Source: Caecitellus pseudoparvulus
Taxonomy: Eukaryota; Protista; Bigyra: Bicosoecida
Direction of reading: 5' to 3'
DNA: 64,000 nucleotides
NCBI GenBank assembly: GCA_965644315.1
Contig: CBFFRQ010000053.1
Span: 248,001-312,000 of the forward strand
In this document: piece after piece, positions 1 through 64,000 of the stretch
Numbering within the stretch: position 1 is the first letter of the stretch
How the letters are laid out: each line of letters starts with the position of its first letter
The notes under the pieces: model-generated
Seen by the model: only the letters and a program-made list of their open reading frames with translations
The model's database searches: none
Told to the model about the DNA's origin: nothing
Position numbers and translations under genes: made by a program

Positions 1-1
1 C

Positions 2-1423
2 ATGGCCAAGTGGATGACAGACGCGGACCTGCGCAAGCTGGCCAGCAAGGCGGCTGCACGGGGCATGGCGGCGGGCCTCGTCACGCACCAAGAAGGCGAC
101 CCCGCCCTGTGGCTGCCAGAGTGGAAGGCGGCCGGCGGTGCGGCCGCCACCCCCCCCGCCACCCGAGTCAAGGTGGTCAAGGTGAAGGTGTTCCGGGAGG
201 CTGTCGGGGCCCTCAGCACCGGCGGCAAGGTAAAGCTGCAGAACGCCAAGTCCAAGCAGGCCCGCGCCATCAACCGAGGCTCCCTGCCCGTGCAGTCCGT
301 GGCGCTGACGGGCGTCTCCAAGGGCTTTGGTTTCGTGGAGTTCGCCGAGCACATCCACGCCCTGGCTGCGCTGCGTGAACTGAACAACAACCCCGCCTAC
401 GGCACCTACGCAGCGGGCGGCAAGGCCAGCATGAAGGTGCCTGAGGAAAAGCGAGCGCGCCCCATCGTCTCCTTTGCCGTGGAGAACAAGGCCAAGCTCA
501 TGGTGCAAGAGAAGCGCCGTGCGGCGGCGGAAAAGACGCGAGCCAAGATCGCGGCCACGTACGGGGACGACGCACCTGGCAGTGGCAAGTCTGGCAAGGG
601 CGGCGCGTCCCAGCAGGACGCCGCCCCCGCGAAGCCCGCACAGGAGCCATCAGACACCCCTGCACCAGAGCCCTTGACGGCGGAGGAGGAGGCTGCCGCT
701 GCCGCGAAGGCTGAGAAGAAGCGCGCGAAGAAGGAGCGCCAGAAAGCACGCAAGGCAGCCGAGGCAGCGGCGGCGGCCGAGGTGGGAGCTGCTGAGGATG
801 CCACGCCGGCCCCAGTTCCAGCTCAGGCGAGCCAGAAGGCAGCGCAGAGGGAGGCAGAGCCTGTGGAGGCGGTTGTGCCTGCTGCAGCGCCGGGCACGGG
901 GAAGAAGGGCACGAAACGCAGCAGGGCGAGCAGCGAAGACGAAGTGCTGTTCTTCGACGGCAGCGGCGCCCTGGAGCAGGGCACGTCGTACTCCGACGAC
1001 GAGTCTGTCGCGAGCTTCGGCGAGGGTGGCGCGGACGCTGATGAGCTGCAGGCACTGCTGTCGGCGGCCAAGGCTGCCAACCCGTTTGAGGAGGGCGGCG
1101 AGGCAGCAGCGCCTGTGGCAGCCAAGCCCGCGCGCGGCAAGGCTGGGAAGGGCGGCAAGGCGCGCGCCACTGCCACTGCCGAGGCGGCGGCAGCTGCCCT
1201 GCGTGGGCGGCCCGTTGGCGGTGCCAAGCGCGGGCGTGGGCAAGGTGGCCCGGGTGGGATGAGCAAGGGTGCTGCGGCTTCCGAGGCACGGGGCGCCAAG
1301 TTCAGGAAGGTGCGGGAGCGCAGGGAAGGCAAGGCGGGCAAGGGGGGCAAGAGCCGCTTCGCCGCCTCGGACAAGCTGGACGGCATCATCGCGGCGCGGC
1401 AGGCGAAACGCAGCCGACGGTGA
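2..1423 (+). CDS. RBM28: Nucleolar RRM protein Nop4/RBM28, C-terminal part (5' end probably outside window)
   Basis: Has the RNP1 motif SKGFGFVEF followed by HALAALRELNNNP and RPIVSFAVENK, typical of the last RRM of Nop4/RBM28. Ends in a K/R-rich tail. The upstream RRMs are missing, so it is probably truncated by the window edge. Confidence 0.8.
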   Translation: MAKWMTDADLRKLASKAAARGMAAGLVTHQEGDPALWLPEWKAAGGAAATPPATRVKVVKVKVFREAVGALSTGGKVKLQNAKSKQARAINRGSLPVQSVALTGVSKGFGFVEFAEHIHALAALRELNNNPAYGTYAAGGKASMKVPEEKRARPIVSFAVENKAKLMVQEKRRAAAEKTRAKIAATYGDDAPGSGKSGKGGASQQDAAPAKPAQEPSDTPAPEPLTAEEEAAAAAKAEKKRAKKERQKARKAAEAAAAAEVGAAEDATPAPVPAQASQKAAQREAEPVEAVVPAAAPGTGKKGTKRSRASSEDEVLFFDGSGALEQGTSYSDDESVASFGEGGADADELQALLSAAKAANPFEEGGEAAAPVAAKPARGKAGKGGKARATATAEAAAAALRGRPVGGAKRGRGQGGPGGMSKGAAASEARGAKFRKVRERREGKAGKGGKSRFAASDKLDGIIAARQAKRSRR

Positions 1424-1645
1424 CGTGCCGTTCGCTGAGGGAAGGCCCCTGTCGGCGCACTGCAGCCAGTGGCAGTGACTGGCAAATACACACAGCTCGC
1501 TCCCCCCCCCCCCTTTCCTGCTTGTATGCGGACCTGCCGTTCCCTGGCGCCGTCTCTTGAGGGGACCATCCAGCGCAGGCAGCCACCCTTTGGCGTGGAC
1601 CTGTGGCTCGCAAGTGTGGTGACTTGAAGGGTTCACCACCACACC

Positions 1646-2772
1646 ATGGCCTGCATCAGGCATGTCGCTTCTAGGTGGCAGCACACCCTACCAGGAACGT
1701 TGAGAGCCTGCCGTGTGGTGGCTGCTGGGTGCTTGCCTAGCTCGTCCAACTTCCGCAGCCTGTCCGCCACGCCCACCCCCCCCGTGGACGCGGCAGAGCC
1801 GCCTCCGCCGCCACCTCCAGAGGATGTACCAAGCGACAAGGTGTGTCGGAGCTGGGGCCGTCCGTGTCCCCCCCGCGAGCGCTCCCGCCGCTGCATGGTC
1901 AATTCCCCTCTTCACAGGGCAAGCAGGGCGGTGGCTCGTGGTTCGATTCGCCGTCAGCGCCCTGGCTGCTGGGCGCCCTCGCCGTGGCTGGCACCTCTGC
2001 AGCATGGTACTACACCGTGGGGCCAGGTGGGGGCACTGGTGGCGTGCAGCAGAGCCACACCCGCCTGACGCCGGCACAGTCCTGCCCTGTGACGGTGCTG
2101 CCAGTGCCTGGCGTGTCGCCCGCTGACCGCGTCACCCTGTCTGAGGTGGAGGGCCTCATGGCGGCGGTGTCCTTCCCTGCCCGCGGCATCTCCGTGCTGG
2201 ACTTCAAGGCCGCCGTCAAGGGCGTGCTGGGGGCGGACACCCCCCATGGCGAGGTGCTGTCTGCCTGGTACGCCATCTTCGACGCAGACGGGGACGGCGC
2301 CATCTCCGGCAGGGAATTCCTGGCCGTGGCTGCTATGCTGGCTGCGCCAGACGACCCCACAGTGGCTGCTGCATCGGCTGCCGCCGGCTCAGGGGGGGGG
2401 GAGGAGGCGGAGGAGCAGCCACGCGCCGCGCGCCCGCTGGCGCGCGGGTGCAGTGAGGCGGACGTGGCGCGCCTGGTGTTCGACGCGTGGGATGCCAACC
2501 GCAACGGCGTGGTGAGTCGGGGGGAGGTGGCCTCTGCTCTGCGCCGGCTGCCTCTCTCCCGCGGCGACACGGCGGTGATCATGGGTCTGCTCTTTCCGCC
2601 GTCCGCGGACATGCCGGACCGTATTACGCGTCTGGAGATGGCGGAGCGCACCCTTGCCGTGCGCGTGCTGCGCTCCGTGCTGGAGCTGGACACCCTCGCA
2701 GCCCGCATCTTCGCGTCCAGGGCAGCCTTGACGGCCTTCCTGCAGGCGCTGGCAGAGGAGGCCGCCAAGTGA
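1646..2772 (+). CDS. EF-hand Ca2+-binding protein with putative mitochondrial presequence and one TM helix
   Basis: Exon 1 is 1646-1840 (Arg/Ser-rich presequence-like). A GT-AG intron at 1841-1917 joins in frame to ORF 1843-2772, and a possible in-frame intron lies at 2017-2079. Hydrophobic segment WLLGALAVAGTSAAWYY. EF-hand loops DADGDGAISGREF and DANRNGVVSRGEV. Confidence 0.7.
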
Positions 2773-2850
2773 GGCAGGGTGGGTCGGCGCACAAGCTGCA
2801 GCCTGCCAAGTGTGGCGGTGATCACGTGCATTGAGCGTGGCTGGGCGGTG

Positions 2851-5800
2851 CTAGAAGGCGCTGTTGCGCCGGGCACCTGCGAACCAGGACCCCGGCGCGG
2901 CGTACATGCCCCCCCCATCCCCCGCCCCCGTGCTGAAGTTACGGGCACCAGAGCCAGGGGAGCCAGCTCCAGGCCGGTGGGGGGCACTACGCCCCCCATA
3001 CGTCCCTCGGCGGCCGGACCGTGAGCACGCCGAGTGGCTCGCCGTCCGGCGGCCACCCGACGGCGACGGGCGCGAGCTGCGGTTGGCTCGAGCAGTGTGC
3101 TCCACCCAGGACGCCTGCAGCACTTCAAAGACGGTTTTGGCCTCCACCTTGGCCGCCACGTCTGCAGAATTCATCTTATCTGGGTGCACCAGGCGCAGCG
3201 CCTTCAGGTAGCCCTTCTTGACGTCCGCGTCGGAGCGAGAGCGCCCTGCCGCCGTCACCTCCGCTGGTACCTGGCGCCCACACAGCTGCAGCACGGACTG
3301 CAGCGTGGACAGCAGGGAGCGCATGCTGCGCCCCTTGGCCCACGCGTGCACCCTGGCCTCCACCTTGGTCTGCACGGCGGCACGCTTGGCCTCCGCCGCC
3401 GCCGCCGCTGCTTGCTCCTGCGCCAGCTTGGTCAGCCGCTCATGTTGGCGCGCCTTCACCTCCTCCTCCTCGCTGCGAATGCGCTGCTCCATCTTGGCAG
3501 CGGTGCGGCGGGAGGGGCGCTCCCACCGCACCGCCCGCGTCACGCGGTGGTACCAATACACCGTCCCATCCTCCGTGTGTGCCGGCAGCCAGCTGTCCAG
3601 GCCGGCAGAGGCGTCGGGGGAGGAGGACGCACTGGCCCCGCCTGGCGAGGTGGCTGCCGCCGCCGCGGCACTGCTCTGCCGCATGGCTCCCAAGTCAAAG
3701 TCGGCGGCAGCCATGGCAGCAGCCACGCCGGCCGCTGCTGCAGCTGCCGCTTGGGCTGCTGGGCGAGAGGGTGCCGCCCGCCCCGGCCGCCGTGCCGTCG
3801 CCTCCTCTGGCGCTGGGGCTGGCGCTGGCGCCGGCGCTGGGGCTGGAGAGGGTTCGGGTGCTGGGGCCGGGGCCGGGGCCGGGGCCGGGGCGGCGGCAGG
3901 GGGGGGCGCGCCGGCCCACCGGCCCGCCCGAACACGGGAGGCGGTGGGCACCCTGGCTCGACGGGCCGCGGCCCAGACAGCTGCTGCGCCCTGGTCCGCC
4001 GGCATGGCGCCTGGGGTGGCGGGGGCGTCCTGGCCGTCGCTGGGGTCCACGGTGTCGGCTTCATCCATCCACCGCCCCGCAGCCCGCATGCTAGGGGGGG
4101 CCATGTGCGGGCGCACCCCCCCCCCTCGCCTGGCCTCCCACGCAGCCTGGGCCCGCGAGCGCCCAGCAGGGGAGTCGGGTGCCGCGCCGGCGATGGGGCT
4201 GTCGGGGTGGCCCCGCACAGCGCCCTGCTGCACTGCTGCCCGGAGGCGAGTCTGCAGCTCCACCTTCTCGACGCAGTCGGCGTGGGGTATGCCTGCCGCA
4301 GACAGCATGCGGCGCAGTTCTGCGACACTCATGGCGCCGATGTTGGCTGCCAGGGTGCCTGGGGAGTGGGAGGGGGACACCAACTTGGAGGGCGCGGGCG
4401 GGCTGCCCGCGCCAGAGGGTGGCGTGTCCTTGCTCTCCGTGCCGACGCCATCGGCGGTGGTTGTCGTGGGCGGCGGCGTGGTGGCGCCACGCTCCACCCG
4501 CACGGGTGAGGGGTGGGGCGACCGCCGCGGGGGGGTCGCGTGAGACCGCCGTGCCGCCGCCCTGGCCAGGTCGTCTGGGCTGAGAGGGGGCATGCTGCTG
4601 CCACCCTCTGCTCCGCTTGCCGAGCTGGGGGGGGACTCCTCCGAAGTGGCAGGGGGGGTGTCGCCCCCCTCCGCCCACGTACCTGGTGACGAGTGCGTGG
4701 AGGAGGCGGGCGAACTGCGGGGCGTGGTGCGCCTGCCACGTGTGCGGGGGAAGGGGGATGTGCCTGGCGTGGACTGCGCCGTGGACGCCGGCCTGCTGGG
4801 CTGCGTCTTGAGCTGCTCCGTCAGCGCATCCACCTGCAGGCGCAAGGCATCCGCTGCCGCGCGCTCCTCTTTGAGGCTGTTTTCGGACGTGGCCAGCTTG
4901 TCCTCTGCGCGCGCGACCTGGGATCGCGCCTCCGTCAGGGACTCCTGGCACGCAGCGATGGTCTCCCGGCGCCACGCCTCCGTCTTGGCTTCCCACTCCC
5001 CCATCAACGCGTCGTACTCCTGGCGCACTCGTGCCACCTCCGCAGCCACTGCTGCCGAGACGGCGGTGGGGGACGCCGCTGCGGGTGAAGCGGCGGGGCC
5101 GGCCAGGGCCAGCGCCTGGCGCGTGTGGCGCCGTAGGAGGCGCGTGAGGGCCATGACGATGGAGGAGGAGGTGGGGGCGCCGCCGCCGTGGCTGCCTTCT
5201 CGCGCCAACCGCAGGATGGCAGCGTCCGAGTCTCCCCCCTCCCCCTCCCCCTCCTCTTCCTCCTCCTCCTCCTCCTCCACACGCCCGCTACTCTGTACGC
5301 CTGCCAGCACGCTGCCACTGGTGGCGGTCAAGGACGTCACCAGCTCGATGGCTGCCTGTCGCCAGACGTCTGCGCGTGCCGCTGTGCGGGCGGCGGCAGC
5401 AGCTGCTGCAGCAGCCTCCGCTGCCTCCCCCGTCAGGCCCCGCTTAACATCCGCCTCCACGGCTGCGCGTAGGTCTGGCAGCTCGCCCTCCCGGATCTCA
5501 GCCACCACGCGCTCCCGCAGCTCCTCCCGTAGGGACGCACGCACCGACGGCTCCAGCTCCACGCGCAGGGCGTCTTGCAGCTCCTCCGCCACCTCCCCCC
5601 GCAGCGCACCCCGCACGCTGTCACGCAGGGAGCTCCGCAGCTGCTTCACAACACCCGGCTTCAGGTCCCGACTCAGCGTCTCCGTCACCGTCTCCCGCAG
5701 CTCAGACATGAGGTCCCGGCGCACTTGCGTGCGCAGACCCTCCCGCAACTCTGCCTTGACGTCCGGCACCAGAGCCGCCTTCAACTCCCGGCGCAGACTG

Positions 5801-8450
5801 CGCGTGAGGGTTTTGCGAAGGTCGGCTTCGACCTCAGGTCGCAGGCGCTCCGTGAGCTGTGCCCGCATGAGACCCTCAGCCACCTCCCCCGCCACAGGGC
5901 TGTCCGGGGCGCCCCCCCCCTCGCTCCGTGCAGGGGAGGAGGCGGGGGACGGCTCCCGGGAACGCAGCGGGGAGGTGGGTCCACCCTCCCGCTTCGCCGC
6001 GGCCCGACTGCGCTTGGCCAGGCTGCTGGAGGTGTGCCCGGCAGCAGCAGGGGCAGTGGGCACAGTTGTCCCGTTGGCGCCTGGCGCCGTCGTGGACTTG
6101 CGGTAGGGGGACGTGGTGCTCGGTGCAGGGGGCACGGCCATGTCGTGGGCGGTGAGCCCTCCCATTCCCCGGGCAGCTGCGTCGCTTGCCAGGAGGGACC
6201 GCAGACGCGCCACTTCCTGGCGCAGTTTGGACACCTCCGCCTCACCGCCTGCGCCCGGAGCGGAATCGGCATCGCTGCCTCCCTCCATCGGCCCCTCGGG
6301 TCCCACCTGCGCATCTGCCACAGCAGCGGCCGGCTCAGCCGCTGGCACCGTCTGCACGGTTGCCGTCGCGGTGGGGGGGGGCGCGCCTCCGCCACCCCGC
6401 CCCTCACGGCTCTCTGCTTCCGCCAGCTGCCCTGTCAGCTGCACGATGCGCTGTCGCAAGGACCGCACCTGGTTCTGTGCCGCGGCCAGCGCCGCAGCGG
6501 CCTGTGGCGGCGGCGGCGGGCCCGACGGCGTCTGGGGCATGCGCGGTGGGGAGGCACCCCCCCCGCCCTCCTCCTCCCGCCTGCCTGGTGGCTCCGTCTC
6601 TGGCGTGCGCGGCCGGCTCTGCCGCTGCTTGGCAGCGTCCAGCAGGGAGCGAACCTGACCCCGCAGGCGCCCCAGCTCGCCCTGGGCGGCAGCCGCCTTG
6701 GCCGCCAGGCCCTCATTGTCCGCCTCTCGCTGCGCCAGGGCCGATGCCAGGCGGTCCGCCCGGGATGTCGCCTCCTCCACCTGCGCCTTCATGGCCGCCA
6801 GGCTCTCTGCAGTGCTGGCCTGCACGGCGCGCACTTGGCTGCGCGCGTCACGGGCCACGGCGATGCTGCGCGCCTCTGCCACGCGTTCGCTGCTCTCGAA
6901 CTCTGCCAGCCGCGTGCTGAGCGTCTCGATGCGCGCTGCAGCAGCTTTCTCCGTCGCTGCCAGCGTCGCGCGGTACTGCTTGCCCAGGCTCTCCCGCAGG
7001 CGGCGCAGCTCTGCGACGTGCCCAGCCTTGGCCCGGGCAAGCGCCATGGCTACGGCATGGGCCGTCGCGTCGTCTGTCCCGGGCTGCAGGGGGTACGTCA
7101 CGCCGGTGCTGGTGCTGGCGCCCCCCAGGCTGTCGTCTGACTCCACGCCGTCCACGGCCCCCTGCACCCCCCCACCCCCCGCGCCGGGAAAGTAGGTGGA
7201 CACGGAAGGCAGCTCGGAGGTGGAGCGGGGCCGACCGGATGCCTGGCCCTCGCTGCTGTCTGTGTGTCGTGGGCGGTGGTGATGGCGGCGTGATGGCCGA
7301 CTGGCACGGGGTTTGGGGCTGGCTGGCCCCCCCCCCCGCTCCCGCCGAGGGTGCCTGCCTGATTTAGCATCAGGCGATGGGGGGCCTCGCTTGGAGGGGG
7401 AGGGGGGCGCCTTGTGCAGGGCGGGCGTGCTGGCGGCAGTGGTGGAGGCACGCGTGGGGGAGGGGGGCAGCTCTAGCTGGGAGGGGGGGGGGGGCGGCGC
7501 ACCGGGTGGGTTGCCGCCCAGCCCCCCTCCCTCCCCTGCCAACACGTCGTGCAGGGCTGGCAGGGAGGAGGTGGCTGCGGGGGGCTTGGCCACTGGGCGG
7601 GGTGGCTGGGGTGGCGGCGCCTGTGGAGGCTGGGAGGGCGTGCTGGGCCCCCCTGCCCGGCCAACGCCAGGCACCAGGCGCGGTCGGAATGCCGCTTCGT
7701 TGCCGCCGTCCGACGCCGGCTCAGTGCCAGCCGAGGAGAGAACAGTGTCTGCGTCACGATCCTGTGAACGGGGATGGGACCGGGTGGCGCACTGTGGCTC
7801 CCTGGGCGGGTGTGGAGTGCGGCCTTGCCTTGCTGTTGTCGCCTTGCGACGATGCCGCTGAAGCTTCCCTGCCGCCAACTGACACGGCACTGGAAGAGTC
7901 CCCAGAGCAATCCTGCGAGGAACAAAGAGCATGCAGGGTGTGAGTGGCCAAGCCCCGTGCACCGCACGCATGCATGGGGGCCCGGCCAGGCACAGGGCGC
8001 TGCCGTTGCAGAGTTGGCAGAGAGAGGGACAGGCTGCCCACAGCACGGGAAGCCCTGGGCGGCCCTGCATTTGCGCGCAGGAGAGACACAACCCCCCCTC
8101 AAGCACGCTAAAAACACGCGACTGCCAGCTCAACCTATCAAATCGTTCACACATCACTCGGGCAGGAGCCCAGGCCGAGCGTTTCGCACTGTAGGCGAAA
8201 CGCCAGCGCCAAAACTCACTGCCATGACTGGGAGGGGCGACGCAGCTATGAGGGAGCGGATGATGTGCTTGGGGCTGCTGGAATCCAGCCCTTCCCCAGA
8301 CCGTGTGGCCAGGGAGTCCACAGACACTGGCGTGCGCAGCGTGCCCGGTGTTGCACCTGCTGCTGAGCTTCGCTGGTGTGGCGTGGAGGACGTGGTGCCG
8401 GGCTCGGCGCGGGCTGCCGAGGGCTCACTGGGCACGTGCGACTGCTCCAT
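2851..8450 (-). CDS. Large coiled-coil protein with SAP-like motif, WW domain and C-terminal auxilin-type J domain; 5' exons uncertain
   Basis: Main exon ~2851-7762. WW domain WLPAHTEDGTVYWYHRVTRAVRWERP. J domain VKKGYLKALRLVHPDK, preceded by an auxilin-like VHAWAKG..MRSLLSTL segment. SAP-like MSVAELRRML...CVEKVEL. Candidate first exon MEQSHVP (8450-8220) ends at a GTGAGT donor. Confidence 0.65.
3800..3892. repeat. Coding low-complexity (GGGGCC/GGCGCT)n tract encoding a Pro-Ala repeat
   Basis: Tandem 6-nt units such as ggggccggggccggggcc encode PAPAPAPAPEPSPAPAPA in the minus-strand gene. Confidence 0.7.
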
Positions 8451-8550
8451 GGCGCACCCTGGTGAACAAACTGCCAGGGCGGGGGGGGGCAGCTGGGTGG
8501 CTGCTGCGTTTTGGTGCGGTCTGGCGGCTGTGCGTGTGTCGCTGCATTGC

Positions 8551-10854
8551 TCAGGCGTCCTCCTCGCTGCCACTGCCGTCCAGGTCGAAGGTGGTGACGG
8601 TGTCGGCCATGTCCGGCACAGCCACAGGCGTGCCCACCTCCTCGCCTGCCGCCTCCCCCTCGCGCACCTCAGCCGCAAAGCCCACCTTGCGGCGCTTGTG
8701 GCTGCCAGGCACCCCCCGCCCCTCCAGCGCCGCCTGCAAGTCCGCAGACGCTTGGCTGGCGCCTGCCGTGGCGAGGGCCGCCACGCCCAGGGCATCCAGG
8801 CCCTCCTCCCCGGCGCCGGCGCCCTCCCCTGCCGGGCGCTCCACCACCCACAGTGCCGACAGCACAGCATCGGCAGCAGCGGGCCCCGCCTCCCGTACGG
8901 CGCTGGTGGCGGCCTTGGTGAGGGAGCGAGTCTGGAAGGCGGCGATGTCCGCCATGGCTGAGGGCTTGAGCCCGGCTGCGGCGGCGCGCAGGGCCAGGAC
9001 GGTCTTGGAGCGGGCGTTGATGTGCTTGAGCGTATTACGCCCCGCCGCCTTCCACGCCGAAGTGCGCGCCGCCTTGACCCACTTCTTCAGGCGCACAACG
9101 AGGGGCGTCGTCACCTCCGGGTACGCCACGCTGTCCCCCTGCCCCAGCAGCCACCGACTGAGCAGGGCAAAGGTCGTCGTCACGGTGTGGTCCAGGACAG
9201 CCTTGTGCGACAGGGCGCCGTCGGCCAGGCGCAGGGTGGTGGAGAAGGCGGGCGGCTTGCCGCCTCCACTGGCCTTGGGCGCCTTGCCCGAGCCTGACAC
9301 GAAGTGTGGCGCCTGCACCACATCCAGCAGGTGCGTGCCCAGGGGCAGGAACACGCCGCAGCGCAGGGACAGCTCCGTGAGGCAGGCCAGCACGTGCAGG
9401 CGCAGGTAGTAGTACCTGTGGATGGTGCGCGTGAGCTGCAGCACCCCCAGGCACAGCTGTGCCAGGGGGTACACCAGCTGCCACAGGGGGGAGCTGTCGC
9501 TGCTGCCGTGGGCCACCATGACCGCCGTCCACGCTCGCAGTGCGGCGAGGAAGGGCCACGACAGCACCGTCGTGACGGCTGCAGGGGACTTGGCTGTCAA
9601 GGCTGCCCGCAGGTGCAGTGCCAGCTGGCGCATGTACACGAACCCGTGCTGGTATGCCGCCGCCATGTCCAGGGAGGCCACCTCCACCACCGCCGCCGCC
9701 ATGAGGCGGGCCATGGGCAGGCGGCCCTCTGCGCCGGCGAACTTCTTGGACAGACGGACGTAGGCAAGGTACACGCCCTTGATGACGGTGTCTAGGGTGG
9801 GGTACGGCAACTCCACGGCGCACTGGCGCAGGCGGAGGAAGGTGAGTGCCCGCACCGTCACGCCGCCGTCTGTGGCGGGCGCCGACGCCAGGGCGCTCTG
9901 CAGGTCAGCTGAGGCATCTTGGCCCGCCCTGCCGCGCTTGGTGCCCCGACCGCCGCCCTTGGAGGCGGCAGCGGAAGCAAGCGGCACGCCGGCCACGGCG
10001 AGGTGGGAGGCCTCCCCCTCCATGTGCACAGCAGGGGGGTACTCCCGGGAGTACAGGCGCAGGAGGGCCTTGGTGACGCGGGCGGCCAGCTTGGGGAAGG
10101 CGCCAAAGAAGGGCAGGTACAGCTTGAGGCTGCGGAGGACGAGGAGGAGGAGGGAGGCGTCCAGGGTCTGCCCCAGGAGGTGCGCCAAGTTGGCGAGGAA
10201 GGACTGCAGGAGGGGGGACACCTTGCGGAACCGCTTGCTGCGCGTGAGCTGGCTGGCGTTGAAGGGCCCGACGGAGGCCACGGCGCCCTGCAGGTGGTGT
10301 GCGAAGGCCCCTCGGGCGTTGGTGAGCACCACCGCCAGCACCTTGGAGAAGATGAGGTCGGAGGTGATGCGGAAGCGCAGGGTGGCGGGCGGCGCCTCGT
10401 CCTGCTGGTGCACCGCCGCGCGGAAGGCGTGCAGCATGTACTGCAGCCCGCGCAGGTGCCGCTGGGCGAAGGCGCTGTCCGTCAGCTCTGCCAGCTTGGC
10501 AGCGTCCAGGAGTGTGCCCGAGGCGCCCTCGCTGGCGTCGTCACCGCCTTCTTCCTCCTCGTCGTCGCTGCCCTCGCCTGGTTTGGGGATGGTGGCACCC
10601 AGCACGCGCTCTGGTTCGTCGTCAGAGGACGAGTCGTCGTCTTCGAATGCCGCCTCCTCGTCGTGTGCGCCAGCGCCGGTGCCAGTCGTGTGTTCCTCTC
10701 CTCCTGCGCTGCCGCTGTCGCTGTCGCTGTCCGCATCTCCAGCAAAGTCAAGCAGGGCTGGGTCATTTTGCTGCAGGAAGGCGAGGAATTCCGGGTCTGA
10801 CTTCTTCAGCGCCTCCAGCTGCTTGGCATGGCTGCGGGATTTAGAGCCCGGCAT
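8551..10854 (-). CDS. NOC2: Nucleolar complex protein 2 (Noc2/NOC2L)
   Basis: N-terminal HAKQLEALKKSDPEFLAFLQQNDPALLDF, then an acidic tract, then AYQHGFVYMRQLALHLR, LVYPLAQL and SVAYPE, which are Noc2 family motifs. Start set at MPGSKS (10854). Confidence 0.9.
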   Translation of the reverse strand: MPGSKSRSHAKQLEALKKSDPEFLAFLQQNDPALLDFAGDADSDSDSGSAGGEEHTTGTGAGAHDEEAAFEDDDSSSDDEPERVLGATIPKPGEGSDDEEEEGGDDASEGASGTLLDAAKLAELTDSAFAQRHLRGLQYMLHAFRAAVHQQDEAPPATLRFRITSDLIFSKVLAVVLTNARGAFAHHLQGAVASVGPFNASQLTRSKRFRKVSPLLQSFLANLAHLLGQTLDASLLLLVLRSLKLYLPFFGAFPKLAARVTKALLRLYSREYPPAVHMEGEASHLAVAGVPLASAAASKGGGRGTKRGRAGQDASADLQSALASAPATDGGVTVRALTFLRLRQCAVELPYPTLDTVIKGVYLAYVRLSKKFAGAEGRLPMARLMAAAVVEVASLDMAAAYQHGFVYMRQLALHLRAALTAKSPAAVTTVLSWPFLAALRAWTAVMVAHGSSDSSPLWQLVYPLAQLCLGVLQLTRTIHRYYYLRLHVLACLTELSLRCGVFLPLGTHLLDVVQAPHFVSGSGKAPKASGGGKPPAFSTTLRLADGALSHKAVLDHTVTTTFALLSRWLLGQGDSVAYPEVTTPLVVRLKKWVKAARTSAWKAAGRNTLKHINARSKTVLALRAAAAGLKPSAMADIAAFQTRSLTKAATSAVREAGPAAADAVLSALWVVERPAGEGAGAGEEGLDALGVAALATAGASQASADLQAALEGRGVPGSHKRRKVGFAAEVREGEAAGEEVGTPVAVPDMADTVTTFDLDGSGSEEDA

Positions 10855-11026
10855 GCTGCGCGGAAATTGGTCAGAACCCGGGCACGGGAAGTGAGCCCAG
10901 GCTGAAGAGGCGAGCACCTTCTGCTGCACAACTGCGCTGGAGTGGGTAAATTTCACATGAGAAGGGGCAATCTTCATCAGTGCCTCGCAAACAAGGTGAA
11001 TTTGTCCAGGACACAGCAGTGCGCGG

Positions 11027-12016
11027 CTAGGGGCTTGGCGCCGCTGACCGGGGCTTGCCCAGCTTCATGTCACTGTCCACGGACAGCTCCTCGTCAGCTC
11101 GCCATGCCTGCCACACGCCCTGCAGCCACTTGCGCATGTTCACCTTCAACGCCACCCTCCTCAGGTCATGCCCGTCCTCCGGCACTGGCAGCACCTGGCA
11201 CTGCATCCAGTCCGGCCGCCCAGCCACCCACTCCAAGCTGTCACGGAAGGGCACCACGGTGTCCACTGGCGAGTGCACGATAAGCACCGGCACTCCAGGC
11301 GACGCGCCCCCCGCAGAGCTCTCTGCGCCACCGCTGGGCAGCTGGGCAGCAGGCGGCACTTCGGGCGGCAGGTGCAGCATGGGGTGGCAGTCCCCCTGCT
11401 CGGAGTGCCCCCGGCAGCGCCGTCCGCAGCCACACACCCAGCAAGTCATGATGGAGGCTAGCAGGTCGTAGTACGACGCTACCTGCTCCCCAGCAGGGGC
11501 CAGCAGCACGGTGGGCCCTGCCCACTCCCCCCGCGCCAGCAGCAGCTGCGCCATGCCGCCACCAAAGCTGCTGCCCATGACGACGTCGGGCTTGAAGCGG
11601 CGCAGGGCTGCGCGTTGCACGGTATAGCAGGCCTCCACCAGGAACTGCAGCGCCCACTGCACGAAGAGCAGGGTAGCGGCGAGGCTCAAACCGCCGGCGA
11701 AGAGGAGGACCACTGCCAGCTGCTGCCGCCAGTTCAGACCCGCCTCCCACACCTCATCCGAGTGCAGGAGCAGGAGGAGGCCCCCTGCAATGGCCAGGAC
11801 ACCCACCAGCGCGCACGCCAGAGCTGCCTTGACGTGTGGGTTGGGCCCACTGAGAGCCCGCAGGTGCTTGACTGGCATCTGCACCGCCTCCGCCTCTGCC
11901 ACGACGTGTTTGAGTCGGTCACTCTTGGCACCCCAAGCGGTGCTCTCCAGGCCGTGCATGTACAGGACTTTGATGGGTAGGGGCGCTTTGCCGCCAGCGC
12001 TGGCGGTGGCGGCCAT
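11027..12016 (-). CDS. Alpha/beta hydrolase (YqiA/UPF0227-like esterase) with inserted transmembrane hairpin
   Basis: Oxyanion strand VLYMHGLES, nucleophile elbow GSSFGG, acid in HSPVDTVVP and His in DGHDL. Two hydrophobic helices lie between the HG and GxSxG motifs. Start set at MAATAS (12016). Confidence 0.75.
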   Translation of the reverse strand: MAATASAGGKAPLPIKVLYMHGLESTAWGAKSDRLKHVVAEAEAVQMPVKHLRALSGPNPHVKAALACALVGVLAIAGGLLLLLHSDEVWEAGLNWRQQLAVVLLFAGGLSLAATLLFVQWALQFLVEACYTVQRAALRRFKPDVVMGSSFGGGMAQLLLARGEWAGPTVLLAPAGEQVASYYDLLASIMTCWVCGCGRRCRGHSEQGDCHPMLHLPPEVPPAAQLPSGGAESSAGGASPGVPVLIVHSPVDTVVPFRDSLEWVAGRPDWMQCQVLPVPEDGHDLRRVALKVNMRKWLQGVWQAWRADEELSVDSDMKLGKPRSAAPSP

Positions 12017-12396
12017 GCTGCGGAAGTTGGGCCACGCCCCGCAAGTAAGACGACAAGCTCCCCGGCCGCCAGCAGGAAGCAGCAGAGTCAACAGGTGACA
12101 CCGATAAACAAAGGGGGGACTGTATAGCACGATTGGGGCAGCTGCATAGCAGCACCGGAGGCGCAGGGTGCGGTGGATTTGCGCAGGCCTGGCAGACGTA
12201 CGGTGCAGAGTGTGCAGGCATCGCCACCTCAGGCTGGGACGGCGCCGGCCGACATTGTTGACCGCCGCAGCATTTTCATTGCACGCCATGCAATTTTCAT
12301 CCCCTGCAGATCCTGCCAGGTACCGGCAACCAACACACGGGAAGCGCCGCCGCCGCCGCGACCTGGGCACAACTGTCCTGGTCGTGTCACGGCGCC

Positions 12397-14862
12397 ATGG
12401 CGGCGTCGTCGCGGCGACCAGCGCCTGCCGCGGCGCCCCTGGCCCTGCCCAGTGAAGACAGCGTGCGCGACTGGCAGAAAGCCTGCATTGTGCACACCTT
12501 CGAAAGGCTGTGTGCGGGGGAGACGCAGGATGCGTCGGCCTGGCCGGCGTTTTACCGCCTCATGCTGCTGCGTGTGCGGAAACAAGTCACGGGGCAAGGC
12601 GTGGAGGAGGCGCTGGCCGCCTTCCTGGCGCCCCTCGTCCCTCGCATCGCCGACACAGGGGAACTGCCCCTGCACATGACCAAGGCACTGACACTGTACG
12701 AGGCGGGCAGCCAAGCTGCCGCCGCCACGCAGGCGGAGCTGCCTGCCCTGCTTGCCTCGGGCCTGAACGAGCTGAACCGAGCACTGCTCGCGCTGGCCCC
12801 CGGCAGCGGAGCGGGGACGCCAGGTCGGTCCCCTGCGCCAGCCTCTCCAGACTGGCTCATGGCAGCCGATGCACTGTTTTTCACCCTGGATGACGCCGGC
12901 CGGGGCTTGCTGTGCCCCGAGGACTTGCTGGTGCTGGGGCTGGCCCAGCGGCCCCGCCTGCGAAGGCGCCAGGGTGCGCCCACCCACCCCGCCTCGCCCC
13001 ACCTGCGCGCCATCACGGCGGCCTTGGCCGGGGCTTGCCAGAGCACAGGCCTGCGGGGAGCTGCCTCCCTGCGCTCAGGCGTCGTGAGCAACTTCCAGTT
13101 CAAGCTGTGGCTGCTGCGGGGCGGGGTGGGCACGGATGGCTTGGCGGCGCTGGCCTGCCGGGTGGAAGCGTGGAAGGCGGCGCCCGTGAAGCTGCCGCGC
13201 CCTGCGCAAGCCTCTGCTGCCGCTCCAGCCCCCCTGCCCGGCACGGCTCATGTCGCCTCCTACCGCCCCTGGCACGTGGGGGTGGCGGCCGCGGATGCGA
13301 GGGCAGGGCAGGCGCGCCACCACCCCGCCTTGCTGCCATGGTGCTGGCTGCAGGGGCAGGTCGCGTGGGCTAGCTTGAGTGCCAAGGCCCCCTCTGACGC
13401 GGCAGGGGTGCTGTGCAGCTCCTTCACTCGGGCGCTGCGGCGGGAGGGTGGTCTCACGCATGTGGACACCCCCCCTCCCCAGGACTGGTTCCTCACCCTG
13501 GCCCATGCTGCGGCAGGGGCGTACGAGTGCCTGGATGCGGCTGCAGCTGCCTGGCACGCCGACAGCGCCGTGCAAGACCCCCTCCCGCGTCCACCCAAGG
13601 CCTTCTTGCTGCTGCTGGCTCAGCCCTGGGCCGCCACCCCCCCTCCAGCTCCCTCGAAGCGCTCCACGCCAGCGCTCAAGCGCAGCAGCACGCTGCGCGA
13701 CATTCCCAGCCCATCTGCATTGGAGTGGGGGCTGCCACAGCCCCCTCCACGCTCCACTTCCACGCTTGGCCGGGCTCGTAGCGTCGCAAATGTGGTGGCG
13801 CGCCTGACCGCCCCCGCGGCAGGGCGCCGGACGTCTTCCCAGCAGGCGGGAGATGGGCCTCGCACCCCTCCTAAACGCAAAGCCACGTCTGTGCGCAAGG
13901 CGTCCCTGCGCAGACGAAGGCCTGCCACGGGAAGCCCGCCTTCCTCCCAGCCCCCACGCAGCGCGCACGGCGGCAAGGCACGTGGAGGTGGGGGGCGAGC
14001 AGCAGTGGCGGGGCAGAATGTGCAGGCGCAAGGCGCGGTGCACGGGCCAGACAGCGCAGTGGCAGCAAGCGGATCGACGCCCGTGTCCAGTGGGGGCCCT
14101 GATGCCCCGTGCCTGGCACCGCAGGCCGTGGACAGCGTGGGCCCATGGGGGGCCAAGGCGGAACCCCACCCGCGAGAAGCGGCCCCTCCCCCTGCCAGTA
14201 CGCCGTTCCGCAAACCTGCGCCTGCACCGGTGGTGGTGCCGGAGGGCGGGGAGACGCCGCCCCCCCCCACGCCACGCAGCTTCGAGCTGCAGGCACTGTG
14301 TGCCGCCCTGCCCGTCGCCACGGCAGCCACGCGCCAAGCCATCCTGCGCCAGATCCAGGAGCACTTCCCACAGCAGTACGTGGATGTTGTGGCGGGGGGC
14401 GAGGGGGTGGCGGCGGCCCCTGCGCCCCACCCCTTGTCCCCGCCCAGCGCCGCTGCCACCCCCCTCAGCACTGCCATCACGCCAGCCATGATCATCGCCC
14501 AGGAGCACGCCCAGGCCGGCGCAGCCAGCGACGTGGACAGCGGGGCCTCCCAGAGGGGGGGCAGCCTGGACCTGGGCGGGGGGGATGCGCCCCCCCTGGA
14601 CGCCATCAGCACGGCCAGCGCAGGGGAGGCAGAGGGCAGGCATGGCTCGGCCTTGCGGCCCAAGCGGGTGCGTCGGCGAGGGGGTGTTCGAGGGGGGTCC
14701 CCCACCCGGCCTGACGCACTTGGCGACCCCCCCTCCGCCCCTGCACAGGGGCGACACCAGACTGCACCCCCACCTGCCGTGGCTTCTCGACGGGCACAGC
14801 TCAAGGCGGCCGTCCGAGCCATTGGCGCCTTGCGTCGAGTGCAGGGAAAGGGCGGGGAGTAG
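12397..14862 (+). CDS. Hypothetical protein: helical N-terminal region with degenerate EF-hand, Pro/Ser-rich disordered C-terminus
   Basis: 821-aa ORF with a normal ATG. EF-hand-like LFFTLDDAGRGLLCPEDL. No family recognised. Confidence 0.5.
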   Translation: MAASSRRPAPAAAPLALPSEDSVRDWQKACIVHTFERLCAGETQDASAWPAFYRLMLLRVRKQVTGQGVEEALAAFLAPLVPRIADTGELPLHMTKALTLYEAGSQAAAATQAELPALLASGLNELNRALLALAPGSGAGTPGRSPAPASPDWLMAADALFFTLDDAGRGLLCPEDLLVLGLAQRPRLRRRQGAPTHPASPHLRAITAALAGACQSTGLRGAASLRSGVVSNFQFKLWLLRGGVGTDGLAALACRVEAWKAAPVKLPRPAQASAAAPAPLPGTAHVASYRPWHVGVAAADARAGQARHHPALLPWCWLQGQVAWASLSAKAPSDAAGVLCSSFTRALRREGGLTHVDTPPPQDWFLTLAHAAAGAYECLDAAAAAWHADSAVQDPLPRPPKAFLLLLAQPWAATPPPAPSKRSTPALKRSSTLRDIPSPSALEWGLPQPPPRSTSTLGRARSVANVVARLTAPAAGRRTSSQQAGDGPRTPPKRKATSVRKASLRRRRPATGSPPSSQPPRSAHGGKARGGGGRAAVAGQNVQAQGAVHGPDSAVAASGSTPVSSGGPDAPCLAPQAVDSVGPWGAKAEPHPREAAPPPASTPFRKPAPAPVVVPEGGETPPPPTPRSFELQALCAALPVATAATRQAILRQIQEHFPQQYVDVVAGGEGVAAAPAPHPLSPPSAAATPLSTAITPAMIIAQEHAQAGAASDVDSGASQRGGSLDLGGGDAPPLDAISTASAGEAEGRHGSALRPKRVRRRGGVRGGSPTRPDALGDPPSAPAQGRHQTAPPPAVASRRAQLKAAVRAIGALRRVQGKGGE

Positions 14863-14912
14863 CGGCCAGCCCGCCGCGTCCCCCTCGCAGCATGCATTCA
14901 CCCCGGATCCCG

Positions 14913-16004
14913 TCACAGGCGCTCATCCCCATCGTCGCCGCGCCCCCCCCACAGACCATGCAGCAGGTCTGCCGTCTGCTGCGGCGTCAAATCCCCTCGG
15001 GAGGGGGGGGTGTGTCCGCGCAGGCTGGGCGGCAGCGGGACGCCACCCTCCCCCCAGCTGCGGGATGACTCGTCCCAGTGCTCCTGGCGGTGGGCAGGCG
15101 CCTGTGCAGGGCGCCGGCGGGGTGCACTGCCCACGCCCCCCCCCCCTGTGAACGAGGCCTTGAGCAAGTACGCGGCGATGCCGACTGCCTGCCCTCCCAA
15201 GTGGGCGGCGCCGTCCACTGCCGCGCCGCCCCGAAGCATGGCCACAGTGAGGGCCACGTTCACAGCTGTGAGCAGCAGCATGGCGTGCGTGCCCTCCATG
15301 GGCACGAACATGAGGCTGATGCCCATGGAGGGGTTGGCCATTAACGCGTACTGGGCGACGGCAAAGACCGCCCCCGAGGCGCCCAGGCCCGGCGTCATGA
15401 CGCGTGCGCGCCGACAGACTGCGTAGGAGGCTAGTCCCCCCACGAGGGCCGCGACGTTGTACATGGCGAAGAACTGTGCGCCAGTCAAGGACATCTGCGG
15501 AGGCAGGAGGGGGGCAGTGCGGTGGGAGGTGTGCAGTGACTCCGCGCACGCTGCCCGACGCACGTTCATGCCGGGGTGCAGCAGCAGGGGCCCGAAGGAA
15601 TGCAAGGCCATCATGTTGAAGCCCAGGTGAAAGATGCCGACGTGGGAGTATGCAGAAGTCAGCAGCGTGTGCCACCGGCCTGCCTGCACGGCTGGGACCG
15701 AGGCCAGGGCGTGCCTGCGCAGCACGGCGCCCAATCTGGACGCAGCAGAGAAGTTCAGCTGGGACGCCTTCCAAGCCAGGAAAACGGCGACGTTGCACCC
15801 AGTGATGCCTGCAATGAGGGGGTAGCCGAACCCTGTCCCTGGCAAGCCCGGGACGAAGGAGGTGTGAAGCGGGGCTGGGCGCTGTGCCAGCGCCAGCCGG
15901 CTGCCCGGGTGCAGAGCCAGCCACACGCCAGCACCTGCAAGGGAACCAGCCCCACCAGCTGCAAGGAGCCCTCCTGATCTGGACCGAGCGAAGCCTGCCA
16001 GCAT
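14913..16004 (-). CDS. Rhomboid intramembrane serine protease (PARL/Pcp1-like)
   Basis: Motifs WHTLLTSAYSHVGIFHLGFNM, catalytic GASG and AAHLGG. In-frame GT-AG intron at 15495-15563. Presequence-like N-terminus. Confidence 0.88.
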   Translation of the reverse strand: MLAGFARSRSGGLLAAGGAGSLAGAGVWLALHPGSRLALAQRPAPLHTSFVPGLPGTGFGYPLIAGITGCNVAVFLAWKASQLNFSAASRLGAVLRRHALASVPAVQAGRWHTLLTSAYSHVGIFHLGFNMMALHSFGPLLLHPGMNVRRAACAESLHTSHRTAPLLPPQMSLTGAQFFAMYNVAALVGGLASYAVCRRARVMTPGLGASGAVFAVAQYALMANPSMGISLMFVPMEGTHAMLLLTAVNVALTVAMLRGGAAVDGAAHLGGQAVGIAAYLLKASFTGGGGVGSAPRRRPAQAPAHRQEHWDESSRSWGEGGVPLPPSLRGHTPPSRGDLTPQQTADLLHGLWGGRGDDGDERL

Positions 16005-16294
16005 TGTGCTCGTGCGGGGCTCAGGGTGCGGTAGTTGCTAGCGTTACGCCCGAAACGCCAGGGTCCACTGCCACGCACTGGTGCCGCCCAGAAAAAACAA
16101 ACACGACTACATAGCGCCAGCATCAACTTCACGACAGGAATGTATAGAGGATGGTTCAGTGGCAGTAGGTGGAGCCCGATCCCTTGCCCTTGTTGGGGGT
16201 GTGCTGCAGCCCCTCTGCGTCTCGAAGTCCAATTTCGTGAAACGTTGGTGTGCGGTGGTGCCTGTCACGTGCGACACGGCTTGCCGAGAGCAGG

Positions 16295-17644
16295 ATGGCC
16301 CTCGAATTCCATACAAGACACACATACGAGGACGATTTCGACTTTGGCGGCAGCAGCAGCGAGTCCGAGGCTGACGAACGCCCCATTCGTCGTGGTGGTG
16401 CCAAGTCCCGCAAGGCGCCTGCGGCACAGGCCATTTTCTTCTCCCTGGGCGGTGCCACAGGCTCCCAGCAAGAGGATACCCTCTCAGGCTTGAGCTTGTC
16501 TGCGACAGCTACAGTAATCGCCGCCTATGCCTCAGAGAGCGCCCGGTCGGCAGCGTCGGCAGTGGAGGAAGATGCCAGCAGCGACGACGAGGCTTTGGCC
16601 ATCTTTGACCGCAGCGCAGCGGGCTTCACGGCGACGCAGGTTCAGGAGCGGCAGGCGGCCCCCCACAGTCCACGATCAGCCAGCAGACCTGCAGAGGCCG
16701 CGCTGGGTGGTGCGTCCTCCGCTCCGGCCGCTGCCAGCTCCGCTGCAGCAGGGGGCGCAGAGTACACCATGCGCAGCCTGCTGCACACGCCTGTGGCGCC
16801 GGGGAAGACCCTGCAGTGCTTCGTGACGCGCAGCAAGACAGGCCTGGGTCTAGGCGCGCCGACGTGGAGCCTGTTCCTGGAGAGCACGGAGGAGTTCCTG
16901 TGCGCCGCCCGCAAGCGCAGCGGCCAGCGCAGCAGCAACTACCTCATCTCCCGGGACGCGTACCCCGTGGACCGCAAGTCGCCACAGGTGCTGGGCAAGG
17001 TGCGCGGCAACGTGGTGGGGTCCATGTACATTGTGTACGATCACGGCCTGGCGCCGGACAAGGCAGTCACCGCCTCTGCCCGCCGGCGTGAGCTGGCTTG
17101 CATCGCGTTCGACTACGACCGCATGGGGCCAGGGCGCATGGCTGTGCGGGTGCCGCAGGTGTCTGGCTCGCGCCCCCTGGAGATCAGGCCAGCCGGCGAG
17201 GAGGACAGCATGGTGGCGGCGGTGGGGGACCACCCCCTCGCGCGCTGTGTCGTGAACCTGCGCAACAAGACGCCCCACTGGGACGAGCGCCTGCAGGGGC
17301 ATGTTCTGAACTTCAAGGGGCGGGTGTCCCAGGCCTCCGTGAAGAACTTCCAGCTGGAGACGGCGGACCAGACCAGCGCCGCTGACGACTGCCCGCTGCA
17401 GTTTGGGCGCGTGGACAAGCACCGCTTCACGCTGGACGTGTCTTGGCCCCTGTCCCCCCTGCAAGCCTTTGGCATCGTGCTGGCGTCCCTGGACCCAAAG
17501 CTCGCCGACACCAAGTCCTACGACGCTCTGAAGCGCAGCTTGGAGGCAGCGGAAGCCCCCAGTAGCGACGAGGAGGTCGCTGCAGCACAGGGCGGCGGGC
17601 ACAGCATGCTGTCTCGCATGTTCGGCAGCGCAGGGAAGAAGTGA
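16295..17644 (+). CDS. Tubby-domain protein (TULP family)
   Basis: Tubby C-terminal domain motifs LQCFVTRSK, FLCAARKR..SSNYLIS, LGKVRGN, NKTPHWDERLQGHVLNFKGRVSQASVKNFQL, LQFGRV and WPLSPLQAFGIVLASLDPKLA. Confidence 0.92.
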   Translation: MALEFHTRHTYEDDFDFGGSSSESEADERPIRRGGAKSRKAPAAQAIFFSLGGATGSQQEDTLSGLSLSATATVIAAYASESARSAASAVEEDASSDDEALAIFDRSAAGFTATQVQERQAAPHSPRSASRPAEAALGGASSAPAAASSAAAGGAEYTMRSLLHTPVAPGKTLQCFVTRSKTGLGLGAPTWSLFLESTEEFLCAARKRSGQRSSNYLISRDAYPVDRKSPQVLGKVRGNVVGSMYIVYDHGLAPDKAVTASARRRELACIAFDYDRMGPGRMAVRVPQVSGSRPLEIRPAGEEDSMVAAVGDHPLARCVVNLRNKTPHWDERLQGHVLNFKGRVSQASVKNFQLETADQTSAADDCPLQFGRVDKHRFTLDVSWPLSPLQAFGIVLASLDPKLADTKSYDALKRSLEAAEAPSSDEEVAAAQGGGHSMLSRMFGSAGKK

Positions 17645-17694
17645 GGGGGGGATGCCCCCCCCCCTGCACCGACAATGAATGATGCATTTCCACG

Positions 17695-18793
17695 TCAGCC
17701 AGAGTGACCCGGCGGCGATGCTTGAGGCAGACTTGTTGGGTACATGGGGGCGCCCGAGGCGATGGGCATCTGGGCAGTGGCAGCCATGGGGGCATGTCCC
17801 CACCCCGAGGAGGGGGGCATGCCCAACGTCGCTGCGACGGCCATGGGCGGGGCGGACACCCCTCCCACAGGCATGGTGGGCGCCAGGCCGGACATGGGCG
17901 CCTGCAACACGGCTGAGGAGACGTGTGGTTGGCCCTGGGGCAAGGAGGTGGTGGGCATGAGGCTGGCGGGGTGCATGGACCCGACTTGCGCCTGTGGCTG
18001 CACCAGCACGCTGGCGCCCGAGTGCCCCACGAAACCCGACTGCTGTGGCGGCATGAGCGGCGGCACCTGGCTGCCCTGGCTGCCCACCATCACCATGCCC
18101 GCTCCTGCAGGCTGCGCATGCGTGGTGGCAGCGTGGCGGGCCCGGAAAGACATGACGAACTCCACGCTCTTGCCGCGCTGCCAGGCTTGCCCGACGCCGT
18201 CCAGGGGGACGGGCGCGCCGGCACGGGAGCGGAAGGTGAAGGTGGAGCACAACTCTGCCCCTTGCAGCGGGCGCTTGAACTGGATCTCCATGATGCGCTG
18301 CACGTGGGCCTCGAAGGTTGCATGGCACTCGGGGTGCAGCACCGTGGCCAGGGGCTGGTTGAACAGCTCCGTGGGGGTGAACCCCAGCAGGTCTTGCACA
18401 GCAGGGGACACAAAGACGATGATGCCTGCGGAAGGGGTGGGGGCACAGCACCGCGTGCAGGGGGCGCGTGGCGACGCCCGGCGCGGGCAAGGCAGGGCGC
18501 CAGACCAGCTGCACCTGCCTCGACGCCGGTCGAACGCTGCCTTCGCGGCTGGCGGCGCAGCGCACCTTCCATGTCAAAGACAACGATCATGTCATGTAGA
18601 CGCCGCAAAAGCTCCCAATGCGTGAAGCACTGCGCCTCAGCCAACATGAGGCGCTCCATGAGCTCCTGGGATTGCTGTGTGCAGAGCATGTGAAGAGGAA
18701 AACGTTTGGGGCCAGCAGCGCCAGGTACCGGCGGCGCGGGCAGCTCACCGCGTCAGCCGGCTGCCCAGGCTGTGTTGGGAGTGCTGCAGACAT
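17695..18793 (-). CDS. Stand-alone PAS-domain protein with Gln/Met/Pro-rich tail (3 exons)
   Basis: Exons 18793-18749, 18674-18566 and 18425-17695 are joined by GT-AG introns that keep the frame. The spliced sequence DMIVVFDMEGIIVFVSPAVQDLLGFTPTELFNQPLATVLHPEC is a canonical PAS start. Confidence 0.78.
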
Positions 18794-19079
18794 GTCTCGG
18801 GAGACAGTTGGGTGGCTGTGGCTGGCCCTTCAGCAGATGTGTGCCTCCGTTGGCGGAGCCGAAGTGCCACTGCACTTCACCACGCTGACGCACTGCAAGG
18901 TCCACGTCACACTGAACATCCCTGCTCCAGCAGGCAAGCCTGACGGTGGTTGTTGTGTCGTTACAAGTAAAGTTGCAGAGGATGTCCAAGTGCGCATTCA
19001 GGAGCGGGTGCATTGGGAATGCCAAGGGGCCTGTCCAGCCAACCTAGCTTGCACCCAACGGCCTCCAGGTGCTGCTGCT

Positions 19080-19862
19080 CTACTGAGCGAAGGTGGCGCC
19101 AGGGAACTGGGCAACGTCACCGGCGGGCACGACGGGGGCAGCGGCCACAGGCTCCACGGGGGCGGGGCGGCGGGAAGGCACACCCACGACGTTGGGCTGG
19201 TCCACGGCCTTGGGCTCCATGACCTCCACGATGTCGGAGAGGGGGTTCTTGGGGCCCTGGCGTCCCTCGGGGTCGTGGGGCTTCATGATCTTAACCTTCA
19301 CGCCCACAGCGCCCTGGCGCAGCAGCACGTGGCGCACAGCCTCGTCGACGTACTCGCGGTTGCTGTTGCCGGTCTTGATCATGTAGCCCTCGCGGAACTT
19401 CATGGCCTTGGCACGGGCACCGCGCAGCTTGCCGGTGACCAGGCACTCGACACCCTTGGCCTCGTTCTTCATGACCAGGCGGATGATGCCGTAGCAGGCG
19501 CGGCGCACAGCCATGCCCTCCAGGAGCTTGGCGGCCAGGGACTCGGCCTGGGCCTCGGCGGACAGGCCGCGGTTGGCCACGCGCTCGGCGTACAGGGTGA
19601 CGGTGCCGGGCTTGAACTTGAAGCGCTTCTCCACGACGGTGTTCAGCTCGCGGATCTTGCGGCCCTTCTCGCCGAGGACGTCCTGGGGGCGGGTGGCACG
19701 GATCACGATCTCGGTGCGGCTGGGGTTGTTGCGCACCTCCACACCAGCGTAGCCGATGGGTCCCAGCTCGCGGATGAGCAGCTCGTTCAGCTCGGCGTAC
19801 AGGACGCCATCAGCCACGAACTGGCGCTTCTTGGAGATGGCTCCGAGGCGGCCGGCAGACAT
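19080..19862 (-). CDS. RPS3: 40S ribosomal protein S3 (uS3)
   Basis: Motifs [60 protein letters not shown] and [10 protein letters not shown]. Intronless, ATG at 19862. Confidence 0.97.
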
Positions 19863-20510
19863 CTTGACGGTGTGTTGGGGTGCTGCGCAAGGGAGGGGGT
19901 GGGGTGCAATTTCCGCAGTCCCACCAAACGACGCGATTTTCGGCCACACCACGGCAGCAGACGCGTGCGTGAGCACAAGCCGCACAGCACAGACATGGCC
20001 TCGCCCAGTCTGCTCAACTCAGGGCAGGCCAGGGCCACACATTCGCTTTGGAGAACAAGGGCAAGCTGCAAGGCCCAGCCTCCGCCCGTCGCCTCAAAAC
20101 ACCCCTGCATGGCTCCAAAACTCACCTGTGCAACTGTGCCACGAGGCAACATGTGCTTACTTGTAGTGTTGAGGCGTGTGTATCTCCTGAAAAGTGATGG
20201 GCCGGTATGCACGCGCGTGGCGCTGAAAAGCTGGTTCGCAGTGGTATTTCGAGTTCCGCGAATGATGCGGAAAAGGAGTTTTGTATGCAGCTTTTCAAGC
20301 CCGCGCGTGGGCGCGGAGCAGCACTGCAAAGCTGCACACTAAACATGTTCAGATTATAATGTGTGTGTTGGGTCAGCTGTGCGTGGCATATTTTGCTTGT
20401 CTCGGCGCGCACTCAGCCACCACGCCAAGCACCAGCACAAGGGCCACCTTGTCAGGCCAGCAGGTGTCAGGCGGCCGCCTTTTGCTGCAATAAGAAGTGG
20501 ACACCTAATC

Positions 20511-22476
20511 ATGTTGCGCAGTGCAGCCGCTGCAAGTTGTGCTGTGCGGCGCAGGGCCACAGCAGCCGTGACATGGTGCGTGTCCAACTTCCGCAGTCAT
20601 CTTCCGCACGCTCTGCAACACCACCTTGTGCCCTTGCCCGTTGGCCAGTGCGGCACCGATGAGGGCTTTTCATGCCGATGCCGAGGATCGGCCGTTCCTA
20701 CCCCCAGTGCTGACCCAGCGCAAAGGCCAAGCCATCGTGCACGACCCCATCGCAAACAAAGGCACTGGTGGGTCGGGCGTCGTGCCGGGCATCACTGCTG
20801 CTGGCCGTCCCTCACACACCCCCATCCCGCGCCCGCCATGCCCAGCTTTCCCATTGTCAGAAAGGGAGCGCCTGCGCATCCGGGGCCTGGTGCCGCCACG
20901 GCAGCTGTCCCTGGAAACACAGGTGGCGAAGATCATGCAAAACCTGCACGGGGGTGAATTCCCCACCGACCTGGAGAAGCACGGCTTCCTCGCAGGGCTG
21001 GGGGACCGCAACGAGACGCTGTTCTACCGTGTGCTGGTGGACCACATCGAGGAGCTGGCGCCCCTCATCTACACGCCCACCGTCGGGCAGGCCTGCACGT
21101 CCTTCTCCTCTCAGTACCGCCGCACGCGGGGCATGTACCTCAGCACAGACGACGTGGGGGAGATGGGCCCCATCATGCACAACTGGCCCTACGATGACGT
21201 GCAGATCGTGGTGGTGACGGACGGCTCCCGCATCCTGGGCTTGGGCGACCTCGGCGTCAACGGCATGGGCATCCCCATCGGCAAGCTGTCCCTGTACGTG
21301 GCGGCCGGCGGCATCGACCCCCGCCGCACCCTGCCCATCATGCTGGATGCCGGCACCGACAACCCAGCCTTGCTGAAGGACCCGTACTACCTGGGCAAGC
21401 AGCACAAGCGCCTGCGTGGGCAGGCTTACTTCGACATGGTGCACGAGATGATGGAGAGCGTGTACGCCCGGTGGCCCGGTGCCCTGGTGCAGTTCGAGGA
21501 CTTTGCGTCGGACCACGCCCAGACGCTGCTGGACCGCTACCGCCACCGCCACCTCTGCTTCAACGACGACATCCAGGGCACCGGCGCCACCACCCTGGCG
21601 GGGCTCATGTGCAGCCTGCGCCACGTGGACCCGGCGCAGCAGCCAGCAGCCCTGGGCGAGCAGCGCATCGTGGTGGTGGGGGCTGGCTCCGCGGGCCTGG
21701 GCGTCGCCAGCGCGGTGATGAAGGGCATGGTGCAGGAGGGCCTGACGGAGGAGCAGGCAGCGGCGCGCTTCTACGTCCTGGATGCCGACGGGCTGCTGGG
21801 CAAGGACCGGGACCCGGACACCGTGCCGCCTGCCGCCAAGCCCTTCCTGCGGGCGGACCTGCCCACGCAAGGGCTGGCCAGCGTCGTGGACAGCGTGAAA
21901 CCCACCATCCTCCTGGGGCTGACGGGCGTGCCTGGCGTGTTCACAGAGGGCATCATCCGCAGCATGGCTGCCGGAGTGCCCACCCCCATCATCTTCCCCC
22001 TGTCCAACCCCACAGACAGGGCCGAGTGCACTGCCGAGCAGGCCTACACGTGGACAGACGGCAAGGCCGTCTTTGCCAGTGGCAGCCCCTTCGACCCCGT
22101 GCCGCACCCCACCCAGCCTGGCGTCATGAAGTCCCCCAGCCAAGCAAACAACATGTTCATCTTCCCAGGCGTCGGGCTGGGCGCCACCCTCGTGCAGGCG
22201 CGCTCCGTCAGCGACGCCATGTTCCACGCAGCGGCACAGGAGCTTGCCAACAGCGTGCCAGAGGAGGACCTGGCGCAGGGCATGGTGTTCCCGCGTGTGC
22301 AGGGCATCCGGGAGGCCTCCAAGCGCGTCGCCGCTGCGGTTATGCGCTCCGCCCTGGACGACGGCATTGCCAGGCGGACACCGAAGCGCACCGGCGTGCG
22401 GGACTTGCAGCAGTACGTGGCTGGTCACATGTGGGATCCACTGTACCAGCCGCTGTACAATCATGTCTACCGTTGA
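20511..22476 (+). CDS. NAD(P)-dependent malic enzyme, probably mitochondrial
   Basis: Presequence exon 20511-20575. Introns at 20576-20648 and 20768-20845; splicing restores NKGTAFPLSERE. Motifs VVTDGSRILGLGDLG, QFEDF, FNDDIQGTG, GAGSAG, LSNPT and QANNMFIFPG. Confidence 0.95.
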
Positions 22477-22722
22477 AGCCCTGGCGTGGATGCCGCGTTC
22501 CACAATGCAGAGCCTGCAGCGCTTCTCCCCCACGTCGTGGGCACGCCAATGGCCAAATCACGAGCACCCCACACTGAAGCGGCTGGCCGTTCACGCGTGT
22601 GGTGGAGTTGGAATGCCACCGCCTCCTTGTTTGCGCCTGTGCAGCCGCTTCTTCTCCCTGGTTGGGAAGGCTGCTGGGCGGAGTGGGCGTGCAAATTCCG
22701 CAGACAGCGCAGGCACTCCAGC

Positions 22723-23859
22723 ATGGCTGCCGGGCACCACGGCCTGGGCAAGTTGCTGCAGGTGCTGGAGGAGGACGGATCTCGCATAAAGTTCATGTTG
22801 TCCTCTGACAGCGAGGCAGCCCCCATCGACCCCAGCGTCGCAAACGCGCTGCGGCGAGTGTTGATTGCGGAGGTGTGTGTTGCTGCTGCTGGCGACGCCG
22901 CCTTGCTTGCCTGTCCACGCTTCCTTGGTGTTGCCCCCTTCACCCAGGTGCCCACTGTGGCCGTGGAGAGTGTGCAAGTCTTCAACAATGCGACCCCCAT
23001 GCACGATGAGTACCTGGTGCACCGGATGGGGCTGCTGCCCATCCGCTTCAAAGGCACTGGGCAAGGACCCATGGAGACTTTGGTGGACCACGAGCACTTC
23101 CCGCTGTCCCTGCTGTCAGAGGACGCCAGCATCGAGCAGATTAAGCTGCGGCTGTGTGTGTCCAATGGCGTGCGAGGCTTTGACGTGGCAGGGGAGGAGC
23201 TGCAACCCATCCGCAACGTCACAACCGCTGACTTGGAGTGGTGGGTGGACGGCATGTGGGTGAAGGAGCACCCGCACTTCGAAGTGGCGCACTTTGCCGA
23301 CCGTGCCGAGGCCCACGCGTGCGAGAAGGACGGCGGCATCCTCATCACCAAGCTGGGCAAGTCCCAGAGCCTGTCCCTCTGCTGCGACTGCCGCGTCGGC
23401 ATCGGCCGCATCCACTACAAGTGGTCCCCCGTCTGCACCGTCGCCATGACATACGTGCCTGAAATCCGCATCAACCCTGAGGTGGCCGAGGCGTGCACGG
23501 CAGAGGAGCTGCAGCAGTTCGTGATGGACTGCCAGGTGGGGCTGTTCGAGTTCCGGGAGGACACCAAGCAGGTGGTGGTGGCTGACGCCTCCATCCTCGC
23601 CAACCGCATCGACGTGGAGGGCATCGGCATGGAGCTGGCGCGCTCCAAGAAGATGTCAGAGAACCTCGTCACCATCACCTACAAGCCCAACACATACATT
23701 TTTGAAGTCGAGAGCACTGGCGCCCTCACCCCCGCGCAGATCGTGCTGTCTGCACTGCAAGTTCTGGAGCGCAAGCTGGCCAAGGTTGCTGACGCTGCCA
23801 GCGAAATCGACAGGACCACGACAGCAGCCGGTGCAGAGCACGATGCGCCCCTGCTGTGA
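22723..23859 (+). CDS. RNA polymerase alpha-like subunit, RPB3/RPC40 family (divergent)
   Basis: ANALRRVLIAE|VPTVAV after removing in-frame intron 22873-22947. Further motifs HDEYLVHRMGLLP, ILITKLG, GIGRIHYKWSP and FEVESTGAL. Confidence 0.85.
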   Translation: MAAGHHGLGKLLQVLEEDGSRIKFMLSSDSEAAPIDPSVANALRRVLIAEVCVAAAGDAALLACPRFLGVAPFTQVPTVAVESVQVFNNATPMHDEYLVHRMGLLPIRFKGTGQGPMETLVDHEHFPLSLLSEDASIEQIKLRLCVSNGVRGFDVAGEELQPIRNVTTADLEWWVDGMWVKEHPHFEVAHFADRAEAHACEKDGGILITKLGKSQSLSLCCDCRVGIGRIHYKWSPVCTVAMTYVPEIRINPEVAEACTAEELQQFVMDCQVGLFEFREDTKQVVVADASILANRIDVEGIGMELARSKKMSENLVTITYKPNTYIFEVESTGALTPAQIVLSALQVLERKLAKVADAASEIDRTTTAAGAEHDAPLL

Positions 23860-23883
23860 GTGGGGTCTGGCCCAATGCACGGG

Positions 23884-25158
23884 TTACGCGTCTGGCTCAG
23901 CCTTCGCTGCAGCTGCTGCTGCTGCTGCATCTGGCGCAGCACTTTCAGCCGCTGCCGCCGCCCCGGCACTGACACCACCTTGCTTGTTTGCCGCTTGCAA
24001 GAGGGCCCCCACCTCTGCTTCGATGGCTGGCCCCTCGAGCAGGCCCTTGCGCCACCGTGAGGGCCACCCTTGCACTCCATGCGCGGCGCCCATGAGCGCT
24101 CCCAGAGCAGCACCCCGGTGGACGTTTTCCCCGCCTGCGTTGGTGTTGGCAACCAAGGCAGCCTCAGGGTCTCCAGCGTACTTGTATGCCAGGTACAGCA
24201 AGCAAGGGAAGGAGTGCTCGATGTAGCAGGCGGAGGAGAAGAGGCGGCCAATGACGTCAGTGTCGGCGTGCCCTGCACCGGCCAGCTCCGCAACATCCAC
24301 GCCCACAGCCTTCCCCGCTGCAGCCACGGCTGTGCGCAGGTCTGCCCCCAGCAGAACCTCGCTCACCAACTCCCCGTACACTTGCGCATACGCGGCCAGG
24401 GCCTTGCTGTTGTGAGTGGTGTACATCTGCGCGACAGCCGCTTCGCCCGCCGCGCTGACGACGTCGGCCGCCTCGCGCCCTTCACTGTGGGCCCGTGCGG
24501 TGGTGAAAACAATGGCAGGAGGCAAGTTTACGAGGCCACCCATGGATGCAATGTTGTGGTGGTCGTCATCAGCGCACTGGTCCAGTGGGAGCTTCTGCGC
24601 CCAATTCGCGAAGAACATGCGGTGGTACGACTCCGCGTACGTGTCCCGGTGGGAGCCCGGCGTCGTCATGAAGGTGACATAGTCCTCCAGGAACTGCTGG
24701 GTGTCTGCTGCTCCAGCAGTCGTGTACGCGCGCATGACCACGCGGGCCACAACTGCGTTCAGGGTGTTGTCCCCAGCAGCCATGCCGTGGTGGTAGTGCA
24801 CGCCTCGTGGGCCCCACAGGTGCTTCTTGCCGTGGTTGATGACATCGCCGATGATGCTGCCGCTCTGGCCTCCCCGCCCTGCCCCCCCTGTGTTGGACAG
24901 GGACATGATGGAGGAGGGGTGAGGCTCCTTGGCTGCGTGGAAGTCCACGATGCGCCCTCCGTAGTCCCTGGGAATGGCCCGCGCGTCATAGTACCAGTGC
25001 ACTGGCATGGACAACGCATCTCCAATGAACAGCCCCCACAGGGCGCCTTCGGCACGGGAGGACAAGCTGCCCCCTGCGGCCGCTGCCGGCTCGACTGTCA
25101 CTCGCCCCGTTGCCGCGACGGCAGCCGCCGCCGCTGGCTTCGCACTGCTCGAGCCCAT
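23884..25158 (-). CDS. ADP-ribosylglycohydrolase family protein (DraG/ARH/SelJ-crystallin J1 fold)
   Basis: Motifs GALWGLFIGDALSMPVHWYYD, GDNTLN and NTNAGGENVHRGAALGALMGA..G..GWP. Start MGSSSA (25158). Intronless. Confidence 0.85.
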   Translation of the reverse strand: MGSSSAKPAAAAAVAATGRVTVEPAAAAGGSLSSRAEGALWGLFIGDALSMPVHWYYDARAIPRDYGGRIVDFHAAKEPHPSSIMSLSNTGGAGRGGQSGSIIGDVINHGKKHLWGPRGVHYHHGMAAGDNTLNAVVARVVMRAYTTAGAADTQQFLEDYVTFMTTPGSHRDTYAESYHRMFFANWAQKLPLDQCADDDHHNIASMGGLVNLPPAIVFTTARAHSEGREAADVVSAAGEAAVAQMYTTHNSKALAAYAQVYGELVSEVLLGADLRTAVAAAGKAVGVDVAELAGAGHADTDVIGRLFSSACYIEHSFPCLLYLAYKYAGDPEAALVANTNAGGENVHRGAALGALMGAAHGVQGWPSRWRKGLLEGPAIEAEVGALLQAANKQGGVSAGAAAAAESAAPDAAAAAAAAKAEPDA

Positions 25159-25631
25159 GGTTGCCAGCATACCAGCTATCACCAGCAGGCACTGGAGGAG
25201 CCCTGGTGTGTGTAGACGGGGCACCAGATCTGGCAAGAATGCTTGCCTCTTCGTTGCAACAGGCTGACGTCACACGCTGCTTCCACGGTGAGTGCCTTCA
25301 GGGCTGTGCTGCTTGCTGCGTTGAGGAGGAGGGGTCAGGGAGGGGCTGTGCAAAGTGCTGGTGAAGGAATTGAGCCATGTGGGTCCCTGCACCGCAGCCC
25401 CCGCCGCGCTGCGTGCCGGAGGTGCTCACTGCGGCAAAGGATCCCGCCGGCAGCCTGAGCTGCTGTTGCAGCGCACGGCCCCTGCCTTCCCACAAAGGGC
25501 ATGGCAAAAAGTTGAACGACTCACAACTAAACACTTGCTTGACATCGATTCTTGGCGTGGTTTTTTGTTTTTTGCTCGCCGCAACGTCAGGCGTGGGCAA
25601 CGCAGTGCGTTTCAGCCGCGTTTCGGGCTCC

Positions 25632-27065
25632 ATGGCAGCTTCTACGCCGGACCGCCCGGAAGCCCCCATAACAGAGCTTCTAGCGAAGCACATCGGTGAG
25701 GACACGCAATTGATAGCCCTGCTCTTTGTAGACCCAGATCTGGGACCAAGCAATGCCTTCATTCAGCTGTGGGACACCCTGTGGCGGGAGGTGACTGGCG
25801 TGACAGCGCCAGCTGGCGCTGAAGGTGACAGTCCACGTGTGTCAGCAACGCCAGCACGCCTGAAAACGGTGTTGGTGGTGGAGAACCCACATGATAAAGA
25901 CATGAGTCGGGTGGCACTGCACCCACACTGGGCTGTGGACGACAGGGTCACCGCGATTCGCATGGCCGCCTCACTGTCCATCGTGCAAACCTTCCCCGAG
26001 CTGGTCTTGCTGGACCCCCGCGCAGACTGTGCTGCCATTTGCACGGACGGTGTCTCAGCAGTTCGACGTGGGTCTCTCGTGCCCTCGAGCTTCCCGGCTG
26101 GCTGGCGCACGAATGTCTTGCAAGCCGCCTTGGCAGACGGCAGTGTGGACTCCAGCGGCGCCGTGATGCACCCTGACACGGCATTGCAAGCTGGCGTTTA
26201 CCCAGGGGACACGGCCATCCTGCGCTCTGCTGCTGATCCCAGTGCCAACTCTGCCTGTGCCTTCATTAACGCCCCGGAGGCTGAGCACGAGCTGCTGGAC
26301 AGCACGGGGTCTGGCATGTCGCCCAGCTCCGTGACCCCCGGCACCCTGCTCCTTCCACGCCTGGTGGCACTGAACATGGGCATTCGACCAGGTGCCTCTG
26401 TCGTGGTTGAGCCCTTCCTGTCCCTACCCGAAGCGGAGCAGGTGCAGCTGATGCCCCTGTCCCACGCGCCGGGGCTGCGCACGGCAGTTCGGCAGTTCTT
26501 CGGCCTGCCTCCCATCGAAGACGCGCCAGGAGGAGCTCCTGGGCAACCTGCAGAGGGCCTGGCTGCGCCATCTGTGGCGGCCTCCGTTCAGGACGCCCTG
26601 GCCAGCCACGCAGAGGCAGAGGAGGGGGAGGCAGCCGTCCTGGCCTCCTTGCTCGCTGCTGGCAGCTCCAGCTGGCTGGTGCAGTACGCCAGCCAGGCAG
26701 CCTGCTTCAAGCGCCCCTTGGCATCAGGACAAGTGCTGGCCGTGCCAGTCCAGGGCTCGCCACAGCTCCCAGCAGCGACTGTGCCGCCACAACTGCTGGG
26801 CAGCTCCACAGCCAGGGCTGCTGGCCTCCTTAGCCAGGCAGCCGAACTCCTGTCACACTCCGCGCCAAAGGCGCACTCTACACGGGGCGGGGATGAATCC
26901 CATGACGTGGGTGGTGCGCCTCCCGACTCTTTGCATTTTGTCGGCGACCAGCTGACAGCTGCTGCGGCACAGTGGGCAGGTTTCGTGGTGGTGGCCACTA
27001 AGCCTCGCGGCACCGTCGTCGTCGGCCCAAACACCGACGTGCAGATTCTTGATGCGAGCAAGTGA
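25632..27065 (+). CDS. Nucleoredoxin-type thioredoxin-like domain (no CxxC) fused to a p97/Cdc48 N-domain, no AAA module
   Basis: N-half LIALLF..LGPSNAF.., [22 protein letters not shown] follows the tryparedoxin/nucleoredoxin pattern. C-half [59 protein letters not shown] and [19 protein letters not shown] follows p97 Nn/Nc. Aligned by eye only. Confidence 0.65.
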
Positions 27066-27078
27066 ATGCATTTTCCCT

Positions 27079-28166
27079 TCAGCTGCGGGCTTCTGTGCTA
27101 CTCTCTGCGGGCAGTTGCCCACAATCCTTGACCACGATGCGGCGCCTGGTCTTGCCCTGAAAAGCAAGGGAGCGGTGTGCGAGCAGTGCGGCAGCTGACC
27201 AAGGGTGGGTGCCGGCAAGCTATGCGGGGTACGCACAGACTTGGAGCCCAGGGCTTCCAGCTGCCAGAGGGTGTCCAGCCCCTCTTCCACCTGACCGAAG
27301 ACCGTGTGCTTGCCGTCCAGCCAGGGCGTGCCCCGGAAGGTGATGAAGAACTGCGAGCTGTTGGAGTCGGGACCAGAGTTTGCCATGGACAGCGTACCCT
27401 CCTTGGCGTGCTTGAGCGTGAAGTTCTCGTCGTCAAACTTGCCACCGTAAATGCTGCGGCCCCCCGTGCCGTCCCCGGCTGTGATGTCCCCACCCTGGGC
27501 CATGAAATCGGGAATGACGCGGTGGAAGGCGCTGCCCTTGTAGCAGAGCTGGGAGCCCTTCTCACACGTGCAAAGCAGTCTGTGGGGGGTGGCAGAGCAG
27601 TGAGGCACGGGCGACGCACCCCAGCACCATGACGTCACCACACCAACGCACCTGAAGTTCTCTGCCGTCTTGGGGGCAACATCTGAGCGCAAGGCAATGG
27701 TGATGCGGCCAAGTTCTTCCCCTCGGCCAGCCACCAAGTCCATGTACACTCGAGGTAGGTCCTTTGGAAGCCGCTCTGCGGCAGCGTCTTCGCTCAGCTG
27801 AGTGCCAGAGCTCTGCAGCTCCAGTCCCCGCTTGAGAGAGCGGCGCAAGCTTGGGTAGTCTCCCGTAACGCCGAAGACGAAGCGGTACGTGAAGAAGAGG
27901 ATCACTGCAGTGGATGCAAAGAACCAAATATACACCATGCCGAAGGGTTCCTCGTTAAACTCCTCCTTGGCTCCAGGAGGCGTGTTGCTGCTCAAAAACC
28001 GCACCAGCTGAGCTCGGGAGCAAGCTCCGGGCGGCAGGACCAAAGCGCGCTCTCCCCGCAGAAAGGCACAGCGAGCCGCAGTACGTGACGCTACAGTCAA
28101 GCTGCGGGTTCCGGGCAGAGGCACCCGCGCCACAGCCACCACCCGCGCCCGAGCTGCCGCAAGCAT
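27079..28166 (-). CDS. Cyclophilin-type peptidyl-prolyl isomerase with mitochondrial presequence and TM anchor (3 exons)
   Basis: Motifs APKTAENFR|[44 protein letters not shown] and [10 protein letters not shown]. Removing introns 27580-27651 and 27157-27236 restores GSKS|[17 protein letters not shown] segment [18 protein letters not shown]. Confidence 0.92.
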
Positions 28167-28670
28167 GCTGATCGTGATGCCGAGCCGATGGAGCCACCCG
28201 GATGCTGGTGAGTGTGCGGCACACGCGCTTGCCGCTACAGGTTGGCAGGGTATCTGAAAGAAGACGAACTGAGTGCCTGGCGAAGTACTCACCCCGGGAG
28301 TTTTGGGGTCGAGCTGAAGGACACACAGGGCAGAGCAAGTCACGCTCGCTGGACGAATCACACACGCCATTGTCAGCCATAGCAGCCATTCAACCTCGCA
28401 GCACTCGGCAGCAAAGAGGCTCACACACTCCACTGATCGTCGTTTTTGTGTTTCCTTGGGGGGCCCCCCATCATGGATTTCTAGCAGCGCTGCAGGCTTC
28501 CATCCAGAGCCAAGTTCAATTGGAAACGCAACACACTTGCGGGTTGACATGGAGCTCAGTCTTCTTGGAAGATCCACTCACAGCGTTGACAAAATAGCCC
28601 CATCTCTGCGTAGGACTGTGGTGCTCTATCTCTGCGCCCAGGCTTCGGGCGCGGGCTTCGCGAGTGCACC

Positions 28671-31600
28671 ATGGCAGAGGACCAGTCCGATGACGCCGCT
28701 CAAGGCCATTCATTGAAGCTAGGAGAATGGTGGAGGGATATCGGTCTACAGTCTGCTCCAGACCTTTCGCTGTCAGGGTGGGGAGAGCAACTGCAGGGCG
28801 TGGTGAAGGCCATGGGTGCGGCTTTTGCACACCTGTGACTCAAGTGCAGTCCTGACACTGGCGCCCGCCGCAAGCCCGTGCAGGAGGACAACAGGTGGAA
28901 ATTCTCGCTCGCCTTGCAAAGCTGGAGGCAGGGGTGAGTTGCGGTGACTGGCACCTTGCCCCTCCTTCTGCTGTTCTGAAGCACACTCGCCACCTTCGGT
29001 GCTGGCTTGCGTGCAGCTACGTCTCAACGCCACGGCTGGAGAACAAGCTGCTGCTGCTCTCGAACAACTTGGAATCTTACGAGACAGAGTACGTTCACTT
29101 TGGTGTGGCATGTTGGCGATGCTTTCCTGTGACTGCCAGCCCCTGCCTCACAGGTGAACTCGGCTGCATCAGACGTCAAGGCTGTCAGCGTCACGGCGAC
29201 TGGCTTGCAGGCACAGATCACGGCCCTGCAAGAGGCGAAAGCTGAAGCTCCTGCACCCGCTCCACAAGTTCACGAACGACCGCCTGCACAGTCCCTGTCT
29301 GCCACAGCGGTACAAGGACTCGTCCGGGAGGTGTTGGCGGGTGAGCGCGTCGGCACCGTGGAGGCTGCGTCAGCAGCGACTCGGGCTGCTCTTGAGGCTC
29401 TGACAGCCCACATCCTCGCGGCACAACAGTGGCATGATGATCAAGACTCCCAAGCTGATGGGCTTCATGATGGGGAGGGCCCCATGTCCTGCCAAAGCTT
29501 GTACACGCAAGGGAGCAGGATGGTCACAGGTCTTGCGTGCGCATGCAGCCAACTCTCAGCCGCAGTTCACAACCTCAAGCGCGATCCGAACCCAACTTCT
29601 GCTGTCCAAGATCTCTGCAGAGATGCGGAGACACTCATCGTTGAAGCGGACCAGGCGATGGAAACTGCACAGAGCATGGCAGCCACATTGCTGCAAAGCT
29701 TGGTGCAACATGCTGCCCGGTCGTCCCAAGCGGGTCCAGTACCAGAAGTCAGGGAGCCGGCACAGCCAGCGGTGCCTCAAATCGACTTGTCCGACACCAC
29801 TGCAGCCATCCAGTCTGTTCACAAACAAGCCTCTGAAAACGGAGTGTACACGGCGCAGACGGCAGCAGCGCTCAAGGAGCTGGAGCAAGAGCTGGGCAGC
29901 AGCGTGGCAGAGCAGCGCGCAGCCCTTCAACGCCTTGAGTCTGAGGGCTCTGAGGAAAGGCAAAACATTTTGAAAAGTATCGATCAAGCTCGCTCAGACC
30001 TGCAGAGCTCGGTGGGCGACTTGGAGCGGGAGCTTGCTCGTGTGGCCGAGCTGGCCACCGCAGCGTGGAACCGCGAGCCCACGACCTCAGCTTCAGTCGC
30101 GCCCGAGCCTACTCCGCTACAGCAACCCTCTGTTCCTGAGCTGAAGCAACCTGCTCCTGAGGAAGACAAAGGGCATCAACTCGCTGAAGTTGAACAGGAA
30201 CTGCGACACCTCAACACTTCCGTCGCAGCTTTGCAGCAGCGACTTGGCACCCTGGCCCCACGGGCGGCCCTGTTCAACGTCAGTGAAGACGTCAGGAAAG
30301 TGAAGGAGTCCTTGCAGCAACTGTGCTCATTGGAGGAAGTGCGTGGACTGACAAGTAGAGTGGACGCGCTGGAGGCCAGGCCCGAGGCACCCTGCATGGA
30401 AGACTTGGAGGGCATGTTTGTTTCGAAGCCTGAAGAGGACCGCGCCCTTGAAGCGGCTTTCAAGCGCTTGCTACAAGAACAATTCCCAGATGCAGGCATC
30501 AGCTTGTCGGCGCACGAGGAAGTAGCGCTGGGACAAGGCGAAGCGCGGCTTCCTTCAGTTAGGCGCTCTGCCAGCACCTCCCGGGGCGGCAGTCGACCTC
30601 GAACAGCCCAGGAAGAGCAAAACGCAAAGCATTCAGCAATGCCCAATCCGGAAGTGTCACAAGCTCCCGTAGCGCTTCATGCCTCGGTACAGGGGGCCCC
30701 TCAGCAGCACCAACATCAACCCAGCCAACCAACGCAGGCTGCGAGCTCGCTCATCGAAGCTCTACCTGACAGCCTGAGCAGGTCCAAAGCAAAAGGGAGT
30801 GTAGACGCAGCTGTGCAGTCTGCAGCCGCGTTCTTGGCGAAGTCCATGCAGCGGGAGGTGGAAGTCGTCCAGGATGTGGAGAGAGCGACTGCTCCGCTCA
30901 CCGACGGTGCAGAACACCCCCCTCCCACTCAGCCCTTGACTCCAGCCGAGTTTTTGAATGCGCAACCCCCGCTCCCCCCCAGTCGAGGTGCGAGCACCTT
31001 GCTCCTGGAAAAGACTGGTCACGCGGCAGACAAAGCCCGTCGCGCAGCTCAGACGGTGTGCCGCAGCATCAAGAACATCCCCGCTGTCGCCCTGGCCAAA
31101 GCTTGCCGACGTTTTGGTCGTGCGATGACCTCAGAGGTGTCGGAGCTGCTTGAAATCGCCGGCTTGCGCCAAGACGAAACGGATGACGCGATGTCACGCA
31201 AGGTTGAGGTTGCCGAACACCGAGACGAGCCTGAAGCCGCGACGTCCCTTGGTCGAGTGAAGTGCGTGGCATGCGACAGGCCCACGCGTGCAATGCCTGG
31301 GCCAGCCTTCCCTCGACCTCTTCCAGACGAGCTGACTCGCAAACAACGGGCAGCATCTCTAACCCAAGACGCCGGGTGGCTGCGCACCGCTGGGGAACTG
31401 CCCGGCCTTATCTCCGGTCCAGGTGCGAGCAGCAAAGGCGGCGGCTTTCGCAACGACCCATCCCCGTACATCATGCAGGGCTCTCTACCTGGGGAGCAGC
31501 TCCCTGGGCCGCAGAGCAGTGACTCGGCTGAGCTCGTTCAGCGCTACAAAACCGCCGTCGCGTTGCGGGGCGGGCGGCTGATGCCATTGGGAGTGGGAGC

Positions 31601-32030
31601 TGCTGGGAGCGCCGCCACCTCCGGAAAGATGCCCCCTGGCCCTATCAGGCGCATGTCCACGGCACCAGGGCAGCTGGGCATGACCGCGTCCCAGGCATCC
31701 TCTGCGTTGAAGCACGGATGGGAACCTCGCGTGCAGGGTGTAACAGTAGCTGCTGGCGTTAAGCCTGGCGTTGGAGGCTACCGCCCGCTCATGCCTGAAG
31801 ATGCCCCAGAGGGTAATGGAGACTCGGAGCGGAGCGAAGCCCAGCCTACGAGGGTTGAAGGAGGAGGCACGCCGGTCCCAGTTCTGCTCGTTGTGCACGG
31901 GGATGCTGCCCGGCAAGCGGAGGCTGCGATGCAACCTCATCGCACGAAGGGGCCAGAACGACGGGTGGCATCTGAAGTAGCACGAGCAAACCCGCTGGCC
32001 GAGGCCTCTGGCTGGTCCGTGGATCACTGA
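28671..32030 (+). CDS. Large coiled-coil protein with QRICH2/DUF4795-like C-terminal CxxCDRP motif (three short 5' introns)
   Basis: Three GT-AG introns link MAEDQSDD.. to GGQQVEILARL, LRLNATAGE and VNSAASD (ORF 29154-32030). Heptad-rich. The motif VKCVACDRP resembles the CLSCDRP motif of the QRICH2/C16orf96 family. Confidence 0.55.
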
Positions 32031-32300
32031 CCGTAGACCTTGCAAGACGAATGCAGCCAAGATGATCCGGCCAGGGGGGGCGTCGTACAAGCTCGCTGTG
32101 GGGCAGACCTACAGCACATGCAACACAATCAAGCACATGGACCAGTCATTGCGTAGCCTGTTCGCCACCTGCGTCTCGTCCCCTCTCGCAGACGATCTCG
32201 CCACACATAGGCGCTTGCCCCTTGCAACACGACATCTCAGCTCGACCGTTCGCCGTGGCTCGCGCACAAGTCGCCGCCACCAACCCAACACCTAGAGACC

Positions 32301-32986
32301 ATGGCAGCAACGTCCGAAGGTCACGAGGCTGCGATGCAGAGAGTGCGAGCGCAACTCCGTTGGCTCGCAGCAACTGCTGTGCGGAAATTGCTTGCTTCGC
32401 TGCTTGGCGCAGATCAAGGACTTCTGCTTTGAGTCCTCGGGGTTCACTGACACGTTCACAGAATGGTCCAAGGAAAACGCGCACCGTATCGATCTCAGCA
32501 TGAAGGCGACAGAGCACCACCTGGACTACACTGCCATGCACCAAGAGGTAGGTGCTCTGTAGTCTCCGCAGCTGAGGGCTGGCTCATGAGCGACCACTTG
32601 CTCTGTGCGATGCCGCGCAGTTCGTGGAGGTGTTTGAAAAGCGCCTTGAAGACAGAGTGATGGAGGAGGGCATTTCAGTGGAAGACTTCTTCTTGTGGCT
32701 GAAGCACGACTTGGAAGAGGATCCGGTGTCCAACAACTCTTTTGTGGTGCGGCTGCGAGCTGTCGACGCACACTGCCTGGCCCTTGCGCACTGAGCGCAT
32801 GAATCCCTGCAGGTTGACCTGTTGCTGGCCATGTCTGACTTCGGCATCTTCATGCAGATGATGCGGAGGGCTGCCAAGGATGCGGCAGAGGCCGCTGCCG
32901 CGGCAGGCGCTAGCGAGGGCAAGGGAGGCGAGGCCTCCGACGAGCCGCCATCAGCCACTGAAGCAGCTTCTGAGTCCAAAAAGTAG
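32301..32986 (+). CDS. BART (ARL2/ARL3-binding) domain protein, 4 exons; missed by the ORF track
   Basis: Spliced translation MAATSEGHEAAMQR|IKDFCFESSGFTDTFTEWSKENA..EHHLDYTAMHQE|FVEVFEKRLEDRVMEEGISVEDF..|VDLLLAMSDFGIFMQMM matches the ARL2BP/CFAP36 pattern (E..L.YT.IH.EF...FE..LE; LL...DF..F..MM). All junctions are GT-AG. Confidence 0.8.
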
Positions 32987-33273
32987 CAAAGCTGGTCTAT
33001 TGTGGTCCTCATGAGCCATGTGCACGCTTGGTGCCAGTGGCCTTCACCAGTCGGTACAGGTTTGAACCCTGTGCCCGGTACTGAGGAAGCACGGCCGGGG
33101 ACCAGCCCAATGCAGAGCGTCGCGTAGCATGCTGGGAGTGGGGGCAAGTTGCCTGCATTGGCAGGGGGCCGGGCAGCGATGTGTCTACGCCTTGAGGCCA
33201 ATCCGGGCTCCCTTGCGACGCCAACACAGGCGGTGGTGTTGCAGCTTGTCGGCTGCATTGCGGTATCAGGGCT

Positions 33274-36200
33274 TCAAATACTCACTGCGCTGGACATGAA
33301 CTTCGGGTTCACGCTGTTGCATGGGAATCTGCGCGGCCTGCCATCGTTGGGCTCCACCAGCTCGTCTGCCGCCAAGTCCCGGCCAGGCAAAGGCAACAGT
33401 GGGATGGTGTCTCGCTGCGCGAGCGCATTCTGCGCATCGATTGCGTTCGAGAGCCTGCACAGATCCTCGCGGAACGTGTGCCACGCTGCTTTGCTCTCGC
33501 GCAATTGGGTCTTCGTTCCCGTGAGCAAGTGGTCAAAGTTGGCCATGAGCATGGGCTGGGCTTTTGCCGTGATCATGGCAATGCCGTTCATCTGGAAAGC
33601 AGTCTGCAGGCCGGCGAGGTTGCTGTGCTTGGGGTCATACGGCTCCAACTTGGATGCCGCCCAGCCCGCATCAGAGACGTAAGCAGACACCCGCCCAAAC
33701 TGCAGGTGGGAGGCAGTGACCTTCACAATGATGGTCGACAGCACTGTCACCAAGCTGGCACAGTCATGAATGTGGGGGAGCATGGTGCGGCTAAAGGCGT
33801 GCAAGCCATCGTCGAAGGCGTGCAGGTCGTCGTCCGCAAGCACCCTCATGCGGCACTCGTCACCTCGGCCGTAGTACGCCGCAACGTACTCAGACACAAA
33901 GTTGTGCACGATGCGGTCAAAGCGCCGGGTATCAGCACCCCAAGGGTACAACCACTCTGGCACGTCATCCATGCCTCGTGCAGCGATCTGGGCTGTCGCA
34001 TTGGCGAACACGACATTCTCGTACGAGTATCGGAAGGCCTGCTTCATTCCATTCCAGGACAGCGCAACAGCCCTGTGCAGCATGCCGTTGCGAGAGAGCA
34101 GCGTGGCGATGGAGCCCTTGTTGATCCACACTGTCTTGTACGTAAACGGGGTCAACAGGCGCCGCAGGGGGTGGGTTGTCGGCAAGTTTTCCCTGGTCGC
34201 CGTCACCGCCGCGTTGGACAGGGTAGCATGCAAGCCCACCAAGTGATCGCGCAGGGTCACACCAACGACCAAGCTCGACCTCCACACAAACTTGGCACGG
34301 TCCCACTCCAGCCCATCACGCGGGTTGAACCAGGCCCCTGCAGCGAGGCTTTCCGCGTTGGGAGCTGCGTTCCAGACGATGCCCACGACATCACCATTGT
34401 CGTCGAAGAAGGCTGCAGCGCCATAGCGCTCGAACGTGCCCCGTGTCTCCAGCCCAGACATCCAAGTGAAGTCTGAGACAAACTCGCAACCAGTCAAATC
34501 GCCTGGCGCCCCAGGCAGGGAGCCCCACTGCTTGCGCTGCGCAGGTGTGAGCCGGGTGATGGCATGGGCGCCCATGCCCACGAAGGCGATCTTGGCCACA
34601 GCATCATCGGTCAGCATCGTGGGCCAAGGCATCAGTGTTGGGGGGAGGCGAGTCTTGGCACGTGTGGAAGCGTCCAGCATGGACACGCTCTCGGCCGCGT
34701 CAGCGAAGGCCAGGTGCAAGTCAGCCTCTTGGGCATCCCCGAAGATGAGCGTGCTACGCAGCAGCTGCTGTGCAAAGTCCCCGAAGCCTTCTGAAAAGCT
34801 GCTCGAGCTGGCCCCAGCGTCCTCGTCCTCGATGGGGATTGGGACACCGAACACCGTCACCTGCTTCTTCAAGCGCCGGTGCCATCGGGGCCTGGGCACA
34901 ACACTGCCATTTGGCGTCGGGCCTTGGGCGTCCAGCACTCCCTTGGAGAGGGCTTGGTACAGCAGTTTGGCATTCAGGTCAAGCTTGTGAAACTTGGAGT
35001 TCAGGGCTGGGGAGCAGGAGTCAGCTGGCAGTGGCTTGGCTTCCTGTCGGGAGACCGGGAAGATGCCGTTGGGGCACGTAAAGTCTGCGGGCGCATCAAC
35101 GCCGCCAAGGGGGTCGATGTTGGCTGTTCCCCAGTTGCACAGGGGCATGTTCTCCAAGAAGCTCACACCCAGCCACAAACCAAGGCTTGCCACCATAACA
35201 GCAGCAGCGCCTGCAAGTATTGTCCAGCACGAACAGTCCGCGCGGAGACGACGGAACCTTCGAGACCGAGTTGGCGTCATCTGAACACTGACTTGTGCGT
35301 GGCCAGGCTTCCACAGGATGCGGCCGCCAGCCAAGATTCTCTGTGACGCAATGTTTGTTTGCTGCATCAAGTCGTCCATCACGGGGATGGCATGAATGAC
35401 TGCGGGGATGTACAGGATGCTGTCACCCAGCCTGGACAGCAGGTGGAAGGCTTGTCCGCTCGCAAGGTAGTTCGGCCAGAACAAATCAGCCACGCCCCAG
35501 AACCCTCCAATGAAGCCCAGCCAGAGGGCGAAGCCTTCAAAAGTCGGTGGCATCGCTCGCTGCAGGGGCCGAGGCATGCAGCCACGGCAGCGGTCCCACT
35601 GGCGCTCCGCATAGGCCTGGCGGGAATCATCGCCTCCGGCTTCGTCTGCGATGACTGGATCATCATACCCCTTGCACCACCAAAACCAAGCTACAGTGTA
35701 CATGACACACGCAGCTGCAGGCATGTAGTACATGGACGCGAACAGCTGTAGGTTGAAGTGGGGGTCAACGGCATGAGCATACTGAATCAGCAGCGTCACG
35801 AAGCCAAAGCTGGCCCAAATCGGCCACTCAGAAAGGGGTGCTGCATGCTTCATGACGGTACCGTCTTGTAAGGCGCCGCCTTGCACGACCAGCGGGCTGC
35901 CACTGCCCGATCGCAAATCAGAGTCAGCGTCGACGGGGGCAGAGCGCTCTGACTTCCTGCGACGCCCAGCGCCCCGCCCAGGAGATCTTGAAGGGCTAGA
36001 GTCGCTCATCGATGGCATGGTCTCGACACTGCGCTTGGTTGTAACGTGGGCCTGCGCAGCAAGAAGGCGCCGGCGCTGGCCCCAATACTGCACCGCCTGC
36101 AGGAAGATGCGGGCGTAGAACACTGCCGCCAGATTCTGCAGGTGGTAGAAGAAGACAGACTCATTGCCCAGAAAGTTCCACACGATTCCATTCATCCCTT

Positions 36201-37863
36201 GTGCTGCCAAGTACCCGACGTAGTTGCCAGTTGCAGGGCCAAATGTGCGGGTGCCCTGCAAACAACAGGTCACCACGGAAAGCCACGCAATGCAAGCAAA
36301 GCAGGCGCCCGTCCAGACCAACCAGCCAAAGTTGTCCATCACAGGGATATGGCTGAAATTATAGTCACCGTCTGGCGTCAGGGACCCATCGGGGAGGTAC
36401 CCAGGGGGCAGTTGAGGGGCAAAGGTATCCAGCAGAGTCATGACAGTTGCCTTGGACAGCTCACGCCCAGGGCAGCCACGAGTGGCCATGGAGGTGTTCA
36501 ATGAGCCCCCCGCCCACGCAGCCTCGGGGCCATTCCATGTCAAAATGTCTCCCTGCGTGTCCCGCGTTGGGTCAAACTCGCCTGCACGCTGCGCGCTGTT
36601 GCCAGGTCCACCGAAGACGACCTTGTCTTGGTTCGCGGTGCCAATAAAGTACACGATGGGCGTACCCGCCGGGTACGTCACCGTTGTCGGGGACCCGAAC
36701 CAGTTTGGGAACGACGCGTGGAAAGGGGTGTCACGCACAGTGCTGAACCAGGTCACCGCAGGGTTCACTCGAGCACTCTCCAAAAGGTATGCAGGCTTGT
36801 TTGCGTTCCACAGTGGCATGTGATACCGCACGTCTGATCTCACACGCTTGAACAGGGCACTTGCCAGGGAGGATGAGCCCAGGAGGCCGGCGAACAAGAA
36901 GCCGTCCGACAGCTGCCGCAAGAAGTCTTTCACGGCGCCGTCCACGGCGGCGGGAGGGAGGGGGCTCCCGAACGCCTGTACATAAGCATCCTGGAAGACG
37001 CCTTTTGCTCGCTGCCCTACGGGGGATTGAGTGACCAGTTCAGTCGTCAGCTTGCGGATGTCACGGACGGCACCCAGCCCTGCCATCTCAGTCAGCGGCC
37101 ACAGGGACGCATCCAGGACGCACGCTCCAGGGGCCTTGTCCATGTACGGCGCGATGGCATCCACTTGCTCCTGTGTCAGTGCAAGTTCAAACATGCGCTC
37201 GAAGACTGTGGCCACAAGGGTCTTCTTCCAAGCTACATCCATCAGCTTGTCGGCCTGTTCAGCTTGCCCCAGCGCGTAGAGCTTCTCCGCCTGCTTCCGC
37301 AGGTCTTCCTGGGCTGGGAGCATACTGAGCTTAAATCCGCGCGGCGTGACTTGCAAACCCTTCACAAGCTTGGAAATGGTGGAACGAATGCGCGTGTGAT
37401 TGGCACCGTTGGGCACGAAAATCAAGGTATCAGAGGGCAGGCAGCCAGGCGAAGGCTGGAAAGCCCCGAGCAGCCACTGGCGCTGCTGCTGAGATGCCAT
37501 GACGGCCGTGACATCCTCATGCCGAGTCAAGGCGACACCGTGAAAGAACGGCACCATATCTCCGTTGATGCTCTGCAGACGCTGCATGACGCGAACCTGG
37601 TCACTCTCATCAGCCACGAAGACCGGCATGAACAGCAGGAAGCCAGAGAGGGCCCCGACCACCTTCTCAATGGGTGAAAATGGGAAGGCTTTCATCCAGG
37701 GGTTCTTCGCGATGGTGATGTGGATGTCTCCGTGCAGTGCAAGGAGCTGCGTGCGCCCCGAGTCGGAGCTTAGCAGTCCAGCATAGAGACACAGCACCAG
37801 CACGATGCACCAGCACAGGGAAAACTTGTTCAGCACCCGATTGGGGTGCCATTCCTTCCCCAT
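33274..37863 (-). CDS. Fusion protein: signal anchor + CYP74-like cytochrome P450 + multi-pass TM module + lipoxygenase
   Basis: P450 motifs: ExxR (ESAR, aa 362), FDPTR meander, WNGPE...RGCPG heme Cys464. LOX motifs: WDRAKF, HLVGLH (H1207/H1212), AT.ENL...HPL.RLL.PF...T..IN, YPWGAD, ASH (H1386) and terminal SAVSI. About 8 hydrophobic segments at aa 512-903. Uninterrupted 1529-aa ORF. Confidence 0.85.
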   Translation of the reverse strand: MGKEWHPNRVLNKFSLCWCIVLVLCLYAGLLSSDSGRTQLLALHGDIHITIAKNPWMKAFPFSPIEKVVGALSGFLLFMPVFVADESDQVRVMQRLQSINGDMVPFFHGVALTRHEDVTAVMASQQQRQWLLGAFQPSPGCLPSDTLIFVPNGANHTRIRSTISKLVKGLQVTPRGFKLSMLPAQEDLRKQAEKLYALGQAEQADKLMDVAWKKTLVATVFERMFELALTQEQVDAIAPYMDKAPGACVLDASLWPLTEMAGLGAVRDIRKLTTELVTQSPVGQRAKGVFQDAYVQAFGSPLPPAAVDGAVKDFLRQLSDGFLFAGLLGSSSLASALFKRVRSDVRYHMPLWNANKPAYLLESARVNPAVTWFSTVRDTPFHASFPNWFGSPTTVTYPAGTPIVYFIGTANQDKVVFGGPGNSAQRAGEFDPTRDTQGDILTWNGPEAAWAGGSLNTSMATRGCPGRELSKATVMTLLDTFAPQLPPGYLPDGSLTPDGDYNFSHIPVMDNFGWLVWTGACFACIAWLSVVTCCLQGTRTFGPATGNYVGYLAAQGMNGIVWNFLGNESVFFYHLQNLAAVFYARIFLQAVQYWGQRRRLLAAQAHVTTKRSVETMPSMSDSSPSRSPGRGAGRRRKSERSAPVDADSDLRSGSGSPLVVQGGALQDGTVMKHAAPLSEWPIWASFGFVTLLIQYAHAVDPHFNLQLFASMYYMPAAACVMYTVAWFWWCKGYDDPVIADEAGGDDSRQAYAERQWDRCRGCMPRPLQRAMPPTFEGFALWLGFIGGFWGVADLFWPNYLASGQAFHLLSRLGDSILYIPAVIHAIPVMDDLMQQTNIASQRILAGGRILWKPGHAQVSVQMTPTRSRRFRRLRADCSCWTILAGAAAVMVASLGLWLGVSFLENMPLCNWGTANIDPLGGVDAPADFTCPNGIFPVSRQEAKPLPADSCSPALNSKFHKLDLNAKLLYQALSKGVLDAQGPTPNGSVVPRPRWHRRLKKQVTVFGVPIPIEDEDAGASSSSFSEGFGDFAQQLLRSTLIFGDAQEADLHLAFADAAESVSMLDASTRAKTRLPPTLMPWPTMLTDDAVAKIAFVGMGAHAITRLTPAQRKQWGSLPGAPGDLTGCEFVSDFTWMSGLETRGTFERYGAAAFFDDNGDVVGIVWNAAPNAESLAAGAWFNPRDGLEWDRAKFVWRSSLVVGVTLRDHLVGLHATLSNAAVTATRENLPTTHPLRRLLTPFTYKTVWINKGSIATLLSRNGMLHRAVALSWNGMKQAFRYSYENVVFANATAQIAARGMDDVPEWLYPWGADTRRFDRIVHNFVSEYVAAYYGRGDECRMRVLADDDLHAFDDGLHAFSRTMLPHIHDCASLVTVLSTIIVKVTASHLQFGRVSAYVSDAGWAASKLEPYDPKHSNLAGLQTAFQMNGIAMITAKAQPMLMANFDHLLTGTKTQLRESKAAWHTFREDLCRLSNAIDAQNALAQRDTIPLLPLPGRDLAADELVEPNDGRPRRFPCNSVNPKFMSSAVSI

Positions 37864-38488
37864 CCTTCACGTGCCTGCGTGGGTTTGCGAGGGAGTATCA
37901 AGGGCTGCTTCGCCGCGTAGTAGTGTAGGCGTACGGACATCCGGCTTCGGCAAAGACAAGGCTGGCGGAGCCGGCGAGGGCCCCGGCTGGCCATTCATGA
38001 GGAGGGACATGCAGTGCGACCACGTGGTTCAATGACATTGCAAGACCAGGGACACGCTGGGGCACGTTCACGAGGCCAGTGCCCGTCCGATGCGGAGCAA
38101 GCACAACAAGCGGCCGCCGGCGTGGTGGCCAACCGTGAAACCACCTGCTCTTTCGGCACTCAACACATGCCTACAGAGAGGAGGGGGCGGTGCATTGCGG
38201 CAAAAACAACGCACCTTCAGGGAGAAGTGCAACACGGGGAGCACCTTTGCAAAAGGTGCTTGAACAAGGGAGAAGGCCACGCTCTCGACGCGCGGACGGT
38301 GCAGGTCGCTCAGCGACACAAGCAGACTTCAAATGTCGGCCAATGCAGGCCCACAGGTGGAAGGTTGAGGATAGGCACGCACGCATGGCTCTTAAACCAT
38401 GGCATGCGAAGTGGTGAGAATGAGAAGTACCGCCCTGCAGGCACTGTGCGGCCCGCGTGCGCAGGACAACCCCGCGCCTGCGATGGTG

Positions 38489-39877
38489 TCAAGCTGGAGT
38501 GGACTGGCGCGGAACAGCCTCAATGCCAGGCTGTGTGGAGCCGCGGTGCCGACCAGGTCCTGCAGATTCAGGAGCAAGACCTGGCAGCGGGGCGTAATCA
38601 CCCAGGCTGGAGCTGCTCTCTGCCTTCAAGGGCCCATGCAGTGAGTCCTCTTGGGAAGGCAGCAGGAGCATTTGGCTGCTGCTGCTCGATGGCACGTAGC
38701 CGTTGCCCATGGGAGGCGGCTGGAAGGCGCCATGCTCATCGGAGGCGTCTGATATCGGGGTGAGGGTGTCTTGGTGATAGAAGCCCCCGACGTGGTTGGC
38801 TGTGCCGGTCCCAGCAGCGCCCGCCCCAATCACGCCTCTTGCGGCAACGTCTGAGGACAACCTCATGGACCACAGCCCAAAGACCATGGCACACGTCCAC
38901 AGCAGCAGCGTGCAGCCCACACCAGCCACTGCCAAGATCATGACAAACTGTCCCCCCTGCGTCGTGATTTCCCCCGGGTACGTCTCGTTGAAGTACACGT
39001 TCATGTCAGTCAGCGTCAGCCAGCTGCGGGGTCGACTGCGCGCGGGTGTGTAGTGCCAGCACGGAACCGAGGCTGCTGCCAGCAGTCGCTGCTGCAATGC
39101 TCTCGCTTCAGTCTCGCTGGCCATCGCAAAGCCATGGCAGGAAGGCGGCGCGAACAGCAGCTCGTAGCACGAGGGCTGTCCTGGCCCATTCCCCGCATGC
39201 CCGCCGTCAGCCGGCAGCAGTAGCTTGCACTGCTTGCCCATGTTGCAAAGGCTGATGGAGGCTGTGGGGTCCCCTCCCACAGGACCGCCAAAGGGGAGCA
39301 CATTCCACGCCCTGAAGCACTCAGCCCACTCCGGCACGCCCTCGCTGCCCATTGAGTACCATGCAGCATCGTCTGAGCGGCCGAACCACTCTGGGGGTGT
39401 GTCGTCATCCACGACCCGCCGGAGGTCCATCAAGGTGCGACGAGCAGCTACCCATGGCTGTGGCTGGGAAGCTGACCAGGTTACCTGGTCAGCTGCACCC
39501 TCCGCTTGCAGCCGCTGCCCCCCCCGCGTTGCAACGTGAGCACTGACCCTGGGGCACGCAGACAGCTCGAGCAGGGACACGTTATGCACAACGCACTGAC
39601 CAAGGGAGAAGCGGTGCTGAACTCGAGGTGTCGCAAGCCCTTTGTGAAAGGCCAGAGTGCCCCACTGGCGGTTGTGGCCGTTGTGCACGTGCAGGATGGG
39701 CTGCACCTTCTTGTGCACCACGACCAGCACGATGGTGGCAATGGCAGACAAGACGCCAGCCACACCCAGGCCCGCAGCGGCTTGAGCAGTGCAGTGGTAC
39801 CTGGATCGTGCTGCTTGGACTTGCCTGTCCACCTGGCTCACAGTCGTTGCCGCTGAAGAAGGTGAGCTGCGGCCCAT
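38489..39877 (-). CDS. Hypothetical two-TM membrane protein with Cys-rich central domain
   Basis: 462-aa ORF. Hydrophobic helices GLGVAGVLSAIATIVLVVV and FVMILAVAGVGCTLLLWTCAMVFGLW flank a Cys/Trp-rich region that contains NxS/T sequons. Confidence 0.55.
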   Translation of the reverse strand: MGRSSPSSAATTVSQVDRQVQAARSRYHCTAQAAAGLGVAGVLSAIATIVLVVVHKKVQPILHVHNGHNRQWGTLAFHKGLATPRVQHRFSLGQCVVHNVSLLELSACPRVSAHVATRGGQRLQAEGAADQVTWSASQPQPWVAARRTLMDLRRVVDDDTPPEWFGRSDDAAWYSMGSEGVPEWAECFRAWNVLPFGGPVGGDPTASISLCNMGKQCKLLLPADGGHAGNGPGQPSCYELLFAPPSCHGFAMASETEARALQQRLLAAASVPCWHYTPARSRPRSWLTLTDMNVYFNETYPGEITTQGGQFVMILAVAGVGCTLLLWTCAMVFGLWSMRLSSDVAARGVIGAGAAGTGTANHVGGFYHQDTLTPISDASDEHGAFQPPPMGNGYVPSSSSSQMLLLPSQEDSLHGPLKAESSSSLGDYAPLPGLAPESAGPGRHRGSTQPGIEAVPRQSTPA

Positions 39878-40006
39878 GGTGCGGAAATTGGCACGGCGCC
39901 GCAGCTCTCCAATGCAACAAACGGTCAGGCATGCACGGGCATCTGCATGACCAGCAACTCCATGCCCTGATTCAATGGGCTGCTTCCTCTGGGAGCGGAA
40001 TATACT

Positions 40007-42494
40007 TCATTGGGACGATCTGCGATCGCTGTCACTGAGCAACTGCACGAGCAGTAAGCCATGCTTCACTCCATGCTGGTGAGTTGCCTCCTCTGACAAG
40101 GCGTCGCCAGCAGCTCTGAGAAGGTCTTGTGTCTCCTTAAGTACTTCTGGTCCCTGGTGTGGAAGCGGGGTCGCAAACTCCTCAGGCGGGGGCAGGCCAT
40201 TGTCGAAGACAGCAGCTTCCACTCCGACGCCTGTGAACGTGCCACCCACATCCCACAAGTGCACTGGCGGTGGGGCTACGGAGACACCCTTCTCACGCAG
40301 CCACGCCCGCACCGTTGCTTGGGGTGCCCCAGGAGTCGTGACTGCTGCCAGGCGCTGAGCCAGGCCTGTGTGAGTTCGCGCGAGGGCATCTCCAATGTGG
40401 GGCGCCTGCGCCAGCGAAGCTGATGCAGCGATGGCAGCACCTGCCTCATCCAGCTCCCCAACCCCTGAAGCAGCGGTGTCAACCCGTCGGGGCCGCTTGG
40501 AGGCGGGTGGGCCCACTGTGGCCATCACCCCTGCATGGGGAATGCCTGCCAACACTTCTGCGGTGTTCAGCGGGCCCTGCACAGCCTCGTTGGTGTGGCT
40601 GCCCAGCACGCGCAGCACCGCCTCCCACGCCACCTGGCAGTCCAGGCTCGTGGGAGCACCTTGCTCCCCCACTCCTGTGTTCAGCAAGTCCGCTGACGTA
40701 CATGCAGTGACTGCCTCCCCAACCCTTGCAGCCAGGACCGGGTTCAGCATTGACACGAGGCAAGTGGAGAGCAGCCTTCGCAGGCGCTTCACCAGGACGA
40801 ACGGGTCCCGAGCAGCGTGCAGCCACAGTTGCTTATCAGCTCTGGACGCGATGTACGCCACCCATACAAGGGCTGCATCCACACTGTCTGGAGCTGCCGG
40901 CGCACATGCCCGCGTAATAGCATGCTCCGCAGCTCCCGACAGCGCGCCACCCCCCGATGCCGACTGCAGCAGTCCAGACAGAAGGGCACTGAAAGGCATG
41001 CTCTGGACACCCAGGGTAGATGCAAGCAGAACAGCATCCTGCAGGGGAGACAGTGCCTCAGGTGCAGGCGCGGCAGCTGCCGAGAAGCCAGGAGGCAAGG
41101 CGAACACCAGCCCAGCTCGTGAGGACAGGAGATCGTGCACGCGTTCATCTCGGCTGGAAGCGGCCATGCCAGGCAGTCCTGCCCGCACGATACGATCAAA
41201 TTGGGCTTGCGTCGCCACCGCCCCTAGTTCAGAGCCCACTGCACACGCGTGGTAGCCGGCGTTCAATGTACGTGCATCCTCCCCACCGGAAGCCGCCACT
41301 CCAGATTGGCCGGGGCCCCTGCCACACGGGGGGTACAAAATAGAGCTCAGCGGGGTCATTGGTGGCTCTGTTTGGACGGGAGGGACGCTGGACCTGGCCA
41401 CTGACGGGACCCCCACAGCGACACACTCGTCACAGAACCAGTCCCCTGCAGGTACCGTGCCCCCGGCTCCTCCCTGGCAATGCTGATGGAAGGCCCGGCC
41501 ACACCCAGTGTGGAAGCTCTCCGAGCCACACAGCACCACCGCGTTCGTGCCTCGGTCTTCCCCTGACCCGCACACAACGCAGTAGATGTGCTCCACCATT
41601 TCCACCTCGCCATTCACAGCGACAGGGCCGGCCTGGTCGACGTAGTCGCATCGCAGGCGGGCAAGGCGGCTTTGCTCCCGTTCCCAGTGGGCTTTCACTT
41701 TCTTCGCCACTGCTTCAGCCACGATGCGAACGTCGCTGCCGGCTGGGTTAAACGCATGGGCATTCAGCCAGATCTGGTTCAAACACGCCAGGAAGTCACG
41801 GACGGTGCGGATGCCAGTCTCGAAGCCCCACCCGCCGCGTCCACTGTCCTCCACAGCCCTCAGCTGCTTGTGGAGTTGGTCCAGCGACATGGGGCGCTTC
41901 ACAAAGCTCAGGTACGTGGGGAACTGCAAGGGCAACAGTGAGGCGTTTCAGCAATGACTGCCTGCGCGCACGCTCACCACACTCACCATGCTCACGTCCA
42001 CGGGCGCATCAAACCAGTGTGCGTAGGGGTGTGACTTGAGCACAAACTCCAAGAACTTCTGGCAAAACATCCGCACCCGCTTTCTGCATCAGCACCACAG
42101 GCACGTGCTCGGCCGGCACCATCGCGTGCATGAGCGCCTCACTCACCTACTGATGAAGCACATGCGGGCCTCAGTGACATCGCAGTCAATCAAATTCTTG
42201 GGCCTGTCACTTGGTGAGTGCCACTCGGGCTCCACTTGGCTCATGGACAACTCATGGGCCGTGATGGGGCGGAGGTCCTCCATGGCAGAAGGCTGCGGAA
42301 GTTGGACACTGATCAGGAGACGCCACGTGCGCTGGAATCGGTCCCGTCGCCAAACCTTGGATTGTGCACAGGTCCAGAAATGTGTACTGATCGCGCGGTG
42401 CAGCTTTCTCGTATGTCGCTTTGGTCATGTCACGCGTTTTGCTCGCAGTGCACAAGCGGCTGAGCACCATGCCGAGAATTGGTTTGAGTCGCAT
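40007..42494 (-). CDS. Bromodomain + PHD-finger chromatin reader (multi-exon; start uncertain)
   Basis: Spliced KSHPYAHWFDAPVDVSM|..FPTYLSFVKRPMSL..QIWLNAHAFNPAGSDV is a bromodomain with the conserved Asn. PHD C4HC3 pattern CVVC..LC..GCGRAFHQHC..WFCDEC. Confidence 0.8.
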
Positions 42495-42589
42495 GGAAGA
42501 TGGAATGGACTGGGCATTAATTTACTGTCGGCATATGGCCGTTCTCGGCGAGCCTGTGGTGGCTATGTCCACCAAGGCTGCAAGCTGTT

Positions 42590-43535
42590 TTACTTCTTTG
42601 TGCTGGCAGGGGCAGCTGGCGGCTTCTCATCGTAGTAGATGCGCACAAGGGTCTTCGCGACAAGAAGGTCGCCATCTGTGAACACAGTCTCCACGACGAG
42701 GTTTCCTGACAGCAGAGCTGCAGGGAGCATCCTCTCCTTCGGCGCTGCGATGATCGTTTGCTCCCACGTGTTGGTGCTGCCTGGGATCACAAACCCGAAC
42801 TTGAAGTCCCACTCCTCAGTGACTTTGCCGAAGACAATGACGCGCTGCTTCATCTTGAAGTTCTCCATGAGCTCTGTCGACTGAAAGCACACTTCCCGTG
42901 CCACGGCCGGGCACTGGAGGATGTCTGCTGGAATGTGCGCTGCGCCAGCCAGCAGCAAAGCGGAGTGAGTCGCCCGCGTGCAGGCTCACAGCAGGCCCCA
43001 CTCACCTGAGATTTCCGTGTCAAACATTTCTCCTCCCCTGCGTGACGAGAGCCGGCGAAAGGTTCCCCGAGCTCGGCCCTTGCCCGCTTGACCCCGTGCC
43101 GGTGAGCATGATCCGGCAACGGCAGACCCCTCCGCGCACTTATGCCTTGCGCTCTGGCGGCTCTAGACAGACACTCACCACTCGCCGCTTTCCCACTTGA
43201 GCTCTCGAGTGTCTGCATTCTTCATGGTCATGTACTTTCTGCAGGCGGAGCCGGGAAGGGGTGTGTAAAGTCAGCTAGGCACTGGTGCAGTGCACTACGC
43301 ACATGGAGAAGCCCTTCACGATTGCCACGGCCCGTGGATCATCGTTCACCATGATCTCGCCATCTGCTACGTCGGCTTCTTTCGCCTCAGCTGCCCCTGT
43401 TCCACCAAGCAGCGGCAACGTTCCAGCCCGGGCCGCGGCTGCCGGATGACTGCCAACAACAGCCTCGCGGTGGGGTGGACCGCTCTTGCCCTCCGGCGTG
43501 GAAGCTGGTGTGTCGAACTTGCTCTCTGAAGCCAT
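42590..43535 (-). CDS. PDE6D: PDE6D (PrBP/delta) prenyl-binding protein, 4 exons
   Basis: Spliced KGFSI|KYMTMKNADTRELKWESGEW|..EISA|HIPADILQCPAVAREVCFQS..EEWDFKFGFVIPGSTNTWEQTI..MLPAALLSGNLVVETVF..VRIYY. Confidence 0.92.
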
Positions 43536-43872
43536 GTTCAGTGTGTGGAGGAGCATATCACGGCCTTGCAGCTAGCTTCGCAGGGTTGATACGGCATGCA
43601 AGCGGCTGGGTTTTGCTGGCAGGTGTGCCCCTTGCTCGCGCCGTCTGGCGTGAACGCGTGCGGGTCATATGCGCCCCCTCGCAGCAGCAAGTTGGGAGTA
43701 AATCCTCGCCCCCCCCCCCCCGCACACGAATTATTCGCTTATATGATTGAGCAGTGTGTAGCAACCTGTCTGTTTTCGGCCCCCATTGAGGACACGTGAG
43801 CTGCACAAGCCACTCCGCCAAGCTTGCGTTTCACCAGGCCGAGCCACGAGCCAGGAAGGCAAGCCCAGCGGC

Positions 43873-45982
43873 ATGGCATATGTAGCTGAGCTGAAGTGGA
43901 CTGGCTCAACCCTGAGTGGAGATGTTTGGCTGGTTATGAGCCCTCAGAATCGTTTCAAGACTGAGTTCGTCGTGGAGACGGACGCTGCCAAGGTGCGCAA
44001 GCATACCGTGTGAAACGCCACCGGCAGCATCAGGGCAGGTCTGTGCATAGCCTGTTCACGGACCCGCTGCGCAGATGAAGCAAATCTGGGACATCAGAGA
44101 GGAGGTTGATGCTGAGACGAGCGAGCCGATCCCAGTCCCAGAGCCTGTCATTTTGCCCGTCGTGGACGGCAAGGTGGCTGGCCTGCCGCCAGACCTTGTC
44201 GATGCCATGTCACCTTCCGGCAGCCCAGCCTCCGCAGCGTCGTCCCCCGAGCACGGCAGTACAGAGGGCAAGCTCAGCACGCCCAGCAGGCACTCCCATG
44301 CTCCCCAAGCGGCCACCCCTGGTCTGGCTAGGCGTGGAAGCCACGGAGAGGCGGAAGCCCCAGGGAGCTACCCGACGCACTGTTTCTTTTCAGGGCACTT
44401 CACACACTCGATTCCTGCTGCAGCAGGGGCTGCCAGCACCACGGTGGTTGAGCAGAATATCCCTGAAAGCCTCTACCTCCACATCAAACCTCCGAAGCGC
44501 CGCAGCGCAAGCCCTTCGTCCAGCCCAGCGAGCAAGGCAGGTGCCACACCTGGCTCGTCCCTGGACGTGCGCGGGGCAGGGCAGAACCAATTCGGCACCT
44601 TCACTGTGAAAGGCAGCCTAGATGTCAGCTCGGGGAAGGTCACCTTGAAAAAAGTGTACGGCCCGGCAAAGGCCAGGACAAGGCCCAGGCGCAAGCGGAC
44701 AACACCGCTGAGCAACCTCGCCACAGACTTCACCTTTCACAGCGGCAGTGATGGCATGGAAACGTCACCAACTGATTCAGCAGGGCGCCGCGCCAGCGGG
44801 CGCCGGCGCCAGGCTTCCTGGCGGCTCTCTGGGAAGGACTTCATTGAGCCCAGCGCGCTGGAAGTCGAGAAAGCCAAGCAGCAAGAAGCTGCACGCCTGG
44901 CTGCTGTCGCAAAGAAAAAGGCTGCCACGTCTGCTGCCCGGAGGGGTGGGGCAAAGCGCCACCGTGAAGACGGCATGCCTGTGACTGGCGAGGGCATGCA
45001 CCCTCCAAAACCGAAGAAAGCTCTCGGTGAAGGAGGCGTGCGCTTGCACCTTCGAGTCCCAGGGTCAGGCAGTGGGAGCCGAGCGGGAGGGCACTACCTG
45101 GAGCGCCCTGCAGATAACCCTGCCGCTGAGGCAGCAGCTGCTGCGATGGCATTGGCCTCAGCGTTCAGCCACGACTCCCTTGCCTCCCAAGGAACCGTGT
45201 ATGTTGCCCCACACCGCCTGGCTCTGGAGGCTGGACCCCTTGCTGGCGACCTGTACGAAGGCGAAATGAAAGGCGGCGTCCCTGATGGAACTGGAACTGT
45301 CATCTACCGCTCTGGGTACATGTACGAAGGCGAGTTTAGCCGGGGCGTTGAAAGTGGGTGGGGCGTCCTGAGCGACCCCACAGACATCACGGTCTACGAA
45401 GGTGAAGTGCAAGATGGCGCTATTACTGGCTATGGGACGTTCAAGTTTGAAACTGGGGCCATGTATACTGGCCAGTGGCGGGAGGGCCTCTTCCATGGAT
45501 GCGGGGCCTACACGCAGCCAGACGGGAGCAAGTTTGAGGGGCAATGGGATGAAGGCCTGCTCTCAGGCCACGGCACGGCAGTGTACGCTGACGGCAGCAC
45601 ATATGAAGGTGGCTGGTCCCATGGCGAGAAGCACGGCAAGGGGACCCTCGTGCGGGCTGATGGGTACACTTACGTTGGCAGCTGGGCCTGTGATGTCCCG
45701 GACGGCAAAGGCGAGGCCACGTACCCTGACGGCAGCAGGTACCAAGGCACGCTCAAGGCTGGGAAGCGAGAAGGGCGTGGTGTGTACTACTTCCCGAAAG
45801 GAATCGCTTCGTTGACAGGCCGGTGGCGCGAAGACCAGCTCGAGGAAAGCGGGAAAGGTGGCCTGGACATCAAGCACCCTCTGCAAGTGTCCCCCGACGA
45901 GTGGATCATCCCTCTGATGCTTGCTACCTCTGACGTAAAGCGCATCCACCAGCGAGCAGGCTTCAACGAGGGCGGAGAATGA
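43873..45982 (+). CDS. MORN-repeat protein with N-terminal beta-rich domain and basic NLS-like segments
   Basis: Exon 1 is 43873-43992, intron 43993-44074. About 8 MORN repeats (Y.G.W..G...G.G...Y.DG) in the C-terminal third. Confidence 0.82.
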
Positions 45983-46093
45983 AGCACTCACTTGCGAAAG
46001 CTGAGGATGTGACTGAGTCTCAGCGCCGCTTGGCATGGTGCCTGCATTGTGGGAAAGGGCGAAAACGAAGCTGAATTCATCACCAGCCACACC

Positions 46094-49000
46094 TCAAGCC
46101 ATTCCAAACCCTTCGCTGCCTTCACGGATGGCAGTGAGCAGGCGCGACTGCAGCACATCCTCGCTGCTATACTGAGGCAAGTCCAGCTGGTTGAAGCATG
46201 TGTGGGATGCTGGCAGGCGAGCATCAGTAGCCCCCGACATGCGGTGGATGTTGAACTTCTGCAAGCCTCGCATGCCTTGCAGGGCCCCAAAGCCCTCCAG
46301 TGGCACTTTGCTGCTGCCCGTCACAAACATGATGAAGCGGGCCTTGTCCTGGTCATTGAGGTTGCTCAGGAACGCCCACAGCCACTTGATGACGGGGTCC
46401 TGCGGGGAGAAGCCAACGTACTCAGTGTTCTCCTGCAGGTCCGCCATGTCGATCTTCGGCAGCCCAGAGACGAGCAGCTCCAGCTCGCTCTCGCTGAAGA
46501 TGCTGATGAGGTGGTAGGGAACTAGCTCATGGAAGCTGGACAGGAAGGCGTCAATCTGGCGCTGAATGGCAAAGGTCATCTTGTGCTGCGTCAGCAGTTC
46601 AACATACTGCATCTTGTTGGCGTCAGTGACATCCATGTCCTCCCCGCCCGGAAGCAGCTCCACTGTGCGCTTGTCGCCAAAGTGGTCCACAGACATGGAG
46701 AACGTAAGCCCCAGGTACAAGTCGTCGATGGACATGTTCAAGACATTCACCAGATTCTTGTAGTACTCTGGGTCGATTCCTTCCAGGTCGTGGAACGTAA
46801 TGGGCACCCCCAGCATGTGCTTGTAGAATGAGCGTGTGAAGTGCACGTCCAGTAGCTCGCCATCCAGCACCGCCTTGCCAACCAGACGGCCCGCCAACTG
46901 GAAGTATGCCAGATGATCTTCATTCACCCAAGACTGCGGGTTGGGCTGGAACGTACCGCCGTCAGCTGAAGGGATGAAGAGCGCCTTGTTCGGGTCCATC
47001 ATCTCCCTGGCCATCAGCGCGTACCACTCGCGCCGCAAGCCGCCAGCGTCCACACCCTCTTCGCCCAGGAAAGTCACTGAAATGGGCCCAAACATGTCCG
47101 CCGCGCTGCGGCTTCGCAAGTCAGAGAAGGTGTCCTCAAAAACGCGGCTGCGGTTAACACGCAGCTGCACACCTCTGGAAGAGCCCTTTTGTTTTCGCAC
47201 CTCTGCCATGCGCTGCCGGAAGTACGTGCGCTTGTTGTCGAAGTCGAGAAATACCCGACAGCTGGGCACCTGCACCAGCGTGGCAAAGTCGCTTGAGAGG
47301 AGGGCGGGCATTACGCGAAGCATGCCATTCAGGACTTCTGCCGTTCGCTCAGTGAAACTCGCCAAGCGCCGCCTCGTCACACGCTGCTGCCTCATCATGG
47401 CAGCATTCACCTTCACCACCCGCGCAGGCGCCTGCCGGCTGCTCGCACTGCTCTTGGCTTGAGGAGTGGTCGCGGAGCCCTCAGCAGCGTCCTCTTCGTC
47501 CTCCTCCCCCGTGTCCAGCACTGGGTGGCTCAGGAAGAAAGCCCGCACAAGTGGCAGGAAGCGATCAAACACGTGCCTGGGAAGGGTCACCTTTCCGTCA
47601 GTCACATCACCTTGGTCATCCTCGGCCTCCGCGTCGTCCGCTCCGCTGCTGCCGCTTGATGACATCGGCGCAGCCATGCTGCCCAGCATGGGAGTGGCGC
47701 CAGCGGCGCCTTCGGCGCCGAAGGCTGCAAATTGGCCTCCTGCCAGGAAAGCCTCCATGTCTTCACTCTGACTGCGCCTTCGTCCAGGGTGCATGGGGCG
47801 ACGCTGCGCTACAGCTCCCATGCCCAGTTGTGGTGGAGCAGTGGTGGCTTGCCCGAAGCGCACCCGAACCTCGCCACTGCTCGCTGCTTCACCCTCGGCA
47901 TCATCACCATCATCGGTCTCTGCACCGGAGCCTCCCTTGCTCAAGAACTTGCCTGTGGCTTGCAGGGCGTCTGCGAGCGCATCCCAAGTGGGCTCCAACA
48001 GAGCACTGAGCTGGGCATTCAAGACTCCACTCACTTCCAGCGGTACAGAAGGGTGAGGTGTGGAGGGGGCGGACGTGAGTGGTGCCAGCTCGCATGAAAC
48101 TGCGTCACGCACTGCTGCCTCAGATACCATCTCAATCCCGCCAAGGAAGCGGCTTTCAGCCCGAGCAAGCCACGGACCTGCCGGCGGTAAGCTTGTTGCA
48201 ATTGGAGGTAGTGCTGGGTCTGCGTTGTTCACAAGCTCCCTGGCCACGTCAGCAAACTTGTGCTGCCCTTGAATGTCGACGTTCCAAGACGCGCTCACCT
48301 CAGAAGGCGGAGAAGAATCCTCTGCAGCTGACAGATCCGGCACATCCACAGCTGCGTGCGCAGCCATCGGGATCTGGATGAAAGAAGTGTCGGCGGTAGC
48401 ATCTGTTGCCGGCATCACTGCTGAGCGAGGAAGCGTGACAGAGGGGACCCGGAGTGGCACCAACACGCGCAGGGTTTGCAGGAGAGCCTGCAGCGTGATT
48501 CCTGGTGTCGTTGCAGATTGCGAAGCCCAAGTCTTCATGGTCACCGCGCCCCCAGACGCAGATGCCACGGCGATGGTCTCAGACAGCCGGCCGAGATGCA
48601 GAAGTGCTCCACGGGCAGCTGCTTCGACTGCCTTGCTGATGCAAGCCATGACGCGGCGCTTGTTTCCCGGGACGATACACAGCAAGCGGAGTGCCCGGAT
48701 CACCCGGCCAGTTGCACGCTTGGAGTTGCAGCCAGGCTGCAGCAAGCTCATGACCAGCGCACGGGCTGCATCTGCGCTGACCAGGGGCGGGCACACCAGT
48801 ATGCCACTGTCGGGGGCACGCCGGCCCAGCGCAGAGCTCCTGGGGAACGACGAGATGTCCACGGGTGGCAGGCACTGCTCAACAGCCGGCGGGGCAGCTG
48901 ACGGCCGTCGCGTTTGTTTTGCTGTGATGTGTGCCCTCAGTTCTCGCATTTCAGAGGGCAGCATTGCCGAGCCGAAGCCTGCATGCAGCAGGCTTTCGGG

Positions 49001-52000
49001 GTGCCGCACCTTGAGATGGCCAATGAAGTTCTGGCTGCGATAAGATGGATCCCCCCCCGGCATGGCACTGCAGATAGGACAGACAACTCTTGCTGCGCTG
49101 CCGTTCAAGTGATGGCGCATCGCGTGCCTGATCAACTCGCCCCGCCCAAGGTGCACCTTGGCAAGGTTCGCCGACGAGTCGCCCGAGACATCCAATAACG
49201 GGTTTGTGTAGCCCTGTTTGGGTTCCCACCACATGCGTGGCATTCCCGAGGCTGAAACTACGACTTCGGAACGGTCCCGATCTTGAGGGCCTGTGGAAGC
49301 GCTGACCGGGCAGGGGCGAGCGTCTGGTGTCGTGACGGCGTTGGCAGATGCCCCGCTTTGCCGCGTGGCGAGCGCAGACACGTCAACCTGCTGGCGGTTG
49401 GCCACTGACCCAACCAGTTCGTGAACGCTTGGAAGCACAGGTGCAGCGGAGCCGGTTCGAGATTGTGAACCATCAACTGTCGCCAGAAGTCGACCGAGGC
49501 TCGTGGCTGATGCGCCGGCGATGGGCGCCCCAAAGTCCTCTCCGCCTCTGCCAGCGACGTGCATGCCGTACTGGGCAGACTCGGAGCGCAGCATTGGCGT
49601 GGGGTCGACTTGCTGGATATCCCCACCACTAGACTGAGGGGTGATTGGCGGAGGGGGCCTGGTTGGAGCCTTCATCTCGGCGAGAGGTGCTCCCATCTCA
49701 AAGAGTAGGTGTCGCCAGCGCTGGGCGGCTGCGATGGCGCTCGACATGTGGCCTGGTGGAAAGAAGGTAAAGCGCAAGTCGCCGGTGCCCATGTCCTCTG
49801 GTGCAGGTCCCAACGACTCCAAACCAACCCCGCATGCCTTGGCATCCTGAACCACCATGCTTCTTGCAAGCAGGCGCAGGGTGGGCAAGAGGTCCAGTGG
49901 AATCCGCACGCCAGTGTTGGACATGTGCACCAGGGCAGCCCGCAACGTGAACATTTCGCTAGGTAGCAAGGTGAACAAAGGCACCCCCCCAAGGCTCTTT
50001 CCAGTCGCCCCCGTGGATGCAATGCGCCGGCATACAACGGACACAACGTGGCGTAGCGCTGCTACGTGCAGGAAGCTGCGTACCCGGTGCGCACGTCGAT
50101 TCGCAGCATCCAGCGCCAACCACTCCAAGGGGCGCAGCGCCCAGTTCACTGCCTCCAGCAACGCCTCTGACGCCTCCGTGGAATGCGAGAACGGCGCCTC
50201 TGCTAGGCACTGCAACAACCTGTCAAGGCCTGAGGCATCGGATGACCACATGTGCTGGAGAATGCTCCTGGGCCGGACACCCTCGCGCAGTGCTGGAGAG
50301 GCGGGCGAGCTGCCCAGCGATGGCGAAGTGGTGTGGCCAGCGATTGGCCGTTTCACACCGCCCGACCGGGGCACAGGCAGGGTCACTGGCGAGGGTAAGC
50401 CGCCCGAGCGTGTGAGGGCTGCGGTGACAGCAGCTGCTGCAGGCCTGCGCCACCTCCCCTCCAGCAGGGCTGCAACAGAGAAGGGTGTTGCGTGAATGAG
50501 GGCCCGAAGCAAGGCCAGCGCACGCTCGGCTACTGTCACGGTGAAGTACCGCGGCTGGGTGCTGTATGAAACACTTGCCAGCAGGCTTCCAGAATCGACT
50601 CCCGCCGAGGGCTGCTTGCCAACGAGCGAAGAAGGCATGCTGCTGCCACTCTGGAGTGCTGCGGCGGTGGCAGCGGCCACCTGCACTTCATCATGACTGG
50701 GGGGCACCAACTTTGCAGCCCGCAACACATGTGCAGCCCTTGCCATCGGGTGCAACGGGTCCTTCACGTGCACTGCGGCAAGAGCTGCAGGCAAGCCCTC
50801 CAGCACGCTGCACAGCAAGTCGACAACGGTGACTGCTGCCCCGGGTGCTGCGACCAAGGACGTCAGCACTTGCTCGTACATGCCAGCTCGCGCAGCCCCT
50901 GGCTGGAAAAGCAGACCCAAGAGTGCCGAAATGTTAGTCACAGACACGCCGTGGACAAGCAGACTGCCTGCCACATCATCAGAAGCTGATCTCCGTGAAT
51001 CGGTTAGGACAAGCATCGGGAATCGTCCACGCGCTGGCATGGGCACAGTGGGCACGACGTCTTGAAGTGTCGGTGCATCCCACGCATATGCTCTCGGCGT
51101 CTCGGTGTCGAAACCAAGTGGCACGCTGTCATTGCGGTAGTCAGGGCCTCGTTGGACTCGCCCAAAGCGCGGGCCGTTGGCGAGCTTGGGGAAAAAGCCA
51201 GGCACCACTCCATTCGTGACTCCACCTCCTTGCTGCTGTGTCAGGGCATGCAGCGGGGGGTCGTTGACACCAGAGCCTGCTTCACTGGTGAGGTCTGTGA
51301 TGCGGACAACTCCACGAAGGTTGGGTTGAGACACGCTGCCAGACGAGCGGGCACCGCTGACTTGGTCGTGGTCACTGCCAAACGTACTCGCAAGGCCCAG
51401 TGGGTCGTACTCGTGCTCTGAACTCCCACGAGACCCCAGCATGCTCATACCCTGCATGGTGTCAATCCTGGCATGAGCCACGTACGCCCCCGCAGGTGCC
51501 TCGCTCCCATCTCGAGCCTCCCAAGCATCTGTCAGCAGCTCTGCAGCACCTGGCAGCAGCACTGCCTCCGCGTCTTGCACACTCAACTGCGACACCTCGC
51601 GTGGCACGGACAGGGTCGGGTTTCGTCCGGCAGCGGACACTGCCCTCACACATTTTGCCAGGGTCTGCGAGAACTGCCTCCACACTGGGCCGCCTTCAGC
51701 ACCAGCAGAATTCAAGACTTCGTGCCCGGCCGCAGCCACGACCATGCGATGCATCCTCCCAAGAGTCGTAGCCACTGCCACAGGCAGGGACGCGTCGCCA
51801 ACTCCTGGGATGGGTAATGGCAGCTCCGCTACAGAGGCACCAGGAGAAGCAGCCGCACCCCCTTGCGGCAGTCGATGTCTTGCGAGAATATCGTGCTGAG
51901 GAGCTGGCGCTCCGCTCGAACCTGACCCAGCATGCCCTGCTGCTACTCCTTGTGACCCTTGCCAGGCGGCGGCTTGGGCCATTCGGGAGGAAGCTGCAAG

Positions 52001-55000
52001 GGCTGCGGAAGTTCGCACTGACTCCGCCTCAGCCTGCAGCTGCCTCGGCAATGCGGACACTTGTTCAGGGGACAAATTCAAGAGCACGTCTGCCCTGGCA
52101 TCCTGGCCGACAGACTCCAGCAACATCAGAACTTCCGCAGTGCCTTGCTCGCCAGTTGCCCCACCAGATGGGCGCGCCTCGGTCTGCTGCCCAGGCAATG
52201 CTGACAAAGTCTCCACCAGCACGGCATCCGGCAGTGTCGCAAGCACAGCGGCATCCATATCTGGTGGCAAGGTTTCCACACCAACTTGCTGCATCGCAGA
52301 AAGAACTCGGGCAGGAATAGAGGGTGCTTGCTGCGTTGCTCCGCCTGTTGCTGTCCCGGCCATCGTGCCAAGCTCACCCCGCCCGCTGTGACCATCTTGG
52401 AGCTGCCCGGCAATCTGCATCACCTGAGTTGCAGCGCTGCCTCGACCTGTCTGTGCCGTCGATGCGGGTGCCCCTGCACGCGCTGTCAGGCGCGCCGGCT
52501 CGGCCTGTGGAGGGGTAGACCCAGCCGGAGACGGGGGCGCCCCCTGCTCAGTGCTTGCGCTTTCAAGCGGAGCGGGCAACTTGACGGGTCTGGGTCCACT
52601 TGAGGCCTCCTCCTCCACGACTCCCGAGCCACGCACGAGTGGGCTTGTGCTGAGGGGGGTCGGGCTAGGCAGCGGCACGGGGGGCAGCCCCTCCACGTGG
52701 TGTGACGACAAGAACGCCGCATGTGGTGTGGAGGCAAATGTATACCAGCTGGGTGGGACGGCAAGTGCGGCAGCCGCCAACGCTGTTGTCAAGCCTGACG
52801 CAAACGACTGCGAAGGTGATACACCTGCTGCCACGTCCGGCTGCAAGCCATCCGTGAGGGAGTTGACGCGAGACAACGCTGCACCCACGCGGGGACCGCG
52901 AACCCGCACCATGTGCCATGTGGACCCGCTCCCCAGCACTGGCATGTCGCAATCAGCGCTGCCAATCCTCGGCGATGGCCAAGATCCTGGACGGCGCGCT
53001 TCGCTGCCTGCCACACGCAAAGCAGAGTCGCTGCCCACTTCAATTCGAGGCAAAGCGAGGCTTCCAGGCACTTGCCCGTGAGGGAAAGCAGCTCCAGTGA
53101 AGCCACTCTGAGATAGCAACCTCAGGAAGCGGTGTTCGAGCCAACCTGGGAGGCATTCGTGCACCAACAACCCCAGGGCCTCCTCGTCTCCAGAGATGAA
53201 GACTCTGTTGGAGCCTTGGCGGGCCGCTGAAGCATTACTGACAGTGGGCAGGCCTAATGGCCCAAACTCGCGGAGCGGCGGCATGAGCAGCACGCCTCCC
53301 ACAGGGACCAGGGGGGTCGTCGCCAGCAGCTCTTGGCTCCATCGCCGAGAAGCAGTCAGACTGCCGCCGCCCGTGGAGGTTCCAGGATACCCAGAAGGCA
53401 GCACAAGCGCTGCCAACGCAGGTACAACGCGAGAGTGAGAGCCAAGGAATGACGTCGCACCACTTGTTCGGGCCGTGTGCACTGATCCCGACAGGGTGCC
53501 ATGGCGTTGTGGAGAGTCCGCAGCGGCAAGGGTCAGCCCAAACACAGGCAGCACCGAGGAGCTTGCAGCGACAACGGCATCCTGCGCAGCTTCACTGCCG
53601 TGCTCCGCACGCACGCGATTCAGGACAGCGATGGCACTGTGGTGAGTCTCTACACCTCGGCTCAACATACTCTGGGCAGCGGAGCTGGTGAATATGCCGA
53701 GAGATGGGCCGGATGACGGAGCCTCCTGGAACGAAGAGGTTGGCCCTCTGAGATGCAACAGGTCCCCCCGCAAACCAATTTCGGCACTTGCTCCGCTCCA
53801 CATGGCAGGCACTCGGAGCGCTGCGGTGGCGCGCTCCACTGCTGCTGTTCCACCGTCCGCGCTTCCAGGGGCAGCATCGGAACTACTGCCCCGGCGTGCT
53901 GTGATACCGGTGCCTCTCTCAGGGGCACCGGGGAGCCCCTGGCCCATAGCTTGCCAGACGTCAGAGAGCTGGATGCCGGCTCGCTGCGTCCCCCGCCTCC
54001 TCCGAGAGGAGTTTCCTCGACGTCGCGTACGCTGGCGAACGTTTTCCCCTGGCATGAAGATGTCGCCCCACTCGCCGTCTCCAGGCACTGCTGACATGGC
54101 TGTGCTGCCGCCGTCGCCATCCCCCTGCCCGAGAATGTCCCCAGCAGCGGAACCGGCGACACTTGCAGCATCTGCTGAAGCGGATGCGGAGCGACCAGAG
54201 GCAGCTCGCCGCTGCCGAAGGGCGCGGAAGGTGCTGTCGTCCTCAGCTAGCAAGGTGAGCTGTACGCGCTGCAGACTGCCGGACGACATCATGCGCAAAT
54301 GAGGGTTGCTTGCCAGAGCCATCGCGAGGCGCGCCGGGCGCTGGCCCTGGGAACTCCCAGCACTCTGGGAGAACTCCGGTGAGGAGCGAATCTCACGCAT
54401 GTGGTCCATCACATTTGCCATGAATGATTGCAAGGGGTTGCTTGTAGTGGACGCCGCACTTTGCCGCGCTTCGGGAGACAGCCGCCCAGAAGCCCTCGTC
54501 CCGTAGTGCATGTCATCTGCCTCGTCCTCGTCTGGCTGCGAAAACTGCCGACTGTGCATGCTTGCAGGGAGCAGGCCTGGCCACAGGGCCGACGAACTCA
54601 GCGACCCTGGCGGCTGCTGTGGGCCGCGATGAGCTTGCATGGGCTCGCGGGCAGCGGAGGAGCCCGCTCTCTCGTGGGTGGGCGCATGGTGCTGAGGAGC
54701 TGAGGCAATGCCGACCTCGTTGCTCGGTGGGGCCGCTTCGAGATCAGTAGCACTCAGAATCTGCCTCAAGGGTGGCCCCCGATTCAAGTTTGGCTGTGGT
54801 GGCCCATCGTGGACTCCCGAGCTGAGACCGCCCACTCTGAATGCGTCGAGGCTCAGCATCGTAGGCACTCCATCCGGTGGTTGCTGGGCAGAACCGAACG
54901 AGAGTCGAGTGACGGATCCTACCGGTTGACTTGAATGCTGAGAACTTGCAGGGTGTGGCCCGCCTGCGGTGCCCGCAGAGTTCCTGGCCGCTGCTTCAGA

Positions 55001-58000
55001 CAGCACGTTGTCGCCTCCGAGCAAACCTGCAAAGGAGTCGGGAGGCACGCCCCCAGCCGTCGGCCCTTCATCGATCGCCACTGGACTCGCAGCTGCTCCC
55101 AGCGTCAGCGGGGAGGGAACTCGACTTTCTGACACCCCTGGCGCATTTGAGCTTGGCTCTGGACTGGGGTCCAGCGAGCGAACGTCGGAGCCAGGCCCAG
55201 ACTGGGGGCTGGAACCTGGCTGAGCCCTTGCCTGCTGAGACGCTGACGCAACAAAGGGCCTCATCACGACACTGAATGCAGGCTCCTCTGGGGGTGACGT
55301 GTGCTCTCGAACCTCCCTCTCCAACACGAGGTCAGAGTCTTCTTCCTTATGCTCAGGGTCGTCCTGAAGTGAAGCTTGGTGAAGCGGTACAAGCAGCGTA
55401 GGTGACTCGGCCAACGATCCAGACCCTGAGTCTGAACCGCTTCCTAGACCTGAGTCTGAGTCAGAATCTGATGATTCTGACTCCGCGCCTGAGCCTGGCT
55501 CACTGCGCGTTCCATCTGCTGACCAGCCGTCCTCGCTTAAGTCGCCGCCAAGTACTGCTTCAAGCTGCGAGAATCCCAGCGAGCCAAGCAGGTGGTTTAC
55601 AAAGGCTTGCCCAGCAGCGCCACCCAAGACCCTGGCCACGACAGGGGCCGTATCAACTGCCCCAGACGTGACTTCTGCAGTGGAACCTGTCGCCGGATCT
55701 GACACTTCGATCACGACAGTCCCCGTGACAGTGCCGTCCTCAGCTGACGCGCCAGGTTGGCTGGCATGCGTGGAGGTGCCGAACCCCCCCCCGCTCTCGC
55801 GCAGCACAGCTTGCAGGCCCCCCGTGCTCTCATCATCGCTGTCACCCTCGCCCAACCTGAAGAAGCCGACGTTCCGGGGACGCCGAACCTCTGGTTCCTC
55901 GCCGTCACCACTTGTCATCATCACTGCGTCTGGCCCCGGCTGCTGCAGCTGCAAGTCATCATCGTCAGAGAGCGCTTCGACGAGCACGTCATCGCCGCCT
56001 TCATCGTCTTCGTCCTCGCTGTCTGCATCATCGGCACCTTCCCCAGTCGTTTGGGCGGAATCGGGGAACGCCTGGGCTGCGTTTGGTCGTTCAGAGCCCA
56101 ACCTAGCGTCATCCTCCTCTGCTTCCGCATCTGACTCGTCGTGCTGCCCAACGCTGAAGGCAACACTGTCTGCGCTGTCTGCACGACGAAGTGCGACAGA
56201 CCCCAGGCCGCTGGAACCCGGCGGTGAAGCCCCCGCCTCCCCTGTCCCAAGATTGCTCAGGGCGGCGGGAAATGCATGGGTTTGTGGCAACCCAGACTCC
56301 ACCTTCGGGGCTGCACTGTGCCGGTTGGAGTCCCTTGAAGTTCCTGTGGGTGTAAGGGTATGACCTGCCCGCGCATCTTCCGGAGAGTGGTGCTGGCGAA
56401 GGGGTGCAGACCTGCGACGCTTGCGCGCAGCCCCATGCCCCTTCCGTGGCTCCGTCTGGGGCACTCGAAGTGCCCGTGACCGCACCCGAGCGTGGGCGAC
56501 ACTCGGCAAGTCCACGACGTTGGATGTGGCTGCAGCAGCTAAGCAAGCGGCAACCATGCTCGTCAAGGCAAGCAAACCTTGCTGACCTGATGGAGCAGCA
56601 TGAAACAGTTTCTGTGTCTCAGCATCCACTTGGCACACGTCCGCTGAAAGCAAAGACTGCACAAACTGAGCTGCGTTGTACAATCCGAGTCTGGAGTGTG
56701 GTTCGACTTGCAGAGTCTGTGCCTTGGTGGACTTCTGCAAAGTTGCAGTAAGCGTGGCGAGCAAGCCAGTGACAGCGGAGAGCGCCTCAGGGGCCTCAGG
56801 TAAATCTGGTTCAATCGTAGGGATCAAAGACATGAGCATGGAAAGGGCGCCTCGGGCATGTGCCTCGGCCGGCAAGTACTGCGGAGACTGCCACACGCGG
56901 GAGAGACTGGCAAGCGGTGACACGGTGCCCCCCGGCGGCACAGCCAAAGAGCCTGAAGGCATCAAGGCAAGGTTCACCTCGGCGTTGCTAGTTGCAAACA
57001 GTGCTGCAAGGCTCCTGCCAATGTTTCTGTGGCCGACAGATGAGCTCTCCAACTTCAATGGGACATCGGTGAGCACTGCCTTGGCCAGGTTGCACAAGGC
57101 CTTCACGCCTGCAGCTCGCAGGGAGGCGTGCAGGTACGCAGGCGGAATGTGGAGCGCGGGCATGGCCTCCATCATCTTCTGCACAAGCTCCTCTTGCTTC
57201 AGCTCGCCCCAGCGAGCCCAAACAGCCAGCTGCCGGAGTATGTGGTCGAGAAGGAGAACAGCATGCAGATCAGACAGCCTCGCAAAAGCAAGGAGCATGC
57301 CTTCCGCCATGGAGCTTGTTGCCTGTGAGTGACAAATGTGCCATGAAGCCCTCGCTCGTGCCACCTGCTGCACCTGGGCGTTGTAAACCGTGGAGTGTGT
57401 GACCTGCTCGAAGGATGCAGCTCTGGGCAAGGGCCACTGTGGAGACACTGCGTCGGCAGGGGCGCACCCAAGGAGGCCAATGTCATCCCAGCCGAATGCT
57501 GGGAGCACTGTGCTGAGGATTGTCGTCAAAGCAGGATTTGCCCCGGCCAAGTACTCGGTAAAGCCATCCACCAGCCCAACGCCTAGTGCAGCGAGGGTTC
57601 CTTGCAGTTTTCGTGTAGGCACCAACATGGGCGAAGGCGGCGAGCCAGCTGCTGCGCCCTGAGCCATGCACTTTGCGTGATTTCGTCGAGCTGCATCCAG
57701 GCCAGCTGTCAATGCAGCCATTCTCGCAGGGGATGGGACGGGGTCCCTGAAGGGGTACGCCCTAAGCCTCCCTGGGACTCCCGTCATGGACACCCCGTCG
57801 GGGAGTGGCAAGTCGACTGTTGCTGGTGGTGAGGGTGGGCTTGTCCTCGCCTTGGCAGTTGCTTTGCCGTGCTTGCTTGGCTGATCGCCTGCTGAAGAGT
57901 TCATGCAGAAGGGAGGCAGGTCAGCCTGCGCAGCACACACAGCGAGGAGCCTCCAAGCACTGTCGACCAGAGGGTGAGATTCAGGAAAGAATGCCAAGAG

Positions 58001-61000
58001 CGGGGTGAAGTCAACCCGACCAGAGCTATCGGCACGGAGCAAGGCCCCCCACTGTGTGGCGCTGCCCTCATCCGGGCGCAAACTGAACGGTGTATCTGGC
58101 CGAAAAGAGTTCAGAACCTCTGTGAGCACTTGCACACATCGAGCAGGTGTCAGGGCCCAAGCTGAGCCTGCCAATGCGGGGTCCTGAGTGCTGAACATTC
58201 GAACGGGATGGGGCTGGTCGTCAGGCGCAGCGGCCCTCCATGATAACACGCCCTGCAGAACACACGAAAACAACGCATGTGTGGCGTATGTCATCATGGA
58301 TGCTTGTGAAGACATGTGACTGAGGGGTAGCACAGCACTGGGCGCTGATCGAGCGAGCGCCTCGGCGCTGGCAGCCGGCAAGAGCTGGGAGCCCGTCATC
58401 CCGCCCACCAAAGGCACGAACAGCACTGACGACGAAGACGCGGGGGCGGGCAAGGGGGAATGCCACGAGGGCCCTGGTGCAGCGGGTCTCCCCATGTCAG
58501 CCCCACGGGCATACCACAGCTCCAGGGGAAACTTAGACAGAAGCCGGGCATCCAGCGCTGCTTGAGCCGCAGGAGTGTCCTCGGAAATGGGGCAGGCATC
58601 AGCGTGCCACGAGCTGCGCACACGAATGCGCCCTTCAGAGACACTCCTCAGGAGCTGCAGCATCCTGGACCGAAGGGCCAAAGCCTGGGGCTGAGGTCGG
58701 ATGGCAACGTAGACTTCCTCCTCCCCCCCGTGCATGGCAGTCCAGCAGGAGAGCCGGATGCAAACAGCAAGAGAAAATAAGCCAGGATCTCTCACAGCCA
58801 CTGGCGCGACCAACTTCAAGAATTGCCGCATCGTCAAAATCCCAGGGGAATCCTGACGAGGGTGCGATTCGGCGGCTTGCTGGGCTGGAGAGACTGTGAC
58901 ACTCGAGCTTGTGCGGTTGGCGGAGGCTTCGTCACGCTCTCCACGACCTCGCCTGCGGCCTCCCACTTGGCGGGCCGGGCCGCTGGCTGGTAGTCCAGAC
59001 GGTGTGGCATTATGCCGCCTCATGTACTGAGACACCTTCATCGTGATGTCTTGCTCACACCGCTTCAGGAATGACACGTGGTCGTCGCACACCCGCTTCA
59101 AGATGGAGGCGCAGTGCTTTGCCTGACCGGCAAAGTCTGACTCAGACGGCAGCGAGAGCAGGGCAGGGACACCGCCAGCGGCCACGAAGGCAAGTGCACC
59201 GGTCCTCCTTCGAATCAAGTGCTTGACCAACGACAGGACAGCTGCCGCCGCCGAGGGCGTGATGCACCTCATGCGAAGCAGCCCTGCCGCCACACGCGAG
59301 GAAGAAATTACTTGCCCTTGAGACAGCAGTGAGCAGTCATTCAGGCTGTGGGCGAGGGCCACGATGCTGGACAAGAAGGCATCTTCCGCATCCCCCTGTT
59401 GGCTGGCTTGCATCGTGTGCTGTACAGCCACCTTGACGGGAGTGCCTTGAAGCGGCAGGCGAACCTGCACAAGCAAGTCCAAGACTGCAACTGCAGGTGT
59501 GACGAACGCCGGCCACTTCGTCCACCACGTGGGGGCACTAGGCAGCCCACTCTCCCTCTCGCCATGCACCCCATCGCCTCCCAAATTGCAAGGCAGGTAA
59601 TCCACCGGGATGCGAGGGTGGGAGCACTCTGAAACAGACAAAACTGCCGTGAGGGCGTGTAGCAAGGCTGTTGACACGTTAGTGTGCAGGGTTGACCCTG
59701 ATGGGGAAGCAATGGCCACCTGACAGCGAGAGGCAAAGACGCGGCTTTCAGTGTCCACAAAGAGGATGGATGAGAGGACTGCGCACAGGTTTGCCAGCGC
59801 TGAGCTTGATTGGGAAAACAGACTGTCCTCCAGGGGAGCAGCGGACCCCCCTTCCACAGCATCGTGAACGCACTTGACGAATGCTCCGCACGCAGCTGCC
59901 ACTGCACTGCACAGCCACTGCGACATGGTGGCACGGCTTGCAACCATCGTGTGGCTTGCAGGCTGCAAAGCTGCTGGGAGTGGCAGCTGCAGCGCCTCGA
60001 AAACGCTGAAGGGAAGGCTTCCGACAAGCGAGCGGAACGCAGACACTGGCCGAGGCAGGAGCAATTGGAGCAGGGCCCGCCCAGCGTGGTGCAAGTACTG
60101 CGGCAAGGGGGCGTTGGGCGCCCCTGCGTTGGACTTGCTGGCCGATGGAGGTATACTGATGCTCCTGAGCACAGTTGCCAGTGGTGGGCTGGGTGGCCCA
60201 TCCGGCTTTGTCTGGGATGGCTCTCTCGGACCTGCATGAGAAGCAGACAGCAGCAGCCGGGTGGCGATGGACGGTGTTAAGGTGCGAACTGCAGCAATGA
60301 CCTGGCGGACCGTGGAGAAGCGCTGTACCAGTGCTTGTCCCGCAGCTTCGTCCAATGAGTGTGTCTCTTGCCGAGACAAAACTGGCGCCGGACACAGAAG
60401 GAACTGCTCCCCACAAGTCGGCTCGTACACACCGTCCGCTAGGAAGTCTGGTTGTTGCATAACGCTAGGCGCATCAGGAGGGGGGGCAGCAGGGGAGAGT
60501 GTACCCTCCAGGTTCGTAACGTCAAGTGGTGGGGCACCCCCTGCAGCCACACGACGCGGGCGGCTTCCCCGAGCGGAGTTGACGTTGCTGTTGGCGGACA
60601 CGTTGAAAACAGGACCTGGACTGTCGGACCAAGCAGCGAGCACGTCAAAGACGTGCCGTCGATGTGTGGATCTCTCTTCTACACGAGGGCGGAGCTGCAG
60701 TCCATAGAAACGGTGCCCCCTTTCAGTGGTGGCTGCTTGGTGCAGGCTCGGGGTGGGTGACGGGGAGGTTCGCCCGGGGGCTGCACTGCCCCACTCCGGC
60801 TGCAAGTGCGCCTGGAGCATGCTCCGAAGTCCAGCTTGTAGGGTGCGTTCAATCATGGGGTCTCCCACGTCCCGCATGGACACATCCGACCCCAGGATTA
60901 CTTGCTGGCTCCTGGCGCGAGGGCTTGAACGCGGCGCAATGGGCAGCCGCACACCTTGTTGCTGTGGCTCCCTAGCAGGGTGCGCGGTCCATCTCAGCAC

Positions 61001-64000
61001 CTGCCCCGAGGTTGCTTTGAAACGCACCCACGGTGTTTCCACGCAAGCACGCTGGTGAATAAGCATGTTCGCGCCAAGGTCGCTCAGGAAAGCCGAAGCA
61101 ATTAGAGTGTCGGCGTCGTCAGCAGCAGGCGCACTCGAAGTGAGGCCAAAGTGCTGCATGCTCGCCGACACGGCTATCAAAGCAGCCGAGTTTGAGGCGT
61201 TTCGCAGTCGGGCAAAGCGCTCCTGCTCCTCGTGGCCACGGGTGAGTGTGCGATGGTGGAGTGCGTAGTGAAGGGGTCTGGGAAGGCGCACCCGCTGTTG
61301 CTCCGGTAACCATGACTCCGGGTTGGCTCTCCAAGGACGTGGGAGGGTAATGGCGCTGGCGGCAATGAGCGTCCCCCGCTCGCCATCACCTGGACCAGGG
61401 TTTGCAAACCGAGGCACCGGCTCCGTGCTGGGTTGCAGAGCGAAGGCTTCGTCCGGGGGCAGTTGCAGGGCACCCGCATCTGAACGTGCGAGGTTGCTCC
61501 GCCTTGACCCGGCGCCCAACTGGTCGTGCTGAACAGCTGACAAAACGACAGCACCTGTGGCACGTGTGGCAGCTTGAGCAACACCCTCTGACGCACTGCT
61601 TTGCCCACGGTCTCTTGCAGAAGGTCGTGCCTCAGCCCGGGAAGCTCTGGAGGGGCCCTGCTCCGACCCTGACTGAGAGCCCAAATGTGGCCTGGACAGC
61701 AAGCGGCGATCCAAGAATGCCAGAGTTGTACCTTGGAGATCCTCTGACATGAGGGGTATTCTGTGGTCAACCCAAGCAGCAATCAGGGCCCCAGCCATGG
61801 ACACTGTCGGAGAAGCATCCACTTGAAGCGGAACTCCACGCCAAGCGTGGGATGCCTCGATGCTGGAGATGAAACTCGGGCGCGGTGCAGGTACTGCCTT
61901 GGACAGCCGGCAGAGCAATGCTGATGGGAAGTACACCCTGCTAGACCAGTGTGGCTGCGCGATTTCGCAGGGTCGAAGTGCAGGTGCCAGGTCCAGCAAC
62001 GGAGCAGGGAGCCCGTGCAGCCGCAGACGTGTGCCGGTGGAATTTAGCACCACGGCTGCACGACCAAAACCTCCGCGGCCCGCTGGGAGGTGTGTCCCTG
62101 GCACGTCACCACGAGCAATGTCGGGGTCCGAGCATGCTCTGAAGACGGCAGCGACGGCTCCCTGAGCTGCCGCAGGGGAACTTTCTTGGCCCTGTACCTC
62201 GAGGAAAGGCATGCTTGGCAGGGCATTGCCCTGGGCCTCTCCCACGCCACTGCTCCCTGGTCCAGCGTGGCACACGACGACAGGAGACTCAGCCTCACAA
62301 TGAACAAGCGGGGCGATGCCGAGGCTGGCTGTGCGGGCATATGGCAGCAATGCGGTCGTACCTGATGCAGCTGGAGTCAGTGGGTCAGCCCAGCATGGGA
62401 GAGGCTGCGGCTGTATCCCCCTTGTTGCAGGGTACACTGCCTCGAGCAGCACTGAGGAGACACCCAAAGCAACGCTCAGGTCGCCTGGGGTAGTCGGACA
62501 CCGCGCAGCGGCAGCGGACACCGGGGCATGTTCCAGGGCAGTGTGCAAGGAATCTGCCACCGCCTCGACGTCTACAGTTTCGGAGCCTGAAGCCACGGCG
62601 GCCGCTCGCCGCAAGAGCTCCTTGGCCACCACACTTGCGTGGCTTGCGTCTACAGGGGCTGGCCCAAAGCCGTCCCAGGCCGAGTTGGCCAATTTGAGCA
62701 TAGCTTGCAAGTGGGTCGAAGGCAGCGTCGACAGCAGTGGGTGCAGCAGGACAGGAAGAAGCTCCCCCAGCAGCGTGTGAAGGTTTGCAGTCAACAAAGC
62801 AGGTAGATCAAAGGAGGGCACGACACCTGCGTCTCCCGACGCTCCCAGCTGCTCATACACATCTGGCGGCGTGCCATCCTGCACGGCATCTGCCACTTGG
62901 TACGGCCCATCGCCCTGCCGCTGCGACCGTGACGGGCTCGGGCGTGCAACTGTAGCAACTGACTCCACATTGCGTCGGAAGGCTGAGAGCTGCTGCCCCA
63001 GCGCAGAAGGGCGCAGAGCCCTACCCTCAAGCGGTGTTGGCGGCGCAGAAACCGGCCTGTCAGCATCCCTCCCAGGCCGTTCGTATGCCAATGGGTCAGT
63101 CATCATGTTCAGCGTCTGAACGACCAGGTGGGCATTGGTGTGCACTTCCATCCGCACCCCAGCTGCCAAGAATCCCTGCCATGCCTCACCTGGCCTTGCT
63201 TGCAGGGGGGGGCGGTCTTGGGGGGGGGGGGAGAACTCACGGGGCGCTGCACCTGTCGGAAACTCCAGCTCTGTTTGTTCGGCAAGCCCCCTTTCCTCCT
63301 GTACAGTCTCAGACACATGCTGCAAGAGGCTGTGCAGCGACGCGACCCCCGTGTCTGCGACGACTGGCGATCCTTCAGCCATGCCAAGCGTCAAAGCCGC
63401 ACGGACGCAGGCGAACAGTCGCTGGGACGTGCCACTGCGCGCCATCTGCCAAAGCAGCAACTCGCTCGTGCCCACATGCTGAGAAACAGGCGTGCGGGAG
63501 GTGGTGCTGCCGCTAAAGCGGGCCGCAGTGCCACATAGAGGCTCCATGAGTGTTGCATCGCCAACAGACTGCGAAGCTGGTGGGCTCTCGGTCCCAGGAA
63601 CTTTGGATCCAGGATCAGCGACAGACAAAATCGTGACGATGCACCAAAAGAGCCAGTGAAGGTACTGCATGCGGCTGATGTCCAGCAAACCCCTTCGGGC
63701 AGCTGCAACAGCATCGCGCCCGAATGCTTCCTCGATGTCGGCTTCAGATGCGCCTTGAAGGAAAGCAAACAGGGACTCAACAGTGCCTGTGCCGGTGTTG
63801 AACGTTGTAGCGGGGGGCAAGAGGGCTGAGCGGTCACCAAAAGGCAAGCCTGCCCGGTGCTGCAGAACCTCCATAGCACTGCGTGGCAAAGGGTGCAGTC
63901 CAAGCCGCGCGGCATCCGGATGAAAGCCCAGCTCATCAGGGCATGTTGTCATGGGGTTCTCGCCAGTGTACGCAAATGTTGGCGCTGTAGGCTGCGAAGG
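46094..64000 (-). CDS. Giant HECT E3 ubiquitin ligase, HUWE1/TOM1/UPL1 type (5' end beyond window)
   Basis: C-terminal HECT motifs LDFDNKRTYF, FLGEEGVDAGGLRREWY, FVTGSSKVPLEGF, LPASHTCFNQLDLP and EGSEGFGMA. UBM-like repeats DAAVLATLPD and VSALPRQLQAEA. Long acidic linker. The frame stays open from 63952 to the window end. Confidence 0.9.
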   Translation of the reverse strand, partial: PSQPTAPTFAYTGENPMTTCPDELGFHPDAARLGLHPLPRSAMEVLQHRAGLPFGDRSALLPPATTFNTGTGTVESLFAFLQGASEADIEEAFGRDAVAAARRGLLDISRMQYLHWLFWCIVTILSVADPGSKVPGTESPPASQSVGDATLMEPLCGTAARFSGSTTSRTPVSQHVGTSELLLWQMARSGTSQRLFACVRAALTLGMAEGSPVVADTGVASLHSLLQHVSETVQEERGLAEQTELEFPTGAAPREFSPPPQDRPPLQARPGEAWQGFLAAGVRMEVHTNAHLVVQTLNMMTDPLAYERPGRDADRPVSAPPTPLEGRALRPSALGQQLSAFRRNVESVATVARPSPSRSQRQGDGPYQVADAVQDGTPPDVYEQLGASGDAGVVPSFDLPALLTANLHTLLGELLPVLLHPLLSTLPSTHLQAMLKLANSAWDGFGPAPVDASHASVVAKELLRRAAAVASGSETVDVEAVADSLHTALEHAPVSAAAARCPTTPGDLSVALGVSSVLLEAVYPATRGIQPQPLPCWADPLTPAASGTTALLPYARTASLGIAPLVHCEAESPVVVCHAGPGSSGVGEAQGNALPSMPFLEVQGQESSPAAAQGAVAAVFRACSDPDIARGDVPGTHLPAGRGGFGRAAVVLNSTGTRLRLHGLPAPLLDLAPALRPCEIAQPHWSSRVYFPSALLCRLSKAVPAPRPSFISSIEASHAWRGVPLQVDASPTVSMAGALIAAWVDHRIPLMSEDLQGTTLAFLDRRLLSRPHLGSQSGSEQGPSRASRAEARPSARDRGQSSASEGVAQAATRATGAVVLSAVQHDQLGAGSRRSNLARSDAGALQLPPDEAFALQPSTEPVPRFANPGPGDGERGTLIAASAITLPRPWRANPESWLPEQQRVRLPRPLHYALHHRTLTRGHEEQERFARLRNASNSAALIAVSASMQHFGLTSSAPAADDADTLIASAFLSDLGANMLIHQRACVETPWVRFKATSGQVLRWTAHPAREPQQQGVRLPIAPRSSPRARSQQVILGSDVSMRDVGDPMIERTLQAGLRSMLQAHLQPEWGSAAPGRTSPSPTPSLHQAATTERGHRFYGLQLRPRVEERSTHRRHVFDVLAAWSDSPGPVFNVSANSNVNSARGSRPRRVAAGGAPPLDVTNLEGTLSPAAPPPDAPSVMQQPDFLADGVYEPTCGEQFLLCPAPVLSRQETHSLDEAAGQALVQRFSTVRQVIAAVRTLTPSIATRLLLSASHAGPREPSQTKPDGPPSPPLATVLRSISIPPSASKSNAGAPNAPLPQYLHHAGRALLQLLLPRPVSAFRSLVGSLPFSVFEALQLPLPAALQPASHTMVASRATMSQWLCSAVAAACGAFVKCVHDAVEGGSAAPLEDSLFSQSSSALANLCAVLSSILFVDTESRVFASRCQVAIASPSGSTLHTNVSTALLHALTAVLSVSECSHPRIPVDYLPCNLGGDGVHGERESGLPSAPTWWTKWPAFVTPAVAVLDLLVQVRLPLQGTPVKVAVQHTMQASQQGDAEDAFLSSIVALAHSLNDCSLLSQGQVISSSRVAAGLLRMRCITPSAAAAVLSLVKHLIRRRTGALAFVAAGGVPALLSLPSESDFAGQAKHCASILKRVCDDHVSFLKRCEQDITMKVSQYMRRHNATPSGLPASGPARQVGGRRRGRGERDEASANRTSSSVTVSPAQQAAESHPRQDSPGILTMRQFLKLVAPVAVRDPGLFSLAVCIRLSCWTAMHGGEEEVYVAIRPQPQALALRSRMLQLLRSVSEGRIRVRSSWHADACPISEDTPAAQAALDARLLSKFPLELWYARGADMGRPAAPGPSWHSPLPAPASSSSVLFVPLVGGMTGSQLLPAASAEALARSAPSAVLPLSHMSSQASMMTYATHALFSCVLQGVLSWRAAAPDDQPHPVRMFSTQDPALAGSAWALTPARCVQVLTEVLNSFRPDTPFSLRPDEGSATQWGALLRADSSGRVDFTPLLAFFPESHPLVDSAWRLLAVCAAQADLPPFCMNSSAGDQPSKHGKATAKARTSPPSPPATVDLPLPDGVSMTGVPGRLRAYPFRDPVPSPARMAALTAGLDAARRNHAKCMAQGAAAGSPPSPMLVPTRKLQGTLAALGVGLVDGFTEYLAGANPALTTILSTVLPAFGWDDIGLLGCAPADAVSPQWPLPRAASFEQVTHSTVYNAQVQQVARARASWHICHSQATSSMAEGMLLAFARLSDLHAVLLLDHILRQLAVWARWGELKQEELVQKMMEAMPALHIPPAYLHASLRAAGVKALCNLAKAVLTDVPLKLESSSVGHRNIGRSLAALFATSNAEVNLALMPSGSLAVPPGGTVSPLASLSRVWQSPQYLPAEAHARGALSMLMSLIPTIEPDLPEAPEALSAVTGLLATLTATLQKSTKAQTLQVEPHSRLGLYNAAQFVQSLLSADVCQVDAETQKLFHAAPSGQQGLLALTSMVAACLAAAATSNVVDLPSVAHARVRSRALRVPQTEPRKGHGAARKRRRSAPLRQHHSPEDARAGHTLTPTGTSRDSNRHSAAPKVESGLPQTHAFPAALSNLGTGEAGASPPGSSGLGSVALRRADSADSVAFSVGQHDESDAEAEEDDARLGSERPNAAQAFPDSAQTTGEGADDADSEDEDDEGGDDVLVEALSDDDDLQLQQPGPDAVMMTSGDGEEPEVRRPRNVGFFRLGEGDSDDESTGGLQAVLRESGGGFGTSTHASQPGASAEDGTVTGTVVIEVSDPATGSTAEVTSGAVDTAPVVARVLGGAAGQAFVNHLLGSLGFSQLEAVLGGDLSEDGWSADGTRSEPGSGAESESSDSDSDSGLGSGSDSGSGSLAESPTLLVPLHQASLQDDPEHKEEDSDLVLEREVREHTSPPEEPAFSVVMRPFVASASQQARAQPGSSPQSGPGSDVRSLDPSPEPSSNAPGVSESRVPSPLTLGAAASPVAIDEGPTAGGVPPDSFAGLLGGDNVLSEAAARNSAGTAGGPHPASSQHSSQPVGSVTRLSFGSAQQPPDGVPTMLSLDAFRVGGLSSGVHDGPPQPNLNRGPPLRQILSATDLEAAPPSNEVGIASAPQHHAPTHERAGSSAAREPMQAHRGPQQPPGSLSSSALWPGLLPASMHSRQFSQPDEDEADDMHYGTRASGRLSPEARQSAASTTSNPLQSFMANVMDHMREIRSSPEFSQSAGSSQGQRPARLAMALASNPHLRMMSSGSLQRVQLTLLAEDDSTFRALRQRRAASGRSASASADAASVAGSAAGDILGQGDGDGGSTAMSAVPGDGEWGDIFMPGENVRQRTRRRGNSSRRRRGTQRAGIQLSDVWQAMGQGLPGAPERGTGITARRGSSSDAAPGSADGGTAAVERATAALRVPAMWSGASAEIGLRGDLLHLRGPTSSFQEAPSSGPSLGIFTSSAAQSMLSRGVETHHSAIAVLNRVRAEHGSEAAQDAVVAASSSVLPVFGLTLAAADSPQRHGTLSGSVHTARTSGATSFLGSHSRVVPALAALVLPSGYPGTSTGGGSLTASRRWSQELLATTPLVPVGGVLLMPPLREFGPLGLPTVSNASAARQGSNRVFISGDEEALGLLVHECLPGWLEHRFLRLLSQSGFTGAAFPHGQVPGSLALPRIEVGSDSALRVAGSEARRPGSWPSPRIGSADCDMPVLGSGSTWHMVRVRGPRVGAALSRVNSLTDGLQPDVAAGVSPSQSFASGLTTALAAAALAVPPSWYTFASTPHAAFLSSHHVEGLPPVPLPSPTPLSTSPLVRGSGVVEEEASSGPRPVKLPAPLESASTEQGAPPSPAGSTPPQAEPARLTARAGAPASTAQTGRGSAATQVMQIAGQLQDGHSGRGELGTMAGTATGGATQQAPSIPARVLSAMQQVGVETLPPDMDAAVLATLPDAVLVETLSALPGQQTEARPSGGATGEQGTAEVLMLLESVGQDARADVLLNLSPEQVSALPRQLQAEAESVRTSAALAASSRMAQAAAWQGSQGVAAGHAGSGSSGAPAPQHDILARHRLPQGGAAASPGASVAELPLPIPGVGDASLPVAVATTLGRMHRMVVAAAGHEVLNSAGAEGGPVWRQFSQTLAKCVRAVSAAGRNPTLSVPREVSQLSVQDAEAVLLPGAAELLTDAWEARDGSEAPAGAYVAHARIDTMQGMSMLGSRGSSEHEYDPLGLASTFGSDHDQVSGARSSGSVSQPNLRGVVRITDLTSEAGSGVNDPPLHALTQQQGGGVTNGVVPGFFPKLANGPRFGRVQRGPDYRNDSVPLGFDTETPRAYAWDAPTLQDVVPTVPMPARGRFPMLVLTDSRRSASDDVAGSLLVHGVSVTNISALLGLLFQPGAARAGMYEQVLTSLVAAPGAAVTVVDLLCSVLEGLPAALAAVHVKDPLHPMARAAHVLRAAKLVPPSHDEVQVAAATAAALQSGSSMPSSLVGKQPSAGVDSGSLLASVSYSTQPRYFTVTVAERALALLRALIHATPFSVAALLEGRWRRPAAAAVTAALTRSGGLPSPVTLPVPRSGGVKRPIAGHTTSPSLGSSPASPALREGVRPRSILQHMWSSDASGLDRLLQCLAEAPFSHSTEASEALLEAVNWALRPLEWLALDAANRRAHRVRSFLHVAALRHVVSVVCRRIASTGATGKSLGGVPLFTLLPSEMFTLRAALVHMSNTGVRIPLDLLPTLRLLARSMVVQDAKACGVGLESLGPAPEDMGTGDLRFTFFPPGHMSSAIAAAQRWRHLLFEMGAPLAEMKAPTRPPPPITPQSSGGDIQQVDPTPMLRSESAQYGMHVAGRGGEDFGAPIAGASATSLGRLLATVDGSQSRTGSAAPVLPSVHELVGSVANRQQVDVSALATRQSGASANAVTTPDARPCPVSASTGPQDRDRSEVVVSASGMPRMWWEPKQGYTNPLLDVSGDSSANLAKVHLGRGELIRHAMRHHLNGSAARVVCPICSAMPGGDPSYRSQNFIGHLKVRHPESLLHAGFGSAMLPSEMRELRAHITAKQTRRPSAAPPAVEQCLPPVDISSFPRSSALGRRAPDSGILVCPPLVSADAARALVMSLLQPGCNSKRATGRVIRALRLLCIVPGNKRRVMACISKAVEAAARGALLHLGRLSETIAVASASGGAVTMKTWASQSATTPGITLQALLQTLRVLVPLRVPSVTLPRSAVMPATDATADTSFIQIPMAAHAAVDVPDLSAAEDSSPPSEVSASWNVDIQGQHKFADVARELVNNADPALPPIATSLPPAGPWLARAESRFLGGIEMVSEAAVRDAVSCELAPLTSAPSTPHPSVPLEVSGVLNAQLSALLEPTWDALADALQATGKFLSKGGSGAETDDGDDAEGEAASSGEVRVRFGQATTAPPQLGMGAVAQRRPMHPGRRRSQSEDMEAFLAGGQFAAFGAEGAAGATPMLGSMAAPMSSSGSSGADDAEAEDDQGDVTDGKVTLPRHVFDRFLPLVRAFFLSHPVLDTGEEDEEDAAEGSATTPQAKSSASSRQAPARVVKVNAAMMRQQRVTRRRLASFTERTAEVLNGMLRVMPALLSSDFATLVQVPSCRVFLDFDNKRTYFRQRMAEVRKQKGSSRGVQLRVNRSRVFEDTFSDLRSRSAADMFGPISVTFLGEEGVDAGGLRREWYALMAREMMDPNKALFIPSADGGTFQPNPQSWVNEDHLAYFQLAGRLVGKAVLDGELLDVHFTRSFYKHMLGVPITFHDLEGIDPEYYKNLVNVLNMSIDDLYLGLTFSMSVDHFGDKRTVELLPGGEDMDVTDANKMQYVELLTQHKMTFAIQRQIDAFLSSFHELVPYHLISIFSESELELLVSGLPKIDMADLQENTEYVGFSPQDPVIKWLWAFLSNLNDQDKARFIMFVTGSSKVPLEGFGALQGMRGLQKFNIHRMSGATDARLPASHTCFNQLDLPQYSSEDVLQSRLLTAIREGSEGFGMA

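What the first reader, a model, noticed from the sequence alone, without database searches (positions are those of the whole stretch)
33274..37863. One-gene oxylipin pathway: CYP74-like P450 + multi-TM module + lipoxygenase fusion
Seen in sequence: one uninterrupted 1529-aa ORF with an N-terminal anchor, a complete P450 (ExxR, meander, heme Cys464), ~8 TM segments and a LOX catalytic domain ending in the iron-ligating terminal Ile. Established knowledge: LOX makes fatty-acid hydroperoxides, and CYP74-clan P450s (allene oxide synthase, hydroperoxide lyase, divinyl ether synthase, epoxyalcohol synthase) consume them without a reductase. The natural fusions I know of are catalase-like AOS-LOX (corals, cyanobacteria) and heme dioxygenase-P450 (fungal PPO). 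I do not know a described P450-TM-LOX architecture. Inference: this is a membrane-embedded, substrate-channelling oxylipin synthase, possibly coupled to a transporter or receptor.
Basis: partly seen in the sequence, partly recalled or inferred. Interest (0 to 1): 0.95.

Follow-up and report, generated by a model that had tools for sequence, protein, structure and literature searches.

The report
Membrane-anchored P450–lipoxygenase fusion enzyme
A single gene of a marine protist joins a divergent cytochrome P450, an eight-helix membrane module and a lipoxygenase. The same undescribed fusion occurs in several distant protist groups and probably makes oxidised-lipid signals or defence compounds in one step.

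Summary
Window 33274..37863 (-) is one uninterrupted 1529-aa ORF. It has a signal-anchor, a P450 fold (residues about 39-487), eight hydrophobic segments (509-903) and a complete lipoxygenase without a PLAT domain (940-1529) that ends in Ile.

Pfam sees only the lipoxygenase. The P450 needed a family profile (265 PDB P450 chains, best E 5e-14), relatives that pass PF00067, and an AF2 model (pLDDT 92.7; Z 27 to bacterial P450s).

The fusion is not an assembly artefact. Independent metagenome assemblies carry the same ORF and the same flanks. A paralog in the same genome has the same layout. Thirty-nine fetched proteins carry both domains, including transcript-derived ones from a cryptophyte, a diplonemid and a dinoflagellate, and a chlorarachniophyte protein.

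"CYP74-like" is supported only as an analogy. The nearest relatives are bacterial-type P450s. The I-helix acid is lost and the Cys loop is enlarged where I recall CYP74 having its insertion.

The lipoxygenase keeps four of its five iron ligands. The Asn position is deleted across the subfamily.

Nothing supports a transporter or receptor role for the membrane module. I found no description of this architecture in the literature. The most likely function is a self-contained lipoxygenase-to-P450 oxylipin synthase. I rate it a new variant of a known kind.

The parts
33274..37863 (-). Whole gene: 1529-aa ORF plus stop codon, with the layout P450 - 8 TM - lipoxygenase
   Evidence: The same ORF with the same flanks is in independent assemblies L014 and L015.
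37756..37842 (-). N-terminal hydrophobic signal-anchor (residues 8-36)
   Evidence: Hydropathy peak 2.29. Modelled as a helix at high pLDDT. Conserved C19, L26, Y27, G29, L30.
36403..37749 (-). Divergent cytochrome P450 domain (residues 39-487)
   Evidence: AF2 pLDDT 92.7. VIA-align Z 25-27 with rmsd 3.3-3.6 A over about 340 aa to solved P450s. The profile hits 265 PDB P450 chains. ESM feature score 0.97 to P450 clusters.
36874..36906 (-). I-helix motif DGFLFAGLLGS (residues 320-330). The acid of the acid-alcohol pair is Gly329; the alcohol Ser330 is kept.
   Evidence: Family consensus is FAGxxGT.
36769..36780 (-). K-helix ExxR (E362-S-A-R365)
   Evidence: E362 and R365 are invariant in 45 sequences. 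Aligned to the K helix of XplA and CYP125.
36466..36576 (-). Meander FDPTR (430-434) and enlarged Cys-ligand loop W443...R462-G-C464-P-G466
   Evidence: R434 is invariant and C464 is at least 90% conserved. The loop aligns in full only with BcmD-type P450s. 'LSWNG' aligns with the canonical L-x-F-G.
35155..36339 (-). Family-specific membrane module: eight hydrophobic segments at about 509-541, 549-567, 571-591, 681-700, 704-728, 776-802, 805-830 and 876-903. Long basic loops lie at 592-680, 729-775 and 831-875.
   Evidence: Family-averaged hydropathy. Loop charge bias. No Pfam or Atlas match.
33277..35046 (-). Complete lipoxygenase catalytic domain without a PLAT domain (residues 940-1529)
   Evidence: PF00305 above cut-off. 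Profile E 1.4e-32 to ALOX12. Stand-alone bacterial and cyanobacterial relatives of about 510 aa cover the whole domain.
34228..34245 (-). Iron ligands H1207-x4-H1212 (HLVGLH)
   Evidence: Invariant in 33 sequences. Aligned to H360/H365 of ALOX12.
33691..33708 (-). Third His ligand H1386 in the motif HLQFGR. A two-residue deletion removes the canonical Asn/His fifth ligand. Q1388 and G1390 are conserved.
33277..33279 (-). C-terminal Ile1529, whose carboxylate is the iron ligand in lipoxygenases
   Evidence: The profile aligns end-to-end with the ALOX12 C-terminus.

Best explanation
This is one real gene for a membrane-integral, two-enzyme oxylipin synthase.

The C-terminal lipoxygenase has no PLAT domain. 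It is proposed to add O2 to a polyunsaturated fatty acid, free or still in a membrane lipid, and so make a fatty-acid hydroperoxide.

The N-terminal P450 has lost the I-helix acid used for O2 activation and has an enlarged Cys-ligand loop. It is proposed to use that hydroperoxide directly, without a reductase. It would rearrange or cleave it, giving an allene oxide, epoxy-alcohol, divinyl ether or aldehyde.

The eight-helix module holds both catalytic domains at the same face of one membrane, next to the lipid substrate.

Shown here: the three modules, their catalytic motifs, the single reading frame, and conservation of the fusion across distant protists, including on transcripts.

Inferred: the substrate, the product, independence from a reductase, hand-over between the domains, and the topology.
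For: Single gene:
- One ORF with uniform codon-position GC.
- The identical 1529-aa ORF with the same neighbours is in independent assemblies.
- Full-length homologs have 51% and 31% identity.
- A paralog with the same layout lies in the same genome.
- In this genome, 2 of 2 lipoxygenase matches and 2 of 2 family-P450 matches lie in the same two open frames.

Conserved fusion:
- 39 of 157 fetched proteins carry both domains.
- Pfam itself calls PF00067 plus PF00305 on P0070 and P0071.
- Named members come from Rhodomonas and Sulcionema (transcripts), Amorphochlora, and Effrenium (MMETSP transcript).
- A second architecture has no TM linker, which links P450 and lipoxygenase independently of the membrane module.

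P450. The ExxR / R434 / R-x-C464 motifs are conserved. The I-helix acid is replaced by Gly family-wide, and the Cys loop is enlarged.

Lipoxygenase: with three His ligands and the terminal Ile invariant.

Same-side placement: eight conserved hydrophobic peaks, an even number. Loop K+R counts are 6 on the catalytic side against 267 on the other, over 18 members.

Established knowledge: lipoxygenase products are the substrates of the heme enzymes fused to lipoxygenases in corals and cyanobacteria, and of CYP74, CYP8A and CYP5A P450s, which need no reductase.
Against: - No biochemical or expression data for this gene.
- The P450 is not a CYP74 relative. It keeps the I-helix Ser/Thr and a canonical R-x-C-x-G pocket, so ordinary monooxygenase chemistry is not excluded.
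- An enlarged Cys loop also occurs in BcmD-type P450s, which have no known link to hydroperoxides.
- The canonical fifth iron ligand of the lipoxygenase is deleted, so activity is not assured.
- The docking test of the two domains gave no answer.
- Two bacterial loci with stand-alone relatives of the lipoxygenase showed no P450 neighbour.
Confidence: 0.6

Rival explanations
1. The P450 is a conventional monooxygenase that depends on a redox partner. It would act as a fatty-acid epoxygenase or hydroxylase on the same lipids, or on lipoxygenase products. The fusion would then co-localise two oxygenases rather than create a hydroperoxide relay.
For: The nearest sequence and structure relatives are ordinary bacterial monooxygenases. 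The I-helix Ser/Thr and the R-x-C-x-G pocket are retained. BcmD-type P450s share the long Cys loop.
Against: The I-helix acid is Gly throughout the family. No reductase or ferredoxin domain lies on the chain. The family is fused to a lipoxygenase in two independent architectures.
Confidence: 0.2
2. One catalytic domain is inactive. The lipoxygenase is the likelier candidate because it lacks the canonical fifth iron ligand. The protein would then act as a membrane sensor, receptor or carrier for lipids or lipid hydroperoxides, with the membrane module as the effector.
For: The Asn/His ligand position is deleted, and in the window's clade the following residue is Arg. The membrane module carries conserved polar residues and long basic loops.
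Against: The deletion is shared by the whole subfamily, including stand-alone bacterial enzymes. Three His ligands, the terminal Ile, HPxRRLL and the INxG motif stay invariant, which fits purifying selection on catalysis. The membrane module matches no transporter or receptor family and is only 18% conserved.
Confidence: 0.1
3. The N-terminal domain is a true member of the CYP74 clan (allene oxide synthase, hydroperoxide lyase, divinyl ether synthase or epoxyalcohol synthase).
For: In the family consensus the W-to-Cys spacing is 16, against 7 from the canonical F to Cys. That is an insertion of about nine residues at the place where I recall CYP74 having one (the CYP74 side is from memory). 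The I-helix acid is lost. At-AOS has the joint-highest Foldseek TM-score, 0.51.
Against: No CYP74 chain is among the best 60 PDB hits of either profile or the VIA top 50. The pocket reads PRGCPG, not the Arg-less CYP74 type. There is no I-helix Asn.
Confidence: 0.08
4. Artefact: two or three neighbouring genes have been run together by misassembly or a lost stop codon.
For: No reads or cDNA could be laid on the locus.
Against: The same frame is open in at least four independent assemblies and in homologs of 31-51% identity. Transcript-derived members span all the modules. Codon-position GC is uniform.
Confidence: 0.02

Closest known systems
Catalase-related allene oxide synthase-lipoxygenase fusions (Plexaura homomalla and other octocorals; cyanobacterial counterparts such as Acaryochloris and Nostoc). 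PDB 3dy5, 3fg1.
   Same: An N-terminal heme enzyme that consumes hydroperoxides is fused to a C-terminal lipoxygenase on one chain. The lipoxygenase of 3dy5 and 3fg1 matches the family profile at E 1e-26. The same logic applies: oxygenate, then rearrange.
   Different: The heme domain here is a thiolate-ligated P450 fold, not a catalase-like fold. An eight-helix membrane module separates the domains, in place of a short linker with a PLAT domain. The lipoxygenase has no PLAT domain and no Asn ligand.
Fungal dioxygenase-P450 fusions (Ppo / linoleate diol synthase, DOX-AOS, DOX-EAS). Reviewed in PMC13049297 and PMC10813956.
   Same: A fatty-acid dioxygenase is fused to a self-sufficient P450 that transforms the hydroperoxide.
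   Different: The fungal dioxygenase is a cyclooxygenase-like heme peroxidase, not a non-heme-iron lipoxygenase. The domain order is reversed, with the P450 at the C-terminus. The fungal enzymes are soluble or peripheral, with no TM module.
CYP74-clan P450s (plant AOS, HPL and DES; EAS of algae and Metazoa). PDB 3dsi, 3dsk.
   Same: They are the proposed functional analogues, because they consume lipoxygenase hydroperoxides. They share the lost O2-activation acid and, as I recall it, an insertion of about nine residues in the Cys loop.
   Different: No detectable closer kinship than to any other P450. This family has a canonical R-x-C-x-G pocket and keeps the I-helix Ser/Thr. CYP74 enzymes are separate proteins, not fused to a lipoxygenase.
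Bacterial and cyanobacterial lipoxygenases without a PLAT domain ('mini-LOX'), such as Cyanothece CspLOX2 (PDB 5med) and unnamed Leptolyngbya and Pseudomonadota proteins (P0165, P0163).
   Same: About 30% identity over the whole 590-aa domain. No PLAT domain. The same H-x-[QH]-V-G motif and the same ...SVSI C-terminus.
   Different: These are stand-alone soluble proteins of about 510 aa. No P450-like neighbour was found at the two loci I examined.

Membership tests
Cytochrome P450 superfamily (PF00067) | P450 fold | tested here: met
   AF2 model with pLDDT 92.7 and pTM 0.90. All 500 or more Foldseek hits are P450s. VIA-align Z 25-27, rmsd 3.3-3.6 A, about 340 aligned residues.
Cytochrome P450 superfamily (PF00067) | Pfam gathering score on the protein itself | tested here: not met
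   No PF00067 hit even at E 10. It is met by family relatives: P0094 at 55.7 bits, and P0113, P0080, P0071 and P0070. These relatives match the family profile at E 1e-19 to 1e-24.
Cytochrome P450 superfamily (PF00067) | ExxR, the meander Arg, and the Cys thiolate ligand in F/W-x-x-G...R-x-C-x-G | tested here: met
   E362, R365 and R434 are invariant. R462 and C464 are at least 90% conserved in 45 sequences. They are in register with solved P450s.
Cytochrome P450 superfamily (PF00067) | Binds heme and gives a 450-nm CO spectrum | not testable with these tools
   Needs expressed protein.
CYP74 clan | Closest relatives by sequence or structure are CYP74 members | tested here: not met
   The best matches are CYP125, CYP105, CYP150, CYP107, CYP109, EryF and GcoA. 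At-AOS appears only at Foldseek ranks 40 and 50.
CYP74 clan | Insertion of about nine residues in the Cys-ligand loop | tested here: inconclusive
   In the family consensus the W-to-C spacing is 16, and in the window protein it is 21, against 7 for the canonical F to C. BcmD-type P450s have a similar loop. The CYP74 spacing is quoted from memory.
CYP74 clan | I-helix without the acid-alcohol pair and with a catalytic Asn; Cys pocket without the Arg/His (NKQCAGKD type) | tested here: not met
   The acid is lost (Gly329) but Ser330/Thr is kept. There is no Asn. The pocket reads A-P-R-G-C-P-G. The CYP74 motifs are quoted from memory.
CYP74 clan | Turns over fatty-acid hydroperoxides without O2 or a reductase | not testable with these tools
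   Needs an enzyme assay.
Lipoxygenase (PF00305) | Pfam gathering score | tested here: met
   30.3 bits for the whole protein and 33.6 for the domain alone, against a cut-off of 23.6. Profile E 1.4e-32 to ALOX12.
Lipoxygenase (PF00305) | Iron ligands: H-x4-H, a third His, and the C-terminal Ile carboxylate | tested here: met
   H1207, H1212 and H1386 are invariant in 33 sequences. The chain ends ...SAVSI and aligns to the last residue of ALOX12.
Lipoxygenase (PF00305) | Fifth ligand, Asn, His or Ser four residues after the third His | tested here: not met
   A two-residue deletion removes it (H-L-Q-F-G against H-A-A-I-N-Q-G). Gly at +4 is invariant, and +2 is Q or H in most members. The deletion is shared by the bacterial stand-alone relatives.
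Lipoxygenase (PF00305) | N-terminal PLAT / beta-barrel domain (classical eukaryotic lipoxygenases only) | tested here: not met
   There is no PLAT hit. The domain is co-extensive with bacterial lipoxygenases of about 510 aa that lack PLAT. PLAT is not required for family membership.
Catalase-related AOS-LOX fusion | Catalase-like heme domain N-terminal to the lipoxygenase | tested here: not met
   The N-terminal domain is a P450 fold.
Fungal DOX-CYP (Ppo) fusion | Animal-heme-peroxidase-type dioxygenase domain followed by a P450 | tested here: not met
   There is no peroxidase domain. The dioxygenase is a lipoxygenase and lies C-terminal to the P450.

The most novel reading that the evidence does not exclude
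P450-TM-LOX proteins are a widespread and so far undescribed family of self-sufficient oxylipin synthases of marine protists. They occur in cryptophytes, chlorarachniophytes, diplonemids, this probable stramenopile and, without the TM module, in dinoflagellates.

Both catalytic domains may sit on the non-cytosolic face of the membrane. The enzyme would then convert membrane PUFAs directly into luminal or extracellular signals or defence compounds.

It may also supply the unidentified hydroperoxide-transforming step of protist oxylipin pathways, through a P450 lineage that reached CYP74-type chemistry independently.
Probability: 0.35. Interest if true: 0.85.

Novelty: new variant of a known kind. 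Interest (0 to 1): 0.75.

Why it matters
Two natural fusions of a fatty-acid dioxygenase with a hydroperoxide-converting heme enzyme are known: catalase-like AOS-LOX and fungal DOX-P450. Both have been key systems for understanding oxylipin biosynthesis. A third solution, P450 plus lipoxygenase, would show convergent evolution of the same two-step logic. It would also add a new P450 lineage for hydroperoxide chemistry, and it would be an integral-membrane lipoxygenase.

The family is present in several ecologically important protist groups, whose oxylipins are implicated in grazing defence, bloom dynamics and coral symbiosis. As far as I know, the enzymes downstream of the lipoxygenase in these groups are largely unidentified. 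Database entries for the family read "hypothetical", "uncharacterized" or "Alox5".

The genes have few or no introns in this genome, so domain constructs can be made and tested directly.

Tried and rejected
- **Direct Pfam and single-sequence PDB searches of the N-terminal 520 aa.** They found nothing, only chance kinase hits at E about 1.
- **AF2 with the 5-sequence alignment.** The model was unusable (pLDDT 48). I replaced it with a 45-sequence alignment.
- **Complex prediction, P450 residues 87-495 against lipoxygenase residues 940-1529.** The result was 'no answer', score 0.01. This is neither for nor against docking.
- **The search for related loci in bacterial and archaeal species genomes.** The first alignment was too diverse. 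A closer alignment found no relative.
- **A bacterial operon link between stand-alone relatives.** Two lipoxygenase loci (L010, L011) have no family-P450 neighbour. The contigs of stand-alone P450-like proteins were too short to judge.
- **The membrane module.** No Pfam family and no Atlas cluster.
- **Earlier findings of this scan.** Nothing near the locus or by words.
- **Literature.** Seven full-text searches found no P450-lipoxygenase fusion.
- **The 224-aa ORF that starts 15 nt after the stop codon.** I judged it non-coding. Its codon-position GC is 0.48/0.67/0.67, it is low-complexity, and it has no Pfam hit.
- **The paralog's probable upstream exon.** Only the unspliced piece L007:5434-6756 was used.
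Full report
**1. The observation**

Window 33274..37863 on the minus strand is a single ATG-initiated ORF of 1529 codons. An in-frame stop lies two codons upstream of the ATG. GC content at codon positions 1/2/3 is 0.60/0.48/0.72 overall and nearly the same in the three thirds of the gene. This fits one coding unit.

The neighbours are eukaryotic: a bromodomain/PHD protein, a MORN-repeat protein, Noc2 and a giant HECT ligase. The genome (G000) is 30.6 Mb in 215 contigs. It carries a tandem 18S array. Its HSP90 is most like those of oomycetes and diatoms, at 74-75% identity, with no close named relative. The host is therefore probably an unsampled, GC-rich, intron-poor stramenopile. I could not name it.

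**2. The C-terminal domain is a lipoxygenase**

- Pfam PF00305 scores 30.3 bits against a cut-off of 23.6.
- A 5-sequence profile reaches E 3e-16 against human ALOX12.
- A 33-sequence profile reaches E 1.4e-32. It aligns from the first His helix to the very last residue of both proteins.
- H1207-x4-H1212, H1386 and the terminal Ile are present. The three His residues are invariant in the 33-sequence alignment.

The canonical fifth ligand is an Asn or His four residues after the third His. It is removed by a two-residue deletion: H-L-Q-F-G here against H-A-A-I-N-Q-G in ALOX12. This deletion is a trait of the whole subfamily. It also occurs in stand-alone proteins of about 510 aa, including one from Leptolyngbya and one from a Pseudomonadota MAG, which cover the entire 590-aa domain at about 30% identity. 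The domain is therefore a complete lipoxygenase of the bacterial type, without a PLAT domain.

**3. The N-terminal domain is a P450, but only remote methods show it**

Pfam finds nothing, even at E 10. A single-sequence PDB search gives noise. Four lines of evidence, drawing partly on the same family alignment, then agree:

- **(a) Language-model features.** They place residues 40-500 with 'cytochrome P450' clusters at a score of 0.97.
- **(b) Exhaustive profile search.** It finds 376 cluster representatives. The more distant ones pass Pfam's own PF00067 threshold, for example P0094 at 55.7 bits. Two of them carry PF00067 and PF00305 together.
- **(c) Family profile against the PDB.** A 45-sequence profile hits 265 P450 chains, best E 5e-14.
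- **(d) Structure.** With that alignment AF2 gives pLDDT 92.7. Every Foldseek hit is a P450. VIA-align gives Z 25-27 and rmsd 3.3-3.6 A over about 340 residues.

E362-x-x-R365 and R434 are invariant across the family, and R462-G-C464 is at least 90% conserved.

**4. Is the P450 CYP74-like?**

Not by descent. The best matches are bacterial-type P450s: CYP125, CYP105, CYP109, EryF and GcoA. CYP74 allene oxide synthase appears only at Foldseek ranks 40-50. It is absent from the top 60 of both profile searches and from the VIA top 50. The pocket reads A-P-R-G-C-P-G, which is canonical.

Two features do point away from ordinary O2 activation:

- The I-helix reads F-A-G-x-x-G-(T/S), so the acid of the acid-alcohol pair is Gly in the whole family.
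- The Cys loop carries an insertion. The family motif L-S-W-N-G aligns with the canonical L-x-F-G. The Trp-to-Cys distance is 16 in the consensus and 21 in the window protein, against 7 in ordinary P450s.

As I recall it, this is where CYP74 enzymes have their nine-residue insertion. That comparison is from memory and was not tested here. BcmD-type P450s have a comparable loop, so the feature is suggestive and not diagnostic.

**5. The middle module**

The module is only about 18% conserved, with a few recurring motifs. It matches no Pfam family and no Atlas cluster. I find nothing to support a transporter or receptor.

Eight is an even number, so the P450 and the lipoxygenase would sit on the same side of the membrane. 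Across 18 family members, the internal loops on that side hold 6 Lys+Arg in total, and the loops on the other side hold 267. By the positive-inside rule, both catalytic domains would be non-cytosolic. This is an inference from charge counts. The same-side loops are also very short, so I rate it low.

**6. The fusion is real and widespread**

- Near-identical 1529-aa ORFs occur in four independent assemblies. Two of them were fetched and have the same flanking genes.
- Full-length homologs have 51% and 31% identity.
- The genome holds a second copy, on contig C25, in an open frame listed as 1792 aa and 1796 aa. It has the same layout and a longer linker.
- All lipoxygenase matches and all family-P450 matches in the genome lie in these two open frames.
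- Among 157 fetched proteins, 39 carry both domains, in two architectures. One is P450-TM-LOX ending ...SVSI. The other has an N-terminal extension, then P450, then LOX, with no TM linker; most of these end ...SVAV.
- Named members are Rhodomonas abbreviata (MMETSP transcript), Sulcionema specki (transcript), Amorphochlora amoebiformis (GAB5370760.1, 'hypothetical protein') and Effrenium voratum (MMETSP transcript; UniRef A0AA36MUZ2, 'Uncharacterized protein').

Transcript-derived members show that single mRNAs encode the fusion in relatives.

**7. Mechanism**

The most economical reading is a lipoxygenase-to-P450 relay. The lipoxygenase makes a fatty-acid hydroperoxide, and the P450 rearranges or cleaves it without a reductase. 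The model for this comes from three known systems: catalase-like AOS-LOX fusions, fungal DOX-P450 fusions, and CYP74, CYP8A and CYP5A enzymes. The membrane module would place both domains at the lipid source.

What is shown: the domains, their motifs, the conservation and the exclusive co-occurrence. What is inferred: the substrate, the product, reductase independence and hand-over between the domains.

The main rival is a conventional monooxygenase P450. A second rival is an inactive lipoxygenase in a sensor-like protein. The docking test of the two domains returned no verdict and is not evidence either way.

**8. Novelty**

Seven full-text searches found the coral, cyanobacterial and fungal fusions but no P450-lipoxygenase fusion. 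A 2025 study of Symbiodiniaceae lipoxygenase candidates (PMC12586643) does not mention a P450 domain in the passages I read. The library is incomplete, so absence is not proof.

The proteins are in public databases, but those with a name are called 'hypothetical', 'uncharacterized' or plain lipoxygenase. I rate this a new variant of a known kind, namely dioxygenase plus hydroperoxide-converting heme enzyme. It has a new heme partner, a new integral-membrane format, and a broad distribution among protists.

**9. Limits**

- No expression data for this locus.
- No structure for the lipoxygenase or the membrane module, because the fold jobs were exhausted.
- No CYP74 sequences were available for a direct profile comparison or a tree.
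- The organism is unidentified.
- The paralog's probable 5' exon was left unjoined.

Noticed in passing
G000:C25 = L007 1615..6993 (-), plus ORF 6584..7702 (-): Paralog with the same P450-TM-LOX layout and a much longer linker (650 aa between the domains in P0023, against 453 in the window protein). Its first 90 or so residues (anchor and start of the P450) lie in a different frame upstream, so there is probably one short intron or a frameshift. The public gene model P0023 (1739 aa) starts downstream and lacks them.
   Followed up: partly
L007 versus P0167 (CAE7253517.1): The paralog matches a protein annotated 'Alox5 [Symbiodinium sp. KB8]' almost residue for residue where the two align (93% overall; the rest is three gaps that look like wrongly predicted introns). 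That protein sits on an 11.6-kb contig. A 30.6-Mb, 62% GC genome is not a Symbiodinium genome, so that assembly probably contains DNA of this organism (co-cultured or contaminant).
   Followed up: partly
window 32584..33258 (-): A 224-aa ORF starts only 15 nt after the lipoxygenase stop codon and is called as a gene in the metagenome assemblies. Its codon-position GC (0.48/0.67/0.67), its low complexity and the lack of any family match suggest it is not coding (probably 3' UTR).
   Followed up: partly
window 46094..63952 (-): An uninterrupted 5952-aa ORF ending in a HECT ubiquitin-ligase domain (E 6e-94). The first 2984 residues or so match no Pfam family.
   Followed up: partly
window 1..16000 versus the rest: GC content is 69-73% in most of the first 16 kb (0.67 at 10-12 kb) and about 60-66% afterwards. 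The shift is unexplained.
   Followed up: no
L011 (Logan ERR1883822 contig) 765..4875: Bacterial-looking operon: a stand-alone lipoxygenase without a PLAT domain (P0164), then an EF-hand protein, then a cNMP-binding patatin-like phospholipase, with overlapping start and stop codons. This looks like a possible lipase-plus-lipoxygenase module.
   Followed up: no
G000:C81:462535-498043: At least five tandem 18S rRNA genes spaced about 8.45 kb apart. The 18S match is only about 1697 nt long.
   Followed up: no
P0070, P0071, P0074, P0079, P0100, P0152 (dinoflagellate-type members): A second architecture has a 200-480-aa N-terminal extension with no Pfam match in the three members scanned (P0070, P0071, P0074). 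It has no TM linker, and most members end in Val (...SVAV) rather than Ile. As I recall, manganese lipoxygenases also end in Val.
   Followed up: no
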